Part shown: piece by piece, positions 1-64,000 of the stretch | Numbering within the stretch: the first letter of the stretch is position 1 | How the letters are laid out: every line of letters starts with the position of its first letter | Origin: an uncultured Bacteroidales bacterium | GTDB lineage: Bacteria; Bacillota_I; Bacilli_A; ML615J-28; CAG-698 | NCBI GenBank assembly: GCA_964407835.1 | Contig: CAYOXB010000001.1 | Location: forward strand, 45,174 to 109,173 | Length of the DNA stretch: 64,000 bases | Direction: 5' to 3' | Program-made: the position numbers and the translations under genes | Notes under the pieces: generated by a model | Database searches by the model: none | What the model saw: the letters and a program-made list of their open reading frames with translations, nothing else | What the model was told of the DNA's origin: nothing

Positions 1-691
1 TGCAAATTATATTGTTATTGCTTCAGGGAGTATAGCTCAAGAAAAAACAAGAATGTATGATATTCTAAGTAAACTTGGTCATTCTATTACAAATTTAAGA
101 CCAGGATTAGTTCCATTAAAAGTAAAAGAAGATATTAGATCATTACAAGGAATAAGAATTAAATGTAATGCTAAGGTTTTTAATGATAGCAAAATAGTTC
201 ATGAAGAAGCTGGCGAGATATTATTCAAACCTGATGGGTTATCAGGTGTACTTGTATTAAACTTATCAAGATTTGTTCAGGATAATAGTGAAGTAAGCTT
301 GGATTTATTTTACGATTTTGAAGATATTGAAAAATATATTAGAAGCTTTTTAGATAAAAAAGATATCTTGGAAGTTTTATCTAGTTTATTACCAAAAATG
401 TTAGCTCAGTATATTACTAAACTTACAAATAGTTTTGAAGAAGTGATCAAGATTGTTCGTGATTTAAGATTTAAGATAACTGGCGATTACGGATATAATA
501 TAGGACAAATTGTAATTGGTGGTCTTAATGTTAATGAAGTAAGCGAAGACTTTGAATCTATATATTTGCCTAATATTTATATAATCGGTGAAGTGCTCAA
601 TATTGATGGAGCAAGTGGTGGATATAATTTGCACTTTGCTTGGAGTAGTGCAATTTATAGTGCAAAGAGCATTTTTGAAAAAAATTTGTAA
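1..691 (+). CDS. FAD-binding flavoprotein, HI0933/YhiN (aminoacetone oxidase-like) family; C-terminal part, 5' end outside window
   Basis: Reading frame is open from base 1. The C-terminal motif 'GQIVIGGLNVNEV...GEVLNIDGASGGYNLHFAWSSAIYSA' is typical of HI0933-like flavoproteins. Confidence 0.55.
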   Translation, partial: ANYIVIASGSIAQEKTRMYDILSKLGHSITNLRPGLVPLKVKEDIRSLQGIRIKCNAKVFNDSKIVHEEAGEILFKPDGLSGVLVLNLSRFVQDNSEVSLDLFYDFEDIEKYIRSFLDKKDILEVLSSLLPKMLAQYITKLTNSFEEVIKIVRDLRFKITGDYGYNIGQIVIGGLNVNEVSEDFESIYLPNIYIIGEVLNIDGASGGYNLHFAWSSAIYSAKSIFEKNL

Positions 692-750
692 ATGTTTACT
701 ATAGGACTAAATTATAGTATAATAATATATAAGTAAGGAGATAACTATTA

Positions 751-1365
751 ATGAATTTACCAAATAAGTTAACCATTGCAAGACTTTTCGCAATACCCTT
801 AATTATAATAATAACACTAATAGAATATTTTAAAGTTACAACAGTTTTTCAAGGAGTCAATTATATAATAACTTTAGAAAACTTATTAATTTTAATAGTT
901 TTTCTAATAGCTGCTTTTACGGATTTCCTAGATGGACATATTGCAAGAAAGTATAACCTGATTACAGACTTTGGGAAGTTCTTAGACCCTTTAGCTGATA
1001 AACTGCTTGTGCTTGCAGCAATGATATATTTAGTAGAACAGGGTAGTTTCATAGTATTTGGTATTAGTTTTGGTTTTGTAGTTACTATTATATTTGCAAG
1101 AGAGTTTATGGTAACAGGAATGAGACTGTTAGCAGTTGATAACAATGTAGTTATTGCAGCTAGCAATTTAGGTAAATTTAAGACAGTTTCTCAAATGTTA
1201 TTAGTTATAATTCTTCTTATAGATGGTTTACCATTAGCTTTGATTAGTGAACTAGCAAAAAATATTTTTGTGTTAGCAGTTATTTTACTAGCTGGAATAT
1301 TAACTGTTGTTTCAGGAATAGATTATTTTATAAAAAATAAAGGTTTAATTACAAATAAAAAATAG
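751..1365 (+). CDS. pgsA: CDP-diacylglycerol--glycerol-3-phosphate 3-phosphatidyltransferase
   Basis: CDP-alcohol phosphatidyltransferase motif 'DFLDGHIARKYNLITDFGKFLDPLADKLL' in a multi-TM protein. Position immediately upstream of recA matches Firmicutes. Confidence 0.8.
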   Translation: MNLPNKLTIARLFAIPLIIIITLIEYFKVTTVFQGVNYIITLENLLILIVFLIAAFTDFLDGHIARKYNLITDFGKFLDPLADKLLVLAAMIYLVEQGSFIVFGISFGFVVTIIFAREFMVTGMRLLAVDNNVVIAASNLGKFKTVSQMLLVIILLIDGLPLALISELAKNIFVLAVILLAGILTVVSGIDYFIKNKGLITNKK

Positions 1366-1374
1366 GAGTAAAGA

Positions 1375-2358
1375 ATGAGTGAAGTAAAAACAAAAGCATT
1401 AGAGGATGCGTTAAAACAAATAGAAAAACAATTTGGTAAAGGCTCAGTAATGAAACTTGGTGATAAATCAATTGGAGAAATAGAAGTTATTCCTTCCGGA
1501 TCAATTTCTTTAGATATAGCTCTTGGAGTTGGTGGTTATCCAAAAGGAAGAATTATTGAAATATATGGACCTGAAAGTAGTGGTAAAACTACCTTTGCGC
1601 TTCATGCAATTGCAGAAGCACAAAAACTTGGTGGTTATGCAGCATTCATAGATGCTGAACACGCACTTGATCCAAACTATGCAAGAAATCTAGGTGTAGA
1701 TATTAATAACTTAATATTGTCTCAACCAGATACAGGAGAACAAGCTTTAGAAATTGCTGAACATTTAATTAGAAGTGGAGCTGTTGATATAGTAGTTATT
1801 GACTCTGTTGCTGCTTTAGTGCCAAAAGTTGAAATAGATGGAGATATGGGAGATACTCATATTGGTATGCAAGCTAGGCTAATGTCTCAAGCAATGAGAA
1901 AATTAAGTGGAGCAATATCAAAAAGTAATACAATAGCAATCTTTATTAATCAAATTAGAGAAAAGGTTGGTGTTATGTTTGGTTCTCCAGAAACAACTTC
2001 AGGTGGACGTGCACTAAAATTCTATGCTACTATCCGTCTTGATATTAGAAGAGTTGACGCAATTAAACAAGGCACTGATATTATAGGAAACTTAACAAGA
2101 GTTAGAGTTGTAAAAAATAAAGTTGCACCACCATTTAAGGCGTGTGAAGTTGATTTAATTTATGGTAAGGGTGTTTCCTATGAAGGAGAAGTACTTGATT
2201 TAGCTGTTAATAACGATATTATTAAGAAGAGTGGTTCTTGGTTTTCTTATGAAGATGAGAAATTAGGGCAAGGAAGAGAGAACGTAAAAGAGTACTTAAA
2301 GAACAATCCAAATCTATTAAAAGAGTTAGACAATAAAATTAGAGAAATATTAAAATAA
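1375..2358 (+). CDS. recA: Recombinase RecA
   Basis: Walker A 'GPESSGKTT' and conserved RecA blocks 'FIDAEHALD' and '[23 protein letters not shown]'. RBS 'GGAG' upstream. Confidence 0.97.
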
Positions 2359-2392
2359 AAAGTCAAAGTCATTCTTTGACTTTTTGTATATT
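2359..2392 (+). terminator. Rho-independent terminator after recA
   Basis: Hairpin aaagtcaaag/tcattc/tttgacttt followed by a T-tract. Confidence 0.7.
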
Positions 2393-2410
2393 ATGTGGCA
2401 TTTATTTTAA

Positions 2411-2439
2411 TTGACTATAATGATTAGTTAATGTATAAT
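2411..2439 (+). promoter_or_regulatory. Sigma-A type promoter for rny
   Basis: -35 TTGACT (2411-2416), a 17-nt spacer, then extended -10 TGTATAAT (2432-2439). Confidence 0.55.
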
Positions 2440-2492
2440 AATATAGTAAACAATAAAGATAATAATGTTTATATTAGATATATGGAGGTAAT

Positions 2493-4112
2493 ATGGTACA
2501 AGTATTAGGATTTATAGTTCTAAGTGCTTGGACAATTCTAGCTCATATTATTCTTCCATTATTGCTATTGATTTTAGGGGCAGGCACTGGATATTATTTA
2601 ATTAAACTTCATTTTAAAAAGGCAGGAAAATCTGCAGAAAAAATAATTGAAGATGCCAATAAAGCTGTTGAAGAAAATCGTAAAAAGGTTTTAGTTGAAT
2701 CTAAACAAGAAATATTTAGACTTAGACAAGAAAATGACAAAGAGATTCGCAATTCAAGACAAGAAGCAGAGCGAGATATAAAAGAACGTCGCAGAACGTT
2801 AAATGAATTGGAAAGCAAATTAATCAAACGAGAGGAAAGAATTGATAATCGTTTAAACAATTTAGACAGGAGAGAAGAATCTTTAAATCAAAAAGAACAA
2901 AAAATCGATAAATTAAAGGCAGATCTTGAAAAACAATCAGGCAAATTGGAAGAATTAATTGATTTGCAACATCAGAGATTATTAGAAGTCTCTGGTTTGT
3001 CAGTAGAAGAGGCCAAGCGAATAATTTTAGAACGTATCGAAGAAGATATGACTTTAGAAATTGCTGCTATTATTAAAGACGGTGAAGAAAAAGCCAAACT
3101 GGAAGTGAATAGAAAAGCTCAAGACTTACTTGCTAATGCTATTCAACAATATGCTGCTGAAGCAGTTATGGAAAAAACAGTTTCGGTTGTTCCTTTACCA
3201 AATGATGAAATGAAAGGGCGAATTATAGGCCGTGAAGGTCGTAATATTCGTGCAATCGAAGCATCAACAGGTGTTGATATCATTATAGATGATACGCCTG
3301 AAGCAGTTGTACTTTCAAGCTTTGATCCAGTTAGAAGAGAAATTGCAAAAAGAACATTGGAAGCTTTAATCGCTGATGGAAGAATTCAACCTACTAGAGT
3401 TGAAGAACTTGTATCTAAATTCACAAAAGAATTAGATACAGAAATCCGTGAAGCAGGAGAAAAAGCAGTATTTGAATTAGGTGTTGGTAGAGTCCATCCT
3501 GAATTAGTTAAACTAATCGGTAGATTAAAGTTTAGAACAAGTTATGGACAAAACGCATTAGCTCACTCAATGGAAGTTGCATTTTTATCAGGTAAATTAG
3601 CTGTTGAAATCGGTCTTGATGAAGTTAAGGCAAAAAGAGCTGGACTTCTTCATGATATCGGTAAAGCCGTGGATCACGAAGTTGAAGGGAGTCATGTAGA
3701 AATAGGTTTAGAATTAGCACGTAAATTCAAAGAGATTCCAGAAGTAATTGATGCTATTGGCTCACATCATGGTGATCAAGAAGCTACATCACTTATCTCA
3801 CAATTAGTAGCTGCAGCAGATGCACTTAGCGCTGCAAGACCGGGTGCTAGAAGTGAATCGTTAGAAAATTACATTAAACGTTTAACAAAGCTAGAAGAAA
3901 TATGTAATGAATTTAGCGGTGTAGATAAGTCATATGCTTTACAAGCTGGTAGAGAAGTAAGAATTCTTGTAAAACCTGAAGAAATTGGTGACTTAGAAGC
4001 TCATAAATTAGCTAGGGATATTCGTCAAAAAATAGAAGACGATATTAATTATCCTGGAACAATTAAAGTTACTGTAATTCGCGAAACAAGAGTTCAAGAA
4101 ATTGCAAAGTAA
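2493..4112 (+). CDS. rny: Ribonuclease Y
   Basis: N-terminal TM segment, a long coiled coil, a KH domain ('[13 protein letters not shown]') and an HD domain ('[12 protein letters not shown]...GSHHGD'). Confidence 0.95.
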
Positions 4113-4151
4113 AAGATTTTATATTGTTAATATATAAATCAAAATAAAGGC

Positions 4152-4187
4152 ATTTTAGTTTATACTAAAACGCCTTTTTTCTTTGTT
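4152..4187 (+). terminator. rny terminator
   Basis: ggcattttag/tttatac/taaaacgcc followed by TTTTTT. Confidence 0.7.
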
Positions 4188-4212
4188 TTAAAATGAGAAT
4201 ATAATATATAAA

Positions 4213-4243
4213 AAAGCATTTCATTTCTGAAATGCTTTAGTTT
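4213..4243 (-). terminator. Terminator of the minus-strand lipoprotein gene
   Basis: Hairpin agcatttca/ttt/ctgaaatgct. On the minus strand it is followed by a T-run. Confidence 0.6.
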
Positions 4244-4244
4244 A

Positions 4245-6134
4245 TTAGTTTGCAGGGATTGTTGAATAGTAGTTTTTAGTTTGAACAAATCCTGTAGAAG
4301 GATTTTCAACTGTAATTAAGAAACTTATTTGAGTTGTAGTCGCAGGTAACTTAACTATTCTACCATTATTATTAACAAGATCCGGATTATTTGAAACTAG
4401 AGTTAAGTTATAATCGCCTAGGAATTTTTCTACTAAATATTCTGCTTCAATCATATTTAATAAATTAGGGATTAATCCATTCATTCTCATAGTTTGAGGA
4501 CAGTTTTTACCACTATAGTTTTGGTGGAAAGTAACTCTTTCTAAACCTAAATCAAATTCATGTAATAAGTGTGAAGTTAATTTAGAAGTATAATGCCATG
4601 TTAAATACAAGTCACTGCCTTTATCTACACATGTTTCCATACTAACACTATTATAGTTACCACCATGATTAGAAATTAGTTTATAAGTAGTGTTATAGTA
4701 ACTATTATTCATATACCAATTTCCGTTTGTGCCAATTTCTAAGTAAATCCCATAGTCATTAATAGCAGAGGCTTTTAATATATTATTATTCGAATCTTTA
4801 GGTGCTTGAATAATAGTTTTTGCACCATTAAGTGTATAGAAACCACTAGCATCAATTCCAAGAGTTGGTCTAATTTTACTTGTTGCTTTAACGCCTGTAT
4901 CGTTTAAACCGAATTTTCTTGAACCATCTCCAGCATGCCATGTAGGTCTGTTAGTTTCAACTTGTTGATAAACACCTTCTTGCCCTACACTAAAATGCCA
5001 AGATACTTGTCCGCCACCACTTCCATTATACATATAAGTAGCGTGCATTGCTGCACCTGCATTAACATTTGTATTACCAGTATCATGAATAGTAATAAAT
5101 TTTACATCTTCCTTATTCATTACATTTGTAATAGCAGGTAAGTTTGGCGAGTTTTCAGGTGTCATTCTTCTAACAAAAGGATATTCTCCGAAGAAATAGT
5201 TAACTACGCTTCCCAATACTTTTGTTGTGTAGTTTGTCCCACCATATGCAGTTACGTTTTGAACGATTGGTTTATCAACAACTAAATGGTCGATTAAATC
5301 CATAACATCCCAATAGAATTCTACTTTTAGAGTTCCTTTTTTAGTTCCATCTTGAATTGATTTAGCAGTAAATGTAACTTCGCCATAACTAACTATAGTT
5401 ACAAATCCATCTTCACCAATAGCAGCAATACTGTCATCGCTTGTTTCCCATACTACGTTTTGATCCGCAGCTTTTGGAAGAACAGTTGCTGATAGTTTAT
5501 AATTGGCTGTTGTTTTGATTCTAGTGTCATTAATATTTGCACTAATATTTACTTCACTAACAGCAGCTTCAGTAACTTCAATAGTAAATGCTTTGCTAGT
5601 CCCATTTTCAAGTGAATGCACTTCAAATTGGGCAACCCCAGGTTTAACACCAGTAACTAGTCCTGTTTGGCTAACTTTAGCAATACTAGCAGTTAATGCA
5701 ACCCACATAACACCGTGTCCAGTATCTGCTTTATCAACAGCTGTAAGTTGAATTTCTTCACCAGCAATAACAGTAGTCGGGCCAGTCACTGTTAATTGAG
5801 TAGCTGGATCAATTTCCTCTTCATTTACTTTTACATTAATAGTTATTTTTAGTTTAGGATACTCTTCAACAGTAACCGTGATTTTAGCACTACCAGATTT
5901 TAATGCTGTAATTTTTCCGTCTTCGTCTACGCAGACAACGTCTTCACAATCAGATTCAAATTTAAATTTTACATTGTTTTCTGTACCATTTACTTTAGGT
6001 AGAATAACTTCCTCATCACCTATTTCTAAGGTTAGGTTAGATTTAGAAGCGCTTAAAGTAACGTCTTCAGTATTGTTACAACCTACTAATAGAAAACCGA
6101 TTAAAACAAAAAGTAAGATAATACTTTTTTTCAT
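4245..6134 (-). CDS. Lipoprotein with Big_2 (bacterial Ig-like) domain and amidase_2-type N-acetylmuramoyl-L-alanine amidase domain (paralog 2)
   Basis: Lipobox 'LLVGCN'; Big_2-like 'GSAKITVTV'; amidase_2 signature 'IHDTG...SWHFSVG...WHAGDG...ETCVDKGS...HQNYSGKNCPQ'. Confidence 0.7.
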   Translation of the reverse strand: MKKSIILLFVLIGFLLVGCNNTEDVTLSASKSNLTLEIGDEEVILPKVNGTENNVKFKFESDCEDVVCVDEDGKITALKSGSAKITVTVEEYPKLKITINVKVNEEEIDPATQLTVTGPTTVIAGEEIQLTAVDKADTGHGVMWVALTASIAKVSQTGLVTGVKPGVAQFEVHSLENGTSKAFTIEVTEAAVSEVNISANINDTRIKTTANYKLSATVLPKAADQNVVWETSDDSIAAIGEDGFVTIVSYGEVTFTAKSIQDGTKKGTLKVEFYWDVMDLIDHLVVDKPIVQNVTAYGGTNYTTKVLGSVVNYFFGEYPFVRRMTPENSPNLPAITNVMNKEDVKFITIHDTGNTNVNAGAAMHATYMYNGSGGGQVSWHFSVGQEGVYQQVETNRPTWHAGDGSRKFGLNDTGVKATSKIRPTLGIDASGFYTLNGAKTIIQAPKDSNNNILKASAINDYGIYLEIGTNGNWYMNNSYYNTTYKLISNHGGNYNSVSMETCVDKGSDLYLTWHYTSKLTSHLLHEFDLGLERVTFHQNYSGKNCPQTMRMNGLIPNLLNMIEAEYLVEKFLGDYNLTLVSNNPDLVNNNGRIVKLPATTTQISFLITVENPSTGFVQTKNYYSTIPAN

Positions 6135-6245
6135 AATATTCTCCTTTTCTTTATTAAATTACAATATTATTATATCACTTAATATTGAATACTACAATAC
6201 AAAAATAAAGCTAGATTTTACTCTAGCTTTATATGTTTTTTATTA

Positions 6246-8129
6246 TTAAATTTTAATTGTTGAATAGTAGTATTTAGTTGATGTAACACCTGTTGTAGGA
6301 TGAGTTACTTCTACAAGGAAACTTACTTGAGTAGTAGCATCTGGTAATTTAATAATCTTACCATGATTATCTACATATTCAGGATTGTTTGATGTAAGAG
6401 TGAATGTATAATCACCAAAGAATTTAGCAATTAAATATTCAGCTTCAACTAATTTTCTAAAATCCCCAACTAGGCCATTTCTTCTCATTGTTTGTGGGCA
6501 GTTTTTACCACTAAAACTATGGTGGAATTGTTGTCTATCTAAACCTAGGTTATTAGCTAATAATACTTCAGAAACAATTTTAGCTGTATAGTGCCATGTT
6601 AAGAATACATCTGAGCCAGCGTTAACCATAGTTTCAATACCAATACTGTTTCTATTTCCACCTTGGTTAGAAATGTTTGGTCCTTGAGTTGAATAATAAG
6701 AATTATTTATAAACCAATTTCCATTTGTACCGACTTGCATAGCAATTCCATAATCATTAATTGCTGCAGCTGTTAAGATTGAACCATCAGTATGTCTTGG
6801 AGCTTCAACAATTGTTTTTACACCATTAAGTGTATAGAAACCAGTAGAATCAATTCCAAGCGTAGGTTTAATTTTACTTACAGCTTTAACGCCTGTATCG
6901 TTCATCCCATATACTCTTGATCCGTCTGAAGCATGATATGATATTTCATTTAGTGGAATTTGTAGGTAAACACCATCATTACCAATACTGTAATGCCATG
7001 ATGTTCCACCGCCACCATTATATACATAGTTTGCATGTGCAGAAGCAGTTGCTCCTGGTGCAGCTGAACCAGTGTCATGAACAGTAACGAATTCAGTTGA
7101 TGGTTGTAAAATTCCAGGTCTGTTTTCGTTTGTGCTTGGAGCTATCTTTTCATAGTAAGGATATGTTCCAAAATAATAACTAGTTACACTACCTTTAATT
7201 ACTTGAGGATATTTTTCATATCCTGCTTCATAACCATAGTAGAATGCATTTTTATCAACAACAGGATTTTCAATTATAATGTAATCCATTAAGTCCATAA
7301 CGTCCCAATGGAATTCTACTGTAAGAGTAGCTTTCTTTGTTCCATCTTGAATAGATTTAGCAGTAAATGTAACTTCACCATAAGTAGAGATTGTTACAAA
7401 TCCATCTTCACTAATTAAAGCTATGCTATCATCGCTTGTTTCCCATACTACATTTTGATCTGCAGCTTTTGGAAGAACAGTAGCTGATAGTTTATAACTT
7501 GCAGTTGTTTTAATTTTTGCATCACCTATATTAGCACTAATACTAACTTCACTAACTGGAGCTTCAGTAACTTCAATAGAAAAAGCTTTGCTAGTTCCAT
7601 TTTCAAGTGAGTGAACTTCAAATTGAGCAGTTCCAGGTTTTACACCTGTAACTAAACCAGTTTGACTTATTTTTGCAATTCCAGCAGTTAAAGCAACCCA
7701 CATAACACCATGTCCTTGGTCTGCTTTATCAACAGCTGTAAGTTGAATTTCTTCGCCTGCAACAACAGTAGTTGGGCCAGATACTGTTAATTGAGTAGAA
7801 GGATCAATTTCCTCTTCATTAACAGTTACATTAACAGTTGCTTTTAGTTTAGAAAATTCTTCAACAGTAACGGTAATTTTTGCACTACCAGATCCTACAG
7901 CTTTTACTTTCCCTTCTGCATCAACTGTTGCAACTTCTAAATTATCTGATTCAAAATTAAATTTGACATCTTTTTCTGTACCTTCTATTTTAGGTGTGAT
8001 AACTTTTTCTTCCCCAATTTCTAGTGTTACACTAGTTGGTGAAGCGCTTAAAGTAACGTCCTCAGTTTTATTACAACCTACTAATAGAAAACCGATTAAA
8101 ACAAAAAGTAAGATAATACTTTTTTTCAT
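6246..8129 (-). CDS. Lipoprotein with Big_2 domain and amidase_2 domain (paralog 1)
   Basis: First 20 aa identical to the 4245-6134 product. Residues about 100-280 are nearly identical, while the C-terminal amidase_2 half is diverged ('VHDTG...SWHYSIG...IGIETMVNAGSD...HHSFSGKNCPQ'). Confidence 0.7.
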   Translation of the reverse strand: MKKSIILLFVLIGFLLVGCNKTEDVTLSASPTSVTLEIGEEKVITPKIEGTEKDVKFNFESDNLEVATVDAEGKVKAVGSGSAKITVTVEEFSKLKATVNVTVNEEEIDPSTQLTVSGPTTVVAGEEIQLTAVDKADQGHGVMWVALTAGIAKISQTGLVTGVKPGTAQFEVHSLENGTSKAFSIEVTEAPVSEVSISANIGDAKIKTTASYKLSATVLPKAADQNVVWETSDDSIALISEDGFVTISTYGEVTFTAKSIQDGTKKATLTVEFHWDVMDLMDYIIIENPVVDKNAFYYGYEAGYEKYPQVIKGSVTSYYFGTYPYYEKIAPSTNENRPGILQPSTEFVTVHDTGSAAPGATASAHANYVYNGGGGTSWHYSIGNDGVYLQIPLNEISYHASDGSRVYGMNDTGVKAVSKIKPTLGIDSTGFYTLNGVKTIVEAPRHTDGSILTAAAINDYGIAMQVGTNGNWFINNSYYSTQGPNISNQGGNRNSIGIETMVNAGSDVFLTWHYTAKIVSEVLLANNLGLDRQQFHHSFSGKNCPQTMRRNGLVGDFRKLVEAEYLIAKFFGDYTFTLTSNNPEYVDNHGKIIKLPDATTQVSFLVEVTHPTTGVTSTKYYYSTIKI

Positions 8130-8286
8130 AATATTCTCCTTTTCTTTATTATTGCATTAATATTATAACATTTTAAATACAAAAATACAATAAAACGATT
8201 TCAAAAAAAGTATAATATTTATTATTATGCTATCTTTATTGCTTAGGTTATATCTATATGATATAATTTAATTTATGGAGAGTGTA

Positions 8287-9063
8287 ATGAAAGTATTAAT
8301 TGTGGGAGATGTATTCTCAAAATTAGGTAGAGCTAGTTTTGAGGAAAATCTTAAAATTTTAAAAGAAAAAGAAAAGATTAATTTCGTAATTGTGAATGGT
8401 GAAAACACATCACACGGAAAAGGCATGAACGAAGGCCATTATAAATGGTATATGGAACAAGGAGTTAATGTTATTACGCTTGGCAATCATGCTTATAATA
8501 ATAAGAGTATCTTGAAAATCATTGATAACGTTAATAATATTGTTAGACCATATAATTTTCCTGAAGGTTCACCGGGGAAGGGTTATACAACAATTAACTA
8601 TAATAATTTAAAGATTACTGTGTTTCAAATGCAGGGAAGAGTTTTTATGGATAATAGTAATGGGTGTCCTTTTAAGAGTGCAAAGGAATTTTTAGAAAAT
8701 GCTGAAGGTGATATATTTATTTGCGATTTTCATGCCGAAACAACAAGTGAAAAAATTGCATTTGGTTATGCTTTTGCGGGACAAATCCAGGTTATTTTTG
8801 GGACTCATACCCATGTTCAGACAAATGATGCAAGAATATTAGATGGTGGGACTGCTTATATTACTGATGTTGGAATGACAGGACCACTTGATGGTGTAAT
8901 TGGAGTTGAAAAAGGAATAATAATTGATCGTTATTTTAATGATTCGCAACAAAGATTTAAACCTCAAGATACTGGTAAGAAGCAGTTTAGTGCGATAATT
9001 GTTGAAATTGATGAGAAGACAAAAAAAGCTGTTAGTATTGAGCCAATTAGGATTATACATTAA
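8287..9063 (+). CDS. ymdB: YmdB-family metallophosphoesterase (2',3'-cyclic-nucleotide phosphodiesterase)
   Basis: 'MKVLIVGDVFSKLGR...VIVNGENTSHGKG...GNHAYN...GTHTHVQTND' is TIGR00282-like. RBS GGAGAGTG precedes the ATG at 8287. rny-ymdB linkage is conserved in Firmicutes. Confidence 0.85.
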   Translation: MKVLIVGDVFSKLGRASFEENLKILKEKEKINFVIVNGENTSHGKGMNEGHYKWYMEQGVNVITLGNHAYNNKSILKIIDNVNNIVRPYNFPEGSPGKGYTTINYNNLKITVFQMQGRVFMDNSNGCPFKSAKEFLENAEGDIFICDFHAETTSEKIAFGYAFAGQIQVIFGTHTHVQTNDARILDGGTAYITDVGMTGPLDGVIGVEKGIIIDRYFNDSQQRFKPQDTGKKQFSAIIVEIDEKTKKAVSIEPIRIIH

Positions 9064-9072
9064 AAGAAAAGA

Positions 9073-9645
9073 GTGACGTATATGGAATTGCCAAAAATTG
9101 AAACATCAAGATTGATATTAAGAAGGATTGAACTCGATGATGCTGCTGATATGTATGAATATGCAAAATTATCAAGTGTAGGCCCTCAAGCTGGTTGGCA
9201 ACCACATATGTCAATTAATGAAACAAAAGCAATCATTAAATTATTTAATGGTAAAGAAAAATATGGTCAACCTGGAGTTTTTGCTGTTGTTCTTAAAAGA
9301 GAACATAAAATGATAGGTACTATTGAACTTCATACATATACTAAAGATTATAAAGCTGAGTTAGGGTATACTATAAATCCAAGCTATTGGGGAAATGGTT
9401 ATGCTGTAGAAGCATCAAAAGCAGTCCTTGCTTGGGGATTTGAAGAGTTAAATTTGAAAAGAATAGAGTGCAATACCTTTGCAAACAATTTTAGATCAAT
9501 AAGAGTTTGTGAGAAACTTGGATTAACCTTTGAAGGTATAAAAAGAAAAGGCTATATGTTATATGATGGTAATTTCCATGATATTGCAGCATATGCCATA
9601 ATAGACGAAGATTTTTTCTATAAAACATTCACAAAAGATTGGTGA
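9073..9645 (+). CDS. GNAT family N-acetyltransferase (RimJ/RimL-like)
   Basis: Acetyltransf_3-like pattern 'TSRLILRRIELDDAADMYEY...GYTINPSYWGNGYAVEA'. Confidence 0.7.
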   Translation: MTYMELPKIETSRLILRRIELDDAADMYEYAKLSSVGPQAGWQPHMSINETKAIIKLFNGKEKYGQPGVFAVVLKREHKMIGTIELHTYTKDYKAELGYTINPSYWGNGYAVEASKAVLAWGFEELNLKRIECNTFANNFRSIRVCEKLGLTFEGIKRKGYMLYDGNFHDIAAYAIIDEDFFYKTFTKDW

Positions 9646-9650
9646 TAAGA

Positions 9651-10430
9651 ATGAAAAGAAAATTTGTTTTAATAGTAGTATTGTTGATTACTTTGTTTTT
9701 ATCTGCTTGTGATGTCAGTGGTGGAATGGGAAACAAGGTTTCTGCAGAAACACTAAATCATATAAGCACTGTTGTTATGAATGGAAATATAAAGATAAGT
9801 ACAACTCTATTTGAAATAAAGAACAATAGTCGCGTTGAACTTCCTTATCGAGGATACGGTAGTGGTGTTATTATCAAAATAGAAGAAGATGAAAACAGTA
9901 CTTATTATTATATTCTTACAAATTTTCATGTAATTGATTTGGGTTCAAAACTTTTAGAAGAAGAACATGATGAAGAAGCAGAATATGAATACTTACATGA
10001 ATTAGTTGATGTATATGGTAATATAGAGTTGGGCGAAGTAGTTTATAAAAATAAAGAAGATGACTTAGCTTTAATTAAAATGATTTCATATGCTGAATTA
10101 TATGTTGTTGAATTGGCAGAAGAAAATCCTGCTATATATGATATGGTCTTTTCCATTGGTAGTCCTGAAAATAAAAGCAATGTTGTAACGGCTGGAAAGA
10201 TTGTTGGCTATCCTCCATATGAAAAAGTATCATATAATATTATTTCTCATAAGGCTTATATATTTAGGGGAAGCAGTGGAAGTATGCTAATTAATGAAGA
10301 TTATAAATTAGTAGGTTTAAATACATGGGGCTTAAACCCAAAAGATAAAGATATAAATGATGGGTTTGAAAGAGGTGGAGCAATTCCGATTTTAATAATC
10401 CATGATTTTCTAGAAGAATATTTCAAATAA
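9651..10430 (+). CDS. Trypsin-like (S1 family) serine peptidase lipoprotein
   Basis: Lipoprotein signal 'LFLSAC'. Catalytic triad context: His ('LTNFHVID'), Asp ('DLALIKM'), Ser ('GSSGSMLIN'). Confidence 0.6.
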   Translation: MKRKFVLIVVLLITLFLSACDVSGGMGNKVSAETLNHISTVVMNGNIKISTTLFEIKNNSRVELPYRGYGSGVIIKIEEDENSTYYYILTNFHVIDLGSKLLEEEHDEEAEYEYLHELVDVYGNIELGEVVYKNKEDDLALIKMISYAELYVVELAEENPAIYDMVFSIGSPENKSNVVTAGKIVGYPPYEKVSYNIISHKAYIFRGSSGSMLINEDYKLVGLNTWGLNPKDKDINDGFERGGAIPILIIHDFLEEYFK

Positions 10431-10460
10431 AAAAAGTTTTACATTTTTGTAAAACTTTTT
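10431..10460. terminator. Bidirectional terminator between convergent genes
   Basis: Palindrome aaaagttttaca/tttt/tgtaaaacttttt. Confidence 0.7.
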
Positions 10461-11481
10461 ATACTATTAGATCAGCTTTTTTATAGATATTATATTTTTT
10501 ATAATAGATAGCTTCTTTAGGTAATCGTTCATTAAGGAACCTACTATAGATTGCCCTGCTTTTAGATTGGAATCTTGCATTTTGGGTATTAGTAGGAACG
10601 TGAAGATAAATTATACCCCGATAATATTCTTCTAAAATATAGTTTGAGCTAAATACACCTTCTATTAATACAGTTGAAGTAACATTATCAATAAGTCCAT
10701 CACTATAAGTTTTATAAGTAGCATCATATTTCTTATACTTTAGAGGATTATCTAAAATAGCAGGATTAATTATTTCTTTTATAAGTCTTAATGAATTAAC
10801 ATTGTTTTCATCGCTAGGTCCATCTAGGAAGTCATCTAAGTGAATTACATTAATATCTTTTTCTCTTTCAAGTAAATTAGATATTGTTGTTTTTCCACTT
10901 GCTGCCTTACCTTCAATTGCAAAGAAATTTACTTTAGTCTTAGGAAAACTTTCTAAGTAATGGCGTATTTGGTAATATTGTAAATCTTCACTTAAAAAAT
11001 CATAGTGGATAATTCTATAAGCAGGAGAATAACTATTTTCGTAAAGCTCGCTATGCTTTAGACCAATAAAATCATTTAGATCTAAATTATCAATATAGTT
11101 GTTTAATTCAGAAGTTTCTATACCTTTTTTAAGAAAGAATATTTTAAGTGTTTTAAGTTCATTCTTAAAACTATCAGTTGGGTTTAGGAATTTTCTTAAA
11201 GTATTAAAATAGTTTTCGTTCAATAAATTCTCATTTAAATTATATTGTTTGAAGATTCTTAAGTTTACTCTTACAAATTCTGGGCTTATGAAATCGTATA
11301 AATCTTCATGAAACTCGTGATTTGTTTTTTTCAACATATCTTCTTTTATTTTAGAAAGACTTTCTGCAGGATTATCTTCAATATAATCTGACCCAAAAGA
11401 AGCTTGATAAATTAATTTTAAATAATCTTCAAGTTCACTTTTTGGATATTTTTTATAATAGTATTCGAGATAGTTTTCCAT
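10459..11481 (-). CDS. Uncharacterized two-domain protein: N-terminal domain of unknown function plus C-terminal P-loop kinase (uridine kinase/PRK-like)
   Basis: Walker A 'AIEGKAASGKTTISNLL' then 'VIHLDDFL' (Udk/CoaE-like). Likely start is 'MENYLEYYY', with RBS AAAGGTGAT upstream. The first 190 aa or so carry no motif I recognise. Confidence 0.4.
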   Translation of the reverse strand: MENYLEYYYKKYPKSELEDYLKLIYQASFGSDYIEDNPAESLSKIKEDMLKKTNHEFHEDLYDFISPEFVRVNLRIFKQYNLNENLLNENYFNTLRKFLNPTDSFKNELKTLKIFFLKKGIETSELNNYIDNLDLNDFIGLKHSELYENSYSPAYRIIHYDFLSEDLQYYQIRHYLESFPKTKVNFFAIEGKAASGKTTISNLLEREKDINVIHLDDFLDGPSDENNVNSLRLIKEIINPAILDNPLKYKKYDATYKTYSDGLIDNVTSTVLIEGVFSSNYILEEYYRGIIYLHVPTNTQNARFQSKSRAIYSRFLNERLPKEAIYYKKYNIYKKADLIV

Positions 11482-11616
11482 ATAATCACCTTTTTTTAAT
11501 TTTATCATACTATATTATAATAAACAAATGAAAAGTTATATATTTCTTTAAACTATTGTTTTAATTGCAATTCAGTCATAAATCTAGTATAATATTTAAG
11601 ATTTAGAGGAGAAGAA

Positions 11617-13050
11617 ATGGCAAAAGATTATAGTAAATATTTTACTCCATCTTTAAAAGATGCGAGAAAAAGATTAAGTAAAGATACTCCAACAATTAAC
11701 TATAACTTACCTGAACATTTAATGGGTTTAGGAAAAGGTAGAACATATATTATAAAAACATATGGATGTCAAGGTAATTTGGCTGACAGTGAAAAGATTG
11801 CAGGAATATTAGAAGCAATGGGATATTCAGCTGTTGATCTAGAAGAACACGCTGATATTATTGTTTTTAATACTTGTGCAATTCGAGAGAATGCTGAAAA
11901 CAGAGTTTTTGGAGAACTTGGAAGAATCAAAGGTTTAAAACAAATAAACCCTGATCTTTTGATGATTGTTAGTGGTTGTATGCCACAAGAAGAAAATGTT
12001 GTTCAAAGAATATTAACGAAATATACGCAAGTTGATATTGTTTTTGGAACACATAATATTCATAAACTTGGAGAATATATCTATAGCGCTTATCTAAGTA
12101 AAGAAAGAGTTGTAGAAGTTTTTTCAAAAGAAGGAGAAATTGTAGAAGGCCTTCCTACAAAAAGAGACCATGATAAAAAAGCATGGGTTAATATAATGTA
12201 TGGTTGCGATGAGTTTTGTACTTATTGTATAGTTCCTTATACAAGAGGAAAAGAAAGATCAAGATCGCCAGAAGATATAATTGAAGAAGTAGAAGAATTA
12301 ATATCAGAAGGCTATCAAGAAGTAACCTTATTGGGCCAAAATGTTAATGCATATGGGAAAGATTTGAATATTGATTACACATTTGCAAATCTGTTAGAAG
12401 ATTTAAGTAAACTGAAAATACCTAGAGTTAGGTTCACTACATCTCATCCAAGGGATTTAGATAATCAAACAATTGAAGTTATGGCAAAAGGTAAAAATAT
12501 AATGCCTCACCTACACCTTCCTGTCCAATCTGGAAGTAATAGTGTTTTAAGGAAAATGAATAGAAAATATACAGTTGAAGAATATTTGAAAAAGATTAAG
12601 AAGCTAAAAGAATTAATTCCAAACATTTCTATAACTACTGATATTATTGTGGGTTTTCCAACTGAAACTGATGAAGATTTTGAAGCTACAATTAAGCTTG
12701 TGGAAGAAGCTGACTTTGAAGGAGCTTATACATTCATTTTTTCAGCTAGAGAAGGAACTCCTGCATATAAATATGAAGATAACTTAACAAAGGAAACCAA
12801 AAAAGCTCGTTTAATTAAACTTAATACTTTAATAAATGAAGGGTATTTAAAAGGTAACAAGAGATTTGTTGGTGAACTTGTAAAAGTTCTAGTTGATGGT
12901 AAAAGCATTAAGAATCCAGACATTTTAACTGGGTATACAGAACACAACAAAGTTGTTAATTTTGAAGGCGATGAAAGCCTGATTGGTAAAATTGTAAATG
13001 TTAAAATAGAAAAAGCATTTACTTGGCATTTAGCAGGAAAATTAGAGTAG
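11617..13050 (+). CDS. miaB: tRNA-i6A37 methylthiotransferase (radical SAM, MiaB family)
   Basis: MTTase N-domain 'YIIKTYGCQGN', radical-SAM 'GCDEFCTYCIVP', C-terminal TRAM domain. Neighbourhood is the same as B. subtilis ymcB near ymdB. Confidence 0.8.
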   Translation: MAKDYSKYFTPSLKDARKRLSKDTPTINYNLPEHLMGLGKGRTYIIKTYGCQGNLADSEKIAGILEAMGYSAVDLEEHADIIVFNTCAIRENAENRVFGELGRIKGLKQINPDLLMIVSGCMPQEENVVQRILTKYTQVDIVFGTHNIHKLGEYIYSAYLSKERVVEVFSKEGEIVEGLPTKRDHDKKAWVNIMYGCDEFCTYCIVPYTRGKERSRSPEDIIEEVEELISEGYQEVTLLGQNVNAYGKDLNIDYTFANLLEDLSKLKIPRVRFTTSHPRDLDNQTIEVMAKGKNIMPHLHLPVQSGSNSVLRKMNRKYTVEEYLKKIKKLKELIPNISITTDIIVGFPTETDEDFEATIKLVEEADFEGAYTFIFSAREGTPAYKYEDNLTKETKKARLIKLNTLINEGYLKGNKRFVGELVKVLVDGKSIKNPDILTGYTEHNKVVNFEGDESLIGKIVNVKIEKAFTWHLAGKLE

Positions 13051-13103
13051 CAAACTATCAGATATAGTTTGCTTTATTTAATACAAATATAATAGGAGGG
13101 CAT

Positions 13104-13889
13104 ATGGAAGCTACTATAATAGTTAAAGATCTTACTAAAACCTTTAAACTATCTAAAAAACAAATGAAAATTGATAAAGCAGATAATAACTTAAAAGTCG
13201 CTGTTAACAATATTTCATTCTCTGCTTACGAAGGAGAGATATTTGGACTGCTTGGTCCAAATGGAGCGGGCAAGACAACTGCACTTAGATGTATTGCAAC
13301 CTTAATCAAACCAGATAAAGGAGATATTGAAGTTGCTAGAATTAAAGATGATGAAGTAGAGATAAAAAAGAAAATAGCATTTCTTACAAATGAATTAAAA
13401 TTAGAAGAACAATTCACTCCTAATTATTTATTTGATTATTTTGCTAGTTTTCACGAATTAGAACCTAAATTCGTTAAAGATAGAAAAAATGAATTGTTTA
13501 AAAGATTTGGTATAGACGAGTTTAAGGAAGTTAAAATTGGAGAATTATCTACTGGGATGAAACAAAAGGTATCTATTGTTATAGCCCTGGTTCACGATCC
13601 AGAGATTATTATTTTTGATGAACCAACTAATGGTCTTGATGTATTAACAGCTAAAGTTGTTACTGATTATTTATTAGAATTAAAAGATAAAGGAAAAACA
13701 ATCATAGTATCTACTCATATAATGTCACTTGTGGAAAAAATATGTGACAGAGTTGGGATTATAATAAATGGGAAGATGGTTTTAAGCGATACAGTAAGCA
13801 ATGTTTTAAGTATGTATCCTAATACTGATATCGAAGGTGTATTTTTTAAATTGTACAGTGAGGAATATGCAAATGAAGAACGTATTTAG
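13104..13889 (+). CDS. ABC transporter ATP-binding protein (NatA-like)
   Basis: Walker A 'GPNGAGKTT', signature 'LSTGMKQK', Walker B 'IIIFDEPT'. Confidence 0.85.
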   Translation: MEATIIVKDLTKTFKLSKKQMKIDKADNNLKVAVNNISFSAYEGEIFGLLGPNGAGKTTALRCIATLIKPDKGDIEVARIKDDEVEIKKKIAFLTNELKLEEQFTPNYLFDYFASFHELEPKFVKDRKNELFKRFGIDEFKEVKIGELSTGMKQKVSIVIALVHDPEIIIFDEPTNGLDVLTAKVVTDYLLELKDKGKTIIVSTHIMSLVEKICDRVGIIINGKMVLSDTVSNVLSMYPNTDIEGVFFKLYSEEYANEERI

Positions 13890-15048
13890 AGTTGCTAAGA
13901 AAGAATTAGACAAGATATTTAGATTTCCAAGAACAATTTTCACAACACTTATTTTACCAGGTTTGATGTTGTTCTTAATTTATGCTTTTATTGGCAATAG
14001 TTTTGGTAAAATGGCTGATGATGCTGAGGCAAAGCAAAGCGTTATTTACCTTCTAAATATGCCAGAGTCATTATCAGACTTAGATTTAGATTTAGAAGAA
14101 TTGAATATTGCAATTGAAGAAACTGATGAAGATAATGAAGAAGAATTAAGTAATTTAATATTAGATGGAAATATTGATGCTGTAATTATTTATGATTCCA
14201 ATTTTGATGCAGATTTAGCAAACAGTATAACGCCAAAAGTTAAAGTCTTATACGCATATACAATGCAGGATTCAACTATTGCTGCAGACAGAATTTATCA
14301 ATTAATTGCAATTCACCAAAATGCTATTTTTATGGCATTTTCTATGGATCAGTATATTATAAATATTACCCCGATGACAGTAGAGACAGAGACTTCTGGT
14401 TCAGCAGCTATTTTATCAATGATTTTACCGATGTTACTTATGACTTTTATTTTTGCAGGTGCCATGGGAATAGGGGCAGATACAATTGCAGGAGAAAAGG
14501 AAAGAGGCACACTTGCTACTTTGTTGATGTTACCAGTAAAAAGAAGAGAAATTATATTTGGTAAAATTATATCAACATTTACAATAACTTTACTAACTGC
14601 TCTATCATCGATGATAGGACTCTTGTTATCCTTACCGTTTTCAAAAGCAATATTTGCGATTGAAGGTAGTGTTTCATATGGGTTTAATGCAATACTTGGT
14701 TTGTTTGTAATATTATTTATTATTGCTTTGTTTGCAGCAACGGTATTATTAATAATATCTACAATTGCTAAAACAATAAAAGAAGCTTCAACAATGGCAA
14801 TGCCAATATATTTAGTTGCGATGATAACACCAACAATTTCGATGTTTTCTTCAAAACCAACTACTGCAAAGGGCTTATATCTTATTCCTCTTTATAATAC
14901 AATTTTAGGATTAAAAGAAATACTAAGTTTGAAATTTGATCTTCTAAACTTTGTATTAATTGTAGGTTCAAATATTGTATATATTGGTTTATTTATAGTA
15001 ATACTTATTAAGCTTTTTAATAGTGAAAGAGTATTGTACTCAAAATAG
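13867..15048 (+). CDS. ABC-2 type permease (NatB-like)
   Basis: Multi-TM protein with a large extracytoplasmic loop. Overlaps the ATPase gene. RBS GAGGAA sits before ATG 13867. Confidence 0.7.
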   Translation: MQMKNVFRVAKKELDKIFRFPRTIFTTLILPGLMLFLIYAFIGNSFGKMADDAEAKQSVIYLLNMPESLSDLDLDLEELNIAIEETDEDNEEELSNLILDGNIDAVIIYDSNFDADLANSITPKVKVLYAYTMQDSTIAADRIYQLIAIHQNAIFMAFSMDQYIINITPMTVETETSGSAAILSMILPMLLMTFIFAGAMGIGADTIAGEKERGTLATLLMLPVKRREIIFGKIISTFTITLLTALSSMIGLLLSLPFSKAIFAIEGSVSYGFNAILGLFVILFIIALFAATVLLIISTIAKTIKEASTMAMPIYLVAMITPTISMFSSKPTTAKGLYLIPLYNTILGLKEILSLKFDLLNFVLIVGSNIVYIGLFIVILIKLFNSERVLYSK

Positions 15049-15067
15049 AATTAACCAATGTATTTAG

Positions 15068-15096
15068 TTGCAATTTTAAAGTAAATAGTATATAAT
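15068..15096 (+). promoter_or_regulatory. Promoter of the FMN riboswitch transcript
   Basis: -35 TTGCAA, a 17-nt spacer, -10 TATAAT. Confidence 0.5.
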
Positions 15097-15107
15097 AATT
15101 ATTGTAA

Positions 15108-15272
15108 ATCTTCAGGGCAGGGTGAGATTCCCGACCGGCGGTAAAGTCCGCGAGCTTGAAAGAGCATGAATTGGTGAAACTCCAATACCGATAGTATAGT
15201 CTAGATGAAAGAAGAGCTATATTTAATATGCTTTTTTTTGCTCGCGAAGTTTTTTCGCGAGTTTTATTTTTT
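15108..15272 (+). promoter_or_regulatory. FMN riboswitch (RFN element) with terminator expression platform
   Basis: Matches the RFN consensus: 'cagggcagggtgagattcccgaccggcggtaaagtccgcgagc...ggtgaaactcc...ccgatagtatagtctagatg'. It is followed by the hairpin 'ctcgcgaagttttttcgcgag' plus TTTTATTTTTT (15241-15271). Confidence 0.85.
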
Positions 15273-15291
15273 AAAAAGAAAGAGGGTTATT

Positions 15292-16185
15292 ATGTTTTTA
15301 AGTAGTTTTTGGCAAGATCATTGGTTAGAAATTAGTGTTTCTACAGTGTTTGTGCTAGCAAGTATTGCTTTACTTGTTGCACTGGTTATTAATATCGGAA
15401 AGCAAGAAACAAGCAAAAAAGTCTATGTAATAGGAAGTTTTATATTTGCACTTGTATTGTTCAGTGTTAACTTCTTTATTTATAAAGATTATAAGAATGC
15501 ATTGAGTCAAGACCCGACTACTGAATTTCCACTTGCAAATGTTTTTGCATATAATGCACTTATAATTATTGCATTTTCTCTAGTTGGTTACTTAGTTATC
15601 TCAAGGAGGAATAAAGAAGAAGAAAAAATGACAGTTGCTAATGTTGCAATGTTAAGTTTATTAGTAGCACTATCAACAGTATTGATGTTGTTTGGAATAC
15701 CAATACTACCTGGATTTACATTTTTAAAAGTTGAAATTAGTGCTTTAATTTATTTCTTAGTTTATTTGTGGTTTGGAATAAAACCAACAACGGTAGTCAT
15801 TTTTCTTACAAATATAATTCATGCTATTATGCCATCATTTGGTGTTCAAATTGTACCTGGACTTGATCAAATGGTAAATGTTATAGCAGTATTTACATTT
15901 TTGTTTCCTTCATTTATTGCATTTAGGAAATTAGAAGAAGGAGAAGTTCCACCGTTTAAATCTGTTTTAGTTTGTACTATAATAGGCGTTGTGTTTACTT
16001 CAGTCTTTATGCTTTTATATAATTACTTTATAAATTTACCACTTATTTATGGTATGAATATGTCATTTGAGGATGTGCTAAAAATATTTGGGTTATTTAA
16101 TATTATAAAATGGAGTACTGTTAGTGCTGCCATAGTATTACTATACAAAAAACTATATGAATTGAAGAATCAATTAGTAAGATAA
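15292..16185 (+). CDS. Membrane protein, putative riboflavin transporter (ECF S-component/RibU-like C-terminal half)
   Basis: RBS AAGAAAGAGGG before ATG 15292. The protein is multi-TM. The ORF-track start at 15205 lies inside the riboswitch and is rejected. Confidence 0.6.
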   Translation: MFLSSFWQDHWLEISVSTVFVLASIALLVALVINIGKQETSKKVYVIGSFIFALVLFSVNFFIYKDYKNALSQDPTTEFPLANVFAYNALIIIAFSLVGYLVISRRNKEEEKMTVANVAMLSLLVALSTVLMLFGIPILPGFTFLKVEISALIYFLVYLWFGIKPTTVVIFLTNIIHAIMPSFGVQIVPGLDQMVNVIAVFTFLFPSFIAFRKLEEGEVPPFKSVLVCTIIGVVFTSVFMLLYNYFINLPLIYGMNMSFEDVLKIFGLFNIIKWSTVSAAIVLLYKKLYELKNQLVR

Positions 16186-16191
16186 TTTAAA

Positions 16192-16224
16192 TAGCATAGG
16201 TTGCATTACTTATGCTATTTTTAA
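16192..16224 (+). terminator. Terminator
   Basis: tagcata/ggttgcattactt/atgcta followed by a T-tract. Confidence 0.55.
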
Positions 16225-16315
16225 TATGTTAATATCATAAAAGAAAACAGTGAAATTTTTCGTAATTTATGTTAAAATAAACATAATGTAAAAGAGTAGA
16301 GAAGGATGTAAACAA

Positions 16316-18937
16316 ATGAGTAAAAAAATAGTATTAATAGATGGAAATTCCTTAATGTTTAGGGCGTACTATGCAACAGCCTATAGAGGTAACTTCATGC
16401 AAACTACTAGTGGTTTATATACGAATGCTGTGTATGGCTTTTATTTAATGATAAATAATATTGTTCATGAAGAAGAATATAGATTTATTGCGTTTGATGC
16501 AGGTAGCCAAACATTTAGACATAAAAGTTATGAAGATTATAAAGGAACTAGAAAACCACTTCCTGATGAATTAAGGGTTCAAATACCTTATGTGAAAAAA
16601 TATCTTGATGTTTTGAACGTGAAAAGATTAGAAAGCGTAGATTATGAAGCTGATGATTTAATTGCTTCTGTTGCTAATAAGTTTTATGATGAGTTTGATG
16701 AAATAGTTATTATTTCAGGTGATAAAGACTTACTACAATTAGTTAATGATAAAGTAAAAGTTTTACTACCACTAAGAGGAACATCTGAATTTGATGAATA
16801 TAATAAAGATAATTTTTATGAGAAGATGCAAATATACCCAAATCAAGTAATTGATTTCAAAGGTTTAGTTGGTGATACTTCAGATAATTTACCAGGTATT
16901 AAAGGTGTGGGTGAAAAGACAGCTATTAAATTACTTAATGAATATCAATCTCTAGAAAATATAATTGCAAATACAGACAATTTACAAGGTAAAATGAAAG
17001 AGAACTTTGTTGAGTTTAAAGATGTAGGTCTTAGAAGTAAAGAACTAGCCACTCTTAAAAATGATGTTAACTTAGAACTTAATAAAGAAGATTTAAAAAA
17101 TGAACAATATAATTATGATGAACTAGTTTCCTTTCTACAAGAATTAGAATTCAATTCTTTTTTAAAGGCTCTCGATAAACCAAAGCCAAGTAAAAATACT
17201 GAATATGATTTAGTTAATAATTTAGATTTTGATTTTTCTGATGTTTTAAAAGAGGAAAGCTTTCTTAACTTTGAAGTAGTGGGCAAGAACTATCTAAATG
17301 CAGAGTTTTTAGGATTTAGTATAGTTACTAAAAATGGAAAATATTTTGTTACAAGTGAAGTATTAGAAAATAACGCTAGTTTACATGAATATTTAAAAAA
17401 TCCTAATTATAAAAAAATTGTCTTTGATTATAAGCTTATACTAGCAATCTTAAGCCGTTACAATCTTAATATAAAAGGAGTTGTTTTTGATTTAATTATT
17501 TATGCTTATTTAGTTAATCCTAGTTATGGTGTTGGCGACTTCAAACAAGTAATAACTAATTTTGTTACGAATCTAGTAGACTATTACGATAATGTCTATG
17601 GCGCTAAGAGTAAGTTAAAAGCACCGGAGCTTGATGTTTATGCAAAACACTCAGTTGAAAAAGGAGTATTACTTTTAGAAAACTGGGAAGATATAAAAAA
17701 ACAAGTTGAACAACTTGAAATGAGTTATCTTGCTGATGTTGAAATGTCTTTAGCTGAAATGTTAGCAGTCCTTGAAAATGAAGGGCTTAAAATTGATGTT
17801 AAACGTTTAGAAGATATTGGGATTGACTTAAGTGAAAGAATAAAATTAATTGAAAATGAGATACATTATTTAGCAAATGAAGAATTTAATATAAACTCTC
17901 CAAAGCAACTTGGAGATATATTGTTTGAAAAACTTGGACTGCCTCATGGCAAAAAGAACAAAACAGGTTATTCTACAAACGTTGATGTTTTAGAAAAACT
18001 TGCTGATGATTTTGCAATCGCTAGAAAAGTATTAGAATATCGTGGTTTAAATAAATTAATAACTACTTATGTTAATGGTATTAGAGAGCTTGTAGATGAG
18101 GAAGGTTATATTCATCCTCTCTATAGACAAACTGAAACGCAAACAGGTAGGCTTTCATCAATGGAACCTAATATTCAAAATATGCCTGTTAGGACAGAAG
18201 AAGGACAAGTAATAAGAGAAATATTTATTTCTAGATTTAAAGATGGTAAGATTTTAGCAGCTGACTACTCGCAAATTGAACTTAGGGTTTTAGCGCACCT
18301 ATCAAATGATCCAGAAATGGTCTTGGCTTTTAATGAGTCAATAGATTTTCACTCACAAACAGCATCAAGACTATATGATGTTGATATTAAGTCTGTTTCT
18401 CAAGAGATGAGAAGAATGGCTAAAGCTATTAATTTTGGAATTATCTATGGTATGAGTGCTTGGGGGCTTAGTGAAACAATTAATGTTAGTCCACTGGAGG
18501 CTAATATTTATATTAATAAATATTTTGATACATATAAAAAAACAAAAGTATTTTTAGATTCGCTAATAGAACAAGCAAAAGCAAATGGATATACGAAGAC
18601 TATATTAAATAGAAGAAGATATATCCCTGAAATTCAAAACAAAAACCAAGCTATTCGCTCATTTGGAGAAAGAACAGCAATGAATGCTCCTATACAAGGA
18701 AGTGCTGCTGATATAATTAAAGTAGCAATGGTTAATTTAAAAAAGAGAATGGAAGCTGAAGGTGTTAAATCTTTAATGATTGCTCAAATCCATGATGAAT
18801 TGTTATTTGATTGTTTAGAAGAAGAAGTAGAATTAATGAAGAAGATTGTAAAAGAAGAAATGGAGAAAGCTTACAAGCTAAGAGTAAATTTAGTTGTTGG
18901 TTTATCTGTAGGGAATAATTGGGCTGAAGCTAAATAA
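16316..18937 (+). CDS. polA: DNA polymerase I
   Basis: 5'-3' exonuclease N-domain; polymerase motifs 'DYSQIELRVLAHLS', 'RRMAKAINFGIIYG' and 'QIHDELLFD'. Confidence 0.95.
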   Translation: MSKKIVLIDGNSLMFRAYYATAYRGNFMQTTSGLYTNAVYGFYLMINNIVHEEEYRFIAFDAGSQTFRHKSYEDYKGTRKPLPDELRVQIPYVKKYLDVLNVKRLESVDYEADDLIASVANKFYDEFDEIVIISGDKDLLQLVNDKVKVLLPLRGTSEFDEYNKDNFYEKMQIYPNQVIDFKGLVGDTSDNLPGIKGVGEKTAIKLLNEYQSLENIIANTDNLQGKMKENFVEFKDVGLRSKELATLKNDVNLELNKEDLKNEQYNYDELVSFLQELEFNSFLKALDKPKPSKNTEYDLVNNLDFDFSDVLKEESFLNFEVVGKNYLNAEFLGFSIVTKNGKYFVTSEVLENNASLHEYLKNPNYKKIVFDYKLILAILSRYNLNIKGVVFDLIIYAYLVNPSYGVGDFKQVITNFVTNLVDYYDNVYGAKSKLKAPELDVYAKHSVEKGVLLLENWEDIKKQVEQLEMSYLADVEMSLAEMLAVLENEGLKIDVKRLEDIGIDLSERIKLIENEIHYLANEEFNINSPKQLGDILFEKLGLPHGKKNKTGYSTNVDVLEKLADDFAIARKVLEYRGLNKLITTYVNGIRELVDEEGYIHPLYRQTETQTGRLSSMEPNIQNMPVRTEEGQVIREIFISRFKDGKILAADYSQIELRVLAHLSNDPEMVLAFNESIDFHSQTASRLYDVDIKSVSQEMRRMAKAINFGIIYGMSAWGLSETINVSPLEANIYINKYFDTYKKTKVFLDSLIEQAKANGYTKTILNRRRYIPEIQNKNQAIRSFGERTAMNAPIQGSAADIIKVAMVNLKKRMEAEGVKSLMIAQIHDELLFDCLEEEVELMKKIVKEEMEKAYKLRVNLVVGLSVGNNWAEAK

Positions 18938-18956
18938 ATAAAAAGGTGTGATAAAG

Positions 18957-19784
18957 ATGCCAGAATTACCAGAAGTTGAAACAGTTAAGAATACGTTAAT
19001 TAAAAATGTATTGCATAAAGAAATTAAAGATGTGAAAGTATTTGTTCCTAAGATTGTTAGAAACATGAGTCCAGCGGAATTTAAGAGTAGTTTAATTGGT
19101 CAAAGAATTAAAGATATTAAAAGAAGGGGCAAATATTTAATTTTTATTCTAGATGGTTATATTTTAGTAAGTCATTTAAGAATGGAAGGTAAATATAATT
19201 TAATGACTAGTGAAGATATTACAAAGCATGAACATATAATTTTTGAGTTCACTGATGGATATAGTTTAAGGTATGATGATGTAAGAAAGTTTGGAACAAT
19301 GGATTTAGTTCCTAAGATGAGTCTTAAAGAATTGTATAAACTTCCTATCTTTGCAAGGGTTGCAGAAGATATTTTTGATCCTGACTTTGATTTTGAAACA
19401 TTTTATAAAAAATTAACTAAATCTAATCGAGCAATTAAGACATCACTACTCGATCAAAGTATTATAAGTGGGATTGGTAATATATATGTTGATGAAATAT
19501 TGTTTAGAACAAGACTTCATCCACTAAAACCATCTAATACTATTACTATGGAAGTAGGAAAAGAGATAGCTAAAAACACTAAGATTGTTCTTGAAAGAGC
19601 AATTGAACTAGGTGGGTCTACAATTAAGACATTTACATCTAGCCATAGTATTAGTGGTAGGTTTCAAAATGAATTACTTATTCACACAAAGGACTATTGC
19701 CCAGTTTGCAAAGCAAAAGTTACTAAAATTAAAGTGGGTGGAAGAACATCCTATGTTTGCTTGAATTGTCAAAAAATTGATTGA
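18957..19784 (+). CDS. mutM: Formamidopyrimidine-DNA glycosylase
   Basis: N-terminal 'MPELPEVE', H2TH, and the C-terminal zinc finger 'CPVCKAKV...CLNCQ'. Confidence 0.93.
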   Translation: MPELPEVETVKNTLIKNVLHKEIKDVKVFVPKIVRNMSPAEFKSSLIGQRIKDIKRRGKYLIFILDGYILVSHLRMEGKYNLMTSEDITKHEHIIFEFTDGYSLRYDDVRKFGTMDLVPKMSLKELYKLPIFARVAEDIFDPDFDFETFYKKLTKSNRAIKTSLLDQSIISGIGNIYVDEILFRTRLHPLKPSNTITMEVGKEIAKNTKIVLERAIELGGSTIKTFTSSHSISGRFQNELLIHTKDYCPVCKAKVTKIKVGGRTSYVCLNCQKID

Positions 19785-19828
19785 CAAAGGCTGTAAAACA
19801 TAATAAACTAAAGTACAGAGGTAAAATT

Positions 19829-20419
19829 ATGGTTATTGGAGTTACAGGTTCAATAGCTACTGGTAAATCTACAGTAACAAAATACTTGTTAGAGCTAGGA
19901 TATCCAGTTATTGATTCTGATAAAATTGTACATAATTTATTAATGAATAATGAAATTATTCAAGAAATAGAAAAAGAGTTTGGAAAAGATTATATTATTG
20001 ATGGTGTTGTTGTCAGAAGTGAACTTGCAAAACTTATTTTTAACGATGAGGAAGCTAGACAAAAGTTAAATAGTATTGTCCATCCTAAAGTTATTAATAA
20101 AATTAATGAACAAATAAAAAACTATAGTGTTAGAGGCTCAAATTTAATTTTTGTAGATATACCTCTTTTATATGAAGAAGGTTTAGAATATTTAGTTGAT
20201 AGAGTTATTGTTGTCCGTGTTAGCGAAGAAATTCAATTAACAAGATTAATGAAAAGAGATAATATCAATAAAGCTTTCGCAATGAAAAAGATAGCTGCTA
20301 CTATATCAATTGAAGAAAAGCTAGACTTAGCTGATTATGTAATCGATAATAGCCAGGACATCACAAATACAAAAAGAGAAGTTGATGTTTTACTAAGGAG
20401 GTTATTAAATGAAATTTAA
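19829..20419 (+). CDS. coaE: Dephospho-CoA kinase
   Basis: 'MVIGVTGSIATGKST' Walker A. Follows mutM as in Bacillus. RBS AGAGG. Confidence 0.88.
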   Translation: MVIGVTGSIATGKSTVTKYLLELGYPVIDSDKIVHNLLMNNEIIQEIEKEFGKDYIIDGVVVRSELAKLIFNDEEARQKLNSIVHPKVINKINEQIKNYSVRGSNLIFVDIPLLYEEGLEYLVDRVIVVRVSEEIQLTRLMKRDNINKAFAMKKIAATISIEEKLDLADYVIDNSQDITNTKREVDVLLRRLLNEI

Positions 20420-20780
20420 AGATTATTTCTCAAATGATTTTGAAACAACAGAAGATAGTCATATACCAGAGCTTAGATCAAGGTATTATAGAACTACTAG
20501 CAATAAAGCAAAAGAAGTAGTTTTGAAGTTAGTTGAACATGAAAATGCTAAAATAAAAAATATAGAAGATCAATATAATGAAATATTTTTCCAAGGAGCA
20601 AACTATACTTGTATCATTACAATTATTAGTCCAAGGATTTCTGAAACAGCTATAGATATAAAAATAACTACATATAAAATACTACCCTTTGGTTTGGGTA
20701 AAAAGATTATTGAAAGAATGTATAAATATTTAGATTCACAACTGCCTTTTAAAGGAGTTAGTTTATATAAAGGATTATAA
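20409..20780 (+). CDS. Hypothetical protein (123 aa) in the syntenic slot where nrdR sits in Bacillus
   Basis: Has no zinc ribbon and no ATP-cone motif, so it is not NrdR. Overlaps the coaE stop. Confidence 0.45.
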   Translation: MKFKDYFSNDFETTEDSHIPELRSRYYRTTSNKAKEVVLKLVEHENAKIKNIEDQYNEIFFQGANYTCIITIISPRISETAIDIKITTYKILPFGLGKKIIERMYKYLDSQLPFKGVSLYKGL

Positions 20781-20836
20781 TAACACCTATAATTACATAG
20801 GTGTATATATTGTATATATATAGAAAGGAGATTAAA

Positions 20837-22117
20837 ATGAGTATAGATTTAAATGGCGTGTTTAAAGTATCATATGTATCTGAACTAAGTGGCGAAGATT
20901 ATAATGTTTTAAGCCAATATTATTTGCCTATAATGGGAATGGATAGTTTTTCATTATACTTATTTTTATATGGGTTAAGCACTCATCAATCATATCAATT
21001 TAAAAAAATCATCGATGCTCTTAATTTTAATACTCCAAAATTTATTAAAAGGGCGCTTTCCAAGCTTGAAGGTTTATCGCTTGTAAAGACATATTACAAC
21101 GAACAAAAAGGTTATCATTTATATTTGAAAACCCCAGCATGTAAAAGAGCATTTTTAGAAAACCATTTACTATCTACTTTGTTATATAATCAAGTAGGTG
21201 AAGTAGAGTTTTCAAAATTAAGTAAGGTTAACACATCATCCCCAAGGGGCTATGATGATGTAACTAAATCATTTGATGATGTATTTGAATTTCAAGAACA
21301 AAATGTTGGTAATATTTTTAATAGTATTTTAAAATTAAAATCACAAGTAGATATTAAGATTACTAATCCAAATTTTGATTATGTCTTTTTTAAAATGAAT
21401 TTTGACACTGAGTTCATCGATTCAAAAATATTTGATGATGAAGAATTTGCTGCTCATATTTTGTCTACATCTTATAACTATAATTTAAATGAAGAAGAGA
21501 TGAAAGAAGTAGTTATGAATACTATTGAATATGATAAAGACTTAAAGTTCCAAGATATATCTAAGAATGCTAGAAAATACTATCAAAAGAAAAGCGGAGA
21601 TACTAAAAAGGTTATAGTTACAAAAGAAGCTGATGCATTTGTTAATAGTGCTAAAGATAGTGAACAATATATATTAGTTGATAAATTAGGTAAAATGTCA
21701 CCGATTGAACTGCTTACTAGTTTAAATGGGGGAATTAAACCTGCAGTTTCAGAAATTGCTATTATTGAAGAATTACAAAAGAATACTAATTTTTCTCAAG
21801 CTATTATAAATGTAATGATCTTATTGGTTAATAATCAAAAAGAAGGGGTTCTACCTGGGTATCCATATTTTGAAAAGATTGCAAATACTTGGGCAAGAGC
21901 AGGAATAAAAAATGCAGTTGAAGCTTTAGAATATATTAGCAAGGAAAACGAAAAGCGTAAGGCACCTAAAACTACATTTGTAAAAGGACAAAAATCTGCT
22001 CCAGTACCTGATTGGTATGAAAGTTATGAAAGTCAATTAGCTGAACTACCTAAAGCAGAAAAACTAAGTCAAGAAGAAAAGGCAAAGATTCTTGCTGAAG
22101 CTAAAGAGGAATTATAA
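20837..22117 (+). CDS. Replication initiation/membrane attachment protein, DnaB/DnaD family
   Basis: N-terminal winged-helix-like region, and a C-terminal DDBH2 segment carrying the 'YFEKIANTW' motif. Precedes dnaI as in Bacillus. RBS GAAAGGAG. Confidence 0.7.
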   Translation: MSIDLNGVFKVSYVSELSGEDYNVLSQYYLPIMGMDSFSLYLFLYGLSTHQSYQFKKIIDALNFNTPKFIKRALSKLEGLSLVKTYYNEQKGYHLYLKTPACKRAFLENHLLSTLLYNQVGEVEFSKLSKVNTSSPRGYDDVTKSFDDVFEFQEQNVGNIFNSILKLKSQVDIKITNPNFDYVFFKMNFDTEFIDSKIFDDEEFAAHILSTSYNYNLNEEEMKEVVMNTIEYDKDLKFQDISKNARKYYQKKSGDTKKVIVTKEADAFVNSAKDSEQYILVDKLGKMSPIELLTSLNGGIKPAVSEIAIIEELQKNTNFSQAIINVMILLVNNQKEGVLPGYPYFEKIANTWARAGIKNAVEALEYISKENEKRKAPKTTFVKGQKSAPVPDWYESYESQLAELPKAEKLSQEEKAKILAEAKEEL

Positions 22118-22118
22118 T

Positions 22119-22967
22119 ATGAATTATTTAAAAAGCGCAATTGACAATTTATTTAAAGATGCAGAAATTAAAAAATTCATTTTAGAAAATAAACTTACTG
22201 ATGATGATATTATTAATAATTTAAGTACGCTTACAACTCAACAGGAAAATAATTTGATTTGTAAGAAAAATCCTAAAGGATATTTGGATGATCCTTTTGG
22301 AATGGCTTCTAGAATTGAATATAGTGGTGGAGTTGTTGATTTAATTTATTATGAAGTTGAGGATACAGGTGCAAAAAATAATCTTGAAACTTTGTTTTTC
22401 CCAACATTTCCAGATATTGCTAATCATAAATTGTATAATAGTATTAATAGAAGTGAAGTTCTAAACGAAGTTCTTAGATTTCAAAAAACATATAAACCCA
22501 ACAAATTTATTAAAGGTGTTTTTATCCATGGTAAATTTGGAACAGGTAAAACATTTTTAATGCAAAGACTTGCTTATAGACTTAGTGAAAAAGGCCATAA
22601 AGTTTTAATAGCATATTATCCAGATTTAGTTCGTCAAATTAAATCAAGCATAGCAGATGGAGCAGTTGAAACATATATAAATAAATTAAAACACGCTGAT
22701 GTTTTAATTTTAGATGATATTGGTGCAGAAAGTAATACTAATTTTATTCGTGATGAAGTATTGGGACCAATCTTACAGTTTAGAATTGATATGGAGTTAC
22801 CAGTTTGTATGACTAGTAATTTGAGTTTTGATGAGTTAAAACTACATTTCCAAGAATCTAGTACGGGTAAAAATGTAATAAATAGTGAAAGGATTATTTC
22901 AAGAATTAGATATTTAATGACTCCTGTTAATTTGGATGACATTGATTATCGTGCTAACAAAAAGTAG
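22119..22967 (+). CDS. dnaI: Primosomal helicase loader DnaI
   Basis: AAA+ Walker A 'GKFGTGKTF' and Walker B 'VLILDDIG'. RBS AGAGGA. Confidence 0.85.
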   Translation: MNYLKSAIDNLFKDAEIKKFILENKLTDDDIINNLSTLTTQQENNLICKKNPKGYLDDPFGMASRIEYSGGVVDLIYYEVEDTGAKNNLETLFFPTFPDIANHKLYNSINRSEVLNEVLRFQKTYKPNKFIKGVFIHGKFGTGKTFLMQRLAYRLSEKGHKVLIAYYPDLVRQIKSSIADGAVETYINKLKHADVLILDDIGAESNTNFIRDEVLGPILQFRIDMELPVCMTSNLSFDELKLHFQESSTGKNVINSERIISRIRYLMTPVNLDDIDYRANKK

Positions 22968-23029
22968 TCAATAAGATTGACAAGGAACAAAAGAAGTTGT
23001 ATAATAATTAATATAAAACTGTGAAGTGG

Positions 23030-23236
23030 ACAAGATTAATAAAATTTTTATTTATAGCGAAAGTATGATAGTGAAAGATACTTAATAAAACTTATTAGTT
23101 ACTACCGTGGAGTTGAACTCGAAAGAGATTCCGTTATTCAGCGTTAATGAAATTGAGCGCAGTAGTGTTTTTAAACACTATTGAATTAAGGTGGTACCAC
23201 GTTATAATACGTCCTTTTTAGAAGGGCGTTTTTATT
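23030..23236 (+). promoter_or_regulatory. T-box leader (Thr) upstream of thrS
   Basis: Conserved T-box 'aattaaggtggtaccacg' (23184-23201), then the terminator cgtcc/tttttagaa/gggcg plus a T-run (about 23208-23236). Stem I region with ACU/ACC candidates ('ttagttactaccgtgg'). Confidence 0.8.
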
Positions 23237-23251
23237 TTTTAGGAGGATAAT

Positions 23252-25162
23252 ATGAAAATTAGTTTTTTAGATGGAAGTGTGAGTGAATATAAAGATGGCC
23301 TAAGTGCTATGGATATTGCTAAAAGCATATCTCCATCTCTAGCAAAGAAATCAATATTTGCTAAAGTAAACGGTGAAGATTATGATTTGAACAGACCAAT
23401 ACTAGCTGATGCAACACTTGAATTAATTACAAAGGAGAGAGTTGAAGCTTTAGAAGCTTTGAATCATTCTTGTAGTCATTTACTTGCAAGTGCTGTTAAG
23501 AAATTATATCCGAAGGCACAATTTGGAGTTGGTCCAGCAATTGAAGAAGGATTCTATTATGACATTAATCCTGGGGATAATGTTAAGATAACTGAAGCTG
23601 ATCTAGTTAAAATAGAAGATGAGATGAAGAAAATTGCTAGTAAAAATTATGATTTTATTCGTGAAGAATTATCAAAAGAAGAAGCTTTGAAGAAGTTTTC
23701 TTATGATAAATACAAACAAGAAATTATAAATGAACTTGAGGATGGTGTAGTTATTTCTACATACACTCATGGGGATTTTTCTGATCTTTGTAGAGGACCG
23801 CATTTAGATAATACTAAGCATTTAAAATATTTTAAATTACTTAATATTAGTGGTGCCTATTGGAGGGGAGATTCTAAAAATGAGCAGCTTCAAAGAATAT
23901 ATGGAACATGCTTTTTTAATCAAGAAGATTTGAATAAGCACTTAGAAGTATTAAAAGAAAGAGCTGAGAGAGATCATCGTAAACTTGGGCGTGAGCTTGA
24001 ATTATTCATGTTAAGCGAATATGGTCCTGGCTTTCCTTTCTGGTTACCTAAGGGTATGATTCTTCGTAGAGCACTAGAAGAATACTGGTTCAAGGTTCAC
24101 ACTAGAGAAAATTATCAGTTCATTCAAACTCCAATTATGCTTAATAAAGACTTATGGGAGATATCAGGACACTGGTTAAACTATAAAGATAATATGTATA
24201 TTTCAGAAATTGACAAGCATGAATTTGCGATTAAACCGATGAATTGTCCTGGAGGATTGTTGGTATATAAACACTCCCTACACTCATATAAAGACCTTCC
24301 TCTTAGAGTTGGTGAACTAGGATTAGTTCATAGACATGAAGCAAGTGGGGCTTTAAATGGCTTATTTAGAGTAAGAAACTTCACTCAAGATGATGCTCAT
24401 ATCTATATGAGAGAAGATCAAATTATCGATGAAGTAGGAAATTTAATTAAATTATTTGATGAAATTTATTCAGTTTTTGGTTTGAAATATCACATTGAAT
24501 TATCTACAAGGCCTGAAGAAAAGTATATTGGGTCTATCGAAGTTTGGGATAAATCAGAAAAAGCACTAGCAAAAGCATGCGAAGCAGTAGGAAAAAATTA
24601 CAAAGTAAATCCTGGTGATGGAGCGTTTTATGGACCTAAATTAGACTTCAAATTACGCGATTCAATGAATAGAGTATGGCAATGTGGAACTATTCAGCTA
24701 GATATGAATTTACCAGAAAGATTTGATATATTCTATATTGGTGAAAATGGTGAGAAGGTTAGACCAGTTATGCTACATAGAGCTATTTTTGGTTCGCTTG
24801 AAAGATTTATTGGAATTTTAATTGAACATTATGGTGGAGCTTTTCCAACATGGCTTGCCCCTGTACAAGTAAAACTAATTCCGGTTAATAATACTTATCA
24901 TTTAGAGTATGTAAATAAAGTGAAAGATATTTTATTAGATGCTAATATTAGAGTAGAAGTAGATTCTAGAGAAGAAAAATTAGGCTATAAAATTAGAGAA
25001 GCACAAACTAAGAAAATACCTTATCAATTAATTATTGGTGATAATGAGGTTAAAGAAGAAGTTTTAACTTATCGTGCTTATGGTAAGCAAGAATCAGTAA
25101 CTTTATCTATTCTCGAATTTGTGGAAAAAATTCAAAAAGAAATTAAAAACTTAGGTCAATAG
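23252..25162 (+). CDS. thrS: Threonine--tRNA ligase
   Basis: TGS domain, editing domain with 'HSCSHLLA', and class II core. Confidence 0.97.
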   Translation: MKISFLDGSVSEYKDGLSAMDIAKSISPSLAKKSIFAKVNGEDYDLNRPILADATLELITKERVEALEALNHSCSHLLASAVKKLYPKAQFGVGPAIEEGFYYDINPGDNVKITEADLVKIEDEMKKIASKNYDFIREELSKEEALKKFSYDKYKQEIINELEDGVVISTYTHGDFSDLCRGPHLDNTKHLKYFKLLNISGAYWRGDSKNEQLQRIYGTCFFNQEDLNKHLEVLKERAERDHRKLGRELELFMLSEYGPGFPFWLPKGMILRRALEEYWFKVHTRENYQFIQTPIMLNKDLWEISGHWLNYKDNMYISEIDKHEFAIKPMNCPGGLLVYKHSLHSYKDLPLRVGELGLVHRHEASGALNGLFRVRNFTQDDAHIYMREDQIIDEVGNLIKLFDEIYSVFGLKYHIELSTRPEEKYIGSIEVWDKSEKALAKACEAVGKNYKVNPGDGAFYGPKLDFKLRDSMNRVWQCGTIQLDMNLPERFDIFYIGENGEKVRPVMLHRAIFGSLERFIGILIEHYGGAFPTWLAPVQVKLIPVNNTYHLEYVNKVKDILLDANIRVEVDSREEKLGYKIREAQTKKIPYQLIIGDNEVKEEVLTYRAYGKQESVTLSILEFVEKIQKEIKNLGQ

Positions 25163-25170
25163 GTTAATGA

Positions 25171-26064
25171 ATGAAAAAACTACTTGATGAATTAACGTAT
25201 TTACAAGAGAGGATGCATAGGAAGAGTAAAAAGAACTTTCGTGATTATTTGAAGACTAAAGCTGAAAAGGCTGAACTTAGCTATCAAATATATCCAAAAG
25301 CTCCTCTTGCGAAAAACGTTGTTATTGGTAATCTTAAAACAGCTAAGTATGTTTTAATGGCTCATTATGATACGCCTCCTAGAATGCCAAGTTTTTTAAT
25401 GAAAAGTGTCTTACTTCTTAATATAGTAGTTAGTTTATTTCCGATTTTTTTAGTCTTGCTAGCTGCTTACTTTGAGCTACCAATGATTTTACCTCTTATC
25501 GTTATTATTCTTATGCTTTTGTATGTTATGGGAATAGGTATTGCTAATAAGAAAAACTTTAATGACAATACTAGTGGTATATTAGTATTACTAAAATTAA
25601 TGGAAACAATAAATAATGACAAAGTTGCTTATGTATTTTTTGATAATGAAGAAAAGGGATTATTTGGCTCAAATATTTTAGCTTCATTTTTAAGAAAACA
25701 AGCTACCTATAAAGCTTATAATAAAAAATTTATTAATTTTGATTGCGTAGGTAGGGGAAATTTATTAGGTGTTGCAGCTTTTAAGAAAAATAAACTTGCT
25801 GAAGATATTATTGAAATTGGTAAAGATAATAATAATGAAAATATTGATATTGAATATAGGAAAACTTCTATTTTAGAAGCAAGTGATCACATGTCTTTTA
25901 AGGGTTTGAATTCTGTTGGTATAATGTGCTATAATAAAAAAGGCAGAAAATATAAGATTGAGAATATACATTCTGCTAAAGACAGTTATATAAGTGAAGA
26001 AAACATTAATTACTTAGTTAGTATTATGACTGAGTATCTAGAAAGAGAAAAAGAACATGAATGA
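25171..26064 (+). CDS. M28-family peptidase-like membrane protein
   Basis: 'AHYDTPP...DNTSGILVLLKLMETI...VAYVFFDNEEKGLFGS...SDHMSF', with hydrophobic segments inserted in the middle. Confidence 0.5.
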   Translation: MKKLLDELTYLQERMHRKSKKNFRDYLKTKAEKAELSYQIYPKAPLAKNVVIGNLKTAKYVLMAHYDTPPRMPSFLMKSVLLLNIVVSLFPIFLVLLAAYFELPMILPLIVIILMLLYVMGIGIANKKNFNDNTSGILVLLKLMETINNDKVAYVFFDNEEKGLFGSNILASFLRKQATYKAYNKKFINFDCVGRGNLLGVAAFKKNKLAEDIIEIGKDNNNENIDIEYRKTSILEASDHMSFKGLNSVGIMCYNKKGRKYKIENIHSAKDSYISEENINYLVSIMTEYLEREKEHE

Positions 26065-26866
26065 AGAAGTTGAAGTTGTTGATGTACAAATAGAAGAAAG
26101 CTTTAGAATATCTAAAAGAGTTACTAATGGATCGTTTTATCTAATTACATTCCTTGTAGGTTTTGCTGCTTTTTATGGAATTCAATCAATTATTCAAACG
26201 GTATTAATGCTTTTTTATGAATTTAAAATGCCAGGCTTTGCTCTTGATTTTGCGAACTATATTTATAATCAAGAGTATAATTTACTAACTAATGAAATGT
26301 GGGCTGTTTTAAATGTCGCTCAATTTCTTGGAGGGTTGATTTTATCCATCTTAGGAATAATATTTTTAAGAAATGTTTTTAAAGAAGATTTTAGAAAGTT
26401 TAAAAAAGATAAGCGTAATAATCTATTTCTTATTTTTGGTGGATTTGGCATAATGATTATCGCTATGAATGTAATGGATCAATTATTTGAATATTTTGAA
26501 ATTGCAGGTTCTAGTGATAATCAAAGTTTAATCGAATTTGCTCTAGCATCTAATACAAAAGCTTTAATGTATATAGCGGTTGTCTTATTTGCACCTTTTG
26601 TGGAAGAGTTAATATTTAGAAAAACATTAATTGGAGTTATCGAAGATAAATTCAAATGGCCTAGACTACTGGGAGTATTTATATCAGCAGCTATTTTTTC
26701 TGCACTCCACGCTATAGATATATTCTTTGTTCAATATTTTGTAATGGCTTTGATTATTACTTTTAGTTATTACTTATCGAAAAACAATATTTTTGTTCCA
26801 ATAGGAATTCACTTTTTAAATAATTCATTAATATTACTATATATATTTATGAATATCATGAGGTAA
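26057..26866 (+). CDS. CPBP family intramembrane metalloprotease (CAAX protease/Abi)
   Basis: Motif 1 'EELIFRKTLIG', 'FSALHA', and 'HFLNN'. Confidence 0.7.
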   Translation: MNEEVEVVDVQIEESFRISKRVTNGSFYLITFLVGFAAFYGIQSIIQTVLMLFYEFKMPGFALDFANYIYNQEYNLLTNEMWAVLNVAQFLGGLILSILGIIFLRNVFKEDFRKFKKDKRNNLFLIFGGFGIMIIAMNVMDQLFEYFEIAGSSDNQSLIEFALASNTKALMYIAVVLFAPFVEELIFRKTLIGVIEDKFKWPRLLGVFISAAIFSALHAIDIFFVQYFVMALIITFSYYLSKNNIFVPIGIHFLNNSLILLYIFMNIMR

Positions 26867-26874
26867 AATAATAT

Positions 26875-27783
26875 ATGGATAAATATGAAACATATGTTGA
26901 AGCAGCTAAAGCAGCTTATAAAGAAAACAATTTAATAAAAGCTGCTAGGCTTTATGAAACAGCTTTTGTGGAAGAAGTTAGGATTGACGATTTACTTCAT
27001 TTGGGGGCCATATATTTAGATTTGAAAAAATATAATTCCGCATTAAAAATATTTGAAGATGTAATCTCTGTTCAACCTAATAATTTTTTAGCTTATTATG
27101 GTCTTGCATCAAGCTATAATGATTTAGGTAGAGCTGAGGATGCAATTATAAACTTTAAAAAAGTTTTGATGCTTAACCCTGAATATGCAGATGCATATTT
27201 TGGTATAGCTTTAATTTTAGATTATCAAGATAATGATGAATGTGAGAAGTATTACTTAAAGACAATTGAATATGATCCTAATCATTATTGGGCAAATACT
27301 AATTTAGGACCTTTTTATGATAAAAAAGAAAATTATGAGCTTGCTTTAAAACATACAAAGATTGCTTTTGATATTGATCCTAATGGTAGTTTAGTAGCTT
27401 TTAACTTAGGTGTAATATATTCAAAGTTAAAAGACTTTGATGAATCATTGAAGTATTATAAAATTGAACTAGAAAAAGATAATCCACATATAACAACTTA
27501 TTTAAATTTAGGACTATTATATAAAGATATATTTAAAGATTTTGATTTAGCCAAACAAACATATTTGGAAGGTATTTCAAAAGATAAAGATAACTCTGAT
27601 ATATGGTATAACTTAGGGTGTTTATATGTTGCTCTTGATGATTTAGAAAATGCATATAATTGTTTACTATATGCTAATTTAAAAGATTTTAAATTAAGAG
27701 ATTTTATGAAAGAAGATCCAGAGCTTGAAGAGTTTAGAAAAACATTAGAATATAAAAAATTAATTGAAACAATAAAAGGCTAA
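26875..27783 (+). CDS. TPR repeat protein
   Basis: Repeated 34-aa W/LG/Y/A/F/A/P-type helices ('AYYGLASSYNDLGRAEDAI', 'AYFGIALIL'). Confidence 0.7.
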   Translation: MDKYETYVEAAKAAYKENNLIKAARLYETAFVEEVRIDDLLHLGAIYLDLKKYNSALKIFEDVISVQPNNFLAYYGLASSYNDLGRAEDAIINFKKVLMLNPEYADAYFGIALILDYQDNDECEKYYLKTIEYDPNHYWANTNLGPFYDKKENYELALKHTKIAFDIDPNGSLVAFNLGVIYSKLKDFDESLKYYKIELEKDNPHITTYLNLGLLYKDIFKDFDLAKQTYLEGISKDKDNSDIWYNLGCLYVALDDLENAYNCLLYANLKDFKLRDFMKEDPELEEFRKTLEYKKLIETIKG

Positions 27784-27811
27784 ATTATTAGCCTTTTTCT
27801 ATATCTCTGTT

Positions 27812-27840
27812 TTGTTTTTGATTAATTTTAATGGTATAAT
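27812..27840 (+). promoter_or_regulatory. Promoter for trmFO
   Basis: -35 TTGTTT, a 17-nt spacer, extended -10 TGGTATAAT. Preceded by the terminator aaaaggctaa/attatt/agccttttt (27775-27800). Confidence 0.5.
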
Positions 27841-27858
27841 TAAAGGTGAGGGAAAAAT

Positions 27859-29157
27859 ATGAAAACAATTAATATTATCGGTGCTGGTCTAGCTGGATCA
27901 GAAGCTGCATATCAACTTGCTAAGCGAGGATTTAAAGTAAACTTATATGAAATGAGACCAAAGAAAACTACACCTGCTCATCAAACAGGGTTGTTTTCTG
28001 AGCTTGTGTGCTCTAATTCCCTAAGAGCAATATCTCTTGAAAATGCAGTTGGTCTTTTAAAGGTTGAAATGGAAATGCTTGATTCTTTAATAATGGAAGC
28101 AGCGAAGGAAACAGAAGTTCCTGCAGGAGGGTCTTTGGCTGTAGATAGAGTTTTGTTTTCAGAGTATATAACTAATAAACTTTTAAAAAATAAAAACATT
28201 AGTTTTATTAATGAAGAAATAAAAGAAATACCAATTGGACCAACAATAATTGCAACAGGTCCTCTTACTAGCGATGATTTAAGTTTAGCTTTAAAAAAAC
28301 TAACTGATGATGATCATTTATATTTCTTTGATGCAGTAGCTCCAATTGTTTTAGAAGAATCAATTAATAAAGATATTGCTTATTTAAAAAGCAGATATGA
28401 TAAGGGTGAAGCTAGTTATTTAAATTGCCCTATGAATGAAGAAGAATATAATAATTTTTATAATGAATTAATAAATGCTGAAAAGGCTGAAATAAAAGAC
28501 TTTGAAAAGAAAATATTTGAAGGTTGTATGCCAATAGAAGATATGGCTTCTAGAGGCGAGAAGACTTTATTATTTGGACCGCTTAAGCCTGTAGGTTTAA
28601 AAAACCCAAATACAGGTGAAATACCATATGCAGTTGTGCAATTAAGACAAGATAATATAAATAAAACTATGTATAATTTGGTTGGCTTTCAAACTCAACT
28701 TAAGTTTGGTGAACAAAAAAGAATAATTAGAATGATTCCAGGTTTGGAAAAAGCCGAGATAGTCCGTTATGGTGTTATGCATAGAAATACTTTTATAAAT
28801 AGTCCGAAATTATTAAATAAATATTTTCAAACTAAAGATAGAGAAGATTTGTTTTTTGCAGGACAAATTACCGGTGTAGAAGGATATGTTGAAAGTGCGG
28901 CAAGTGGGCTTGTTGCTAGTATTAATATGGCAAGATATTTACAAGATAAGCCTTTAATAGATTTTTCAAGGAAAACAGGTTTAGGTGCACTAGCAAATTA
29001 CATTAGTTCGCCCAATAGTAATTTTCAACCCATGAATGTTAATTTTGGGATTTTTGAAAATATAACTGAAAGACTTAAAAAAAGAGATAGGAAAGAATAT
29101 TATGGAGTTCGCAGTATAGAATATCTAAAATCTTTGTTAGGTGAAATCAATGAGTGA
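27859..29157 (+). CDS. trmFO: Methylenetetrahydrofolate--tRNA-(uracil54-C5)-methyltransferase
   Basis: FAD fold '[12 protein letters not shown]', GidA-related. trmFO-xerC order matches Bacillus. Confidence 0.93.
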
Positions 29158-30076
29158 AGATAAACTTATTAGTAACTTTTATATGTATTTAAAAAATGAG
29201 AGGAATTATTCAGAACATACTCTTAACTCTTACTTATTTGATATTAAAGAATTCCAAAACTTTTTAAAAACAAATCAATTTGGCGGATTAACTAAACTAG
29301 GTAATAATATTCCAAGATATTTCTTGGCTCATTTAAACCAAAAGCATAATCCTAGAAGCGTTGCAAGAAAACTAAGTAGCTTGAGAAGCTTTTATAGGTT
29401 TTTAGTTCAAGAAGAAATTGTGGAGACTAATTTATTTGCAACTACATCTGCACCAAAACAAAACAAAAGACTTCCAAAGATGGTATATAGTGAAGAGATA
29501 GACAATTTGTTTGAAAGTATTAATACAGATCAAGTTATAGGTAAAAGAGATTATGCAATGCTTGAAATACTATATGGAACGGGCTTGCGTGTTAGTGAAT
29601 TTACTAGTTTAAGGATTCAAGATATTGATTTTTATAATCAAACTTTTATAGTTATGGGAAAAGGTGGAAAAGAAAGATATGTTCCATTCCATTCAGGAAT
29701 TAAAGAAGCGCTACTAGATTATATGAATTTCTCTAGAAATGAGTTATTGAAAAAAGAAACAGCTATACCAAGTGATGCTTTGTTTTTGAATTTTAAAGGT
29801 AATCCACTTACTTCTAGAGGAGTGAGAGTTATCTTAAAAGAGTTAAATGAAAAAGCTATGAACAATCAAAACATTTCACCTCATATGTTTAGACATTCAT
29901 ACGCAACTCATTTACTTGATAATGGGGCTGATTTAAGAAGTGTTCAGGAATTATTAGGTCATGCTAATCTTTCCACAACCCAAATATATACTCACGTATC
30001 TAAAGATAAATTAAAAGAAGAATATGAAAAACATCATCCGATGGCAAAACATAAAAACAAGGAGAATGAAGAATGA
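29150..30076 (+). CDS. xerC: Tyrosine recombinase XerC
   Basis: Catalytic residues R...HxxR...Y in 'LRVSEF', '[12 protein letters not shown]' and '[15 protein letters not shown]'. Confidence 0.85.
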
Positions 30077-30540
30077 GGGGATTTTTAAAAGTTAGTAAAA
30101 CAGAATTTAAAAAGCATTTTGATGAAAAATGCTATTATGATGTAATTATTCCGAAGAGAAGCACTAAATCATCTGCAGGTTATGATTTTCATTTAGTTGA
30201 GGATTTAGAAATCAAACCTAAAGAAAGAATAGTAGTAGCAAGTGGAATAAAAGCATATATGAAAAGTGATGAAGTGCTACTTGTTGTAATAAGATCAAGT
30301 TTAGGAATTAAGCATGGAATAAGACTTACTAATCAACTAGGAGTTATTGATAGTGATTATTTTGATAATGAAGATAATGAAGGCCATATTTTAATGGGCT
30401 TAGAAAATACTAGTGAAAAAGTTCTATCTTTAAAAAAAGGAGATAGGGTTGTTCAAGGAATATTTACTAAATATTTAGTTGCAGATAACGAACCAGAGCC
30501 AAGCGATAAAAGGGTTGGCGGGGTTGGAAGTACTAATTAA
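30073..30540 (+). CDS. dut: dUTP diphosphatase
   Basis: Trimeric dUTPase motifs 'RSTKSSAGYDF', 'GVIDSDY' and 'GDRVVQ'. Confidence 0.8.
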   Translation: MRGFLKVSKTEFKKHFDEKCYYDVIIPKRSTKSSAGYDFHLVEDLEIKPKERIVVASGIKAYMKSDEVLLVVIRSSLGIKHGIRLTNQLGVIDSDYFDNEDNEGHILMGLENTSEKVLSLKKGDRVVQGIFTKYLVADNEPEPSDKRVGGVGSTN

Positions 30541-30558
30541 ATCTATACGCAAAACTGT

Positions 30559-30587
30559 TTGCAAATACTAAGCGGTTGTGGTATAAT
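30559..30587 (+). promoter_or_regulatory. Promoter for rpsB-tsf
   Basis: -35 TTGCAA, a 17-nt spacer, extended -10 TGGTATAAT. Confidence 0.55.
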
Positions 30588-30708
30588 ATGTAAGGCAATA
30601 AAAAAATACACACACAAGAGGAGATGGTCGTCCAGTGCATAATATTATGTGGCGGTTGTTTAGGATAATTGTGGAGGCCAAAACAAAATAAAAAGGAGAA
30701 AGAAAAGA

Positions 30709-31809
30709 ATGTCAGTAATTAGTAAAAATCAATTACTTGAAGCGGGTGCCCATTTCGGTCATAACACTCGCCGCTGGAATCCGAAAATGAAAGAATACAT
30801 TTTTGGTGAGAGAAATGGGATTTATATTATCGATTTAGATAAAACAGTAACGAAAGTTGAGGAAGCATATAAAGAGCTTTTCACAATCGTTCAAAACAAT
30901 GGTAGAGTTATTTTTGTAGGAACTCGTAAACAAACACAAGATGTAATTAAAGAAGAAGCTACAAGAGCTGGTCAATTTTATGTTGATCAACGTTGGTTAG
31001 GAGGAACTCTTACTAACTATAAAACAATACGTCGTAGTATTGGTAGACTATTTGAAATTGAAAAAATGGAAGAAGAAGGCGTATTTGAAGTACTACCTAA
31101 AAAAGAAGTTTTATTAATTAAAAAAGAAAAAGAAAAACTAGATAAATTCTTCAACGGAATTAGAGAAATGAAAGCAATGCCTGAGGCTATGGTTGTTGTA
31201 GATCCAAAGAGCGAACACATTGCAGTTAAAGAAGCTAGAAAATTAGGTATTCCTATTTTTGGTATTGTTGATACTAACTGTGATCCAGATGAAGTAGATT
31301 TTGTTATCCCAGCAAACGATGATGCTATTAGAGCAGTTAAATTAATCGTTGGAACACTTGCAAATGCAGTTGTAGAAGCTCAAGGTGGAGTACCAATTGA
31401 AATAGAATTTGTTGATGAACCAGTAGTAGAAGATAGAAACCGTAGAAGTAAAGATAAATTTGCTTCTAGAAAACCTAGAAGACCATATCAAGATAGACAA
31501 AGTTCAGATAAACCTCAGTCAGAAAGACCACAGTCAGATAGACCTAGATATAACAAAGAAGAAAGATCAGAAGAAAAATCTGAACATCCTAGAGCTACAA
31601 AAGCTAAAGTAGAAAAAGATAATCTTGAGGTAAAAGAAGAAAAACCTGTTAAAAAAGTTGTGAAAAAAGAAGAACCAAAAGCTGAAGTTAAAGAAGAAGT
31701 TAAAGTTGCTAAAGAAGCTGAAGTGAAAACTGAAGTAAAAGAAGAAAAACCAAAAGTAGCAAAAGCTAAAAAGGTTGAAGCACCTAAAACTGAAGAGGAG
31801 GCTAAATAA
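30709..31809 (+). CDS. rpsB: 30S ribosomal protein S2 with a long K/E/P-rich C-terminal tail
   Basis: Conserved S2 core '[10 protein letters not shown]...RWNPKM'. There are about 120 extra C-terminal residues of charged low complexity. Confidence 0.95.
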
Positions 31810-32681
31810 TGATTAGTGCAAAATTAGTTAAAGAATTACGTGATAAAACTGGAGCAGGAATGATGGATTGTAAAAAGGCCCTTGTTGAAACAAATGGGGA
31901 CTTAGAAGCAGCTATCGTTTGGTTACGTGAAAATGGAATTATGAAAGCTCAAAAGAAAGCAGACAGAATAGCTGCTGAAGGCTCTTGTGCATTTTATATT
32001 TCAGGAAACCGCGCTGTTGTTTATGAAGTAAATAGCGAAACTGACTTTGTTGCTAGAAATGAAGTTTTTCAAAACTTAGTTTCAAGAATTGGTGAAGCTA
32101 TTGCAAATAGCAAAGCAACTAATGAAGAAGAATCATTTAATGCTAAATTGGGTAATGAAACTGTTAATGATATGATCGTTAATGGAACAGCAACTATTGG
32201 TGAAAAACTTTCTTTACGTAGAGTTAATATAGTAGAAAAAACTGATAATCAAGTATTTGGTGCATATAGTCATATGCATGGCAAAATTGTTGTTTTATCA
32301 GTAGTAGAAGGTAAAAATGAAGAAGTAGCAAAAGATGTATGTATGCATGTTGCTGCTATGAATCCTAAATATTTAGATGAGAGTTCTGTTGACCCAGCGT
32401 TCTTAAAGAGCGAAAGAGAGATATTAGTTCAAGAAACTTTAAATGAAGGAAAACCTGCACATATTGTTGATCGTATTGTTGAAGGTAAAGTTCAAAAAAT
32501 GTTGAAATCTATTTGTTTAGTTGACCAAGAGTTTGTTAAAAACCCTGATGTTACTATCGGTCAATATGCTAAACAAAACGATTCTAAAATAATCTCATTT
32601 GTACGCCTTGAAGTTGGTGAAGGACTAGAAAAACGTGTAGATGATTTTGCTGCTGAAGTTATGGCAGCAGTTAATGCATAA
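31809..32681 (+). CDS. tsf: Elongation factor Ts
   Basis: UBA-like 'ISAKLVKELRDKTGAGMMDCKKAL'. Confidence 0.95.
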   Translation: MISAKLVKELRDKTGAGMMDCKKALVETNGDLEAAIVWLRENGIMKAQKKADRIAAEGSCAFYISGNRAVVYEVNSETDFVARNEVFQNLVSRIGEAIANSKATNEEESFNAKLGNETVNDMIVNGTATIGEKLSLRRVNIVEKTDNQVFGAYSHMHGKIVVLSVVEGKNEEVAKDVCMHVAAMNPKYLDESSVDPAFLKSEREILVQETLNEGKPAHIVDRIVEGKVQKMLKSICLVDQEFVKNPDVTIGQYAKQNDSKIISFVRLEVGEGLEKRVDDFAAEVMAAVNA

Positions 32682-32745
32682 AAAACTTGGCGCTTATTTT
32701 TTAAGTGCCTTTTATTAAAAATAAAAGTATATTTTTGGAGGGCTA

Positions 32746-33462
32746 ATGAAGAGAAGGATTGTTTTAAAACTTAGTGGTGAAGCTCTTGCTGGGAAAGACA
32801 AGATTGGTATTTCTCATCAAGTAGTAAATGAAATTGCCAAAGACATTAAAGAACTCTATGATTTAGGTAATATAGAATTATCAATCGTAGTTGGTGCTGG
32901 TAATATTTGGCGTGGGAAAGATGCTCTGCTTTCTGGAATGGAAAGATCAAGTGCGGATTATATGGGGATGCTTGCAACAATCTTAAATGCTTTAGCTTTA
33001 CAAAATGCTCTTGAAAGACTGGGCTTAGATACTAGAGCTATGACATCTCTTCAAATACCTGCAGTTGCAGAACCCTATATTCGAAGAAAAGCATTATCTC
33101 ATCTAACAAAAGATAGAGTATTAATCTTTGGTGGAGGCAATGGTATTCCATTCTTTACTACAGATACAACAGCTGCTCTGAGAAGTGCAGAACTTGGTGC
33201 AGATTTAATTTTAATGGCTAAAAATGGTGTAGATGGTGTTTATGATTGCGATCCAAAGTCAAATGGAAAAGCTAAAAAGTTTACAAAGCTAACCCATAAA
33301 GAGCTTTTAGAAAAAAATTTACATGTTATGGATTTAACAGCTGCAACCCTATGCCAAGAAAACGATATTGATATTTTTGTTTTTGATATGAATGTGAAAG
33401 GAAATATAGCTCGTGCTGTAAATGATTTTAGTATTGGCACACTTATTTCTAATAAAAAATAA
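32746..33462 (+). CDS. pyrH: UMP kinase
   Basis: 'RIVLKLSGEAL...VVGAGNIWRG'. Confidence 0.95.
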   Translation: MKRRIVLKLSGEALAGKDKIGISHQVVNEIAKDIKELYDLGNIELSIVVGAGNIWRGKDALLSGMERSSADYMGMLATILNALALQNALERLGLDTRAMTSLQIPAVAEPYIRRKALSHLTKDRVLIFGGGNGIPFFTTDTTAALRSAELGADLILMAKNGVDGVYDCDPKSNGKAKKFTKLTHKELLEKNLHVMDLTAATLCQENDIDIFVFDMNVKGNIARAVNDFSIGTLISNKK

Positions 33463-33477
33463 TAGGAGGAATTTATT

Positions 33478-34035
33478 ATGCCACAAGATATTTATTTAAA
33501 TGGTGAAGATAGAATGAATAAAACAATTGCTGCTTTTTCACGTGAACTTAGTTTAATTAGAACAGGAAGAGCAAATCCAGCAGTTTTAAATAATGTTGAA
33601 GTGTCTTATTATGGAGTAGCAACTCCTTTAAACCAAATTGCATCTCTATCTGTTCCAGAAGCTACACAATTAGTTATTAAACCTTTTGATAAGTCAATTT
33701 TAAAAGATCTTGAAAAAGCAATTCAACTTGCAGACTTAAATTTAGTTCCAGTAAATGATGGTACTGTTATTAGAATTAACTTTCCACCACTTACAGAACA
33801 AAGAAGAAAAGAATTTGCTAAAGACGTTAAGGGCTTAGCAGAAGATGCTAAAATTTCTGTTAGAAATATTCGCAGAGACATGGTTGAACAAGTGAAGAAA
33901 CTTGAAAAAGACAGCGTTATTAGCGAAGATGATTTAAAAAGAGAAACTGAAAAGATTCAAAAACTTACTGATAAATTTACAGAAGAAGTTGACAAACTTT
34001 TCAAAGAAAAAGAAAAACAAATTATGGAAATATAA
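33478..34035 (+). CDS. frr: Ribosome recycling factor
   Basis: 'RTGRANPAVLNNVEVSYYG'. The start may instead be at 33514. Confidence 0.93.
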   Translation: MPQDIYLNGEDRMNKTIAAFSRELSLIRTGRANPAVLNNVEVSYYGVATPLNQIASLSVPEATQLVIKPFDKSILKDLEKAIQLADLNLVPVNDGTVIRINFPPLTEQRRKEFAKDVKGLAEDAKISVRNIRRDMVEQVKKLEKDSVISEDDLKRETEKIQKLTDKFTEEVDKLFKEKEKQIMEI

Positions 34036-34038
34036 TAA

Positions 34039-34075
34039 AACCCCTATAGTTAAATCTATAGGGTTTTATTTTTAA
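34039..34075 (+). terminator. Terminator after frr
   Basis: aaaacccctatag/ttaaatc/tatagggtttt followed by a T-run. Confidence 0.75.
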
Positions 34076-34170
34076 TAAGTATTATAAAACCCAAACATGT
34101 CATATTAAGTCATAAAACTTATGGAGTTTTATCTAAAATTAGTGTATAATATATCAAGTGGAGGAAAGCT

Positions 34171-34878
34171 ATGAAGAAACAAAAAAATATTCAAGCTAAT
34201 ATTCCTGACCATATTGCGATTATTATGGACGGTAATGGCACTTGGGCAAAAAGAAGAGGTTTACCAAGAAACTATGGGCATAGAAGTGGGGCTAATAGAC
34301 TAATTGAATTAGTTTACTATGCAAATGAACTAGGTTTAAAATACTTAACTGTTTTTGCTTTTAGCACAGAAAACTGGAGTAGACCGAAAGAAGAAGTAGA
34401 TTTTCTATTAAAACTACCTTTTGAATTTATTGAAGAAAATAAAGAAAAATTAATAAGTAGTAATATTAAGGTGGAATTAATTGGTAGACGAGATAGAATA
34501 GATGAAAAACTTCGAGAACAAATTTATAGTATTGAAGAAGATACTAAATTAAACACGGGTTTGACTTTTATTATTGCTTTTGATTATGGTTCACAAGATG
34601 AAATATTAAGAGCAATTAATAAAATATTAGAAGAAGATATAAAAGAAATAGATAAACAAACTTTTGAGGGTTACTTAGATACAAAGAATTATCCTAATAT
34701 TGATTTATTAATTAGAACAAGTGGCCAAAAAAGAATAAGCAATTTCTTATTATGGCAAATTGCATATAGTGAGATTTATATTACTAAAACACTTTGGCCT
34801 GCTTTTGGTAAAAAAGCATTTAATAAGGCCTTGAAAGATTATAAAAAACGCGAAAGGCGATATGGGGGCTTAAAATGA
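34171..34878 (+). CDS. uppS: Undecaprenyl diphosphate synthase
   Basis: 'HIAIIMDGNGTWA...NYGHRSG...LTVFAFSTENW...IRTSG'. Confidence 0.95.
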   Translation: MKKQKNIQANIPDHIAIIMDGNGTWAKRRGLPRNYGHRSGANRLIELVYYANELGLKYLTVFAFSTENWSRPKEEVDFLLKLPFEFIEENKEKLISSNIKVELIGRRDRIDEKLREQIYSIEEDTKLNTGLTFIIAFDYGSQDEILRAINKILEEDIKEIDKQTFEGYLDTKNYPNIDLLIRTSGQKRISNFLLWQIAYSEIYITKTLWPAFGKKAFNKALKDYKKRERRYGGLK

Positions 34879-35792
34879 AAAAAAGAATTATTACAGCTGC
34901 AGTTTTAATGGCTGTTTTAGTTCCGCTAGTAATGATAGACTTAAAATATGAAGTTGTCATTGGCGGTGTTGGATTTTCTATTGTTGGGACATTGTTTTTA
35001 GCTTTAGGAATATTTTTAAGTATGGTTGCTTCATACGAGATGATGAATATGTTTGCATCAAAGCATCCTACCTTAAAAAACCTTCGATTTTTTATTGCTA
35101 TATTTAACGGTGTTATTGTTTTGATTATAACTAAGTTTGGTGGCACTTCATTTCCGATAGAAATATTGTTATTACTTGCAGTTATATTAATAATTATGTT
35201 TCTTACTACTTTTAGAAAAGAATCAACAGCATACGATCTTATGGCAGCTATAACTACAATTGCTTATTGTGGTTTAATGTTTGGTTATGTTATTAATATT
35301 AGATATTTAGAACCGTTTCCTCCTGGTGAAACTCTTATATATTTAAGAGGTGGAAGAAGTTTTGGATATTTATTTTCTATCGTTATAGCAACTGATACAT
35401 TTGCATATTTGTTTGGAAGTTTATTTGGGAAAAAGAGATTAGCTCCAGATATTAGTCCAAAGAAGAGTGTTGAAGGGGCTATCGCTGGTGTAATTGGCGG
35501 AAGCCTAGTTGGTGTTGCAATGATATTCTATCTAAAGATATCAAATCATTCTAATTCAAAAGAATTGCTATACGTAATATTAGTTGGATTATTCTTGTCG
35601 ATGTTTTTATCACTCACTGTTCAAATTGGTGACTTAGTAGCATCTAAGATTAAAAGGACTTTTGATATAAAAGATTTTGGAACTATTTTTCCTGGACATG
35701 GTGGAGTAATAGATAGGTTTGACAGTTTAATTTATTCTGGAGTTGCTTATTATATTATTGTTCAAGCTCTTTATTTAATATTGGTAAGGTAG
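34875..35792 (+). CDS. cdsA: Phosphatidate cytidylyltransferase
   Basis: Multi-TM protein with C-terminal 'KDFGTIFPGHGGVIDRFDS'. Confidence 0.88.
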   Translation: MKKRIITAAVLMAVLVPLVMIDLKYEVVIGGVGFSIVGTLFLALGIFLSMVASYEMMNMFASKHPTLKNLRFFIAIFNGVIVLIITKFGGTSFPIEILLLLAVILIIMFLTTFRKESTAYDLMAAITTIAYCGLMFGYVINIRYLEPFPPGETLIYLRGGRSFGYLFSIVIATDTFAYLFGSLFGKKRLAPDISPKKSVEGAIAGVIGGSLVGVAMIFYLKISNHSNSKELLYVILVGLFLSMFLSLTVQIGDLVASKIKRTFDIKDFGTIFPGHGGVIDRFDSLIYSGVAYYIIVQALYLILVR

Positions 35793-35796
35793 AGGC

Positions 35797-36948
35797 ATGA
35801 AAAAAATTATTTTACTTGGTGCAACTGGATCTATTGGAACTCAAGTACTCGAAATTATTAGAGAAAATAAAGAATATGAGTTAATTAGTATTTCCGTAGG
35901 CAGAAATATTGAAAAGGCCTATTTAATAGTTGATGAATTTAGACCTAAATATGTTTCTACAATCAATCAAGAAGATTCCAAAAAGTTAAAAGAAAGGTTT
36001 CCTTATCTTGAAGTTGGCTTTGGTGAAGATGGCTTAATTAAAGCTGCGACATTTGGAAAGGAAAGAGTAAATGTAATTAATGCTGTAGTTGGAATGGTTG
36101 GACTCATACCTACTGTTGAAGCGATAAAAAAAGGAAATAATATTTTACTGGCAAATAAAGAAACTTTAGTTTGTGCTGGTGAAATAATAACTAGATATGT
36201 AAATGACTATAATGTGAAGTTAATACCTATTGATAGTGAACATAGTACTGTCTTACAGTGTTTACAAAGTGGTAGAATTGAAGATGTTAATAGAATTGTC
36301 TTAACAGCTTCAGGTGGTTCATTTAGAGATAAAACTCGTGTCGAATTAAATGATGTTACAGTTTTAGAAGCATTAAAACATCCTAATTGGCAAATGGGTG
36401 CTAAAATAACAATCGACAGTGCTACAATGGTTAACAAGGGTTTAGAAATTATTGAAGCACATCATTTATTTTCTTTAGATTACGATAAAATAGAAACAGT
36501 AATTCATAAAGAAAGTATAATTCATTCACTTGTGGAATATAATGATGGAACTATTATTGCTGGATTATCTTATCCAGATATGAAGATTCCAATTCAATAT
36601 GCTTTAAGTTTACCTAATCGTTATAAAATTAAAGGAATTAAAAACTTAAACCTTAAGGAAGTATTAAGTCTTAATTTTAGTCCAATGGATTATGAGAGAT
36701 TTCCATTAGTTAAGCTTGCTTATGAAGTAGGCAAAATGGGTGGAATAATGCCAATGGTTTATAATAGTGCAAATGAAATAGCAGTTAAGTTATTTTTGGA
36801 TGGTAAAATAAAGTTTTTAGATATAGAAGATATTATCTTCTATGCAGTTAAAAATACACAAAATATTCAAAACCCTACATTAGAAGAAATTATAAGTTAT
36901 GATAAGTTGTTGAGGAAACAACTTCTAGAAAAATTTGAGGTGAAGTAA
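35797..36948 (+). CDS. dxr: 1-deoxy-D-xylulose 5-phosphate reductoisomerase
   Basis: 'ILLGATGSIGTQ', 'LLANKETLV' and 'PIDSEHSTV'. Confidence 0.95.
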   Translation: MKKIILLGATGSIGTQVLEIIRENKEYELISISVGRNIEKAYLIVDEFRPKYVSTINQEDSKKLKERFPYLEVGFGEDGLIKAATFGKERVNVINAVVGMVGLIPTVEAIKKGNNILLANKETLVCAGEIITRYVNDYNVKLIPIDSEHSTVLQCLQSGRIEDVNRIVLTASGGSFRDKTRVELNDVTVLEALKHPNWQMGAKITIDSATMVNKGLEIIEAHHLFSLDYDKIETVIHKESIIHSLVEYNDGTIIAGLSYPDMKIPIQYALSLPNRYKIKGIKNLNLKEVLSLNFSPMDYERFPLVKLAYEVGKMGGIMPMVYNSANEIAVKLFLDGKIKFLDIEDIIFYAVKNTQNIQNPTLEEIISYDKLLRKQLLEKFEVK

Positions 36949-36949
36949 A

Positions 36950-38587
36950 ATGGGATTTTTAGGTACGCTTGGTGGCATACTAGTATTTATAATAATTTTG
37001 GGTGTTATAATCGCCCTACATGAAGGAGGACACTTTTTCTTTGCAAGACGTGCAGGAATATTAGCTCGTGAATTTGCATTTGGGATGGGTCCAATTTTAT
37101 GGAAAAAGAAAAAAGGAGAAACACTCTATACAATTAGAGCTTTCCCCATTGGTGGTTTTTGTGCTATCGCTGGTGAAGAAGCAGAGGATGATCCTTTTTT
37201 AAATCAAAAAAGAGTAAAACTTGATATAGTTGATGGAGCTGTTCAAGGTATATATTTTGATTTAGAGGGACCTGAAAAGTTCCCAATCTATGATATTATT
37301 ACATATGATATTTTTGATGAAGAAAACACAGGTAATTTATTCCTTCAAGTAAGTGATGGAATAGAAGAAAGTCTGTTTACTGTTAAAGCTGATGCAATGT
37401 TATATGTTGGTAAACAAGAACAACAAATAGCACCATATAATAGAACTTTAGATTCAAAATCAAAAGGTGCTAGAGCAATGGTTATGTTTGGTGGACCACT
37501 AATGAACTTTTTATTAGCTATTGTAGTTTTCTTTATAGCTGCATTAATAAATGGTTTTCCGGTAGTTGAGGATTCTAAAATTCAAATCGAAGAATCATCT
37601 GCTATTTATGAAGCTGGTTTGAGAAATTATGATAAGATAATTAAACTAGAAACAGCTGATTCTTTAATATCTTTAGAAATTGATGAATGGGAAGATGTAT
37701 CTGTCTTTATGACTAATTACCGTGAAAGTGGAAATTTATCTATGATAGAGCTTTATTATTTGCGAGATGGAGAAACAAAACACCTAAGTATTCAGCCAAG
37801 TATTACTTTAAATAATCTTGCTATTGAAACACGAGCTCATGCAGAAGGTCTTAAGATAATCAAATATATTGAAGCTAATGATAGTATGATTAATAATTCA
37901 AGCTTAAGTGGCTTTATTAAAGATGAAAAAGAAGTTATTATTACTGCTTTTAAATATGATGGAGTAACTATTGATGCAAAAGATTTCGTAGCTGTTTATA
38001 AATTTTTGAATGCTTATGAAGGCAGTAGAAAAATGGCAGAAGCTAACCAAATTACTTTAGAACTATCTGTTGATGGAGAGGTTAAAACTGTTAAAGTTAC
38101 ACCTTATTCTAAAAAGGTTATGAATTATCAATATAAACAAAATGGTTTAGAAGTTGTAAAAGTTGCAATAGGAATATCTCCAGTATCTAAATTTAGTTTA
38201 GGTCAAAGTTTATTGTTCCCTTTAACTCAAACATATAAATCCGCAACTGCAGTATTTTCAACTCTGGGCATGCTGTTTAGTGGAGATATCTCTATTAAAG
38301 CTATGTCTGGATTTGTAGGTATTGCTTCAACAACTGTTAAAGTTACAAAAATGGGATTTACATCAATACTTATGTGGACTGGATTACTAAGTGTCAATAT
38401 AGGATTATTAAACTTACTTCCTATTCCAGCACTTGATGGTGGTAGGCTTGTGTTTTTAGCCTATGAAGCAGTAACAAAGAAAAAACCAAATAAGAAAGTA
38501 GAAACATGGCTAATTGTTGCAACAATGCTTCTATTATTTGGACTAATGATTTTCGTAACAATAAATGATATTATAAAAGCAATATAG
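36950..38587 (+). CDS. rseP: RIP site-2 metalloprotease RseP/RasP (extended, 545 aa)
   Basis: 'HEGGHFFFAR' HExxH in TM1, PDZ region, C-terminal 'LNLLPIPALDGG'. Confidence 0.9.
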   Translation: MGFLGTLGGILVFIIILGVIIALHEGGHFFFARRAGILAREFAFGMGPILWKKKKGETLYTIRAFPIGGFCAIAGEEAEDDPFLNQKRVKLDIVDGAVQGIYFDLEGPEKFPIYDIITYDIFDEENTGNLFLQVSDGIEESLFTVKADAMLYVGKQEQQIAPYNRTLDSKSKGARAMVMFGGPLMNFLLAIVVFFIAALINGFPVVEDSKIQIEESSAIYEAGLRNYDKIIKLETADSLISLEIDEWEDVSVFMTNYRESGNLSMIELYYLRDGETKHLSIQPSITLNNLAIETRAHAEGLKIIKYIEANDSMINNSSLSGFIKDEKEVIITAFKYDGVTIDAKDFVAVYKFLNAYEGSRKMAEANQITLELSVDGEVKTVKVTPYSKKVMNYQYKQNGLEVVKVAIGISPVSKFSLGQSLLFPLTQTYKSATAVFSTLGMLFSGDISIKAMSGFVGIASTTVKVTKMGFTSILMWTGLLSVNIGLLNLLPIPALDGGRLVFLAYEAVTKKKPNKKVETWLIVATMLLLFGLMIFVTINDIIKAI

Positions 38588-38596
38588 GAGGATTAA

Positions 38597-39847
38597 GTGA
38601 AACAAACATTATTATTTGTTCCTACACTAAGAGATATACCAAAAGATGCAGAAGTTTTAAGCCATAAAATACTACTTAAAGGCGGATATATAAAACAAGT
38701 TGCTGCAGGTATTTATACATATTTACCTCTTGGTTATAAAGTAATTAAAAAAATAGAAACTATAGTTAGAGAAGAAATGGATAGAATAGGTTGTAGTGAA
38801 CTTCATATGCCTGTTTTAAATCCAAAAGATTTGTGGGTTGAATCTGGTAGATGGGATAAGTATGGTAAAGAACTTATGCGTTTACAAGATCGTAATGATC
38901 GTGAATTTTGTCTTGGGCCAACTCACGAAGAAGTAGTAACCTCGATTGTTCGTGATCATGTAAATTCTTATAAGAAACTTCCTTTAGCTCTATATCAAAT
39001 TCAAACTAAATTTAGAGATGAATTTAGACCTAGATTTGGACTTATGCGCGGAAGAGAATTTATAATGAAAGATCTATATACTTTCCATGCAAATGAAGAA
39101 GATTTAGATTTATGGTATTTGAAAGTCCGTCAGGCTTATCAAAATATACTAGATAGACTAGATTTAGATTACCGTATAGTAAGCGCAGATAGCGGCAATA
39201 TAGGTGGTAAATCAAGCGAAGAATTCATGGTTCTGTCTGAAATTGGGGAAGACACAATAGTTTATAGTGATACTGGAACTTTTGCGAGTAACTTTGAATT
39301 ACATCCACTTGAAGTAGGTTCACCATCTCCTGATGGTGTTGGAGTAATCAAACACGCTAAAGGAATAGAAGCTGGTCATATATTTAAACTAGGTACTTTA
39401 TACTCTACAGCAATGAATGCAACATTTTTAGATAAAGACCAAAAGCAAAAACCATTAATAATGGGATGTTATGGTATGGGTATATCTAGACTTTTGATGG
39501 CTGTTTTAGAACAACATTATAAAGATGAACAAGCAAATTGGCCTAAAGAAGTAACTCCTTTTGATATTCATATTTTACCTTTAGAAAAAGAAGGTAGCGA
39601 AGCATATAAACTAGCAGAAGAACTATATGAAAAACTAAGTAAGGAAAATGATGTTTTATTTGATGATAGAACTGAAAGACCTGGGGTTAAGTTTAACGAT
39701 GCTGATTTAATTGGGATTAACAATAGAATTGTAGTTGGTAGGAAAGCAGAATCAGGTATTGTTGAATATAAAGATATTCGTCAAGGTATTGATGAAGAAA
39801 TGACATTTGAGCAAATTTTGCAATTAGAGATTTTAAAAGGTATATAA
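38597..39847 (+). CDS. proS: Proline--tRNA ligase, short bacterial-type without INS editing domain
   Basis: Class II motifs 'FRDEFRPRFGLMRGREFIMKDLYTFH', and a C-terminal anticodon-binding domain. Only 416 aa. Confidence 0.85.
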   Translation: MKQTLLFVPTLRDIPKDAEVLSHKILLKGGYIKQVAAGIYTYLPLGYKVIKKIETIVREEMDRIGCSELHMPVLNPKDLWVESGRWDKYGKELMRLQDRNDREFCLGPTHEEVVTSIVRDHVNSYKKLPLALYQIQTKFRDEFRPRFGLMRGREFIMKDLYTFHANEEDLDLWYLKVRQAYQNILDRLDLDYRIVSADSGNIGGKSSEEFMVLSEIGEDTIVYSDTGTFASNFELHPLEVGSPSPDGVGVIKHAKGIEAGHIFKLGTLYSTAMNATFLDKDQKQKPLIMGCYGMGISRLLMAVLEQHYKDEQANWPKEVTPFDIHILPLEKEGSEAYKLAEELYEKLSKENDVLFDDRTERPGVKFNDADLIGINNRIVVGRKAESGIVEYKDIRQGIDEEMTFEQILQLEILKGI

Positions 39848-39882
39848 TAAATTATAAACAAGTATTATCTTGGAGGATTAAA

Positions 39883-41025
39883 ATGAAAGAACTAAAAGGT
39901 ATTAAAGGAAAAATTTATGTTGAAGGTAGGGGCATTATTGAAACTACTGTAAGCATAAAAAATGGAAAAATTAGTGCAATAGGCGAAGATGGTGACTTTT
40001 ATAAACTAGAAGCTAACCAAATCTTAGTTCCAGGTTTTGTTGATAAACATATTCATGGAGCTAATAGTAGTGATGCAATGTATCCTACTGAAAAAGATAT
40101 TCTAAATATTGCAAAAACGATTGCTAAAGAAGGTGTTACTAGTTTTCTTCCTACCACAATGACTCAATCAGTTGAAAACATTAAACTAGCTCTTGCAAAT
40201 ATAAATGAGTATATGAAGAAAAATCATCATGAAGGTGCAGAAGTTTTAGGAATCCATTTAGAAGGACCATTTATTAATAAGATATATAAAGGAGCTCAAC
40301 CAGAACAATATATAATTGATTGTGATGTAGAGTTATTTAAGGAATTCGAAAAAGCAAGCGGAGGTAACATTAAACAAGTTACTCTAGCATATGAACAAAA
40401 TGGAAAAGAATTAACAAAATATTTAGCTTCTAAAAAAATAGTTCCAAGTTTGGGCCATACAAATGCAACAGCTAAAGAAGTTCTTGAAGCAGCAGCAAAT
40501 GGTGCAACTAGCCTAACTCATTCTTATAATGCAATGAAACCACTTCATCACCGTGAAGCGGGGACAATAGGTGGAGCATTTCTTGCTGAGGAAATGTATG
40601 CGGAAGTTATTACAGATTTAGTTCATGTATCAAAAGAAGCAATTCAAATCCTATATAAGATAAAAGGAAAAGATAAACTTGTTGTTATTACAGATGCAAT
40701 GGAAGCAAAGCATTTGCCTGATGGAAAATATAAACTAGGTGGTCAAGATGTTTTTGTATCTAACAATGAAGCAAGACTTGCATCTGGTGCTCTTGCAGGA
40801 AGTGTTCTTAAAATGGATGATGCAATAAGAAATGTAAAAGAAGTTTTAGGAGTATCTTTAGAAGAAGCAATTGATTTTGTAACTATTAACCCAGCTAGAA
40901 ATATCTTTGTAGATGATAGAAAAGGATCCATTGCATTAGGTAAAGATGCAGACTTTGTTGTAATTGATGAAAATATAAATATTTATAAAACAATTCGTCA
41001 AGGTGAAGTCGTTTATAATAAGTAA
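39883..41025 (+). CDS. nagA: N-acetylglucosamine-6-phosphate deacetylase
   Basis: Amidohydrolase 'PGFVDKHIHG' and 'HLEGPF'. Confidence 0.85.
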   Translation: MKELKGIKGKIYVEGRGIIETTVSIKNGKISAIGEDGDFYKLEANQILVPGFVDKHIHGANSSDAMYPTEKDILNIAKTIAKEGVTSFLPTTMTQSVENIKLALANINEYMKKNHHEGAEVLGIHLEGPFINKIYKGAQPEQYIIDCDVELFKEFEKASGGNIKQVTLAYEQNGKELTKYLASKKIVPSLGHTNATAKEVLEAAANGATSLTHSYNAMKPLHHREAGTIGGAFLAEEMYAEVITDLVHVSKEAIQILYKIKGKDKLVVITDAMEAKHLPDGKYKLGGQDVFVSNNEARLASGALAGSVLKMDDAIRNVKEVLGVSLEEAIDFVTINPARNIFVDDRKGSIALGKDADFVVIDENINIYKTIRQGEVVYNK

Positions 41026-41060
41026 AAAAAACCAACAAATTTGTTGGTTTTTATTTTGTA
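41026..41060. terminator. Bidirectional terminator shared by nagA and udk
   Basis: aaaaaccaacaaa/tt/tgttggttttt. Confidence 0.75.
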
Positions 41061-41671
41061 ATAAGATTTTCAATTTTATTTAAAATTATATCAATAACAA
41101 CTTCATTTTGTCCACCTTCTGGGATTATTAAATCTGCATATTTTTTGGAAGGTTCAACGAATTGATTATGCATAGGTCTAACTGTATTTAAATATTGGTC
41201 AATAACATTATCAAGTGTTCTTCCTCTATATTTAATATCTCTAGTAACTCTTCTTATAAATCTAATATCATCAGGAGTTTGAACATATAATTTTATGTCA
41301 AACATCTCGCAAAGTTCTGGAACTGCAAATAACATTATCCCTTCTATAATAATTACATTTGCAGGTTTTATTTTTTCTATTTCCTCACTTCTGTTGAATT
41401 TCACAAAATCATAGATAGGTTTGGGTATTTCTATGCCTGCTTTTAGGAGTTTTATATGTTCAATCAGAAGATCGAAATCATAGGCATTTGGGTGATCAAA
41501 GTTTAGTTTAATTCTTTCTTCAAAACTTAAATCATCATAATGCTTATAGTAGTCATCAAGCCTAATCATTGTAACACTAGAGTATTTTGATGATGCGTTA
41601 TAAACATTTTGGGCAAGTGTTGTTTTGCCACTTGCAGACCCACCTGCAATACCTATTGTAGTTACTTTCAT
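41051..41671 (-). CDS. udk: Uridine kinase
   Basis: 'IGIAGGSASGKTT' and 'IIIEGI'. Confidence 0.9.
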   Translation of the reverse strand: MKVTTIGIAGGSASGKTTLAQNVYNASSKYSSVTMIRLDDYYKHYDDLSFEERIKLNFDHPNAYDFDLLIEHIKLLKAGIEIPKPIYDFVKFNRSEEIEKIKPANVIIIEGIMLFAVPELCEMFDIKLYVQTPDDIRFIRRVTRDIKYRGRTLDNVIDQYLNTVRPMHNQFVEPSKKYADLIIPEGGQNEVVIDIILNKIENLITK

Positions 41672-42948
41672 TTGACCTCCTGCTTATTGTTATTTGTTTT
41701 TTTAAAAGCATTAAATGAAGATATTAAATAATTTGGAACCTTAGCTTCTATGTAGAAGTTATTTTCATTTTGGCTAAATTTTTTGATTATTGCATTTTCT
41801 TGTAATATATTTAGTAGCCTTTGTTCTTGGAAAGGAAGCTCTAAAACCATATTAGAATAGCTTGCAAAGATTTCTTTTTCTATTTCCTCGATTAAACTAT
41901 CTATATTAAGATTTTGAGTTGCTGAGATTCTAATTGCGTTTTTATATTGCGGTGGAATATAAAAGTAATCTGTATGCAAATCAATTTTATTAAAAGCATA
42001 GAGTATAGGAATATCTTTAATTCCTATTTCTTCTAAAACTTTATTGGTTGTTTCTATTTGATTTTCAAATAGATTGTTTGATGAATCAACTACATGAATA
42101 ATTAAATCTGATTCTTTTATTTCTTCTAGTGTTGATTTGAAAGCTTCTATTAATTGATGTGGTAGCTTACTTACAAAACCTACTGTATCTGTAACTAAGA
42201 AGTTAATGTTTTCCTTTGTTTTAATTGCTCTTGTTGCGGTTTCTAATGTTGCAAACAACATATCTTCTTGATAAACTTCCTTTTTAGGAAGTGTTGAATA
42301 TTGAAGTAGAGCATTAAGGAGGGATGATTTACCGGAGTTTGTATAACCTACAAGAGATACTATTTTCATTTCTTGTCTTTCTCTTTTAACTCTTTGCTGT
42401 TTTCTGAGTTTAGTAAGGTCTGCTAACTCTTTTTTGATAAAGCTTATTCTATTGTGAATATCCCTTCTTTCAAGTTCGAGTTTCATTTCTCCTTTACCAC
42501 GACCTCTTGCAAAGCCGCCTCCTGTACCTCGTTGCCTGGATAAGTAGCTACGAGAACCAATTAATCTAGGTAGTTGGTATTGTTGGAAGGCAAGATCAAC
42601 TTGTAGTATTGCTTCTTTTGTTTGAGCTCTACGTTTAAAGATTTCTAAGATGATAAAAGTTCTGTCAAAAACATCACAGTCTAGGCTTGTTTCTAGATTG
42701 TTAATTTGTAAAGGACTTAATTCATCATTAGTTATTATTAGCTTTACTTCATGATTATTAAGAGCAATTTCTATTTCTTCTAGTTTTCCTTTTCCAACAT
42801 AAGTTCTTGAATTGATGCTAGTTAAATTTTGAACTACTTGATCAACTATTTCAATTCCACAAGCTTCTGATAAACTAATGAGTTCGGAAATTTCTTCATC
42901 TATTAAATTGTTATTAGCATTGACTGCAACTATAATTGCTTTTTCCAT
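41668..42948 (-). CDS. hflX: GTPase HflX
   Basis: HflX N-domain plus G-domain 'VGYTNSGKSSL', 'DTVGF' and 'NKID'. Confidence 0.9.
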   Translation of the reverse strand: MEKAIIVAVNANNNLIDEEISELISLSEACGIEIVDQVVQNLTSINSRTYVGKGKLEEIEIALNNHEVKLIITNDELSPLQINNLETSLDCDVFDRTFIILEIFKRRAQTKEAILQVDLAFQQYQLPRLIGSRSYLSRQRGTGGGFARGRGKGEMKLELERRDIHNRISFIKKELADLTKLRKQQRVKRERQEMKIVSLVGYTNSGKSSLLNALLQYSTLPKKEVYQEDMLFATLETATRAIKTKENINFLVTDTVGFVSKLPHQLIEAFKSTLEEIKESDLIIHVVDSSNNLFENQIETTNKVLEEIGIKDIPILYAFNKIDLHTDYFYIPPQYKNAIRISATQNLNIDSLIEEIEKEIFASYSNMVLELPFQEQRLLNILQENAIIKKFSQNENNFYIEAKVPNYLISSFNAFKKTNNNKQEVK

Positions 42949-43015
42949 ATGAATTCCTTTCTCAATGTTTTAATTATAACATGTTTTATCTATAAATGAT
43001 AATAGAAAATGGTAG

Positions 43016-44416
43016 TTAATTCATAACTACCATATCTTCTAGTTCAGCTTCTCTATTTAGAAAAGCTTGGGGTACAATTTTAAATAATAGTAAGGCAAAT
43101 ATTACAGTAACAATTATTTCTGCAATTGGAAAAGCATACCAAATTAAGTCAAGTCCACCAATAGAGCCTAAGATATAAGCTAGTGGAACAAGAAGAAGTG
43201 CTTGCCTAGAAGCAGACATTATTAATGCGGAAAAGCCTCTACCAAGTGATTGATATGATACTGTGGTAATTATGGCTATTCCTGCTGGGATAAAAGCATA
43301 ACTTATTTTTTTAATAGCACCAGTGCCTATAGTTAAAAGATCATCGCTTGGCGTAAATAGGCCGAGTAAGGTTTCAGGGAAAAATTGGAATATTAGAAAT
43401 CCTAAAGTCATTATAATTACAGCAGTAATAAATAAGATTTTTTGTGCTTTTAAATACCGTTCTTTGATATTTGCTCCATAATTATAAGACATTATCGGTA
43501 GCCCGCCTTGGTTTAGTCCAAAGACAGGCATAAAGACAAAGCTTTGTAATTTGGAGTAAGAGACTAGTACTCCGTTGGCTACTTCAGTTGGGTCATAGAT
43601 TTTAAGTATTCTATTTAAGAATATATTGGTTAGTGAACCAATAACATTCATTACCATAGAAGGTAGTCCTATTTTGAATATTTGGGAAATATAAGTTGCT
43701 TTTATTTTAAAGTTTTTAAATCCAAACTTGATTTCTGATTTAGTTACAATAATTGTAATGAGTACAAATAAGAAAGCTAGTACTTGGCCAATGATTGAGG
43801 CGTATGCAGCTCCAGCAACTCCCATTGCGGGAATACCAAGACCGCCAAATATAAATAAAGGGTCTAGAATTATGTTAGATATTGCGCCAATTAATTGCGC
43901 AAACATTGGGATTAACATTCGTCCCATTCCTTGGAGAATTTTTGATAAGACCATTTCCATTATTGAAAATGATGAAAGCATAACAATAATTCTAAGGTAG
44001 GTAGTTCCGTGCTTTATTATTTCGGGATTATCCGACATAAAGTTCATGAAAGGTTCTACTATAATAAAACTTAAAATAAAGAACAATACAGCACCTATAA
44101 AAGCAAGTAAGATACCAGTTTTAGCCATATTAGAAGCTTCATTTAAATTTCTTTCCCCAAGTTTTTTAGCAACTATAACATTAGTTCCTATACCTATTCC
44201 TAGAGAAAATGCTAGGATTAGCATTTGGATTGGGAAGGCATAACCGAGTGCTGTTATATAATTATCGGTTGCAAGATCAATCTTTGCAACATAAAATGTA
44301 TCAACAATATTATAAAGTGCTTGGATAAACATTGAAAATATTGCAGGTAGACTCATTGTTGCAATTAAATGACCTATTGGTTTTGTTCTCATTTTTAAAC
44401 TATGTTCTTGGTTCAT
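43016..44416 (-). CDS. MATE family efflux transporter
   Basis: 12-TM MatE pattern with the 'GLG(I/N)G' signatures. Confidence 0.8.
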   Translation of the reverse strand: MNQEHSLKMRTKPIGHLIATMSLPAIFSMFIQALYNIVDTFYVAKIDLATDNYITALGYAFPIQMLILAFSLGIGIGTNVIVAKKLGERNLNEASNMAKTGILLAFIGAVLFFILSFIIVEPFMNFMSDNPEIIKHGTTYLRIIVMLSSFSIMEMVLSKILQGMGRMLIPMFAQLIGAISNIILDPLFIFGGLGIPAMGVAGAAYASIIGQVLAFLFVLITIIVTKSEIKFGFKNFKIKATYISQIFKIGLPSMVMNVIGSLTNIFLNRILKIYDPTEVANGVLVSYSKLQSFVFMPVFGLNQGGLPIMSYNYGANIKERYLKAQKILFITAVIIMTLGFLIFQFFPETLLGLFTPSDDLLTIGTGAIKKISYAFIPAGIAIITTVSYQSLGRGFSALIMSASRQALLLVPLAYILGSIGGLDLIWYAFPIAEIIVTVIFALLLFKIVPQAFLNREAELEDMVVMN

Positions 44417-44424
44417 ATCTTCAT

Positions 44425-44460
44425 CCTTTTAAAAATGCTCTTAAACTAAGAGCATTTATT
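44425..44460 (-). terminator. Terminator after the RNR gene
   Basis: aaatgctctta/aac/taagagcattt. Confidence 0.65.
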
Positions 44461-44461
44461 T

Positions 44462-46984
44462 TTAAACATCGCATTTTAGTTGGGCATTACAGTTCGTACA
44501 AGTATTACATCCGCCGATATCTTCTACAGTACCTTCGTTACAAATTGGGCATAAATCACCAATCTCAACACCTATGTTTTTATTTGCTTTTGTACGTTCT
44601 GGGTTTATTTCATCTTTTGCTTTAGCGATATTTTTTTCTTCAACTTTTATTCCGAAATCTTCAATACCTACTTGTTTTGGTAGGGAGTCATCTTTTTTAA
44701 GTGTTAATACTTGAGTGTCTCTACTACCATCAACATAAACTGTTCCACCTTTTGCATTTCCTTTATACAAACGCATATATAGACTTTCAACATCTTCAAC
44801 GGCATAGCCTCTTGGAGCGTTAACAGTTTTAGAAATAGATGAATCTATCCATCTTTGGATTATACACTGAACATCTGCATGTTCTTCAGCTGATAATTCC
44901 ATAGCTGAAACGAAAATTTCTGGTAATGTTTCTTCTGTATATTGTGGGTTTAGTTTTAAGTATTCTTCAACAATTGGAGCATTAACTTCCATAAATTTAC
45001 CTAAACGACCGCTTCTATAATACTTGAATGCAAAGTAAGGTTCTAGTCCTGTAGAAACTCCGACCATTGTTCCGGTTGAGCCAGTTGGCGCAATAGTAAG
45101 AAGATGTGAGTTTCTTATACCATGTTCAAGTATTTCATTTCTTAAATTTTCAGGCATTTGTTTCATATAGCCTGTTTCAATAAACTTTTGTCTAGAGCCA
45201 TATTGATCTAAGAATGGAAAACTTCCTTTTTCTTTTGCTAGTTCAACACTTGCTTTGTAAGCAGTAATTGCAAAGAATTCAAATAGTTTATTAGTGAACT
45301 TATTTGCTTCTTCACTGCCATAACGTAAATCATTATAAATTATTAAGTCATGAAGGCCCATAACTCCTAGTCCAATTCGTCTTTCACCTAGAGCTTGTTG
45401 TTCATTTTCTTCTAAGAAGTAATATGTTCTATCGATTACATTGTCTTGCATTCTTACAGCAGTAGTTATTGTTCTACCTAGTCTATCCCAATCAACTGAT
45501 TTAGTTTTGTGATTAACCATATTTGCGAGATTAACAGCAGCTAAGTTACAAACTGAATAAGCAGCTAATGGTTGTTCACCACATGGATTTGTGCTTACTA
45601 CTTTTTGTCCATATGCTTTTGCGTTTGTCATATCATTTGCATTGTCTAAGAAGAATATTCCTGGTTCTGCTGAATATGTAGCACAGATATTTATTAAGTT
45701 CCAAAGCTCACGAGCTCTCATAACTTTATGAGTTTTAATTTTGTAGCCTAAGCTTTCCCACTCTCTAACATCACCGATATCTTGCCATTTTTCATCATAT
45801 GCTGCCTTTTCCCCAGGATTGTAATTATCGATATCTGGATATCTTAATTCATAGTCTAGGTCATTTTCAACTGCATGCATAAAATCTCTAGTAATAGCAA
45901 CAGAGATATTAGCCCCACTTAAGAATTCAGGATTATTAACTGTGTAAGTCCCTTGGTTTTTAAGAATTTCAGTAGCTTTGTTAAGAGTAGATTTACTTAT
46001 AGTATTTGGTCTATTGTTTTCAAGTTCGATTATATTTTCATATATCTCAATATCTTCTGGAGATAATGGATTGAATTTCAATTTATTTTTAGCTTCTTGA
46101 ATAATATCTGGATCAGTTAGATTCATAATCAAGAATTGAAGGATTCTAGGGTTTTGCATTTTTGATATAATGAATTGAATTATATCAGGATGCCAATCAG
46201 CAAGCATTATCATTTGTGCTCCTCTTCTAGAACCTCCTTGTTCTACAAGATGAGTTAACTCTGATAAGTCATGAAGCCAAGAAACAGCGCCACTTGATTT
46301 ACCATTAACACCTTTTGCTAGAGCATTTTTAGGTCTTAGTGTTGAACCATTCGTTCCAACGCCCCCACCCCTTGACATTATTTCCATAACTTTTTGACGA
46401 TGAGAACTTATTCCACCCCTGGAGTCATGAATAAATGGCATAACAAAACAGTTGAAATATGTTACCTTTGTATTTGAACCAGCCCCGAATAGAACTCTTC
46501 CAGCTGGAACTAAGTTCATTTCATTTAGTTCATAATAAAAGTCATTAACAACATCAAGTGTTTCGCTAGTTCCTAGATTGTTTGCTACTCTATGACAAAT
46601 TTGCTCGTAATAGATTTCTAAAGGTTTATCGATTACCTTAATTTCTCTTACTACAATATTATTTTCATCGATATCTTCACACATTCCTTGGTATTCTAGT
46701 TCGACTTCAATATGAGCAGTTTCTTCATTTAGTTTTACAACTCTACCAATTCCTCTTGTTGGAAACTTAGGGTCTTCTTTAATAACTAGGATAACTAAGT
46801 CACCTACTCCTAGAGAAGCATGATTAATATCTTTTTGAGAATATCTGTCTAACATTACAAGTCTTGAAACGCCTTGGAATGTTTTGCTCATAGTTTCATC
46901 TATTAGAAATAGGTGTGGAAAGTGTTTTTGTATGTCGTTATTCAGTTTGTTAATTTGATCTTGTGAATAAATAAAATTTGCCAT
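44462..46984 (-). CDS. nrdJ: Adenosylcobalamin-dependent (class II) ribonucleotide reductase, NrdJ-like, with C-terminal zinc ribbon
   Basis: 'SVCNLAAVNL', thiyl-radical loop 'STNPCGEQPL', C-terminal 'CPICNEG...CNTCTNCNAQLKC'. No nrdB/nrdF is adjacent. Start chosen at 'MANFIYS' (RBS GAAGGAATGG); the upstream extension in the ORF track lacks an RBS. Confidence 0.8.
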   Translation of the reverse strand: MANFIYSQDQINKLNNDIQKHFPHLFLIDETMSKTFQGVSRLVMLDRYSQKDINHASLGVGDLVILVIKEDPKFPTRGIGRVVKLNEETAHIEVELEYQGMCEDIDENNIVVREIKVIDKPLEIYYEQICHRVANNLGTSETLDVVNDFYYELNEMNLVPAGRVLFGAGSNTKVTYFNCFVMPFIHDSRGGISSHRQKVMEIMSRGGGVGTNGSTLRPKNALAKGVNGKSSGAVSWLHDLSELTHLVEQGGSRRGAQMIMLADWHPDIIQFIISKMQNPRILQFLIMNLTDPDIIQEAKNKLKFNPLSPEDIEIYENIIELENNRPNTISKSTLNKATEILKNQGTYTVNNPEFLSGANISVAITRDFMHAVENDLDYELRYPDIDNYNPGEKAAYDEKWQDIGDVREWESLGYKIKTHKVMRARELWNLINICATYSAEPGIFFLDNANDMTNAKAYGQKVVSTNPCGEQPLAAYSVCNLAAVNLANMVNHKTKSVDWDRLGRTITTAVRMQDNVIDRTYYFLEENEQQALGERRIGLGVMGLHDLIIYNDLRYGSEEANKFTNKLFEFFAITAYKASVELAKEKGSFPFLDQYGSRQKFIETGYMKQMPENLRNEILEHGIRNSHLLTIAPTGSTGTMVGVSTGLEPYFAFKYYRSGRLGKFMEVNAPIVEEYLKLNPQYTEETLPEIFVSAMELSAEEHADVQCIIQRWIDSSISKTVNAPRGYAVEDVESLYMRLYKGNAKGGTVYVDGSRDTQVLTLKKDDSLPKQVGIEDFGIKVEEKNIAKAKDEINPERTKANKNIGVEIGDLCPICNEGTVEDIGGCNTCTNCNAQLKCDV

Positions 46985-47254
46985 ATGTACCATTCCTTCT
47001 ATAAAACTATTGAATATATTATAACATAAAAAGGCTGAATAAAAAAGCACAAAATATACAATTTTTTTTGTTTTTTTATTGCTAATTTAAAAAAAATATT
47101 CTTAGTTAATTGTTGATTAGGAAAAATTTAACAAGCAAAAACACAATAATAAAGGATTAAAATTATCTTGCATTTTTTAAAAAAATAATATTTGTTAAAT
47201 GGTGGTTCGTTTGGTATAATATAAATACCTATGGAAATAAAAAGGGTGAAAAAT

Positions 47255-50200
47255 ATGGTAAGAGCAGAATACAAAAAATTAAATATTTCTGTTAGAGAAA
47301 GTCATTTAATTGATATTTATTCCGATACTTCTAAATATTTAGAACTTGGAACCATTCATTTCGCTATTTTGAAAAAGTTATTAAAGTATGAACAAATTAA
47401 CTTTAAAGAAATAGCGTTTTTACCCATTCAAAATTTTGGTATAGGAAAAAGCACAATTAATAATGAAAATCTTAAATCTACTATGCCCTATTATTATTTC
47501 AATAATGTTAACCAAAAGAATAAACCTTATCAAGTTTTTTTAACTCATGGATTAATTAGGTATCGTGATTTACAAGATAAAGAAATATTCTCCCCACTGA
47601 TTTTAATACCTGTTGAAATTTTATTTGATGGTGATGAAGTATATATTCAAATGATTTCTGAACCGATTGAGAACAAACCTTTATTAGAGTATTTGGATCG
47701 TGCTAAGAAAATACTTATTCCCAGTGTAGATAAACTTGATACTCTTGGAAATATTGAAAAGTATTTTATGAATATTCTTAAATATAGTGAATTCAATTTC
47801 GAGTTTGAGAACTATATGACTTATGCATATGTCCAAAAACCAGAGATTATTATTAATCAAAATAAGTTTAATTTAAGTAGACAATATGATGACTTCTTAT
47901 ATGAAAATTTATTCAGTGAAGACCATATAGTATTTTATTCAAAAAAACATAATAGAAAACAAAGAAGAGCGCTGATGCAAGCTATTGAAGGCGAATCATT
48001 TGTTATTGCTGGTAGACTTGGAACTGGTAAAACAACAGTAATGAAAGACATTGCTGTGAATGCTATAAGTAGTGGCAAAAGAGTATTATATGTATCTAAT
48101 GTAGATAATACACTTAACGAAGTAAATGAATTTATGAAAGGAAAAGGACTTGGTTATTATGTTACTAATTTCACAAAACCTTTTTCCACATTTTTAAAAT
48201 CTGATGAACTTAAATTTGTTCAAGGAGATTTAACTAGAGCAAGTAATTTTGATAGTTTATTATCAAACTATAAATATATAAATGATTATCAACTAGCAAT
48301 GACAGGAAGAGTACTTGATCATCGCTTTATTGATGTAGTTAATGAACTTATAAACTTAAGTAGAGTCGATAAAGAAAAAATAGAAATAGATAATTTATCC
48401 GATATATACAAACACGAGTATTTAGAAATAGTCGACTCTGTAAAGACAATCCAACAATCTATTGGAAATTTTGATAATTTTAAAGACAGTATTTGGAAAG
48501 ACATTCCAATTATTAATGATATTAAATATCCTAATCAAGTAATGTTTTTGATTCACCAAGTTTATAATGGCTTTGATGAGTTAAAAAAATATAAAGATAG
48601 TTTAATTGAAAATTATAAGTTTGTGGAAATATCTAATTATGCTTTTATGAAAAACATAATTAATAATATAACGCAATTGCCTGTACAAGATGTTCCAAAG
48701 TCTTGGGCTGAACAAGATAATTATGAAAAAGCCAAAACTGAATATCATAATTTAAAGAATTTAATTTTCACATTACAAGAACTTGAATATGATCTTGATA
48801 TAAGGTTTGAGAATTTAGATAAGTTTGAAATTAAAAAAGAGCTAGAGATTTTATATGGTAGTTTCTTCACTAGCGATAATCTTGATAAAATTAATAAAAT
48901 TATAGATGATCGTTTAGAAATTGTTGTTACTTTGAATAAAATAACAATGCAAATCGATATTTTTAATAAAGCAATTCATAAAATTAAAAATGCAATAGAT
49001 TATAATTTTGAACTATCAAACGATGTGCTTAATGAAGTACTTGCAATGTCTCAAACATTATTAGATACAAAAGCAAATTCAAAATTTATTAAAGCAATTG
49101 TGAGAGGTGAATTTGAAAACACTTATAATATTGCAAATAAGTATTTTGATAAGTATAACGATATTAATAACCAAATAGAAAACTTATTTTTAGATCTGGA
49201 ACTTCCTAATATTGAAGAATTAGATATAAAGAATAAAATACAACTTATTATTGATTTTGAAAGAGGATTGAAATTAAAACGACCATATCGTCAAATTGTT
49301 TCAAAGTTAAAAGCAAAAGATATTGAAAACTATAAATCAGTATTAATTAATATTAAAAAATCTCAACAATTAGAAATTGAAAAAGAAGAAGTAGCTGATA
49401 AATTCATAGCACTTTTAGATTGTGAACTAAAAAAAGAATACTTAGATGATTTTAAAAATCTTTATGATTATGTAGAAAATATTGAAGATGCTCATATGAA
49501 GGCAAAGATTTTAAAATCCTTAAGAAGGATTTCTAATTTACATGAAAATCAAACTAAAAATTTCTCTAGAGTTTTAAGTTATTTTATTAAATCACATCAA
49601 AAGATAATAGAGATGTATAAAGAGTTATTGATCCATGAATTTGTCGATGAAAAAAATGAATTTGATGAGATATTAAAAGATATCTATTCAATCAATTCTT
49701 ATATTAAGAAATTGAATGAATCAAATGATACTTTATATTCAATGAAAAAAATAAGCCGTGATGAATATATCAAAGCTCAAGATTATTATTATCTAGATGA
49801 AACATATAATAAAATAGCGGAAGTTAAAGAGGAACTAAAGTTCAATAAAGAATTCCCATATTTGTTTGGTTCGATATATAAAAGACAGGCTACAGATTTA
49901 GCGTATCTTGCTAGAGTTATTCAAGCATATAGACTATATGTAAGTTCATTTGAATCGTATTCTTCTGCGGTGAATAGTTTAAATCCAGAAGTTTATTCAG
50001 GTATAACAAATGTATTAAATAAATCATCTGTTGCTATTGATGATTTAAACGAAGTGTTTAAGCAGTATTTTAAGATTTTCAAAAATTCTGTTTCACAACT
50101 ATACTATGGATTGTTTGATGATAATTTAAGTAATTTATTAATTCAAATGGAAAACAGAGAAGATTTAATTACATATTTGAAAATCACAGATAATTTACAA

Positions 50201-51559
50201 GTTCTTGAAAAATATCATTTATATAAACTCATTGAACATATAGTTAGTATGGAAAGAACAACAACACTATTAACTGATTTTAAATTTACATACTTTTCTA
50301 CATTGAATGATATATATCTAAAGGATAATCAATATTTAAGAGATTATAAAACATTTGAACTTGCTCTTAAAACTACAGTCGAAGTAGAAGAAGAGATTAT
50401 GAGAGCAATAGAAGAAAGAATAGTTAGAAAGATTATTAGACGTAGTGTAAATAAATACAATATGTTTGGGTTTAAACATTTAGATTATAATGCTTATCTT
50501 AAAAAAACAAATAGAATAAAGCACTTAGTTCTTACAAATACTCAAATCTTAAACAATTTTATTGACCCTAATTTATTTGACTTAATATTAATTGATGATG
50601 CCCATATATTCTCAGCTAGTGAGTATGTATATGCACTGGAAGGAAAACAAGTAATAGTTAGTGGTGAGTTGCAATTCCAAGAAGCAGCACTCAACAACTT
50701 GATTTCAAGAATAAGTATGGGTAAGAGTATAGAACTAAATTATAGATACGATATAATACCTAAAGGCTTTAAAGACTTCACACGAAGATTGAAAGCTCCA
50801 ATTTACAATCAATACTATGAAAACTATGGTGTTGAGATTATTGAAAAGGGTATTTATAAATATGTAGCTAATCTTTTTACAATTAATAAAAATTGTAGTG
50901 TTAACTTATTTATAGCTGATGCTGAAGTTCAAAGACAAGCATATGATAAAATAGCTAATTTCTTACTTACAAATAATTTTAAAGAAGAAGAAATTATTGA
51001 GATTTATAAAAGACAACTAAATATAGTTGATTTAAAAAAGGGTTATTTAATTAATGCTAATTATAATGTTTTGTTTATTCAAGATTATTATGAACTTGAT
51101 ACTGAGTATTTGGTTGTTAATATGATCGATAACCTTATCTTAACTAGAAAGAAATTAATCATTTATGATAATAAAGATTTTCTTTCCACAAAATCTAATG
51201 CAATATTCTTAACAGAACTCAATAAGATAATTAATTCAAGAGATGTATTTAAAAAGCCTGAACCTATAGGCACCATTGAAAAACTAATTAGTGCTCTTGA
51301 AGCTGAAGATATAACATGCTTTGCTTCTGAGCTTGGGACATTTATAATAAAAGTAGGTTATAGCTTATACGGTATTACTGTTTATTGGGATTCTAGAAAA
51401 ACAAATTATGATATATTAAATGAATTTAGAGATATTCATTCTCTAAAAGATCCTAGGATCAAGAAAAACATTATTGTCTGGTCAATGGAGTTGATTGAGA
51501 ACTTTGATGGTGTTATTCAAAGAATACTAAAAGAGGTAGCGCATGATTCGGGGAAGTAA
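47255..51559 (+). CDS. Giant Upf1-like SF1 helicase/NTPase (1434 aa from 'MVRAEY'; DUF4011-helicase-like architecture) with an insertion of about 850 aa between motifs I and II
   Basis: Q-motif/Walker A 'QRRALMQAIEGESFVIAGRLGTGKTT' (nt 48011-48037). Motif II/III-like 'LILIDDAHIFSASEYVYALEGKQVIVSGELQ' (nt 50582-). Motif IV-like 'LNYRYDII'. Motif VI-like 'ILTRKKLIIY'. RBS AAAGGGTG before ATG 47255. Confidence 0.6.
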   Translation: MVRAEYKKLNISVRESHLIDIYSDTSKYLELGTIHFAILKKLLKYEQINFKEIAFLPIQNFGIGKSTINNENLKSTMPYYYFNNVNQKNKPYQVFLTHGLIRYRDLQDKEIFSPLILIPVEILFDGDEVYIQMISEPIENKPLLEYLDRAKKILIPSVDKLDTLGNIEKYFMNILKYSEFNFEFENYMTYAYVQKPEIIINQNKFNLSRQYDDFLYENLFSEDHIVFYSKKHNRKQRRALMQAIEGESFVIAGRLGTGKTTVMKDIAVNAISSGKRVLYVSNVDNTLNEVNEFMKGKGLGYYVTNFTKPFSTFLKSDELKFVQGDLTRASNFDSLLSNYKYINDYQLAMTGRVLDHRFIDVVNELINLSRVDKEKIEIDNLSDIYKHEYLEIVDSVKTIQQSIGNFDNFKDSIWKDIPIINDIKYPNQVMFLIHQVYNGFDELKKYKDSLIENYKFVEISNYAFMKNIINNITQLPVQDVPKSWAEQDNYEKAKTEYHNLKNLIFTLQELEYDLDIRFENLDKFEIKKELEILYGSFFTSDNLDKINKIIDDRLEIVVTLNKITMQIDIFNKAIHKIKNAIDYNFELSNDVLNEVLAMSQTLLDTKANSKFIKAIVRGEFENTYNIANKYFDKYNDINNQIENLFLDLELPNIEELDIKNKIQLIIDFERGLKLKRPYRQIVSKLKAKDIENYKSVLINIKKSQQLEIEKEEVADKFIALLDCELKKEYLDDFKNLYDYVENIEDAHMKAKILKSLRRISNLHENQTKNFSRVLSYFIKSHQKIIEMYKELLIHEFVDEKNEFDEILKDIYSINSYIKKLNESNDTLYSMKKISRDEYIKAQDYYYLDETYNKIAEVKEELKFNKEFPYLFGSIYKRQATDLAYLARVIQAYRLYVSSFESYSSAVNSLNPEVYSGITNVLNKSSVAIDDLNEVFKQYFKIFKNSVSQLYYGLFDDNLSNLLIQMENREDLITYLKITDNLQVLEKYHLYKLIEHIVSMERTTTLLTDFKFTYFSTLNDIYLKDNQYLRDYKTFELALKTTVEVEEEIMRAIEERIVRKIIRRSVNKYNMFGFKHLDYNAYLKKTNRIKHLVLTNTQILNNFIDPNLFDLILIDDAHIFSASEYVYALEGKQVIVSGELQFQEAALNNLISRISMGKSIELNYRYDIIPKGFKDFTRRLKAPIYNQYYENYGVEIIEKGIYKYVANLFTINKNCSVNLFIADAEVQRQAYDKIANFLLTNNFKEEEIIEIYKRQLNIVDLKKGYLINANYNVLFIQDYYELDTEYLVVNMIDNLILTRKKLIIYDNKDFLSTKSNAIFLTELNKIINSRDVFKKPEPIGTIEKLISALEAEDITCFASELGTFIIKVGYSLYGITVYWDSRKTNYDILNEFRDIHSLKDPRIKKNIIVWSMELIENFDGVIQRILKEVAHDSGK

Positions 51560-52118
51560 GAGAATATTTAATGATTTTGTGAGAACGGTTAAACAAGACT
51601 CACATCGTTACTACTATATTAAAAGTAATTTATTAAAAATGCGCGAAGAAAACATTGATATAAATACTCAAATATATGGTGGTCAAACATTACTCCATGT
51701 TGCTTTAAAACTAAAAAACATTAGATTATTTAAATTGTTTTTAAAGTATGGAGTAAATCCGGATATTGCCAATGACTTAGGAGAAGCTCCTATTCATAAG
51801 GCCATTTTAAAAAACGAGTTTAATTTCTTAAAAGCCCTTGTAGGAAATGGCTGTGATATTAATCTTGGTGCTGAACTAGAACAAACTCCTCTTCATTTAG
51901 CTGTAATTACAGGTAATGTAGATATTGTTAAGTATTTAGTTGATAATAATGCTAGAATTTTAATTCAAGATGAAAATTATAATTATCCATTAGATTACGC
52001 AATTGATGAAGGAGATTGTGATATAATTAAGTACTTCTTAACTAAACAGGAAGTAGATGAAACAAGAAAAGAAAAAATTAATCAATTGATGGAAAAAGCA
52101 GGTGAAAAAGAATGTTGA
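51543..52118 (+). CDS. Ankyrin-repeat protein (about 4 ANK repeats), translationally coupled to the helicase
   Basis: 'GQTLLHVALK...GVNPDIAND', 'GEAPIHKAILKNEFNFLKALVGNGCDINL' and 'TPLHLAVITGNVDIVKYLVDNNA'. RBS AAAGAGGTA. Its ATG overlaps the helicase 3' end by 17 nt. Confidence 0.75.
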   Translation: MIRGSKRIFNDFVRTVKQDSHRYYYIKSNLLKMREENIDINTQIYGGQTLLHVALKLKNIRLFKLFLKYGVNPDIANDLGEAPIHKAILKNEFNFLKALVGNGCDINLGAELEQTPLHLAVITGNVDIVKYLVDNNARILIQDENYNYPLDYAIDEGDCDIIKYFLTKQEVDETRKEKINQLMEKAGEKEC

Positions 52119-52918
52119 AATTTCAAGAAATTTTGGATATGATTCGCTCTTATACTGGTGAATATTCTGTAATAGGGTTTGTTCGTTTAGGAATTGATGT
52201 ACTATTATTACTAGCAGTGTTATTTATCGTCTATAAGATAATGAAAAAAAGAACACATGGTGTTCGAGTTTTTCTAGTTGTACTTGGAGCTATTGCTTTA
52301 TATGCAGTAAGCTTTGTGTTCCAATTTAAAATGTTTTTAAAGGTATTGGATTATCTTTTCTTTTGGAGTTTAGGAGCTTTGTTAATTGTATATGCTGGTG
52401 AAATTAGACATTCGCTTGATTATTTCTTTGCACCTACAAAGGTGTCAGCTGCTTATTCAAACAAAGAAGAAAAACAAGAAATTATTAGTACATTAGTTTC
52501 AACTGCAGAGTTCTTATCTAAACGTCGTTTGGGTGCTTTAATAACAGTTGAAAGAGAAGACAATCTTAACTCTTATATTGATAAAGCAATTTTCATCAAT
52601 GGAAATGTTTCTCAAGAGTTACTAACTACAATTTTTACTCCAGGTACTGCAGCTCATGACGGTGCTGTAATTATTCGAAAAAGCAAAATAATGTGTGCAG
52701 CTGCCTATTTCCCGTCGACTGATAGATATGATGTTCCAAAATCACTTGGAACAAGACATAGAGCAGCGATTGGAATTAGTGAGAAGACAGATTCACTTAC
52801 TATCGTTGTAAGTGAAGAAACTGGCTTTATTTCTATTGCAATTGATGGTAATATTAACATTAATCAAACAGTTGAAAAACTAGAAGAAATGTTAGATAGA
52901 TATTTAATCAATAAATAA
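52112..52918 (+). CDS. cdaA: Diadenylate cyclase CdaA (c-di-AMP synthase)
   Basis: Three N-terminal TM segments plus DAC domain 'TPGTAAHDGAVIIR...LGTRHRAAIGISEKTDSLTIVVSEETG'. Its start overlaps the ANK stop (ATGTTGA). Confidence 0.9.
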   Translation: MLKFQEILDMIRSYTGEYSVIGFVRLGIDVLLLLAVLFIVYKIMKKRTHGVRVFLVVLGAIALYAVSFVFQFKMFLKVLDYLFFWSLGALLIVYAGEIRHSLDYFFAPTKVSAAYSNKEEKQEIISTLVSTAEFLSKRRLGALITVEREDNLNSYIDKAIFINGNVSQELLTTIFTPGTAAHDGAVIIRKSKIMCAAAYFPSTDRYDVPKSLGTRHRAAIGISEKTDSLTIVVSEETGFISIAIDGNININQTVEKLEEMLDRYLINK

Positions 52919-52939
52919 CACAAGGTCAATACAAAGTAA

Positions 52940-52967
52940 TTGAAAAATATTTAATTTATGATATAAT
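52940..52967 (+). promoter_or_regulatory. Promoter for the PAS/GGDEF-like gene
   Basis: -35 TTGAAA, a 16-nt spacer, extended -10 TGATATAAT. Confidence 0.5.
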
Positions 52968-53051
52968 GTGAATATATAGAAGGCTAAAAGGATAGAAAGA
53001 ATTTGGTTTAATTACCAAACTAAAAATTAGAAAAGATTAAAGGTGGATTAT

Positions 53052-54554
53052 ATGATTCCAGAATTAGTAGAATTAGTAAAAGAATATTATTATTTATTGT
53101 TTGTTGCTGGTCTAATTGTTATGTTTTTCTTAGTTTTAAGTATTTTACTTAATAAGAAAAAAGCAGCAATTGTTCCAGGAAGCCTTTTTGCTGTATATGC
53201 TATCCTATTTACAGTTTCTGTCTTCTATAAAGAAAAATTAACAGGTAGAATTATTTTAGCTTTTGGCATATATGTATTCCTTGAAGGAGTCTTTACCTTA
53301 GTTATGGCCACAATTTCATATCTTGAAAAACGTAAGTTTAATTTATTGTTTCAATTATCATCTTCGATTGATAGTGCGATATTAGTTTATTTAAATGAAA
53401 AAGGTGAAATAGTATTTTTCACAAAAGAATTCTTAAATATGTTTGATGTTAACAATGCAAAAGACTTTGAACAAATAGTAAAATATGTTCATTTAGGCGA
53501 AAGACAAATGTCATATAAGGCGTTTTTAAAAATCCTAACTTATGAAAAAGAAGAAGACTATGCACTCATTATTGATTTATTTAATACTAAAGAAAAAAGA
53601 TTGCATGTATCTAAAAGAAAGATTATCAATAATGGTAAATTACTTGGTTATGTATTAATCAATAAAAAGGATCAAGTATTCCAAGAAGATACACCAACAA
53701 CATATCAAGTTGATGCAATTAACTTAGTTAATGAAGCACTTGCTATTTATGAAAGTGATAATAATAAACTACTAATTAATAATAAAATGCAAAACTTACT
53801 CGGTGTAGATAGTGTAAATAGTTTAGATGAATATATTTATGCTGAAGATAAAAAGCAAATTGAAAAAAGAGCAAGAGCAGAAGGCGAAAAATCTAAGATT
53901 TACTATCGCATTAATGCTCAAAACAATCGTGTATGGGTTTTAGAGACTTGTACAATTGCTAGGGGCAAATTAACTAAAGTAGTTAGAGAAACAGACTTTA
54001 AAAACTTAATTTATAATTTTAGAGATTATTCTAAAATGGTTCAAGAATTAGAGCATAATATAGCAATGAGTACAAATTTTGCTTTAGTCTTTGTAACTCT
54101 ACATACACTTACTCAAATAAAAGAAAAAATTGGTAAAGATGCTTCAATGGTTCTTGCTACGCAATTCTTTATTAATTTAAATAATGAAATTAAAGATTTA
54201 AAAGTATTTGAAATAGGTTATTATAAATTTGCATTCTTTATTAAAAATGAAGCTGCATATAAAAATATTTTAAGAGATCTTAATAATAATGCTTCTAGAC
54301 TGCAAAAGACAAAAATTATATTTAATGATTTAGCATTTGAAATCAAGACTTATTTAGGGCTTGTGGAAAGCAAAAATGTTCTTAATCCAACGCCTGAATT
54401 AATGATTGAAGCTGCAGAAGGTGCATTAGAATTAGCTTCTAATAAAAACTATCCGAAAGACTTTAGCATTTATATTTCTAAAGTTAAAGAATTAGAAGGC
54501 GAAGAGAGAGAAATAGACTTAAGTGATGATTTTCTACAAAGGATTATGAAGTAA
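53052..54554 (+). CDS. Membrane-anchored sensor-like protein: 3 TM segments, PAS-like region(s), C-terminal degenerate GGDEF-like domain
   Basis: Hydrophobic N-terminus. PAS-like 'SSIDSAILVYLNEKGEIVFFTKEFLNMFDV'. Cyclase-fold-like 'ALVFVTLHTLTQIKEKIGKDASMVLATQFF...VFEIGYYKFAFFI', where YYKF replaces GGDEF. No YbbR repeats are visible, so it does not look like CdaR. Confidence 0.45.
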   Translation: MIPELVELVKEYYYLLFVAGLIVMFFLVLSILLNKKKAAIVPGSLFAVYAILFTVSVFYKEKLTGRIILAFGIYVFLEGVFTLVMATISYLEKRKFNLLFQLSSSIDSAILVYLNEKGEIVFFTKEFLNMFDVNNAKDFEQIVKYVHLGERQMSYKAFLKILTYEKEEDYALIIDLFNTKEKRLHVSKRKIINNGKLLGYVLINKKDQVFQEDTPTTYQVDAINLVNEALAIYESDNNKLLINNKMQNLLGVDSVNSLDEYIYAEDKKQIEKRARAEGEKSKIYYRINAQNNRVWVLETCTIARGKLTKVVRETDFKNLIYNFRDYSKMVQELEHNIAMSTNFALVFVTLHTLTQIKEKIGKDASMVLATQFFINLNNEIKDLKVFEIGYYKFAFFIKNEAAYKNILRDLNNNASRLQKTKIIFNDLAFEIKTYLGLVESKNVLNPTPELMIEAAEGALELASNKNYPKDFSIYISKVKELEGEEREIDLSDDFLQRIMK

Positions 54555-54571
54555 TTTAAGTTTTCAAATCG

Positions 54572-54600
54572 GGACTAATTAATTAGTCCCTTTATTTTTT
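54572..54600 (+). terminator. Terminator
   Basis: gggactaatt/aattagtccc followed by TTTATTTTTT. Confidence 0.8.
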
Positions 54601-54613
54601 AAAGAGGTATGAT

Positions 54614-55762
54614 ATGTTTGATGTTATTTTATTAATTGCTGGAAAAGGCAAGAGAACAAAATTAGATTATAATAAAACTCTATACTTGATTAATGATAAA
54701 CCTATATTTAAGTATTCACTTGATATCTTTTTAAAGATGAAAGAATTGAATAAGGTTGTTTTAGTCATTGATAAAGAAGATGAAGATATTGTAAATGAAT
54801 ATATTAAAGATATAAATTCTAATAAAATTGAAATAGTATATGGTGGACTTGAAAGACAAGATAGTGTAAAAAATGGAATCGATAAATGTTCAAGCGATGT
54901 TGTTTTAATTCACGATGGTGCAAGAGCATATATAGAAGAAGGACAAGTTCAAAGTGTTTATGATAATGCTAGAAGATATAATGCTTCTGCTTTAGCAGTA
55001 AAAACTACGGATACTATAAGAGAATTAAAAAAAGGCTCTTCAAACATTGTTGATCGCAATTTACTTTGGAATATGCAAACGCCACAAGGTGTTAATTTAC
55101 AGATGTTTAAAGAAGCTCTTAAAAAAGCATATGAAGATAATTATTATGGAACAGATGATTTAAACTTACTTGAAAAATATTTTGATATTGTACCTAAGCT
55201 TGTAGAAGGAAGTAAAAAGAATCTAAAATTCACAACAATTGATGATTTAGATTATTTAAAATTTATATTAGGAGAGCAAAAGATGGAATATAGAATAGGT
55301 CATTCTAATGATACTCATCGTTTAGAGGCGGGAAGAAAGTTAATCTTAGGTGGAGTTGAGATAGACTATCATTTAGGGCTAATTGGTCATTCTGATGCTG
55401 ATTGTATTTATCATGTTGTAAGCGAAGCTATTATAGGTGCTCTAGGACTTGGTGATATTGGAAGTCATTTTCCGGATAATGATAAAAAATACAAAGATCA
55501 AGACTCTAGTTATTTTGTTGTTGAAGCAAGGAAGTTAATGGAAAAGGAATTATATATTATCAATAATTTAGACTTGATTGTTTATGCAGAGAATGTTTAT
55601 TTAAACCCTCATATAAATACAATAAGAGATAATATTGCGAAGCTTTTGATCTGTGATAAATCAAGAATTAATATAAAAGCAACAAGAAGAGAAAAGCTAG
55701 GGTTTGTTGGTAGAGAAGAAGGAATATCAGCTGAAGCAGTAGTTTTGCTGAAAAAGAAGTAA
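54614..55762 (+). CDS. ispDF: Bifunctional MEP cytidylyltransferase / MEcPP synthase (IspDF)
   Basis: IspD N-half 'ILLIAGKGKR'. IspF C-half 'RIGHSNDTHRL...GHSDADCIYHVVSEAIIGALGLGDIGSHFPD'. Confidence 0.9.
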   Translation: MFDVILLIAGKGKRTKLDYNKTLYLINDKPIFKYSLDIFLKMKELNKVVLVIDKEDEDIVNEYIKDINSNKIEIVYGGLERQDSVKNGIDKCSSDVVLIHDGARAYIEEGQVQSVYDNARRYNASALAVKTTDTIRELKKGSSNIVDRNLLWNMQTPQGVNLQMFKEALKKAYEDNYYGTDDLNLLEKYFDIVPKLVEGSKKNLKFTTIDDLDYLKFILGEQKMEYRIGHSNDTHRLEAGRKLILGGVEIDYHLGLIGHSDADCIYHVVSEAIIGALGLGDIGSHFPDNDKKYKDQDSSYFVVEARKLMEKELYIINNLDLIVYAENVYLNPHINTIRDNIAKLLICDKSRINIKATRREKLGFVGREEGISAEAVVLLKKK

Positions 55763-55803
55763 ATATAAAATCATTAAGTAAAACGTTTACATTTCACTTT
55801 ATC

Positions 55804-55833
55804 TTGATATGGTAGTTTTCTAAATGATATAAT
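55804..55833 (+). promoter_or_regulatory. Promoter of the leader/ABC transporter operon
   Basis: -35 TTGATA, an 18-nt spacer, extended -10 TGATATAAT. Confidence 0.5.
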
Positions 55834-55856
55834 GATAAAAACTAAAGGAGTAAATT

Positions 55857-55922
55857 ATGACTAATATAATTATTAACAATTATTTTTACTTTTACTTTTT
55901 TCCAAGAGGATGTCATGTTTAG
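55857..55922 (+). CDS. Candidate leader peptide MTNIIINNYFYFYFFPRGCHV (21 codons) with 7 consecutive Tyr/Phe codons
   Basis: Strong RBS AAAGGAG 6 nt upstream. The codon run is tat ttt tac ttt tac ttt ttt. Lies in a 333-nt 5' region ahead of the ABC transporter. Confidence 0.5.
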   Translation: MTNIIINNYFYFYFFPRGCHV

Positions 55923-56043
55923 AACGCTCTTGGCTTTTTCTGGTAAGAAGTAAGTCATAATTTAGTTAGTGTTATTACATGATATCTATTTTAAACAAAG
56001 GTTAAAATAGTAAAAGTAATAACAACAACAAATGAAAAAACAG

Positions 56044-56080
56044 ATTGTGTTATTACTAAGGTATAGCACAATTTTTTTAT
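56044..56080 (+). terminator. Attenuator terminator upstream of the ABC substrate-binding gene
   Basis: Hairpin gattgtg/.../cacaat plus TTTTTTTAT. Upstream segments 'gtgttattac' (55969-55978) and 'gtaataacaac' (56016-56026) can pair alternatively with its 5' arm. Confidence 0.45.
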
Positions 56081-56095
56081 TATAAGGAGGTTATT

Positions 56096-57082
56096 ATGAA
56101 TATTAAAAAAATTATTATCTTATTATTAGTTTTACCACTTGCAATTTTGGTTGCTGCTTGTGAACAAGACGATCGAATTCAAATTGGTATTTTACAACTC
56201 ATAGAGCATAATGCTCTAACAGCTGCAAAAGATGGTTTCATTGATGGATTAGCTGAAGCTGGATATGTTGATGGCGAAAACATCACTATTACTCTTTTAA
56301 ATCCTCAAGGTGATGATGGTGTAATGGCTCACAGCAGTAAAAAACTTGTTAGAAAATCAGATTTGATTCTGGCAATTGCAACGCCTGCAGCACTATCTGT
56401 TGTGAACGAAGCTGAAGATCAAAAGAAAAATGTTCCTATTTTATTTACTGCAGTAACAGATCCAGTTAGTGCTGGTTTGATTGCTAGTAATGAAAAACCA
56501 GGTGGAAATGTTACAGGAACAAACGACATGAACTCTGTAGAGTTACAAATAGGCTTAATTAAGGAACTACTTCCTGAAGCAACAAAAATAGGTATTTTAT
56601 ATACATCAAAAGAACCTAACTCTAAAATCCAAGCAGATATGGCAGTAGAACATGCAGAAAGCTTAGGATTAGAAGTTGAAGTTAAAACAATTGCTGATGT
56701 AAACGAATTACAACTTGCTGCAAGTTTACTTGCAAGTTCTGTTGATGCAGTATATATCCCAACGGATAATACTATTGCAGCAGATATGGGAACAATTAAC
56801 AATGTTGTACTTGATAAAAAGGTTCCGTTTATAGTTGGAGAAACTAATATGCTTTATGCTGGTGGAAGCGCTACTTACGGTATTGATTATTATAGATTAG
56901 GTAAACTTACTGCTGAGATGGCTGTTCAAATCTTGAAAGATGGTAAAAATCCTAAAGATATACCATGTGTAGGTTTAACTGATTTCGCATTAGTTATTAA
57001 TAAAACACAACTTGATGCGATTAACCTTGTTATTCCTTCTGTTCTTTTAGATAAAGCAGATGAAATAGTAGATGATAAATAA
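56096..57082 (+). CDS. ABC transporter substrate-binding lipoprotein, COG2984/PF04392 family
   Basis: Lipobox 'LVAAC'; 'IQIGILQLIEHNAL...AIATPAA' is family-typical. Confidence 0.8.
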   Translation: MNIKKIIILLLVLPLAILVAACEQDDRIQIGILQLIEHNALTAAKDGFIDGLAEAGYVDGENITITLLNPQGDDGVMAHSSKKLVRKSDLILAIATPAALSVVNEAEDQKKNVPILFTAVTDPVSAGLIASNEKPGGNVTGTNDMNSVELQIGLIKELLPEATKIGILYTSKEPNSKIQADMAVEHAESLGLEVEVKTIADVNELQLAASLLASSVDAVYIPTDNTIAADMGTINNVVLDKKVPFIVGETNMLYAGGSATYGIDYYRLGKLTAEMAVQILKDGKNPKDIPCVGLTDFALVINKTQLDAINLVIPSVLLDKADEIVDDK

Positions 57083-58008
57083 TGGGAGTTTTAGATACAA
57101 TCAGATTGATATTACAAGATGGATTAGAGACAGGTCTGATTTGGTCTATAATGGCTCTTGGAATATTTATATCTTTTAGAATATTAGATTTTGCAGATTT
57201 ATCTGCAGAAGGTTCGATAATTTTAGGTGGTGCCATAAGTATGAGTTTAATTCTTAAAGGCTATAACCCCTGGATTGTTGTATTGGTATCTTTTCTAGGG
57301 GGATTTATTGTAGGGGCAATCACTGGAATACTACATACAAAATTAAAGATTGTTCCAATTCTAGCAGGTATAATAAGCATGACCGCCCTGTATCCTATTA
57401 ATCTTAGGATACTGGGGTCTGCCTCAGTAACACTAGGCCCAAGTAGTCAATACAGTACAGTATATACTAGATTGATTAATCTTATGGCAACTCCTGCTTT
57501 CGCAAAAATTATTACAACTATATTAATTGTAGTTGGTTTGTTTTTCCTTCTTTATTGGTTTTTTGGAACTGAAATTGGAATTAGTTTAAGAGCAACTGGT
57601 ATGAATAAAGAAATGTCTAGAGCTCAAGGAATTAACACTGATATTATGGTTATTTTAGGGCTAGCATTATCAAATGCTTTAATAGCTCTTAGTGGGTCTT
57701 TATTAGCACAAAGTAGAAGAAGTTCGAATTTGGAGTTTGGAAGAGGAACTATTGTAGTTGGGCTTGCTTCAATTATTATTGGTGAAGCTATTTTTGGAAA
57801 GAGAAGTTTTAAGATAGCTTTGATATCAGTAATAGTAGGAAGTATAGCTTTCCAAATTATAACAGCAACTGCTCTTGGTTTAGGATTCCCGCCAAATGAT
57901 TTTAAATTAATTCAAGCAATTTTAATGGTTCTTATTTTAGCTTTTCCTCTTTTAAAGAATTTAATAGAGAAGCATAAAAAGGTAGGCGTTGATAATGTTA
58001 AAGATTAG
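57082..58008 (+). CDS. ABC transporter permease (COG4120-like)
   Basis: Multi-TM. Translationally coupled (ATAATGG) to the substrate-binding gene. Confidence 0.8.
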   Translation: MGVLDTIRLILQDGLETGLIWSIMALGIFISFRILDFADLSAEGSIILGGAISMSLILKGYNPWIVVLVSFLGGFIVGAITGILHTKLKIVPILAGIISMTALYPINLRILGSASVTLGPSSQYSTVYTRLINLMATPAFAKIITTILIVVGLFFLLYWFFGTEIGISLRATGMNKEMSRAQGINTDIMVILGLALSNALIALSGSLLAQSRRSSNLEFGRGTIVVGLASIIIGEAIFGKRSFKIALISVIVGSIAFQIITATALGLGFPPNDFKLIQAILMVLILAFPLLKNLIEKHKKVGVDNVKD

Positions 58009-58798
58009 GAATGTTACAAAAGCATTTAATAAATCATTAAACCCAGAAGATTTAAAGATAGCTTTAAATGATATATCTTTAGATATTAAAGAAGGAGAAT
58101 TTATTAGTGTTATAGGAAGTAATGGTAGTGGAAAATCTACTTTACTTAATGTTATAAGTGGTTCTTTATTTGTAGATAAAGGTGAAATTATTATTGATGG
58201 TAAGGATGTTACCCATACGAATGAATGCAGAAGATCAAAGCATGTAGGGTTTGTATTCCAAGATCCACTTAAAGGAACTGCAGCTAATATGTCTGTTTTA
58301 GAAAACTTACTTATCGCTCACAGAAGAGCAAAGAGAAAAACTTTGAAATGGGGATTTAATAAGCATTTAGCTGAAGATTTTAAAAGAAGAGTTAAAGAAT
58401 TAAACTTAGGTTTAGAAACAAGATTAAATCAAAAAATAGGGCTTTTGTCTGGAGGACAAAGACAAGCATTAACTCTATTAATGTCTACTTTAGATAATCC
58501 AAGTATATTATTATTAGATGAACATACAGCTGCACTTGATCCTAAGACTGCAAAATCAGTATTAGAACTAACAGAAAAAATTGTAATTGACAATAACTTA
58601 ACAACGATTATGGTAACCCATAATATGAAAGATGCTCTTAGATATGGCGATAGACTATTGATGTTTAATGAAGGTAAAATAATAGTTGATGTTTCTGGAG
58701 AAGAAAAAAGCAGATTAACAATTAATGACTTACTTAAAATGTTTGAAGGTGCGAATGTAGAAATATCCGATCAAATGCTTCTTGCGAAAGGAATGTAA
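57989..58798 (+). CDS. ABC transporter ATP-binding protein (COG1101-like)
   Basis: Walker A 'GSNGSGKST', signature 'LSGGQRQ', Walker B 'LLLDEHT'. Confidence 0.85.
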   Translation: MIMLKIRNVTKAFNKSLNPEDLKIALNDISLDIKEGEFISVIGSNGSGKSTLLNVISGSLFVDKGEIIIDGKDVTHTNECRRSKHVGFVFQDPLKGTAANMSVLENLLIAHRRAKRKTLKWGFNKHLAEDFKRRVKELNLGLETRLNQKIGLLSGGQRQALTLLMSTLDNPSILLLDEHTAALDPKTAKSVLELTEKIVIDNNLTTIMVTHNMKDALRYGDRLLMFNEGKIIVDVSGEEKSRLTINDLLKMFEGANVEISDQMLLAKGM

Positions 58799-58871
58799 TT
58801 TGGAAAAGAAATGAGTATAATGCTAACATTTATTTTAAAATGTAGTATAATATATTCGACTGGAGGATTGT

Positions 58872-59120
58872 ATGGATACAAAAGTTTTAGAACAAGAAAA
58901 GAAGGTTAAAAATATTCTGAACAAAATTAGACCATATATCTTAAGAGATGGTGGAGACGTAGAGTTCGTAAATATTGAAGAAGGTATTGTTAATATTAAA
59001 TTGCTTGGCGCTTGCGTTGGCTGCGCTGCTGTAGATATAACTTTGAGAGAAGGGATAGAAACAATACTAGTTGAGGAAGTCCCAGGTATAATTGGGGTAG
59101 AAAATGTCGGAGACAAATAA
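58872..59120 (+). CDS. NifU-like (Nfu) Fe-S cluster domain protein
   Basis: 'LRDGGDVEFV...GACVGCAAVDITLREGIE'. RBS GGAGG. Confidence 0.7.
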   Translation: MDTKVLEQEKKVKNILNKIRPYILRDGGDVEFVNIEEGIVNIKLLGACVGCAAVDITLREGIETILVEEVPGIIGVENVGDK

Positions 59121-59505
59121 AATAAAATTTGGAAAAACATTTTATTTTGCATCTTTAGTTGTTGCAATTACAATATTTATTGTTGGGAAAGTGTTGCTTT
59201 TAAAGGATGAAACATTAGATGAAATTATAAAAATGAAGTATTCATTTATAATTCATTTATTAGTTTTTGCAGTAATAACACCAGTTGGAGTAGTTATAAG
59301 AGAGTATATGCTTCTAGCATACAAGCGTAATATTATGTTAATAAAGATAGCTTTTATTGCTGTAATGACGATAGTTAGTGTTATTACTTTACTAGGTAGT
59401 GAGGCTCAAACTCTGTATACATTGCTTACATTTTTAGCTTATGGTGTATTGATTGTTGCTTTAATACCGAGTAGTTCTTTTCAAAAGAAAACAGATCAAC
59501 AATAA
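59104..59505 (+). CDS. Small membrane protein (4 TM)
   Basis: Hydrophobic segments. Followed by the terminator aaataacgcat/ttta/tgcgttattt (59507-59535). Confidence 0.5.
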   Translation: MSETNKIKFGKTFYFASLVVAITIFIVGKVLLLKDETLDEIIKMKYSFIIHLLVFAVITPVGVVIREYMLLAYKRNIMLIKIAFIAVMTIVSVITLLGSEAQTLYTLLTFLAYGVLIVALIPSSSFQKKTDQQ

Positions 59506-59690
59506 AAATAACGCATTTTATGCGTTATTTTTTTGTTTTAATTAGAATAACAATAGGAAATAATCCTTAATCATAATATATATTTTACTCTTATTTGCCT
59601 TGTTATATTAGTGTTTTTACTAAGTCCTTTTGCTTAACAAATACTAAAATCTATGTTATAATTAATATAAGTTTTAGTAAGAGGTGTAAG

Positions 59691-60074
59691 ATGATAAAAA
59701 AGGGTGAGATTGTTCACGGTAAGATTACTAACATTTTAGGCTATGGAGCTTTTGTTAGTGTTGATGAGTACGATGGACTAATTCATATATCTGAGTTTTC
59801 GGATAATTATGTTCGAAGCATTCAAGATTATGTAAAGGTGGGGCAACTAGTAAAATTAAAAGTATTGGACGTTGATGAAGAAAACAAAAAATTAAGACTT
59901 AGTTATAAATTTTTGAATAAGTCTAGAGGTGTAAAAGGAGAAATACCTAATTATAAAATTGGGTTTAAAACATTAAAAAATAATATTGATGGTTTTGTTA
60001 GAAAACAACTAAGAGAACATGATGATATTAAAGACACAAATGATGTAGATGAAATGTTAGAAAACAATAATTAA
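59691..60074 (+). CDS. S1 RNA-binding domain protein (YugI/GSP13-like)
   Basis: 'GEIVHGKITNILGYGAFVSVDEYDGLIHISEFS'. RBS GAGGTG. The ORF-track start at 59595 is rejected. Confidence 0.75.
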   Translation: MIKKGEIVHGKITNILGYGAFVSVDEYDGLIHISEFSDNYVRSIQDYVKVGQLVKLKVLDVDEENKKLRLSYKFLNKSRGVKGEIPNYKIGFKTLKNNIDGFVRKQLREHDDIKDTNDVDEMLENNN

Positions 60075-60086
60075 AGAGAGTGAAAA

Positions 60087-61379
60087 ATGAAAGTATTAGA
60101 TTATAAAGGTATTTTAAATTATATAAGCAAAAAAGAAATCGTAGCATATGAACATAGAGCTAATAAAGCTTTAGTAAAGCTACTTACTAAATCAGGCTTA
60201 GGTAGTGAATTTACCGGGTGGGTTGAATATCCTTTTAATTATGATGAAGAAGAGTTTAAAAGAGTTATTGCAACAAGTAAAAAAATTAGAAAGAATTCTA
60301 AAGTTTTAGTAGTTATTGGAATTGGCGGAAGTTATTTAGGTGCTAAAGCGGCACTTGATTTACTTGGACCAAGTCAATATGAAAAATCAGATCATGAAGT
60401 TATATTTGTTGGGAATACATTTTCTTCAGAGTATACAAATGAAATAATAGAATATTTAAAAGATAAAGATTTTTCAATTAATGTAATATCTAAGTCAGGT
60501 ACTACTACAGAACCAGCTGTTGCTTTTAGAATCTTTAAAAAATTATTAAAAGAAAAATATCCAAATGATTACAACAAGAGAATATTTGCAACAACAACAC
60601 TTAATAAGGGGGCACTATTTAACCTAGCTTCAACAGAAGGTTATGAAATGTTTACTATCCCAGAAGATATTGGAGGAAGGTATTCAGTATTAACTTCTGC
60701 AGGCCTACTTCCACTTGCTTATATGGGTATTGATGTTAGAGCTATAATGAGAGGTGCAAAGCAAGCATTTGAAAAATATACAAAAACACCGTTTTTAAGA
60801 AACGATGCAATGCTTTATGCTGTTATTAGAAATTTAGCTTATGATAAAGGGAAATCAGTAGAAATACTTGCAATATTTGAGCCAAGACTACACTACTTTA
60901 CAGAATGGTATAAACAATTATTTGGCGAATCAGAAGGCAAACAACATAAGGGATTATATCCAACTTCTCATTTGTATACAACAGATCTTCATTCTCTTGG
61001 CCAGTATGTTCAAGATGGAGCAAGATTATTTATCCAAACATTTTTAAATATTAATAAACCAAAAACAGATATTAATGTTCCAGTTGAAGAAAAAGACTTT
61101 GATGGAATTAATTATCTTACTAGTTTTAGTTTGGATGAAATTAATAAAGTAGCTCAAAAAGGAACTATGCAAGCTCACATTGATGGCCTTGTTCCTTCCC
61201 TTGAAATTAATCTTCCAGAAATGAATCCTAAAAACTTTGGTTTCATTGCTTATTTCATGATGATTACATGTGCAATTAGTGGCTATTTATTAGATGTTAA
61301 TCCTTTTGATCAAGAAGGTGTTGAAACATATAAAACAAATATGTTTAAACTTTTAGGTAAACCAGGATTTAATAAATAA
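60087..61379 (+). CDS. pgi: Glucose-6-phosphate isomerase
   Basis: 'VVIGIGGSYLGAKAALD' and 'ISKSGTTTE'. Confidence 0.9.
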   Translation: MKVLDYKGILNYISKKEIVAYEHRANKALVKLLTKSGLGSEFTGWVEYPFNYDEEEFKRVIATSKKIRKNSKVLVVIGIGGSYLGAKAALDLLGPSQYEKSDHEVIFVGNTFSSEYTNEIIEYLKDKDFSINVISKSGTTTEPAVAFRIFKKLLKEKYPNDYNKRIFATTTLNKGALFNLASTEGYEMFTIPEDIGGRYSVLTSAGLLPLAYMGIDVRAIMRGAKQAFEKYTKTPFLRNDAMLYAVIRNLAYDKGKSVEILAIFEPRLHYFTEWYKQLFGESEGKQHKGLYPTSHLYTTDLHSLGQYVQDGARLFIQTFLNINKPKTDINVPVEEKDFDGINYLTSFSLDEINKVAQKGTMQAHIDGLVPSLEINLPEMNPKNFGFIAYFMMITCAISGYLLDVNPFDQEGVETYKTNMFKLLGKPGFNK

Positions 61380-61943
61380 ATGATTAAAAAAATATCAATA
61401 TTTATTTTAGTCTTTGTATCTTTGTTTTTAATTGGATGTAGTTCAGGTGAAAATAAATTTGAAAAAGACTATCCAGCATTTAAAGATACAGAGCATGTAT
61501 TTTATAAAACCAGTTATAAAGATATTTATAATAAATTAACAAAAGAAGAAGGATATAACATAATCTTATTTGCGTTTGATCCAAATTTAGCAGTATGTCC
61601 TTTTTGCTTAGAAGCTCTTCCTGTAATCAATGAGGTAGCATTAGAGCTTAAAATTGATAAAATATTTTATTTAGATATTTATGAAATGAGAATAAATAGA
61701 ACAACTGAATATATGGCATTAGTTAATTATATTGATGAACAAGTAGATGATTTACTTACTAGAAATGATAAATTAGAAATTGTAGTACCAGATATTTATG
61801 TTGTGAAAGACGGAAAAATTATTGCTCATCATATTGCAACTATTGTAGATGATGAGGGTAAGTTTGTTTTAGGAATGGGCCTAGAACAAACAAACGAACT
61901 AAAAGAGATTTATAGAGAGTTATTTACAAAAACAAAGTCTTAA
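61380..61943 (+). CDS. Thioredoxin-fold lipoprotein (CxxC)
   Basis: Lipobox 'LIGCSSG' and 'CPFC'. Terminator hairpin aagtctta/aaatt/ttaagactt at about 61933-61962. Confidence 0.5.
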   Translation: MIKKISIFILVFVSLFLIGCSSGENKFEKDYPAFKDTEHVFYKTSYKDIYNKLTKEEGYNIILFAFDPNLAVCPFCLEALPVINEVALELKIDKIFYLDIYEMRINRTTEYMALVNYIDEQVDDLLTRNDKLEIVVPDIYVVKDGKIIAHHIATIVDDEGKFVLGMGLEQTNELKEIYRELFTKTKS

Positions 61944-62031
61944 AATTTTAAGACTTTTTATTTGGGAAAATAAAAAAACAGATGAAAAAATTACTAGAAT
62001 ATGGTATAATAAATAATATTTAGGTGAAGAT

Positions 62032-62484
62032 ATGCAGAAAGTATTATATATAAAAACAGAACAAGATATGATTGATTTAGGTGAATTAATTGGTAGTAAA
62101 CTAGAAGAGAATTACATCATTACTTTAAATGGTGATTTGGGAGCTGGTAAAACTACTTTCACAAAAGGCATTGGTAAAGCTTTGGGAGTTAGTTCAGTTA
62201 TTAATTCTCCGACTTTCACAATCTTAAAAATTCATCATGGGAAAATGCCTTTATTTCATATGGATGTATATCGTTTAAATGAAGATAGTGGTGATGATGA
62301 TTTGGAAGAGTTTTTTGAACAAGATGGTGTCAGTGTAATTGAATGGGCAGAAAACATTTCTTATTTACTTCCAGATGAAAGACTTGAAATCAAGATTGAA
62401 ATTTTAAATGATAATGTTAGAAAAATTTATTTACTTCCAAAGGGATATAAATATGAAATATTAGTTGAGGAGTTAAACTTATGA
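62032..62484 (+). CDS. tsaE: tRNA t6A37 biosynthesis ATPase TsaE
   Basis: 'LNGDLGAGKTTF' and 'SPTFTI'. An extended -10 TGGTATAAT lies at 62002-62010. Confidence 0.85.
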   Translation: MQKVLYIKTEQDMIDLGELIGSKLEENYIITLNGDLGAGKTTFTKGIGKALGVSSVINSPTFTILKIHHGKMPLFHMDVYRLNEDSGDDDLEEFFEQDGVSVIEWAENISYLLPDERLEIKIEILNDNVRKIYLLPKGYKYEILVEELNL

Positions 62485-63056
62485 AAACTCTAGTTATGGA
62501 TACTGCTTCTAAATTTTTGTATTTCTCATTTTTAGATAATGATGAGGTAATCTATGAAAGATTTTTGGAAGGGCATAATAATCATTCAGATAATTTATTA
62601 AAAGAGATTGATTTAGCTTTAAAAGCAACAAATCTTAATTTTAAAGATTTTTCAAAAGTTATTGTTGGAATTGGACCTGGTTCATATACGGGTTTAAGAG
62701 TAAGCTTAACGGTAAGTAAAATGCTTGCTTGGTCTTTAAATATTCCTCTTTATAAAGTTAGTAGTCTTAGTTTACTAGGTAGTGGCTACTTAAGTGAAGA
62801 TGGTATTTATGCTATTACAATGAAAGCTAAGAAAAATCATTTATACGCAAAACTTATTGAAGTTAAAGACAGCAAGATAAATGAGATTTATCATGACTTA
62901 TTTTCAGAAGAAAATAGTTTTTTTGAGAAAATAAAAGAATATAATTATTATTTAGTTAATGAAGATAATTATAAAATCAATTTAGAAATGCTTAGTTTGG
63001 AACTTGTAGAGGAAGTTCACCATTTGGTTCCAAATTATATTCAAAAAGAAGTATGA
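62481..63056 (+). CDS. tsaB: tRNA t6A37 biosynthesis protein TsaB
   Basis: 'LVMDTASKFLYFSF...GIGPGSYTGLRVSL'. Confidence 0.8.
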   Translation: MKTLVMDTASKFLYFSFLDNDEVIYERFLEGHNNHSDNLLKEIDLALKATNLNFKDFSKVIVGIGPGSYTGLRVSLTVSKMLAWSLNIPLYKVSSLSLLGSGYLSEDGIYAITMKAKKNHLYAKLIEVKDSKINEIYHDLFSEENSFFEKIKEYNYYLVNEDNYKINLEMLSLELVEEVHHLVPNYIQKEV

Positions 63057-63502
63057 AGTATTTAATACGACCGATGGAAGATAGCGATATTCAAAGTGTA
63101 ATCGCTGGTGAAGAGAAGATCTTTGGAACAAGTTTAGGGTTTGATTTAATATATTCAGATCTTCATTTAAATCCATATGCAAATTACTTTGTTTTAGAAA
63201 TTAATAAAAAAGTAAGTGGCTATATTGGCTTATGGATTACTAGTGAAGTGGCAGATGTTATTAATTTTTATGTAGATGAACAATATCAAGGACAAGGCTT
63301 TGGAAAAATGCTTTTAGAGTTTGTCATTGAGCTATGCAAGATGAGTGATGTTCAGTCGATTAGTCTTGAAGTTAGAGAGACTAATGAAAAGGCTATAAAA
63401 TTATATGAGAAGAATGGATTTGAGTTTTCTCATAAGCGTAAGAGTTATTATTCAGATGGAACGGATGCTCTTGTATTAATTAAAAGATTTGAGGTAGGAT
63501 AA
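63053..63502 (+). CDS. rimI: Ribosomal-protein-alanine N-acetyltransferase
   Basis: GNAT 'QGQGFGKML'. Sits between tsaB and tsaD as usual. Confidence 0.8.
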
Positions 63503-64000
63503 TGTTAGTTTTAGGTGTTGAAACTAGTTGTGATGAAACTAGTGTAGCTATATTGAAAGATGGAAAAGAAGTTCTAGCTAATATAGTTTATACACAAATA
63601 GATATACATAAAAAATTTGGTGGGGTTGTTCCTGAGGTTGCTAGTAGACAACATGTAGGTAAAATTACTATTGTTTTTGAGGAAGCATTACAAATGGCAA
63701 ATGTGAAAGCCGAAGATATAGATTTAGTAGCAGTTACTCATCACCCTGGTTTAATAGGTTCTTTACTTGTTGGGATTAATGCAGCAAAGACTTTTGCAAT
63801 GATTCATAATATTGAATATGTGGAAGTTGACCACATTAAGGGGCATATATATGCAAATTACATTGAAGAAGATTTTGATTTTCCATTACTAGCGCTTGTT
63901 GTTAGCGGGGGACATACTGAACTTATTTTAATGGAAAAGCATTATGAGTTTAAACTACTAGGTCAAACTTTAGATGATGCTGTAGGTGAGGCCTATGATA
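63501..64000 (+). CDS. tsaD: tRNA t6A37 synthase TsaD (N-terminal part; 3' end outside window)
   Basis: '[18 protein letters not shown]' and 'HHPGL'. Reading frame is open to the window end. Confidence 0.9.

Follow-up and report, generated by a model that had tools for sequence, protein, structure and literature searches.

A tandem pair of putative lipid-anchored amidase genes with a recombined front half and catalytic halves of different ancestry

Two head-to-tail genes lie on the minus strand of the window, the whole 64-kb stretch of DNA analyzed here, in an arrangement that the initial annotation had described and that the coordinates of the open reading frames bear out. Gene A (4245-6134) encodes a protein of 629 residues and gene B (6246-8129) one of 627 residues. 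Separate extended -10 promoters and separate terminators are predicted for the two genes. The extended -10 element of gene A, TGATATAATA, was located by pattern search at positions 6168-6177 of the minus strand and aligns with its counterparts upstream of gene B and of the orthologs at loci L001 and L002; that of gene B, TGTTATAATA, was located by pattern search and upstream alignment at 8161-8170 (minus strand). Terminator-like hairpins of the intrinsic type, each followed by a T-run, are found 3' of gene A (4213-4238, minus strand) and 3' of gene B (6205-6232, minus strand), the latter suggesting that A and B form separate transcription units. The two genes also have a short variant of the 5'UTR in common.

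Both products begin with the signal peptide MKKSIILLFVLIGFLLVGC, made up of a basic n-region, a hydrophobic h-region and a lipobox. Judged directly from the sequence, LVGC satisfies the lipobox pattern [LVI][ASTVI][GAS]C, and Cys19 is invariant in 15 family members. The first 20 residues, lipobox included, are identical in A and B, as had been stated. This Sec/SPase II signal would leave the proteins tethered to the outer face of the membrane. It is followed by three stretches per protein that match Big_2 (PF02368; 71 bits in A and 83.8 bits in B, with a cut-off of 22.8) and whose PDB profile matches are the Ig-like domains of Hoc-like, intimin and LigA proteins; these three domains are likely to act as a stalk. 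The C-terminal 350 residues (in gene B residues 281-627, 6249-7289, minus strand) match Amidase_2 (PF01510; 48.9 bits in A and 43.9 bits in B, with a gathering score of 26), have the characteristic alpha/beta fold of that family and yield a PDB profile match to XlyA with an E-value of 2.4e-32. This module would be a zinc amidase of the XlyA type to which an N-terminal beta extension, an insertion of about 85 residues and a C-terminal beta-sandwich tail have been added. The beta-rich insertion (gene A residues ~405-490; 4665-4922, minus strand) lies inside the Amidase_2 fold between the HAGDG and GGNxNS motifs and is conserved family-wide, XlyA being devoid of it.

The zinc ligands H350, H537 and C545 and the catalytic residues E500 and K543 (A numbering) are kept in both proteins, are invariant in family alignments of 15 and 36 sequences, and align with the VHNT, GIE and H..SGKECP motifs of XlyA. 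The loss of catalytic residues in both copies, which the initial annotation had named as the mark of non-enzymatic proteins, was thus not found. The three Ig-like domains and the additional beta modules are such as adhesins typically carry, and there are changes close to the active site: the reported difference between WHAGDG in A and YHASDG in B is present, B carries a G402S substitution in HAGDG that is unique to it, and the lineage of A has lost an otherwise invariant Arg and is changed at both residues that precede the catalytic Glu. These features would suit non-enzymatic adhesins, or PGRP-like receptors that bind peptidoglycan, a reading that we nonetheless consider very improbable relative to active hydrolases. 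From their sequences, we infer that A and B are putative lipid-anchored N-acetylmuramoyl-L-alanine amidases.

A and B differ at 27% of nucleotides. Amino acid identity amounts to 88% over residues 105-280, 65% over Ig1 (residues 23-104) and 53% over residues 281-629, and nucleotide identity left of the breakpoint to 83.6% (about 840 nt at 84%). The breakpoint was placed at codons 279-282 by the maximum chi-square method, with a maximum of 94 at codon ~282 when the largest value in 300 permutations was 15.8; third positions alone gave a maximum of 25.3 against a null maximum of 22.4. Regional identities and chi-square values alike confirm the mosaic similarity first noticed between the two genes, and uniform divergence along the alignment, the pattern contrary to it, was not found. 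In gene A, maximum chi-square and the nucleotide alignment of the junction point to codons 275-280 (5295-5312, minus strand) as the recombination junction. These encode WDVMDL, a linker between Ig3 and the amidase module that is found family-wide and directly 3' of which the similarity of A to B collapses. Other parts of the original description did not hold. The block of ~180 residues said to be nearly identical in DNA proved to be 81-91% identical in windows of 30 codons (~84%), with a dS of ~0.57, and it is not a discrete central module, there being no recombination boundary on its 5' side and one sharp breakpoint at codon ~280.

Between A and B, dS was 0.57-0.61 over residues 31-280, 1.2-1.6 in most of the C half, and 0.38 over residues 406-455; dS estimates saturate early in a 30% GC genome, and the between-species dS of recA, rny and the amidase gene, 1.0-1.2, represents saturation. 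The pS of the homogenized 5' part, 0.40, is about half of the saturated between-species level. Since Ig1 and Ig2-3 are alike in synonymous divergence (dS 0.61 vs 0.57) and differ in dN alone (0.26 vs 0.07), the transition from Ig1 to Ig2 is not a recombination boundary. The homogenized tract comprises the promoter, the 5'UTR, the signal peptide and all three Ig domains, from about -75 to codon 280, and hence the stalk of A (residues 23-280; 5295-6068, minus strand) and its partner in B (residues 23-280; 7290-8063, minus strand). Of the recent gene conversion of a central module proposed earlier, the recombination is therefore real, but the tract is the whole 5' part and is old. Diversifying selection had been the other proposal for the ends of the genes. 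No region reaches an omega of 1 (Ig1 has 0.42, the C half 0.30-0.34), and Ig1 is the least conserved part of the protein in all orthologs, so that its faster divergence relative to Ig2-3 may be ascribed to weak constraint throughout the family; it fits relaxed constraint rather than demonstrated positive selection.

Neighbor-joining trees of 15 sequences assigned different relatives to the two halves of gene A. In the N half, A and B were sisters with 100% bootstrap support. In the C half, A was sister to another, distant protein, P0004, with 99% support (100% for the core, residues 281-560), and the grouping of A with B received 0%. Sliding identity likewise shows A to be closest to B up to residue ~280 and to P0004 from there on. 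Two indel regions are common to A and P0004 only, and the two share five substitutions at sites that are 97-100% conserved in 33-34 other members. The tail of gene A (residues 561-629) and residues 406-455 do not group with P0004, here without bootstrap support, which may reflect further short conversion tracts or strong constraint in these segments. With B as its sister upstream of the breakpoint and P0004 downstream, gene A appears to be a chimera of a B-like 5' part and a catalytic core (residues 281-560; 4455-5294, minus strand) of a rare lineage, hereafter A-type, in which the zinc and catalytic residues are kept; the module of gene B is of the common B-type.

These results bear directly on the possibility of a recent tandem duplication in which diversifying selection drove the ends apart and purifying selection held the middle, with no other lineage taking part. 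Such a history would explain the tandem genes, their common architecture and the uneven dN, and the amidase genes do evolve fast between species, with a dN of 0.34-0.42 vs 0.06-0.14 for recA, rny and ymdB. It would leave unexplained, however, that divergence at synonymous and third positions rises abruptly at codon ~280 as well, that the core of A is sister to P0004 and never to B, and that A and P0004 have in common both indel regions and changes at otherwise invariant sites; omega values below 1 throughout are equally at odds with it. We hold this history to be highly unlikely, the C-terminal end of A belonging to a different lineage rather than to a copy of B under diversifying selection.

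The A-type lineage has two members, P0004 being the single A-type sequence besides A in ~15 billion proteins and in scans of genomes and metagenomes. It is encoded on a 5.5-kb contig from another metagenome (locus L085, GC 0.298), at a locus different from rny/ymdB and directly upstream of a gene for a NamZ lipoprotein, from which it appears to be transcribed separately. P0007, a B-type ortholog, comes from the same sample, which suggests that P0004 and P0007 belong to one genome. Their N halves are just 31-52% identical, indicative of a lack of homogenization when A-type and B-type genes are not in tandem. Gene B, for its part, is the counterpart of a single gene located between rny and ymdB in eight or more relatives (single-copy orthologs at loci L001-L005, L010, L086, L102 and L103), and its C half clusters with these orthologs. 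Where recA is on the locus, RecA of these relatives is 91-92% identical. No A-type copy was found at their sampled loci, an absence that is weak evidence because the relatives are represented by incomplete MAGs or short contigs. Ig2-3 of A and B are 55-64% identical to B-type orthologs vs 52-53% to P0004, and this closeness of the N halves to the B-type, together with the common short 5'UTR, favors the direction from B to A.

The rarity of A-type sequences and the loci of relatives devoid of them could also mean that the A-type core, or the whole of gene A prior to conversion, was acquired horizontally rather than being an old paralog within the genome. Yet there is no compositional anomaly (GC 0.32-0.35 in both genes, 0.298 in the P0004 contig and 0.296 in the window), no mobile-element genes or repeats flank A, and the C-half identity of A to P0004 (59%) is close to that of B to P0007 (57%), which is what vertical descent of both paralogs from one ancestor would predict. 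Horizontal acquisition is thus possible, though in our view rather unlikely.

The only truly identical DNA between A and B is an exact shared run of 81 nt (6076-6156 in gene A and 8071-8151 in gene B, both minus strand), consisting of 22 nt of leader, in which the RBS (AAAGGAG) lies, and the first 59 nt of the coding sequence, and covering codons 1-20, thereby including the signal peptide as far as lipobox Cys19. The 59-nt coding part alone was reached in 0.14% of permutations, and signal peptide identity is 95% between A and B and at most 76% to orthologs. The tract is a putative recent micro-conversion. The conservation of the 5' leaders that had been reported applies to these 22 nt, to the extended -10 (TGnTATAAT) and in part to about -75, but further upstream the sequences are unrelated. 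In the Ig region, the longest exact repeat measures 35 nt (5725-5759, minus strand; partner at 7720-7754).

Direct repeats of this kind (81 nt at 100% and about 840 nt at 84%), together with the predicted surface location of both lipoproteins, would suit the idea of a contingency or phase-variation locus, with the conserved block as the substrate of frequent, reversible rearrangements that switch surface variants. A search of positions 3900-8500 revealed no inverted repeats, whether flanking or bracketing a promoter, no simple-sequence tracts and no silent cassettes, and the locus lacks long identical repeats; both genes are full-length and each has its own signals for initiation and termination; recombination between direct repeats would irreversibly delete one copy; and the only recombinase within the window is a housekeeping-type XerC ~21 kb from the gene pair. 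In addition, window positions 1-5754 recur at 100% identity in a Logan contig, which is a separately made assembly. Phase variation, suggested earlier for the locus, is accordingly a reading to which we attach very little credence. The same contig speaks against the tandem or mosaic being an artefact of assembly, such as a chimeric MAG contig joining strain variants, a concern raised by the source being an assembly from an uncultured organism. It breaks off 30 nt (k-1) into the 35-nt repeat, precisely the point at which a k=31 graph with two copies must branch, and both copies were thus present in those reads. The copies are 27% different, no exact repeat between them exceeds 81 nt, which is less than the length of a read, and both reading frames are undamaged, with catalytic residues and regulatory signals conserved, so that the probability of an artefact is close to negligible.

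Collectively, the A/B pair is a clear and ordinary case of domain shuffling between paralogs, with a recombined front half and catalytic halves that differ in ancestry. We assign a probability of roughly 75% to the complete reading in which B is the resident gene, A is a chimera of a B-homogenized 5' part and an older paralogous core, a micro-conversion of 81 nt came later, and both products are lipid-anchored amidases. B would be the resident ortholog of the gene present once between rny and ymdB in all sampled relatives. The promoter, short 5'UTR, signal peptide and three Ig domains of A would have been copied from, or homogenized with, those of B by homologous recombination, the tract ending at the conserved WDVMDL linker, and the core of A (residues 281-560) would represent a separate, older paralog lineage whose sole other known member is P0004. 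Either an A-type paralog was relocated and its 5' part then gene-converted between tandem copies, or a duplicate of B had its core replaced. The recombination probably postdates the split from the nearest sampled relatives, yet would have occurred long ago (pS about 0.40); a second, recent micro-conversion would then have rendered the 81 nt around the start codon identical.

A and B would have common expression signals, export and anchoring geometry but different substrate preferences, the A-type having lost the otherwise invariant Arg and changed the neighbors of the catalytic Glu, and one enzyme may serve wall remodeling, the other peptidoglycan turnover or recycling. A tblastn search found no NamZ homolog in the 64-kb window, whose only recycling gene is nagA, ~34 kb away. 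Beyond this locus, the amidase module matches at least 342 clusters (50% identity) with E<=1e-30; among the best 150 of these, for which match coverage was considered, the alignment stops close to the C-terminus in nearly all cases, and the proteins range from 228 to 2568 residues in length. Most carriers in the genome scan were labeled as uncultured Bacilli, Acholeplasmat-, Mollicutes or Tenericutes MAGs, a few records bearing other labels, and family copies were often multiple per locus. The 350-residue module (XlyA-like core, insertion of ~85 residues and beta-sandwich tail) might, as a conjecture that we regard as doubtful, define an uncharacterized and widespread family of membrane-tethered amidases. 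Most PBPs and lyt/cwl hydrolases have reportedly been lost from related orders of Bacilli with reduced genomes, which may need scavenged muropeptides. If the conjecture were true, the family could be a replacement set of autolysins; alternatively, A-type enzymes and NamZ could form a surface system that harvests the peptidoglycan of neighboring bacteria. On a common stalk, the tandem pair would then present two catalytic heads, one for housekeeping and one for scavenging.

Among the closest known proteins are XlyA, the PBSX prophage amidase of Bacillus subtilis (PDB 3hmb, 3rdr), and the related PlyL/LambdaBa02 (1yb0, 2ar3). XlyA acts as a phage lysin, is released with a holin and binds the wall through a C-terminal domain. 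In A and B, by contrast, the core is split by the ~85-residue insertion and bears the N-terminal beta extension and C-terminal beta-sandwich tail, and the module ends a lipoprotein with three Big_2 domains encoded at a conserved, chromosomal housekeeping locus. AmiA of Atl (4knk), LytA (4x36, 5ctv) and the amidase-2 domain of LysGH15 (4ols) have just 15-17% sequence identity, and the staphylococcal and pneumococcal autolysins are secreted and targeted by repeats or choline binding, unlike A and B with their predicted lipid anchor and Ig-like stalk. In the AmiE/NagZ/NamZ set of B. subtilis, an extracellular muramoyl-L-alanine amidase and the exo-muramidase NamZ dismantle peptidoglycan stepwise (PMC8054146). 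The position of P0004 upstream of a NamZ gene recalls this set, but no NamZ lies beside A in the window and the P0004 and NamZ genes appear to be separate transcription units, so that the link to recycling is one of neighborhood in a single contig. Concerted evolution and gene conversion are general, well-described phenomena among tandem paralogs that encode bacterial surface proteins. The age of the A/B tract (84% identity) implies that homogenization is not ongoing except in the 81-nt start region. The pair resembles such paralogs in its discrete homogenized tract with reduced dS, ending at a domain boundary, and in its conflicting trees; it departs from them in that the unconverted part stems from a different ancient lineage and not from a diverged duplicate.

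The amidase pair is flanked by rny (2493-4112, + strand) and ymdB (8275-9063, + strand), in a stretch preceded by pgsA and recA, and consists of two tandem genes on the minus strand: gene B, the upstream member (6246-8129, 627 aa), and gene A, the downstream member (4245-6134, 629 aa). Each protein harbors three Big_2 stretches and one Amidase_2 domain, all above Pfam gathering scores, and the two share an N-terminus, MKKSIILLFVLIGFLLVGC, with a typical lipobox. The transcription signals of the two genes are separate: each has its own extended -10 element TGnTATAAT, read from the alignment (6168-6177 for A and 8161-8170 for B, both - strand), and its own hairpin and T-run terminator (4213-4238 for A and 6205-6232 for B, both - strand), so that A and B form separate transcription units. 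A sigma-70 scan of the region returned 24 sites compared to 21.8 expected from shuffles, and was thus not above background. Owing to the near-identical promoter and RBS regions, A and B would be expected to be co-expressed. Two opposite-strand ORFs inside the amidase genes (5503-5751 and 5878-6249) were taken as spurious. A Logan contig from run SRR8925713 was 100% identical to positions 1-5754 and stopped exactly 30 nt into a 35-nt exact A/B repeat (5725-5759), which is the branch point required of a k=31 graph if both copies are in the reads; these reads may be the same as those behind the NCBI assembly, making this a second assembler and not necessarily second data.

To describe the similarity of the two genes, A and B were aligned by codon and amino acid identity was scored in 30-residue windows. 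Identity was 97% over residues 1-30, 57-63% in windows within residues 31-90, 80-93% within residues ~105-270, 27-50% within 271-405, 73-77% within 406-450 and 50-63% from 436 to the end. Maximum chi-square analysis established a single dominant breakpoint at codon 279-282 (94 versus a null maximum of 15.8 in 300 permutations), with nucleotide identities of 83.6% to its left and 63.5% to its right, and third positions alone still exceeded chance (25.3 versus a null maximum of 22.4). Divergence between the copies is therefore non-uniform and the mosaic conservation described in the initial annotation is real, although its central block, then called nearly identical at the DNA level, proved to be 81-91% identical with a longest exact run of 35 nt. 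The only perfectly identical A/B DNA is an 81-nt tract comprising 22 nt of leader, including the RBS, and the first 59 nt of the coding sequence, through the lipobox cysteine. An identical coding run of 59 nt was reached in 0.14% of permutations of the differences in the N half (residues up to 280). The signal peptide of A and B is at most 76% identical to those of orthologs, such that selection alone would not hold synonymous sites identical; a small conversion at a later time is the best reading of the tract.

Synonymous and non-synonymous divergence between A and B, calculated per codon segment by the Nei-Gojobori method, gave dS and dN values of 0.17 and 0.014 for codons 1-30, 0.61 and 0.26 for codons 31-100 (the first Ig-like domain, Ig1), 0.57 and 0.07 for codons 101-280 (Ig2-3), 1.6 and 0.57 for codons 281-410, 0.38 and 0.15 for codons 411-450, and 1.18 and 0.35 for codons 451-633. 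The similar dS of Ig1 and Ig2-3 indicates one common history for both segments, Ig1 merely tolerating more amino acid change (omega of 0.42 versus 0.13 in Ig2-3); Ig1 likewise ranked lowest in conservation whenever orthologs were compared (23-47% identity versus 26-64% for Ig2-3). Thus, of the earlier proposal that gene conversion had homogenized the central module, recombination between the copies stands, but its restriction to that module does not, because Ig1 and Ig2-3 share one history and the breakpoint lies only at codon 279-282. The other proposal, diversifying selection on the ends of the proteins, does not account for the C-terminal divergence, and omega is below 1 throughout. Nor did a relative-rate test of A versus B over Ig1, Ig2-3 or the whole N half reveal significantly faster evolution of A or any rate asymmetry. 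Phase-variation-like rearrangement, also raised earlier, is without a structural basis, as no invertible repeats, simple-sequence tracts or silent cassettes were found. The view of this locus as one shaped by immune-type diversifying selection or phase variation is thereby corrected. Between the window genome and its nearest sampled relatives, recA, rny and the amidase gene all had a dS of 1.0-1.2, i.e. were at saturation. By these distances, the N halves of A and B would have coalesced after the split from the nearest sampled relatives, though not recently, and their C halves (residues 281-629) would be at least as old as that split.

About 14 full-length family members were present in the protein collection. 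All readable related loci (L001-L005, L010, L086, L102 and L103, from other genomes or metagenomes) carry one amidase gene between rny and ymdB or adjoining one of them; where recA is part of the locus, RecA is 91-92% identical to that of the window. Only the window's lineage therefore has the second copy, and no further amidase paralogs were found in the window. The ancestry of the two halves is incongruent. In segment trees of 15 sequences (neighbor-joining on Kimura distances, 300 bootstraps), A and B were sisters over residues 23-280 with 100% support. Over residues 281-629, A was sister to P0004, a protein from another locus, at 99%, A and B grouped in 0% of replicates, and B sat among the rny/ymdB orthologs; restricting the tree to the core, residues 281-560, raised the support for A and P0004 to 100%. 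The tail of A (561-629) and its residues 406-455 did not group with P0004 and had no bootstrap support. Consistent with the trees, the best match of A in sliding identity changed from B to P0004 directly past residue 280. Two insertions, one of 2 aa before the SWH motif and one before the (K/Q)FIT strand, are common to A and P0004 alone. Both proteins also carry substitutions at five positions where 33-34 other members show 97-100% conservation: L/M for R332 of the NRPG motif, P393E, R/Y for E396, and G498S and I499M, which adjoin the catalytic E500.

P0004 is not encoded at rny/ymdB; its gene sits on a 5.5-kb contig, with a NamZ lipoprotein gene downstream of it. The same sample contains a B-type ortholog, P0007, which is encoded at the ymdB-spoVS site, and the N half of P0004 has only 31-52% identity to that of P0007, indicating no homogenization where A-type and B-type genes are not in tandem. 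The C-half identities of A to P0004 (59%) and of B to P0007 (57%) are alike, which is, on thin evidence, consistent with vertical descent of two old paralogs. No further A-type member emerged from a second protein search with the C half of A, from an exhaustive phmmer search (next best after P0004, 47%) or from a metagenome DNA scan (next best, 36%). One candidate, P0084 (58%), was rejected as being of the type of B and P0003, another family protein, with 61% identity to B versus 55% to P0004.

Judged from its sequence, gene A is a chimera of a B-like 5′ tract and a core (281-560) from an older paralog lineage. The B-like tract runs from about -75, across a short 5′UTR common to A and B only, to codon 280. 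The two parts meet at the WDVMDL linker, a source of microhomology that is conserved throughout the family. Either an A-type paralog moved beside B and its 5′ part was then converted, or B was duplicated in tandem and the core of the duplicate was replaced. The feature is genuine, and recombination between paralogous modular wall hydrolases explains it well. Two catalytic heads of different ancestry thus share a promoter, a signal peptide and an Ig stalk, joined exactly at a conserved linker.

The family profile matched XlyA (3hmb, 3rdr) with an E value of 2e-32, placing the catalytic modules in its fold. The match fell into two pieces (profile 322-401 and 483-544), revealing an insertion of ~85 aa between HAGDG and GGNxNS. 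This beta-rich insertion inside the Amidase_2 fold (4665-4922 in A, and the equivalent part of B) is covered by no Pfam model, yet few parts of the C half are better conserved (66-77% identity between A and B, dS 0.38). H350, H537, C545, E500 and K543 are invariant in the family; both copies keep the catalytic residues and look catalytically competent, so that the loss of these residues, which was to mark the pair as non-enzymatic adhesins, is not seen. In B alone among 36 family members, the otherwise invariant Gly of HAGDG is replaced by Ser (G402S; B residue 403 at 6921-6923, aligned with A residue 402). Both proteins are predicted to be exported and lipidated at Cys19, with the three Ig domains probably acting as a spacer that positions the amidase in or at the wall, and the amidase module would cleave the MurNAc-L-Ala bond. 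A-type and B-type heads may differ in substrate preference because positions close to the active site that are invariant elsewhere have changed. Should stem-peptide specificity turn out to differ between the heads, the pair would offer a convenient natural experiment for mapping the determinants R332, E396, G498 and I499.

The 350-aa module was found in at least 342 clusters at 50% identity (E≤1e-30); among the best 150 matches it nearly always ended near the C-terminus, in proteins of 228 to 2568 aa. Carriers in the genome scan were mainly uncultured MAGs labeled Bacilli, Acholeplasmat-, Mollicutes or Tenericutes, a few having other labels, and often had several module copies per locus. The extended module forms a multigene family whose members are joined to widely differing N-terminal regions; many loci (L044, L050, L051, L056, L061, L065, L070, L072, L081 and L082) hold two to four copies within a few kb, mostly in Bacilli-labeled MAGs of various sources, some isolate names pointing to animal guts. 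In related locus L102 (RecA 92% identical), a separate 361-aa Amidase_2 gene (208-1293) lies beside comEA/comEC, ~10 kb upstream of recA; the window begins too late to cover the equivalent site.

For related Bacilli orders with reduced genomes, a genome survey reports that most PBPs and lyt/cwl hydrolases are lost and conventional autolysins missing, with possible reliance on scavenged muropeptides (PMC10868615), and NamZ, NagZ and an amidase together dismantle peptidoglycan stepwise (PMC8054146). A literature search on Acholeplasma lipoprotein amidases found nothing relevant. In the P0004 locus (L085), the NamZ exo-beta-N-acetylmuramidase gene (3191-4405) follows the P0004 gene and starts with a lipobox (LVGC); the two genes have separate terminator and promoter signals. 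From this one neighborhood, family members may be replacement autolysins or scavenging enzymes. No NamZ was found in the 64-kb window, whose gene content, read for wall status, is limited to housekeeping genes and nagA. The latter, a GlcNAc-6-P deacetylase gene (39883-41025), shows amino-sugar catabolism in the window's genome.

In the relatives, spoVS directly follows ymdB, cotE directly follows miaB, and the GPR protease gene lies upstream of recA. spoVS and cotE (8682-8945 and 2075-2593 in L002; 15830-16093 and 19136-19654 in L102) are absent from the whole 64-kb window, including the syntenic sites 9063-9073 and 13050-13104, which suggests ongoing loss of sporulation genes in the window's lineage, a trend also described in related Bacilli (PMC10868615). 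A gene for a trypsin-like protein with a lipobox-like LSAC (9639-10430) overlaps the end of the preceding acetyltransferase gene, and its position is kept in relatives (Trypsin_2 in L002 and L102). Further along, an FMN riboswitch (15104-15220, 108 bits) lies upstream of a 326-aa ORF without NCBIfam match (15205-16185), whose listed ATG overlaps the riboswitch and whose true start is probably further downstream, and a T-box leader (23012-23219, 103 bits) precedes a 636-aa ORF (23252-25162), presumably an aminoacyl-tRNA synthetase. Ribosomal protein S2 (30709-31809) has 366 aa, the S2 profile spanning residues ~1-225 only and leaving a C-terminal extension of ~140 residues unexplained. The proline-tRNA ligase (38597-39847) has only 416 aa, matches bacterial profiles of ~560 aa in two pieces and apparently lacks the inserted editing domain. 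A B12-dependent ribonucleotide reductase is encoded at 44462-47050.

The locus provides a clean, datable example of wall-hydrolase gene evolution by whole-module swapping. It also draws attention to an abundant, unstudied variant of XlyA-type amidase, lipid-anchored and equipped with an insertion and a C-terminal beta-sandwich tail, whose carriers are mainly uncultured Bacilli MAGs of poorly understood wall biology; its importance would grow if the family were the missing autolysin or muropeptide-harvesting system of reduced Bacilli. The accessory architecture of these Amidase_2 members is unstudied, and the evolutionary process at work is of a known kind.

Follow-up and report, generated by a model that had tools for sequence, protein, structure and literature searches.

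Gene Organization

The genes hel, ank and cdaA, located within the analyzed 64-kb stretch of DNA (64,000 nucleotides, hereafter the window), are rather likely to form a lineage-specific, core, vertically inherited and translationally coupled operon, whose first two products, a helicase-like protein (Hel) and an ankyrin-repeat protein (ANK), serve as partners of the diadenylate cyclase CdaA. The trio is characteristic of an uncultured Acholeplasmatales-like clade in the class Bacilli, and no published description of this arrangement was found in the literature searched.

All three genes are on the forward strand: hel at 47255–51559, ank at 51543–52118 and cdaA at 52112–52918. The ank start codon (ATG, 51543) precedes the hel stop codon (TAA, 51557–51559) with an overlap of 17 nt, while the cdaA start (ATG, 52112) and the ank stop (TGA, 52116–52118) share a 7-nt overlap (gaATGtTGA). 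Shine–Dalgarno-like sequences precede both internal starts (AAGAGGT for ank and AGGTGA for cdaA). The first-pass annotation had described the same overlapping arrangement, and re-derivation of the coordinates and of both overlaps gave identical values; its gene identities also agreed with Pfam and NCBIfam, including the largest ORF, hel, encoding a P-loop helicase-like protein. The most likely hel start is the ATG at 47255, which yields a 1434-aa product as in all homologues, is preceded by the Shine–Dalgarno sequence AAGGGTGA and is located approximately 35 nt 3' of a −10 element; the ATG at 47231 is a less likely start.

Gene overlap by itself is within chance for this genome. Among the 51 same-strand junctions of the window 19 were overlapping and 31 were no more than 20 nt apart, and such tight junctions also joined plainly unrelated genes, for example TrmFO-XerC-dUTPase and PolA-Fpg-CoaE. 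Since genes in this compact genome typically overlap or abut, unrelated pairs included, the overlaps alone prove nothing.

Upstream Region and Transcription Signals

A class II ribonucleotide reductase (RNR) gene is divergently oriented to hel. Its most likely start, at 46984, corresponds to an 840-aa product, as called in identical contigs, and the intergenic region therefore spans positions 46985–47254 with a GC content of 19.6%. The AT-richness previously noted for a control region at 47051–47254 was evident, while its bounds had to be extended. Its proposed role as a divergent control region shared with RNR gained no support as a significant feature: in most relatives RNR and hel are separated by a Clp-ATPase gene or by other genes, so their juxtaposition is particular to this genome.

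A good promoter-like site with an extended −10 element was found 5' of hel at 47192–47220 on the forward strand (TTGTTA-17-TGgTATAAT, 10 of 12 consensus matches plus TG). The element reported earlier downstream of cdaA, at 52940–52967 on the same strand, was confirmed as a strong match (TTGAAA-16-TGaTATAAT, 11 of 12 plus TG); it is situated in the 133-nt gap (52919–53051) 3' of cdaA, and from it the next gene is probably transcribed as a unit of its own. In such AT-rich DNA the promoter scan was uninformative overall (69 sites against 68.3 expected), and the site 5' of hel is to be read as a consensus match only. The terminator scan gave 4 sites in the region versus an expected 1.7 ± 1.3. None was found on the forward strand from the hel start to position 52250, in line with the initial statement that no terminator separates the three genes, and the sole terminator-like site inside the unit was a weak 6-bp stem within cdaA (52251–52265). 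On the whole, hel, ank and cdaA look like a single, tightly coupled unit and are quite probably co-transcribed.

The product of the next gene on the forward strand (53052–54554) is a membrane protein of 500 aa in which a PAS-like region is combined with a degenerate GGDEF-like domain, as indicated by profiles of its homologues, two of which scored 26.2 (cutoff 23.8) and 20.4 bits on GGDEF. The protein itself had no Pfam or NCBIfam match at default thresholds, apart from a weak similarity to PAS_3 (E 0.046). It is not a CdaR: a YbbR domain is absent, and PAS-like and GGDEF domains are present in its homologues. Neither cdaR nor glmM was detected by Pfam and NCBIfam at the locus or elsewhere in the window, as had been noted for this position, and the window contained no second DAC gene. 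The 500-aa gene, whose homologue is found 3' of cdaA in most relatives, is followed by a terminator-like hairpin (54571–54590, forward strand) and by a fused ispDF gene (54614–55762, forward strand; Pfam and NCBIfam). The latter represents a conserved anchor 3' of the block: ispD/ispF was present approximately 1–4 kb 3' of cdaA in nearly all relatives.

Properties of the Encoded Proteins

The 268-aa CdaA scored 204.7 bits with the equivalog model TIGR00159, above its cutoff of 188.8, compared to only 34 bits with the DisA model, and contained a DAC domain (Pfam, 132.1 bits), the DGA (HDGAVII) and RHR (GTRHRAA) motifs and three N-terminal hydrophobic segments. It matched solved CdaA structures, a near full-length chain among them, at E 4e-40. 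From these features CdaA looks canonical and catalytically competent. The 191-aa ANK has four ankyrin repeats (Pfam Ank_2, 81.8 bits), and its orthologues form a discrete group of 175–209 aa seen only in MAGs of the clade.

Hel gave weak matches to Pfam, NCBIfam and PADLOC, while a PDB profile search retrieved IGHMBP2 (E 2.8e-9). Foldseek with its AF2 model (pLDDT 85.1) recovered Senataxin, Sen1, Aquarius, Dna2, UPF1 and IGHMBP2, all with probability 1.0, assigning it to divergent Upf1-like SF1B helicase-family NTPases. The domain order comprises an N-terminal DUF4011-like region, a split RecA1 domain interrupted by a helical insertion, a reduced RecA2 domain and a C-terminal restriction-endonuclease-like domain. 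The first of these (residues 1–232, 47255–47950) is a tentative assignment, with a Pfam DUF4011 match in only 2 of 13 family members (E 0.0015) and, in an exhaustive search, distant hits involving long DUF4011-type proteins of 1400–2800 aa and alignments to residues 93–310. It is followed by an Upf1-type LN..QR..A motif (47951–47974) and by the Walker A motif GRLGTGKT (residues 253–260, 48011–48034), which aligns to motif I of IGHMBP2; G253, G256, G258, K259 and T261 were invariant. Placed between RecA1 motifs Ia and II, the all-helical insertion of about 730 residues (approximately 332–1065, 48248–50449; AF2 secondary structure) had no convincing structural match in Foldseek. Further downstream, the alignments revealed Walker B (LILIDDAH, 50582–50605), motif III (GKQVIVSGELQ, 50642–50674) and motif IV (LNYRY, 50735–50749), with D1114, Q1132, G1137 and R1164 invariant in this stretch (50582–50749). 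The RecA1 ATP site is intact. The RecA2-like domain (50717–51169; alignment and AF2 model) has degenerate motifs V and VI when compared with the Upf1 motifs, and no motif VI arginines were conserved in the family alignment. The C-terminal domain (51263–51556) has a restriction-endonuclease-like fold of the Vsr/DUF559/Hjc type; the nuclease catalytic residues were not conserved in the family alignment, and the domain is probably inactive. Translocation along or cleavage of nucleic acids by Hel is doubtful because neither motifs V/VI nor the nuclease residues are conserved, and it is the modeled fold that suggests nucleic-acid binding.

Conservation Among Relatives

The comparison included 38 related loci with identities of 23–51% for Hel and 37–77% for CdaA. 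In all of them cdaA was located directly behind hel, with ank in between in 36. Likewise, a scan of GTDB species representatives yielded 29 informative genome loci, in each of which a hel homologue was directly followed by ank and cdaA, and the metagenome contigs carried the same trio except for L011 and L045. These two lacked ank and still had hel adjoining cdaA, overlapping in L045 and 60 nt apart in L011. The hel-ank junction was overlapping in 33 of 36 loci, with a gap of no more than 4 nt in the remainder, and the ank-cdaA junction in 20 of 35, with a gap of no more than 19 nt otherwise. Except for the single 60-nt gap, no junction within the trio exceeded 20 nt, and no inserted genes were present in any of the 38 loci. 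Even when three loci were selected through distant CdaA homologues only (46–49% identity), hel and ank were upstream in all three. Hel was the fastest-evolving member of the trio; 33 homologues were collected, and the family, which accounted for about 85–100 clusters at 50% identity among 1.84e9 representative proteins, remained intact at about 1330–1510 aa across clusters. The outer neighbors were variable and included RNR, Clp-like ATPase, HflX, an MBL-fold protein, GH88 or an oxidase 5' of hel, and the 500-aa protein, methylglyoxal synthase or trigger factor 3' of cdaA.

None of the 38 related loci had cdaA-cdaR-glmM at this position with the helicase and ANK genes elsewhere. The first-pass annotation had offered two readings, either a functional connection of the helicase/ANK pair to c-di-AMP synthesis or a capture of cdaA by an accessory operon. 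The former gained strong comparative support from the 38 loci, while the latter was not supported: hel and ank are not accessory, having passed down by vertical inheritance without disrupted copies and within a conserved housekeeping gene order throughout the clade. Synteny across the clade also extends over a wider block, from hel down to ispD/ispF, and part of the conservation could therefore reflect inherited order rather than selection on linkage.

Interpretation

It is possible, though on the doubtful side, that the synteny is passive, with the trio co-transcribed through compact AT-rich packing in an inherited order and Hel being a housekeeping ATPase of DNA/RNA metabolism without a specific link to c-di-AMP. 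The many overlapping junctions in the window and the syntenic hel-to-ispD/ispF block favor such an explanation. However, repeated gain or loss of mgsA, a 5-FTHF cyclo-ligase gene, the Clp-like gene and RNR has reshaped the flanks and the interval between cdaA and ispD, while the two internal junctions were never opened in 38 loci at Hel identities down to about 23%. Moreover, the hel-cdaA adjacency was kept in L011 despite the loss of ank and two different flanks, and the CdaA-only sampling recovered the trio each time. Less probable still is a sharper version of the preferred explanation, according to which the interior of an ancestral Firmicute clpC-radA-disA-yacL-ispD-ispF cluster was replaced in situ by hel-ank-cdaA, making the trio a true functional analogue of the RadA-DisA DNA-integrity checkpoint. 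It would account for the Clp/Hsp100 ATPase gene directly 5' of hel and for ispD-ispF 3' of cdaA in relatives, and the helicase fold of Hel with its C-terminal Holliday-junction-resolvase/Vsr-like fold is in accord with it, as is the known clpC-radA-disA operon (PMC8957991). Yet there is no homology between Hel and RadA or between CdaA and DisA, the Clp-like gene is absent from the genome of the window itself, and motifs V/VI and the nuclease residues of Hel are degenerate.

A function in anti-phage defense, with Hel as a DUF4011 helicase-nuclease sensor of the Hhe/ProA/PDC-S37 type and the DAC domain producing a defense signal, is very improbable. Hel does have an Hhe-like layout (DUF4011-like N-terminus, SF1 helicase and C-terminal endonuclease-like fold) with weak partial matches to NCBIfam ProA (E 4e-18) and Hhe (E 9e-7) and to PADLOC PDC-S37 (E 1.4e-20), and DAC domains occur in recently described defense systems, where they act in defense (bioRxiv 10.64898/2026.08.10.743927). 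But the ProA and Hhe scores were far below the family cutoffs (64 versus 1500 and 27 versus 2000), the nuclease catalytic residues are not conserved, and the cyclase, with 3 TM segments and an equivalog score above the cutoff, is a canonical CdaA and neither a minimal DisA_N protein of ~150 aa nor a DS-2C protein. Furthermore, the locus lacks S2TM-beta and any other effector and, rather than being a variable island, belongs to the vertically inherited core and shows housekeeping synteny. DUF4011 genes can be core genes, as in P. aeruginosa (PMC10250203).

The comparative pattern points, with some preference, to a functional or physical partnership of Hel and ANK with CdaA. As lineage-specific partners, they would fill the role of CdaR and GlmM in other Firmicutes: Hel may act as an ATP-dependent switch binding nucleic acid or sensing its state, and ANK as an adaptor for protein-protein contact with the cytoplasmic DAC domain, so that c-di-AMP synthesis would be tuned to the Hel signal in a way comparable to the control of DisA by RadA and branched DNA. 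In relatives, a Clp ATPase gene precedes the trio and ispD/ispF comes after it, the position held by radA-disA in Bacillus, which suggests, though with low confidence, an analogous coupling of c-di-AMP to the status of nucleic acids. With cdaA always directly behind them, usually overlapping, Hel and ANK are good candidates for a previously undescribed control of c-di-AMP synthesis.

Comparison With Known Systems

In Firmicutes, CdaA is regulated by CdaR and GlmM within the cdaA-cdaR-glmM operon. The trio resembles it in having a canonical membrane-anchored CdaA that is encoded in a compact operon together with two candidate partners of a non-enzymatic kind. However, the partners here are unrelated and encoded upstream (an SF1B helicase-like NTPase and an ankyrin protein, instead of a YbbR-domain protein and a phosphoglucosamine mutase downstream), and cdaA is the last gene rather than the first.

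More telling than cdaA-cdaR-glmM, the only comparison drawn in the first-pass annotation, is the positional one with clpC-radA-disA-yacL-ispD-ispF of Bacillus, in which disA is followed by yacL-ispD-ispF and encodes a DNA-integrity scanning cyclase controlled by RadA and branched DNA. In both cases a diadenylate cyclase gene immediately follows one that encodes a P-loop ATPase of the DNA-metabolism type, and the trio of relatives occupies the same Clp ATPase-ispD/ispF slot. The operon clpC-radA-disA itself is described for B. subtilis (PMC8957991). The differences are that the SF1B/Upf1-like Hel is not homologous to the RecA/DnaB-like RadA, that the cyclase is of the CdaA type with three TM helices and no HhH DNA-binding domain, and that an ankyrin adaptor is interposed.

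Although Hel shares its three-part layout with Hhe, ProA and PDC-S37 (an Upf1-like helicase core between the DUF4011-like N-terminus and the endonuclease-like fold), the sequence matches to them are only partial and sub-threshold; in addition, Hel carries a family-specific helical insertion of ~730 residues, its motifs V/VI are degenerate and its nuclease residues have been lost, and it is single-copy, vertically inherited and obligatorily linked to cdaA. The best structural and profile matches to its ATPase core are eukaryotic and viral proteins, namely UPF1, IGHMBP2, Senataxin/Sen1, Aquarius, Dna2 and nsp13. With such Upf1-like SF1B helicases Hel has in common the LN.xQ..A motif, Walker A, Walker B, motif III and the YR of motif IV, while it differs from them by a low identity of 9–14%, the huge RecA1 insertion and a reduced RecA2 domain without the conserved motif VI arginines.

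Organization of the hel-ank-cdaA locus

The plus-strand genes hel (47255-51559; an ORF of 1434 aa, with a longer reading from 47231), ank (51543-52118; 191 aa) and cdaA (52112-52918; 268 aa) are arranged as a continuous overlapping block, as the first-pass annotation had described: the ATG of ank is located 17 nt ahead of the end of the hel stop codon, and the TGA of ank is overlapped by the ATG of cdaA in the sequence ATGTTGA. Shine-Dalgarno-like sequences are present ahead of all three starts (AAGGGTGA at 47255, AAGAGGT at 51543 and AGGTGA at 52112). The ATG at 47255 is a better start for hel than that at 47231 because of this ribosome-binding sequence, because of a promoter-like site on the plus strand about 35 nt upstream (TTGTTA-17-TGgTATAAT, 47192-47220) and because the resulting 1434 aa agree both with the gene calls in identical contigs and with the N-terminus common to all homologues.

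No terminator-like hairpin was detected on the plus strand from the hel start to position 52250, and the sole terminator-like site within the three genes is a weak 6-bp stem inside cdaA; the region as a whole contains four such sites against 1.7 ± 1.3 expected. The block is followed by a gap of 133 nt (52919-53051), a gene for a 500-aa membrane protein, a clean terminator-like hairpin (54571-54590) and ispDF. Of all promoter-like sites in the region, the one within this gap is the best (52940-52967; it matches at 11 of 12 positions and has an extended -10), although such matches are uninformative here as a class, with 69 found against 68.3 expected. The start of the divergent class II ribonucleotide reductase gene (RNR) was placed at GTG 47050 in the mechanical ORF (862 aa) and at ATG 46984 in the gene calls of identical contigs (840 aa), the latter lengthening the RNR-hel intergenic region to 270 nt.

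Two further types of regulatory signal were sought. Rfam matches were confined to an FMN riboswitch and a T-box leader, both elsewhere in the window, which leaves no candidate cis-regulatory RNA in or near the three genes. A CtsR operator, which regulation like that of the clpC operon would predict for the locus, was likewise rejected: at three mismatches the window contains five matches where 15.5 would arise by chance, and the locus has none of them.

Overlaps by themselves are commonplace in this genome segment, with 19 of the 51 same-strand junctions overlapping and 31 of 51 at most 20 nt apart (counted with longest-ORF starts), and tight junctions also connect such unrelated neighbors as PolA-Fpg-CoaE and TrmFO-XerC-dUTPase. 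The overlap of hel, ank and cdaA is thus not beyond chance, but its conservation is.

Conservation of the three genes among relatives

A word-indexed search returned 33 homologues of Hel, all 1373-1684 aa long except for a single 884-aa partial sequence, from metagenome-assembled genomes labeled as 'Bacilli', 'Acholeplasmataceae' or 'Tenericutes'. A single-sequence phmmer search against 1.84 billion representative proteins gave 202 matches, of which some 85-100 were full-length (1330-1510 aa), the weaker ones spanning only residues 93-310 of long DUF4011-type proteins. In a GTDB scan with one genome per species, which returned 31 loci, a homologue of ank and cdaA directly followed hel wherever the contig ran past hel, and the same pattern was found in metagenome contigs whose Hel homologues were 49, 40, 33, 28, 25 and 22% identical. 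In two lineages (L011 and L045) ank is missing and hel is directly followed by cdaA. A test independent of hel started from three distant CdaA homologues (46, 48 and 49% identity), picked from a CdaA search whose best 120 matches all belonged to the same group; in all three, cdaA was immediately preceded by two genes, with products of about 1410 and about 188 aa.

Among the 38 loci compared, which include a few near-duplicates such as L037 and L044, no gene was inserted within the block. The hel-ank junction overlapped in 33 of 36 cases, with a gap of at most 4 nt in the other three, and the ank-cdaA junction overlapped in 20 of 35, with a gap of at most 19 nt in the remainder. Identities to the window proteins were about 23-51% for Hel, 34-77% for ANK and 37-77% for CdaA. 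Hel is the fastest-evolving and also the most AT-rich of the three, yet it is always intact. Its GC content (25.2%, compared with 33.6% in RNR, 31.5% in cdaA and 29.6% in the window) had suggested a horizontal acquisition, which was ruled out since hel is inherited vertically together with its neighbors; the low GC is in keeping with the fast evolution of Hel, the protein conserved least in the block, and not with a recent acquisition.

Both flanks, in turn, vary. The gene upstream of hel is RNR, as in the window, or one for a Clp/Hsp100-like ATPase, HflX, an MBL-fold protein, GH88 or an oxidase, so that the control region shared with RNR, which the first-pass annotation had proposed, is specific to this genome. 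Between cdaA and ispD/F the relatives carry varying sets of methylglyoxal synthase, a 400-530-aa membrane protein and 5-FTHF cyclo-ligase, and L011 has trigger factor, ClpX and Lon downstream. In every relative examined the locus was part of a core, conserved housekeeping synteny, not variable or island-like. These observations support a core, vertically inherited hel-ank-cdaA operon with its internal junctions under selection.

Several candidates from the homologue searches were discarded. P0067, the most distant 'ANK homologue', belongs to an unrelated context and is a generic ankyrin protein. An ANK-CdaA fusion in L037, suggested as a single ORF by a script, resolved in the ORF listing into two genes separated by a stop codon and an 18-nt gap. 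Finally, the 1684-aa Hel homologue P0032 is not a Hel-ANK fusion: BLASTP found no similarity to ANK, its additional residues are inserted in the C-terminal part, and this lineage simply lacks ank.

Properties of the encoded proteins

CdaA is, as judged from its sequence, a canonical CdaA. Its DAC domain scored 132.1 bits with PF02457 (threshold 27) and the protein 204.7 bits with the TIGR00159 equivalog (cutoff 188.8), compared with only 34.1 bits for the DisA model (cutoff 201). It matched solved CdaA chains with an E-value of 4e-40, including a near full-length one (9g69_C) to which residues 24-266 align; the matches also included PDB 7ojs, a CdaA-GlmM complex. The catalytic motifs DGA (HDGAVII) and RHR (GTRHRAA) are present, each aligned with its counterpart in PDB 9g0g, and three hydrophobic segments, the presumed N-terminal transmembrane helices, can be read straight from the sequence in residues ~20-95. 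No second DAC gene was found in the 64-kb window. Directly downstream of cdaA neither a YbbR-domain CdaR gene nor glmM is present, their place being taken by the protein with transmembrane, PAS-like and GGDEF-like regions and by IspDF; the absence of both genes from this position, already pointed out in the first-pass annotation, was borne out by the lack of any YbbR or PGM domain downstream of cdaA, and it extends to the whole 64-kb window.

The product of ank is, by its domain matches, unambiguously assigned as an ankyrin-repeat protein (Pfam Ank_2, 81.8 bits against 27.3; Ank, 74.3 against 21.1), and ankyrin domains were present in 33 of 33 ANK homologues.

Hel as a single sequence gave weak P-loop matches only, in contrast to a profile of 13 homologues, which matched IGHMBP2 in the PDB with an E-value of 2.8e-9; the alignment spans the LN..Q motif and Walker A and is weaker at Walker B (motif II) and motif III. 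An AlphaFold2 model of residues 236-1434, built from an alignment of 30 sequences (mean pLDDT 85.1), was matched by Foldseek at a probability of 1.0 and E-values from 5e-5 to 3e-3 to Senataxin, Sen1, Aquarius, Dna2, UPF1, IGHMBP2 and nsp13. In the model RecA1 is split by an all-helical insertion of ~730 residues (~332-1065) and is followed by a small RecA2 and a C-terminal alpha/beta domain with a restriction-endonuclease-like fold. Hel is therefore predicted to have the two-RecA-domain helicase fold of the Upf1-like SF1B type.

The RecA1 motifs (Q-like LN..Q, Walker A, Walker B and III) vary little or not at all within the family, including G253, G256, G258, K259 and T261 of Walker A, D1114 and D1115 of Walker B, and Q1132 and G1137 of motif III. 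At the positions of motifs V and VI the alignment contained no conserved Gln, Glu or Arg and no motif VI arginine finger; among the RecA2 motifs only the arginine of motif IV, R1164, is invariant. In the C-terminal domain R1392 is the sole invariant residue and no acidic catalytic residue is conserved. This pattern suggests that Hel probably still binds and hydrolyses ATP, and that processive unwinding and cleavage have probably been lost.

DUF4011 (PF13195) was matched by only two of the 13 family members, weakly (E 0.0015), and the distant matches of the exhaustive search span residues 93-310 of long DUF4011-type proteins. With anti-phage families Hel scored 26.6 bits for Hhe (cutoff 2000) and 64.2 bits for ProA (cutoff 1500), and it had a partial match of 70.8 bits to PDC-S37 at residues 244-527. 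From these weak matches we infer that Hel is a strongly diverged offshoot of the DUF4011/SF1 helicase/endonuclease architecture.

Flanking genes and chromosomal position

In relatives the three genes are bordered by a Clp/Hsp100 ATPase gene upstream and by ispD-ispF downstream. The ATPase, a shortened form of ~650 aa with Clp_N, AAA, AAA_lid_9 and AAA_2 domains whose scores do not reach the cutoffs for ClpA and ClpB, is encoded directly upstream of hel in many relatives: L007 (5719-7677), L008 (5921-7894), L010 (5964-7940), L044 (5820-7754) and L037 (3799-5754). The window has no such gene, and hel is adjoined there by the divergent RNR gene. In Bacillus strain 168 the order is taken to be clpC-radA-disA-yacL-ispD-ispF; the radA-disA-ispD-ispF order was not found in the literature searched. 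If that order holds, the position between a Clp/Hsp100 gene and ispD-ispF would mean that hel-ank-cdaA fills the radA-disA slot.

The 500-aa membrane protein (53052-54554) combines a PAS-like region with a degenerate GGDEF-like domain, having GYYKF at the GGDEF position (judged by eye, unaligned); Pfam GGDEF scores of its homologues were 26.2 and 20.4 bits, on either side of the cutoff of 23.8. Most relatives have a homologue of it after cdaA, a domain of the c-di-GMP type conserved beside a c-di-AMP cyclase. A divergent CdaR was considered for this protein and rejected for want of a YbbR domain and in view of the PAS-like and GGDEF domains of its homologues. A small methylglyoxal synthase gene is located between cdaA and the GGDEF-like gene in several relatives (L007 13686-14057, L008 13761-14114, L048 9865-10236; TIGR00160, 185.8 bits against a cutoff of 146.9), and not in the window. 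IspD and IspF are encoded by one fused 382-aa gene in the window (54614-55762) and in some relatives and by separate adjacent genes in others (compared in L007 15620-16771, L008 15729-16903 and L012 13691-14831), which indicates fusion or fission within the clade. The c-di-AMP receptor CbpB/DarB was not supported as the identity of a small CBS-domain gene near ispF in relatives, which scored 27-32 bits where the cutoff is 125. Two distant relatives (L047 16757-17278, L049 16584-17099) carry, about 7 kb downstream of cdaA, a gene for a ThsB-like TIR-domain protein, a Thoeris-type defence component unrelated to the three genes.

Other features of the window

The FMN riboswitch (15104-15220, 108.5 bits) directly precedes the gene for an ECF-transporter S component of 326 aa (15205-16185), presumably a riboflavin transporter, and the T-box leader (23012-23219, 103.2 bits) is upstream of a 636-aa ORF (23252-25162), taken by eye to be threonyl-tRNA synthetase. 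Two tandem paralogous genes on the minus strand (4245-6134 and 6246-8129) encode lipoprotein-like products of 627 and 629 aa, each with three Big_2 repeats and an Amidase_2 domain; the latter, an N-acetylmuramoyl-L-alanine amidase domain, would be unexpected if the organism were a wall-less relative of Acholeplasma. These proteins may act on the walls of other bacteria, or the lineage may have peptidoglycan. The window also encodes UppS and NagA, recognized by eye from translations, and relatives carry SpoIID- and YunB-like genes. Given these genes and Amidase_2, the absence of glmM from the locus need not reflect a wall-less lifestyle.

Interpretation and comparison with known systems

Cyclic di-AMP is essential in many Firmicutes and toxic in excess, and the control of CdaA is a central open question. 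CdaR and GlmM regulate CdaA by binding to it; to our knowledge they are the only CdaA partners established so far, both tied to the cell envelope, and RadA-DisA is the one established case of a DNA-repair ATPase controlling a diadenylate cyclase.

Comparative genomics supports both the operon reading of the first-pass annotation, with no inserted gene in 38 loci, and one of its two alternatives, a functional connection of the helicase/ANK pair with c-di-AMP synthesis; the other, the capture of cdaA into an accessory operon, does not fit, since hel and ank are themselves core genes. The simplest reason for keeping the junctions is the stoichiometric co-production of proteins acting together. 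The main alternative, passive synteny in a compact genome, deserves serious weighing but seems unlikely to us, because the junctions remained invariant while the flanks were remodelled. DAC-containing defence systems have been described (bioRxiv 10.64898/2026.08.10.743927), and the three genes might accordingly be read as an Hhe-like sensor coupled to a signalling DAC. Such a role is highly improbable: the locus is core and has no effector, the cyclase is a canonical one and the scores fell short of the family cutoffs by a factor of more than ten.

For the functional link, thus favored by the conserved junctions, the mechanism is one that we infer. Ankyrin repeats are protein-protein adaptors, the known CdaA regulators bind CdaA and neither regulator gene is present here; for these reasons ANK is proposed to dock on the cytoplasmic DAC domain of CdaA or to bridge this domain to Hel. 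Hel would provide the regulatory input as an ATP-driven switch on a nucleic-acid-binding scaffold, its degenerate helicase/nuclease-fold ATPase possibly sensing, for example, damaged or stalled DNA or structured RNA. Taken in full, this would be an unrecognised three-component c-di-AMP checkpoint, in which Hel senses the nucleic-acid state and, via ANK, switches the membrane-bound, probably essential CdaA on or off, and which replaced RadA-DisA in situ and took over the role of CdaR/GlmM across an uncultured Acholeplasma-like lineage; so complete a scheme is put forward as speculation and is, on balance, doubtful.

The literature searched contained no report of the hel-ank-cdaA arrangement, a CdaA operon whose candidate partners are of a new class, and no paper combining cdaA, ankyrin and helicase. 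The coupling of CdaA, throughout a lineage, to an ankyrin adaptor and an ATPase of the helicase family represents a natural experiment for a different c-di-AMP input, possibly the nucleic-acid status, as with DisA-RadA. Hel and ANK are two concrete candidate regulators of CdaA, easily cloned and tested, and the operon offers the first functional context for an orphan family of ~1400-aa proteins.

In comparison with Hhe, ProA and PDC-S37, Hel has neither a full-length match above the cutoff nor an island-like context, and the DUF4011/Hhe-like architecture is represented here by a core gene, not a defence-island gene. In the canonical cdaA-cdaR-glmM arrangement CdaR and glmM are encoded downstream of cdaA, from where both are absent here. 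The RadA-DisA module consists of a DisA-type cyclase (DAC plus an HhH DNA-binding domain) and the RadA/Sms ATPase, neither of which belongs to the three genes in the window. The resemblance of hel-ank-cdaA to RadA-DisA is therefore one of analogy and not of homology, Hel being predicted as SF1B-like rather than RadA-like and the cyclase being of the CdaA type.

Follow-up and report, generated by a model that had tools for sequence, protein, structure and literature searches.

A giant Upf1-like protein of the DUF4011 class with degraded catalytic motifs, encoded in a conserved block with cdaA in uncultured Bacilli

DUF4011 helicases are very large, widespread proteins of whose mechanism, to our knowledge, little more has been described than the anti-phage phenotypes of a few. 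The class includes the anti-phage protein Hhe (NF042953), ProA (NF058533) and the PADLOC candidate PDC-S37. The locus described here raises the question of what a relative of such proteins does as a fixed core gene of genome-reduced bacteria, where it is encoded directly ahead of an ankyrin-repeat protein and the diadenylate cyclase CdaA. We analysed the giant protein and its surroundings in a 64,000-nucleotide stretch of DNA from an uncultured bacterium (the window), together with its homologues. The protein belongs, close to certainly, to the DUF4011 class of Upf1-like SF1B helicase-nucleases, as a lineage-specific member whose catalytic motifs have degraded.

A conserved giant-ankyrin-cdaA locus

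The genes and sites of the locus are as follows.

47192..47220, + strand: promoter-like site, TTGTTA-17 nt-TG-extended TATAAT, upstream of the giant gene
47255..51559, + strand: giant gene, 1434 aa, frame open from 47231, TAA stop at 51557-51559
51543..52118, + strand: ankyrin-repeat protein, 191 aa, start overlapping the giant gene end by 17 nt
52112..52918, + strand: diadenylate cyclase CdaA, 268 aa, start overlapping the ankyrin stop by 7 nt
53043..54554, + strand: membrane protein, 503 aa, N-terminal TM helices and a weak PAS_3 match, without family assignment

The giant gene occupies an open frame of 1442 codons (47231-51559, + strand). Translation likely starts at the ATG at 47255, which gives a product of the 1434 aa put forward in the sequence-only reading. 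AAGGGTGA is located 7 nt upstream of this ATG and public gene calls (P0001) use the same start. The position of the promoter-like site, a mere consensus match of a kind no commoner in this AT-rich DNA than in its shuffled sequence, also favours 47255 over 47231. Residue numbers used here count from 47231; subtracting 8 gives the numbering of the sequence-only reading.

The cyclase is assigned by TIGR00159 (204.7 bits; cutoff 188.8) and Pfam DAC. The ribosome-binding sites of the ankyrin gene (AAAGAGG) and of cdaA lie inside the preceding genes, the former within the giant gene itself. The gene for the 503-aa membrane protein, which is conserved 3' of cdaA in many loci, has a promoter-like site of its own at 52940-52967 and may be the last of the transcription unit; the first terminator-like site 3' of the giant gene is at 54571-54590, with none before 54571.

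Relatives of the giant were seen in 67 MAG species, all uncultured Acholeplasmatales-like Bacilli and always within one conserved block, in the order hflX, (clpC-like), giant, ankyrin, cdaA, membrane protein, ispDF. Of the 67 loci whose sequence continues beyond the giant 3' end (all loci fetched, with the window's own contig represented twice), 62 have the ankyrin gene directly 3' of the giant, and cdaA adjoins in every locus reaching far enough. Projected gaps are -17 to +5 nt between giant and ankyrin genes (46 measurable loci with ankyrin) and, with one anomalous locus, -22 to +26 nt between ankyrin gene and cdaA. The ankyrin gene is clearly missing from three lineages that retain giant-cdaA, and no matching change was seen in their giants; in two further loci no ankyrin match was found. 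The housekeeping neighbours hflX, nrdJ and ispDF are as syntenic as cdaA, and thus adjacency alone is no proof of a functional link. The persistent overlap of the giant, ankyrin and cdaA frames across the clade, however, argues for co-translation rather than mere neighbourhood.

The gene is vertically inherited. Its context is neither variable, island-like nor mobile and its distribution is not patchy: no relative was found among 72,556 plasmids and 50,697 phages, and no integrase, transposase or other defence gene near the locus in the 67 species. A defence role, which the sequence-only reading had implied, therefore draws no support from what is a fixed housekeeping block.

Architecture of the giant protein

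The domains of the giant protein were delimited as follows.

47288..47845, + strand: N-terminal DUF4011 domain, residues ~20-205
47948..48217, + strand: RecA-like domain 1A, N-terminal part, with Q-motif (Q244), Walker A (G261-T268) and motif Ia (VLYVSN)
48218..50485, + strand: all-alpha insert in domain 1A, ~756 aa, residues 330-1085, homologous to the canonical DUF4011 insert
50486..51175, + strand: C-terminal part of domain 1A and RecA-like domain 2A, with motifs II, III and IV and degenerate V/VI
51263..51550, + strand: C-terminal nuclease-relic domain, residues 1345-1440, MTES_1575/Vsr-like, delimited by hhalign and model secondary structure

The motifs read earlier by eye, namely QAIEGESFVIAGRLGTGKTT, LILIDDAH, VIVSGELQ and ILTRKK, are all present in the giant ORF. 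The Walker A segment, QAIEGESFVIAGRLGTGKTT, includes K267, and the acidic pair of motif II (FDLILIDDAH) is D1122/D1123. Motif III (VIVSGELQ) completes domain 1A, and domain 2A carries motif IV (RY). Among 64 homologues at 17-52% identity, G261, G266, K267 and D1122 do not vary at all, and Q244, T268, D1123, Q1140, G1145 and R1172 hardly vary, which shows that these are real SF1 motifs and not a chance P-loop. Strong conservation thus holds for part of the ATP site, in the Q-motif, GxGK[TS], the Asp that binds Mg and the Arg of motif IV. Pfam gives sub-threshold matches at residues 240-315 (AAA_11, AAA_30, DEAD). Foldseek searches with the model retrieved SETX, Dna2 and UPF1, and a PDB profile search retrieved IGHMBP2 (E 2e-9) in an alignment that takes in motif I as well as motifs II/III. 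The two approaches agree on an Upf1-like SF1 core, as the sequence-only reading had it. Both RecA-like domains are confident in the model and superpose on active helicases, and the protein has the SF1B topology of two such domains with motifs Q, I, Ia, II, III and IV.

The long interval between motifs I and II, put at about 857 residues from the sequence, is 855 residues from K267 to D1122, whereas the same motifs of IGHMBP2 lie ~150-180 residues apart. The insert (~330-1085) was rightly predicted to be alpha-helical: it is 74% helix and ~1% strand in the AlphaFold model (mean pLDDT 86.5), whose pTM of 0.57 leaves the relative placement of domains uncertain. Two further ideas about the insert did not hold. 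Its size is a feature of the class and not an oddity of the giant, since ~905 residues separate K305 from D1210 in P0069, a canonical DUF4011 helicase. Nor is richness in K/E/N/I/L peculiar to it (49%, against 47% elsewhere in the giant); this composition reflects the AT-rich genome. W492 and Y824 of the insert are invariant, and P489, E396 and T888 nearly so.

Membership in the DUF4011 class, which had been suggested from the layout, is borne out by Pfam, PADLOC and NCBIfam profiles and by hhalign. The window protein matches PADLOC PDC-S37 (1.4e-20, over residues 244-527) as well as NCBIfam ProA (4.3e-18) and Hhe (8.9e-7), with the NCBIfam scores below the equivalog cutoffs (64.2 versus 1500 bits for ProA; 26.6 versus 2000 bits for Hhe). 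The family profile finds canonical proteins of composition DUF4011+AAA_11+AAA_12+MTES_1575 at E 1e-40 to 1e-6. Alignment by hhalign to canonical DUF4011 helicases (probability 100, E 1.8e-49, 1132 columns, Q85-1436) runs collinear across the whole insert, giving an SF1B core with domain 1A split by a very long helical insert, as in the class (~900 aa). In the N-terminal DUF4011 domain, Pfam PF13195 reaches E 0.043 on the window protein (residues 102-154) and E <= 0.01 in 7 of 33 family members (best 1.2e-5); P0066 and P0067 have precomputed PF13195 matches. P122 and N148 of this domain are invariant in both the giant family and canonical DUF4011 proteins. A search for a solved structural relative of the N-terminal domain found none.

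Within the class the giants form a separate, small family of ~100 representatives among 1.84 billion, with a sharp drop in the family profile search from at least 926 bits inside to at most 154 bits outside. Degradation of many enzymatic motifs might suggest a decaying, functionless remnant, a long pseudogene-like ORF, but the conservation pattern effectively refutes this and we give the idea almost no credence. In every species the 4.3-kb frame is uninterrupted, and lengths at 17-53% identity stay within ~5% (1373-1442 aa; up to ~1510 aa in the most distant representatives). Invariant residues (G40, P122, N148, T197, G261, K267, W492, Y824, D1122) also extend over all domains.

Degenerate catalytic motifs and proposed function

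The second acidic position of motif II, D1123, is Asp in 62 of 64 members and Glu in one, at a column where 39 canonical DUF4011 proteins invariably have Glu. The family has no equivalent of motif V of the canonical class (VQGDERD), the motif that couples ATP with nucleic acid. Canonical motif VI, AITRAK, has become LLLCKK, and its arginine is gone in most members; position 1306 is basic in 50 of 64 (K in 32, R in 18). The motif III Gln (Q1148) is kept in 45 of 64, and motif Ia is conserved. Intact DEASQ, GD.KQLPP, VQGDERD and RRLNVAITRAK are not the motifs of this family. The 64-member alignment thus extends the non-canonical motifs noted earlier to the whole family, making an altered or regulatory ATPase plausible. 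Without the catalytic Glu and motif V, ATP-driven 5'-3' translocation or unwinding is predicted to be impaired.

The C-terminal domain of ~100 aa has the order alpha-beta-beta-beta-alpha-beta-alpha in the model, and hhalign places it on the nuclease domain of canonical DUF4011 members. Its three catalytic positions are mostly non-acidic, with Asp in 14, Glu in 4 and Asp in 31 of 64 members, respectively, and T, Y and D in the window protein; Pfam PF18741 matched no family member. Judged by these residues, the domain is an inactivated MTES_1575 nuclease relic that lacks the catalytic Asp/Glu/Asp. The earlier impression that no nuclease was visible was thus right as to function, with a homologous domain present whose catalytic positions are replaced. 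The DUF3320 tail, found in part of the DUF4011 class, is absent: the giant ends ~2 residues after the nuclease-like domain, and the hhalign match reaches only column 1404 of the 1613-column template.

We favour, with reasonable though not strong confidence, an explanation in which this degraded giant serves as an ATP-binding switch or scaffold working with the ankyrin protein. The giant would still bind ATP, with hydrolysis slow or nil, which would make it a clamp, switch or scaffold that binds nucleic acid in a nucleotide-dependent way and not a processive helicase-nuclease; its motifs make such a mode likely. The co-translated ankyrin-repeat protein would be its partner in a complex, and the output of the complex may bear on CdaA, that is, on c-di-AMP synthesis. 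We treat this link to CdaA and c-di-AMP control as only a lead.

The same motifs bear on another reading, in which the giant is still active as a housekeeping helicase or translocase, serving DNA repair, the restart of replication or RNA metabolism, and stands beside cdaA through inherited gene order only. We consider this unlikely, though it deserves weight. An Asp can sometimes replace the catalytic Glu of motif II, so that, together with the basic residue at 1306 and the motif III Gln, a slow but real ATPase or translocase is possible; DDAH, GE.Q and K for R in motif VI could still permit ATP-driven translocation. Conservation of Q244, K267, T268, D1122, R1172 and motif Ia, the superposition of both RecA-like domains on active helicases, and flanking genes that are all housekeeping and equally syntenic fit this view. 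The loss, in 63 of 64 members, of a Glu that is invariant in canonical relatives argues against it, as do the missing motif V and the frame overlaps that point to co-translation.

Still less probable is a defence system like Hhe, ProA or PDC-S37, directed against phages or mobile elements and fixed in the chromosome of this clade, with the giant as sensor and the ankyrin protein or c-di-AMP as effector. Defence models are the giant's only profile matches with a named function, and it diverges faster than its neighbours (for example, 49% identity at L003, versus 71-77% for ank, cdaA and nrdJ). These matches, however, fall far under their equivalog cutoffs, the nuclease effector is inactivated, and the single fixed locus, away from mobile or defence genes and from plasmid and phage collections, speaks against such a system.

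In other Firmicutes, RadA-DisA couples DNA integrity to c-di-AMP. A speculative extension of the switch or scaffold reading, which we regard as rather improbable as a whole, is that the giant was domesticated in an Acholeplasmatales-like ancestor and lost both activities. With its ankyrin adaptor, it would be a sensor of nucleic-acid state that controls CdaA, replacing the RadA-DisA role in the same slot. Known CdaA regulators are CdaR and GlmM; if the giant-ankyrin-cdaA coupling reflects a complex, this would be a new type of regulator alongside them, and nucleic-acid status would have a second way of reaching c-di-AMP.

Comparison with known systems

Gene orders radA-disA-yacL and ctsR-mcsAB-clpC-radA have been described (PMC6755099, PMC11594194). 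The giant locus resembles the Bacillus module clpC-radA-disA-yacL-ispD-ispF in position only, with parallel slots for a clpC-like gene (immediately upstream of the giant in 18 of 43 loci), a DNA-repair-type NTPase, a diadenylate cyclase, a membrane protein and ispD/ispF. The giant is an SF1 helicase relative whereas RadA is RecA/DnaB-like, the cyclase is membrane CdaA and not DisA, and an ankyrin gene is interposed. In B. subtilis, ispD and ispF follow yacL. RadA/Sms, of ~450 aa, combines a C4 zinc finger, a RecA-like ATPase with KNRFG and a Lon-protease-like domain. Pfam and NCBIfam scans reported no zinc-finger, RadA-type or Lon-like domain in the giant. We rejected an assignment to RadA/Sms: matches to Pfam KaiC and NCBIfam DnaB/PRK05973 are limited to residues ~208-306 around the P-loop, and fold and profile evidence assign the core to SF1B.

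Like other Upf1-like SF1B proteins (UPF1, IGHMBP2, SETX/Sen1, Aquarius, ZNFX1, DNA2), the giant has accessory sequence inserted in domain 1A, and it aligns with IGHMBP2 at motifs Q, I and Ia and in the spacing of motifs II and III. By contrast, its insert is ~5x longer and purely helical, and its catalytic Glu and motifs V/VI are degenerate.

The closest likeness is to canonical DUF4011 helicase-nucleases, with which it shares domain order over the 1132 collinear profile columns: an N-domain with invariant Pro and Asn, the Walker A block G.SF.I.G..GTGK, a helical insert of ~760-900 aa ahead of motif II, RecA2 and a Vsr-like C-terminal fold. It differs in having DD in place of DE in motif II, in being shorter (~1430 versus 1460-2400 aa) and in what it has lost: motif V and most of motif VI from the helicase, the catalytic residues from the nuclease, and the whole DUF3320 tail. 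The family is a natural experiment in which the DUF4011 domain, the helical insert and the P-loop were kept under selection while helicase and nuclease chemistry was shed, revealing which parts of the class carry non-enzymatic function. Canonical DUF4011 helicases occupy variable or mobile contexts, those of related lineages adjoining an integrase or lying in tandem beside a PLD nuclease, whereas the giant belongs to a fixed core locus with the ankyrin gene and cdaA.

The giant gene and its homologues

The gene for the giant helicase relative lies in the following setting on the forward strand.

Features of the giant gene (nucleotide positions in the window; residues of the encoded protein)
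47215-47220, +, promoter-like TG-extended -10 element TATAAT, with TTGTTA 17 nt further upstream
47231-51559, +, giant-gene ORF of 1442 codons
residues ~330-1085, +, insert of the giant protein, 74% helix and ~1% strand

The start at ATG 47255, assumed in an earlier sequence-only reading, is preferred over 47231 because the -10 element ends 10 nt short of the latter, AAGGGTGA is located 7 nt ahead of the former and the resulting 1434 aa is the length in public gene calls (P0001, the call for the window protein). Residues are numbered from 47231, which places them eight higher than in the sequence-only reading, all of whose quoted motifs occur in the ORF translation. The Walker A lysine, K267, and the motif II aspartate, D1122, are 855 residues apart. 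The window has a G + C content of ~29% and housekeeping genes (polA, thrS, rpsB, dxr, rseP, proS, nrdJ, hflX and ispDF). An alternative genetic code was rejected, as table 11 gives long, dense ORFs and the ankyrin gene ends in TGA. Two RNA elements of the window score above Rfam gathering thresholds: an FMN riboswitch (15104-15220, +), which precedes a 326-aa ORF, and a T-box leader (23012-23219, +) ahead of thrS.

A word-indexed search returned 68 relatives, nearly all of 1373–1442 aa, sharing 23–53% identity over 99% of their length; they come from Bacilli or Acholeplasmataceae MAGs, and their names go no further than “hypothetical protein” or “DEAD/DEAH box helicase”. In exhaustive phmmer searching of 1.84 billion cluster representatives, just 199 proteins passed E ≤ 1e-3, of which 59 reached E ≤ 1e-30, and the full-length matches were collinear with the giant protein; the family is therefore small and coherent. 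In a 64-sequence alignment G40, P122, N148, T197, G261, G266, K267, W492, Y824 and D1122 are invariant and ~45 further positions are at least 90% conserved. These positions are spread across all parts of the protein, against which the idea that the gene is a functionless remnant is scarcely credible.

When one genome per species was scanned (185,579 species), the family was found in 67 species, all MAGs, mostly labelled Bacilli, Acholeplasmatales, Mollicutes or Anaeroplasma. The exceptions were a few bins labelled Bacteroidales, Prevotella or Staphylococcaceae, these labels probably reflecting taxonomic mislabelling or mis-binned contigs, and a Chloroflexota MAG with a single weak match, confined to the P-loop. 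By record title, the oddly labelled MAGs with a Bacilli/Acholeplasmatales-type locus are those of loci L018, L021, L023, L032, L052, L054, L056, L058 and L067.

Class assignment, helical insert and catalytic motifs

As a single sequence, the giant protein gave only sub-threshold P-loop matches in Pfam and a weak DUF4011 match (E 0.043, residues 102-154). It matched PADLOC PDC-S37 (1.4e-20, residues 244-527), NCBIfam ProA (4.3e-18) and NCBIfam Hhe, a “DUF4011 domain-containing anti-phage protein” (8.9e-7), and among 33 family members DUF4011 was matched by 7 at E ≤ 0.01 and AAA_11 by 23. A family profile found IGHMBP2 among PDB sequences (E 2e-9), with motif I and motifs II/III aligned, and retrieved canonical 1400–2400-aa proteins with DUF4011, AAA_11, AAA_12 and MTES_1575, with or without DUF3320 (E 1e-40 to 1e-6); family members scored at least 926 bits versus at most 154 bits outside. 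Alignment of the family to 39 canonical proteins with hhalign (probability 100, E 1.8e-49) covered 1132 columns, residues 85-1436, and was continuous across the insert into the C-terminal domain. The DUF4011-type, Upf1-like classification proposed from sequence alone is therefore correct. A RadA-like or KaiC/DnaB-like ATPase, considered because of the P-loop matches and the position of the gene after clpC, was rejected, as those matches span only ~100 residues and the core belongs to Upf1-like SF1B by both fold and profile-profile evidence. Literature searches found no account of ProA as an anti-phage helicase, of PDC-S37 or of CdaA together with ankyrin, and papers on Hhe and DUF4011 only listed the gene.

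The huge insert that had drawn attention to the protein is real and helical; it has invariant residues of its own, W492 (in “P.SW”) and Y824, and over its first 200 residues it is matched by PDC-S37. It is not peculiar to the family, however: in the canonical DUF4011 helicase P0069 the spacing between the Walker A lysine (residue 305) and motif II (from ~1205) is ~905 residues, which exceeds the 855 of the giant protein. Nor is K/E/N/I/L richness a feature of the insert, since the share there (49%) equals that of the remainder of the protein (47%) and therefore reflects genome composition.

Catalytic features in 64 family members and in the canonical consensus (39 proteins; register from hhalign, counts by column)
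Motif II: family “DDAH”, second position Asp in 62/64 and Glu in 1/64; canonical “FDEASQ”, Glu invariant
Motif III: family “AGE.Q”, Gly in 63/64 and Gln in 45/64; canonical “GD.KQLPP”
Motif IV: family Arg kept in 59/64; canonical “WHYRSRHE”
Motif V: no counterpart in the family; canonical “NVQGDERD”
Motif VI: family “LLLCKK”, position 1306 K in 32 and R in 18, window “LTRKK”; canonical “RRLNVAITRAK”
Nuclease positions: family Asp in 14/64, Glu in 4/64 and Asp in 31/64, window T, Y and D; canonical “RID...IECDG”
DUF3320 tail: absent from the family; present in part of the canonical class

Conservation is complete or almost complete in the 64 members at the Q-motif, GxGK[TS], motif Ia and the Mg-binding Asp. 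In the C-terminal domain (1345-1440), which can be aligned to MTES_1575, the structural elements follow the alpha-beta-beta-beta-alpha-beta-alpha order of Vsr-like nucleases. On a plain reading of these motifs, the giant protein would retain nucleotide binding, its hydrolysis and coupling would be attenuated or lost, and its nuclease would be dead; with Asp at the second position of motif II, slow turnover may be possible. That the protein is still a working housekeeping helicase, its odd motifs notwithstanding, would suit the preserved nucleotide-binding motifs, but set beside the altered motif II and the missing motif V it is unlikely, while deserving some weight.

The ankyrin-cdaA block and its conservation

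Genes downstream of the giant gene
51543-52118, +, 191-aa cytoplasmic ankyrin-repeat protein, ending in TGA
53043-54554, +, 503-aa membrane protein with N-terminal TM helices, a weak PAS_3 match (E 0.047) and no Pfam or NCBIfam family

The TAA stop of the giant gene overlaps the ankyrin-gene start by 17 nt, the ankyrin RBS (AAAGAGG) falls within the giant gene and the ankyrin TGA overlaps the start of cdaA by 7 nt (CdaA identified by TIGR00159, 204.7 bits versus a cutoff of 188.8). Downstream of the giant gene no terminator-like site occurs before 54571-54590, which follows the 503-aa membrane-protein gene. Projected across loci, the gap between giant and ankyrin genes ranges from -17 to +5 nt, and that between ankyrin gene and cdaA mostly from -22 to +26 nt. 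Judged by its overlaps, the ankyrin gene is translationally coupled to both neighbours. The giant family consists of unannotated, narrowly distributed, catalytically degraded DUF4011 helicases whose genes share an operon with those for an ankyrin protein and CdaA. The ankyrin gene is clearly absent in three lineages, where giant and cdaA are ~50 nt apart, and an ankyrin match is absent from two further giant-gene loci. Comparison of the giant proteins of ankyrin-less lineages (P0042, P0044 and P0045) with the others, made to find a lost interaction region, showed only 3–8-residue indels in no telling pattern. Since ankyrin proteins of bacteria are as a rule secreted effectors, this one is unusual as a housekeeping gene; it belongs to the conserved core of Bacilli-type MAGs that are free-living or commensal.

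The 503-aa membrane protein is conserved in many related loci (19–52% identity). It holds the place taken in other Firmicutes by cdaR, after cdaA, or by yacL, in the clpC operon; its identity as CdaR or YacL was rejected, there being no YbbR, PIN or TRAM match and only the weak PAS_3. By eye, its C-terminal part resembles a degenerate GGDEF domain (“GYYKF”). Further downstream, ispD and ispF form one bifunctional fused gene (54614-55762, +), as in L006 and L007; L003 and L004, from the same clade as the window, have the two unfused.

The order giant, ankyrin, cdaA, (membrane protein), ispD/ispF occurs in essentially every locus extending far enough, with hflX divergent and upstream of the block, and persists down to 22% giant-protein identity. 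Immediately upstream of the giant gene, 18 of 43 loci have a short ClpC-like gene that encodes a shortened ATPase of about 550–650 aa (Clp_N, AAA, AAA_lid_9 and AAA_2); its presence in the most divergent loci makes this probably the ancestral state. The window is without it, and nrdJ abuts the giant gene.

Genes in the compared loci
L003 5719-7677 (also in L004, L007, L011-L016 and L050-L056), ClpC-like gene directly upstream of the giant gene
L075 8001-13559, canonical DUF4011 helicase-nuclease adjoining a phage-type integrase
L076 8001-16843, canonical DUF4011 tandem pair adjoining a PLD-family nuclease

The canonical helicases, from Anaeroplasmataceae and other MAGs, thus differ in setting: their neighbour is a phage-type integrase or, for tandem copies, a PLD nuclease. 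No relatives of the giant protein were found in plasmid and phage collections. This absence and the fixed locus order are characteristic of a core gene inherited vertically, not of a defence-island gene, and the defence context implied by the sequence-only reading gives way to a core-genomic block. A chromosomally fixed, still-functional defence system, to which the Hhe match might point, is accordingly quite improbable.

Possible role and the Bacillus gene order

The degraded helicase would most likely act as an ATP-binding, slow or non-translocating switch or scaffold on nucleic acid. Ankyrin repeats are protein-protein adaptors, and the co-translated ankyrin protein would be its partner. 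The pair may act on or with CdaA, the weakest of these steps because hflX, nrdJ and ispDF are equally syntenic; a link of giant and ankyrin proteins to c-di-AMP control would, if true, be of high interest.

In Bacillus, ispD and ispF come after yacL. The preceding genes are arranged as ctsR-mcsA-mcsB-clpC-radA (PMC11594194) and radA-disA-yacL (PMC6755099). A DNA-repair NTPase and a DNA-scanning diadenylate cyclase thus hold in Bacillus the slot taken here by giant-ankyrin-cdaA, and the probable ancestral order, with the ClpC-like gene upstream, mirrors the Bacillus clpC-radA-disA-yacL-ispD-ispF. By analogy, this correspondence between giant-ankyrin-cdaA and radA-disA is suggestive.
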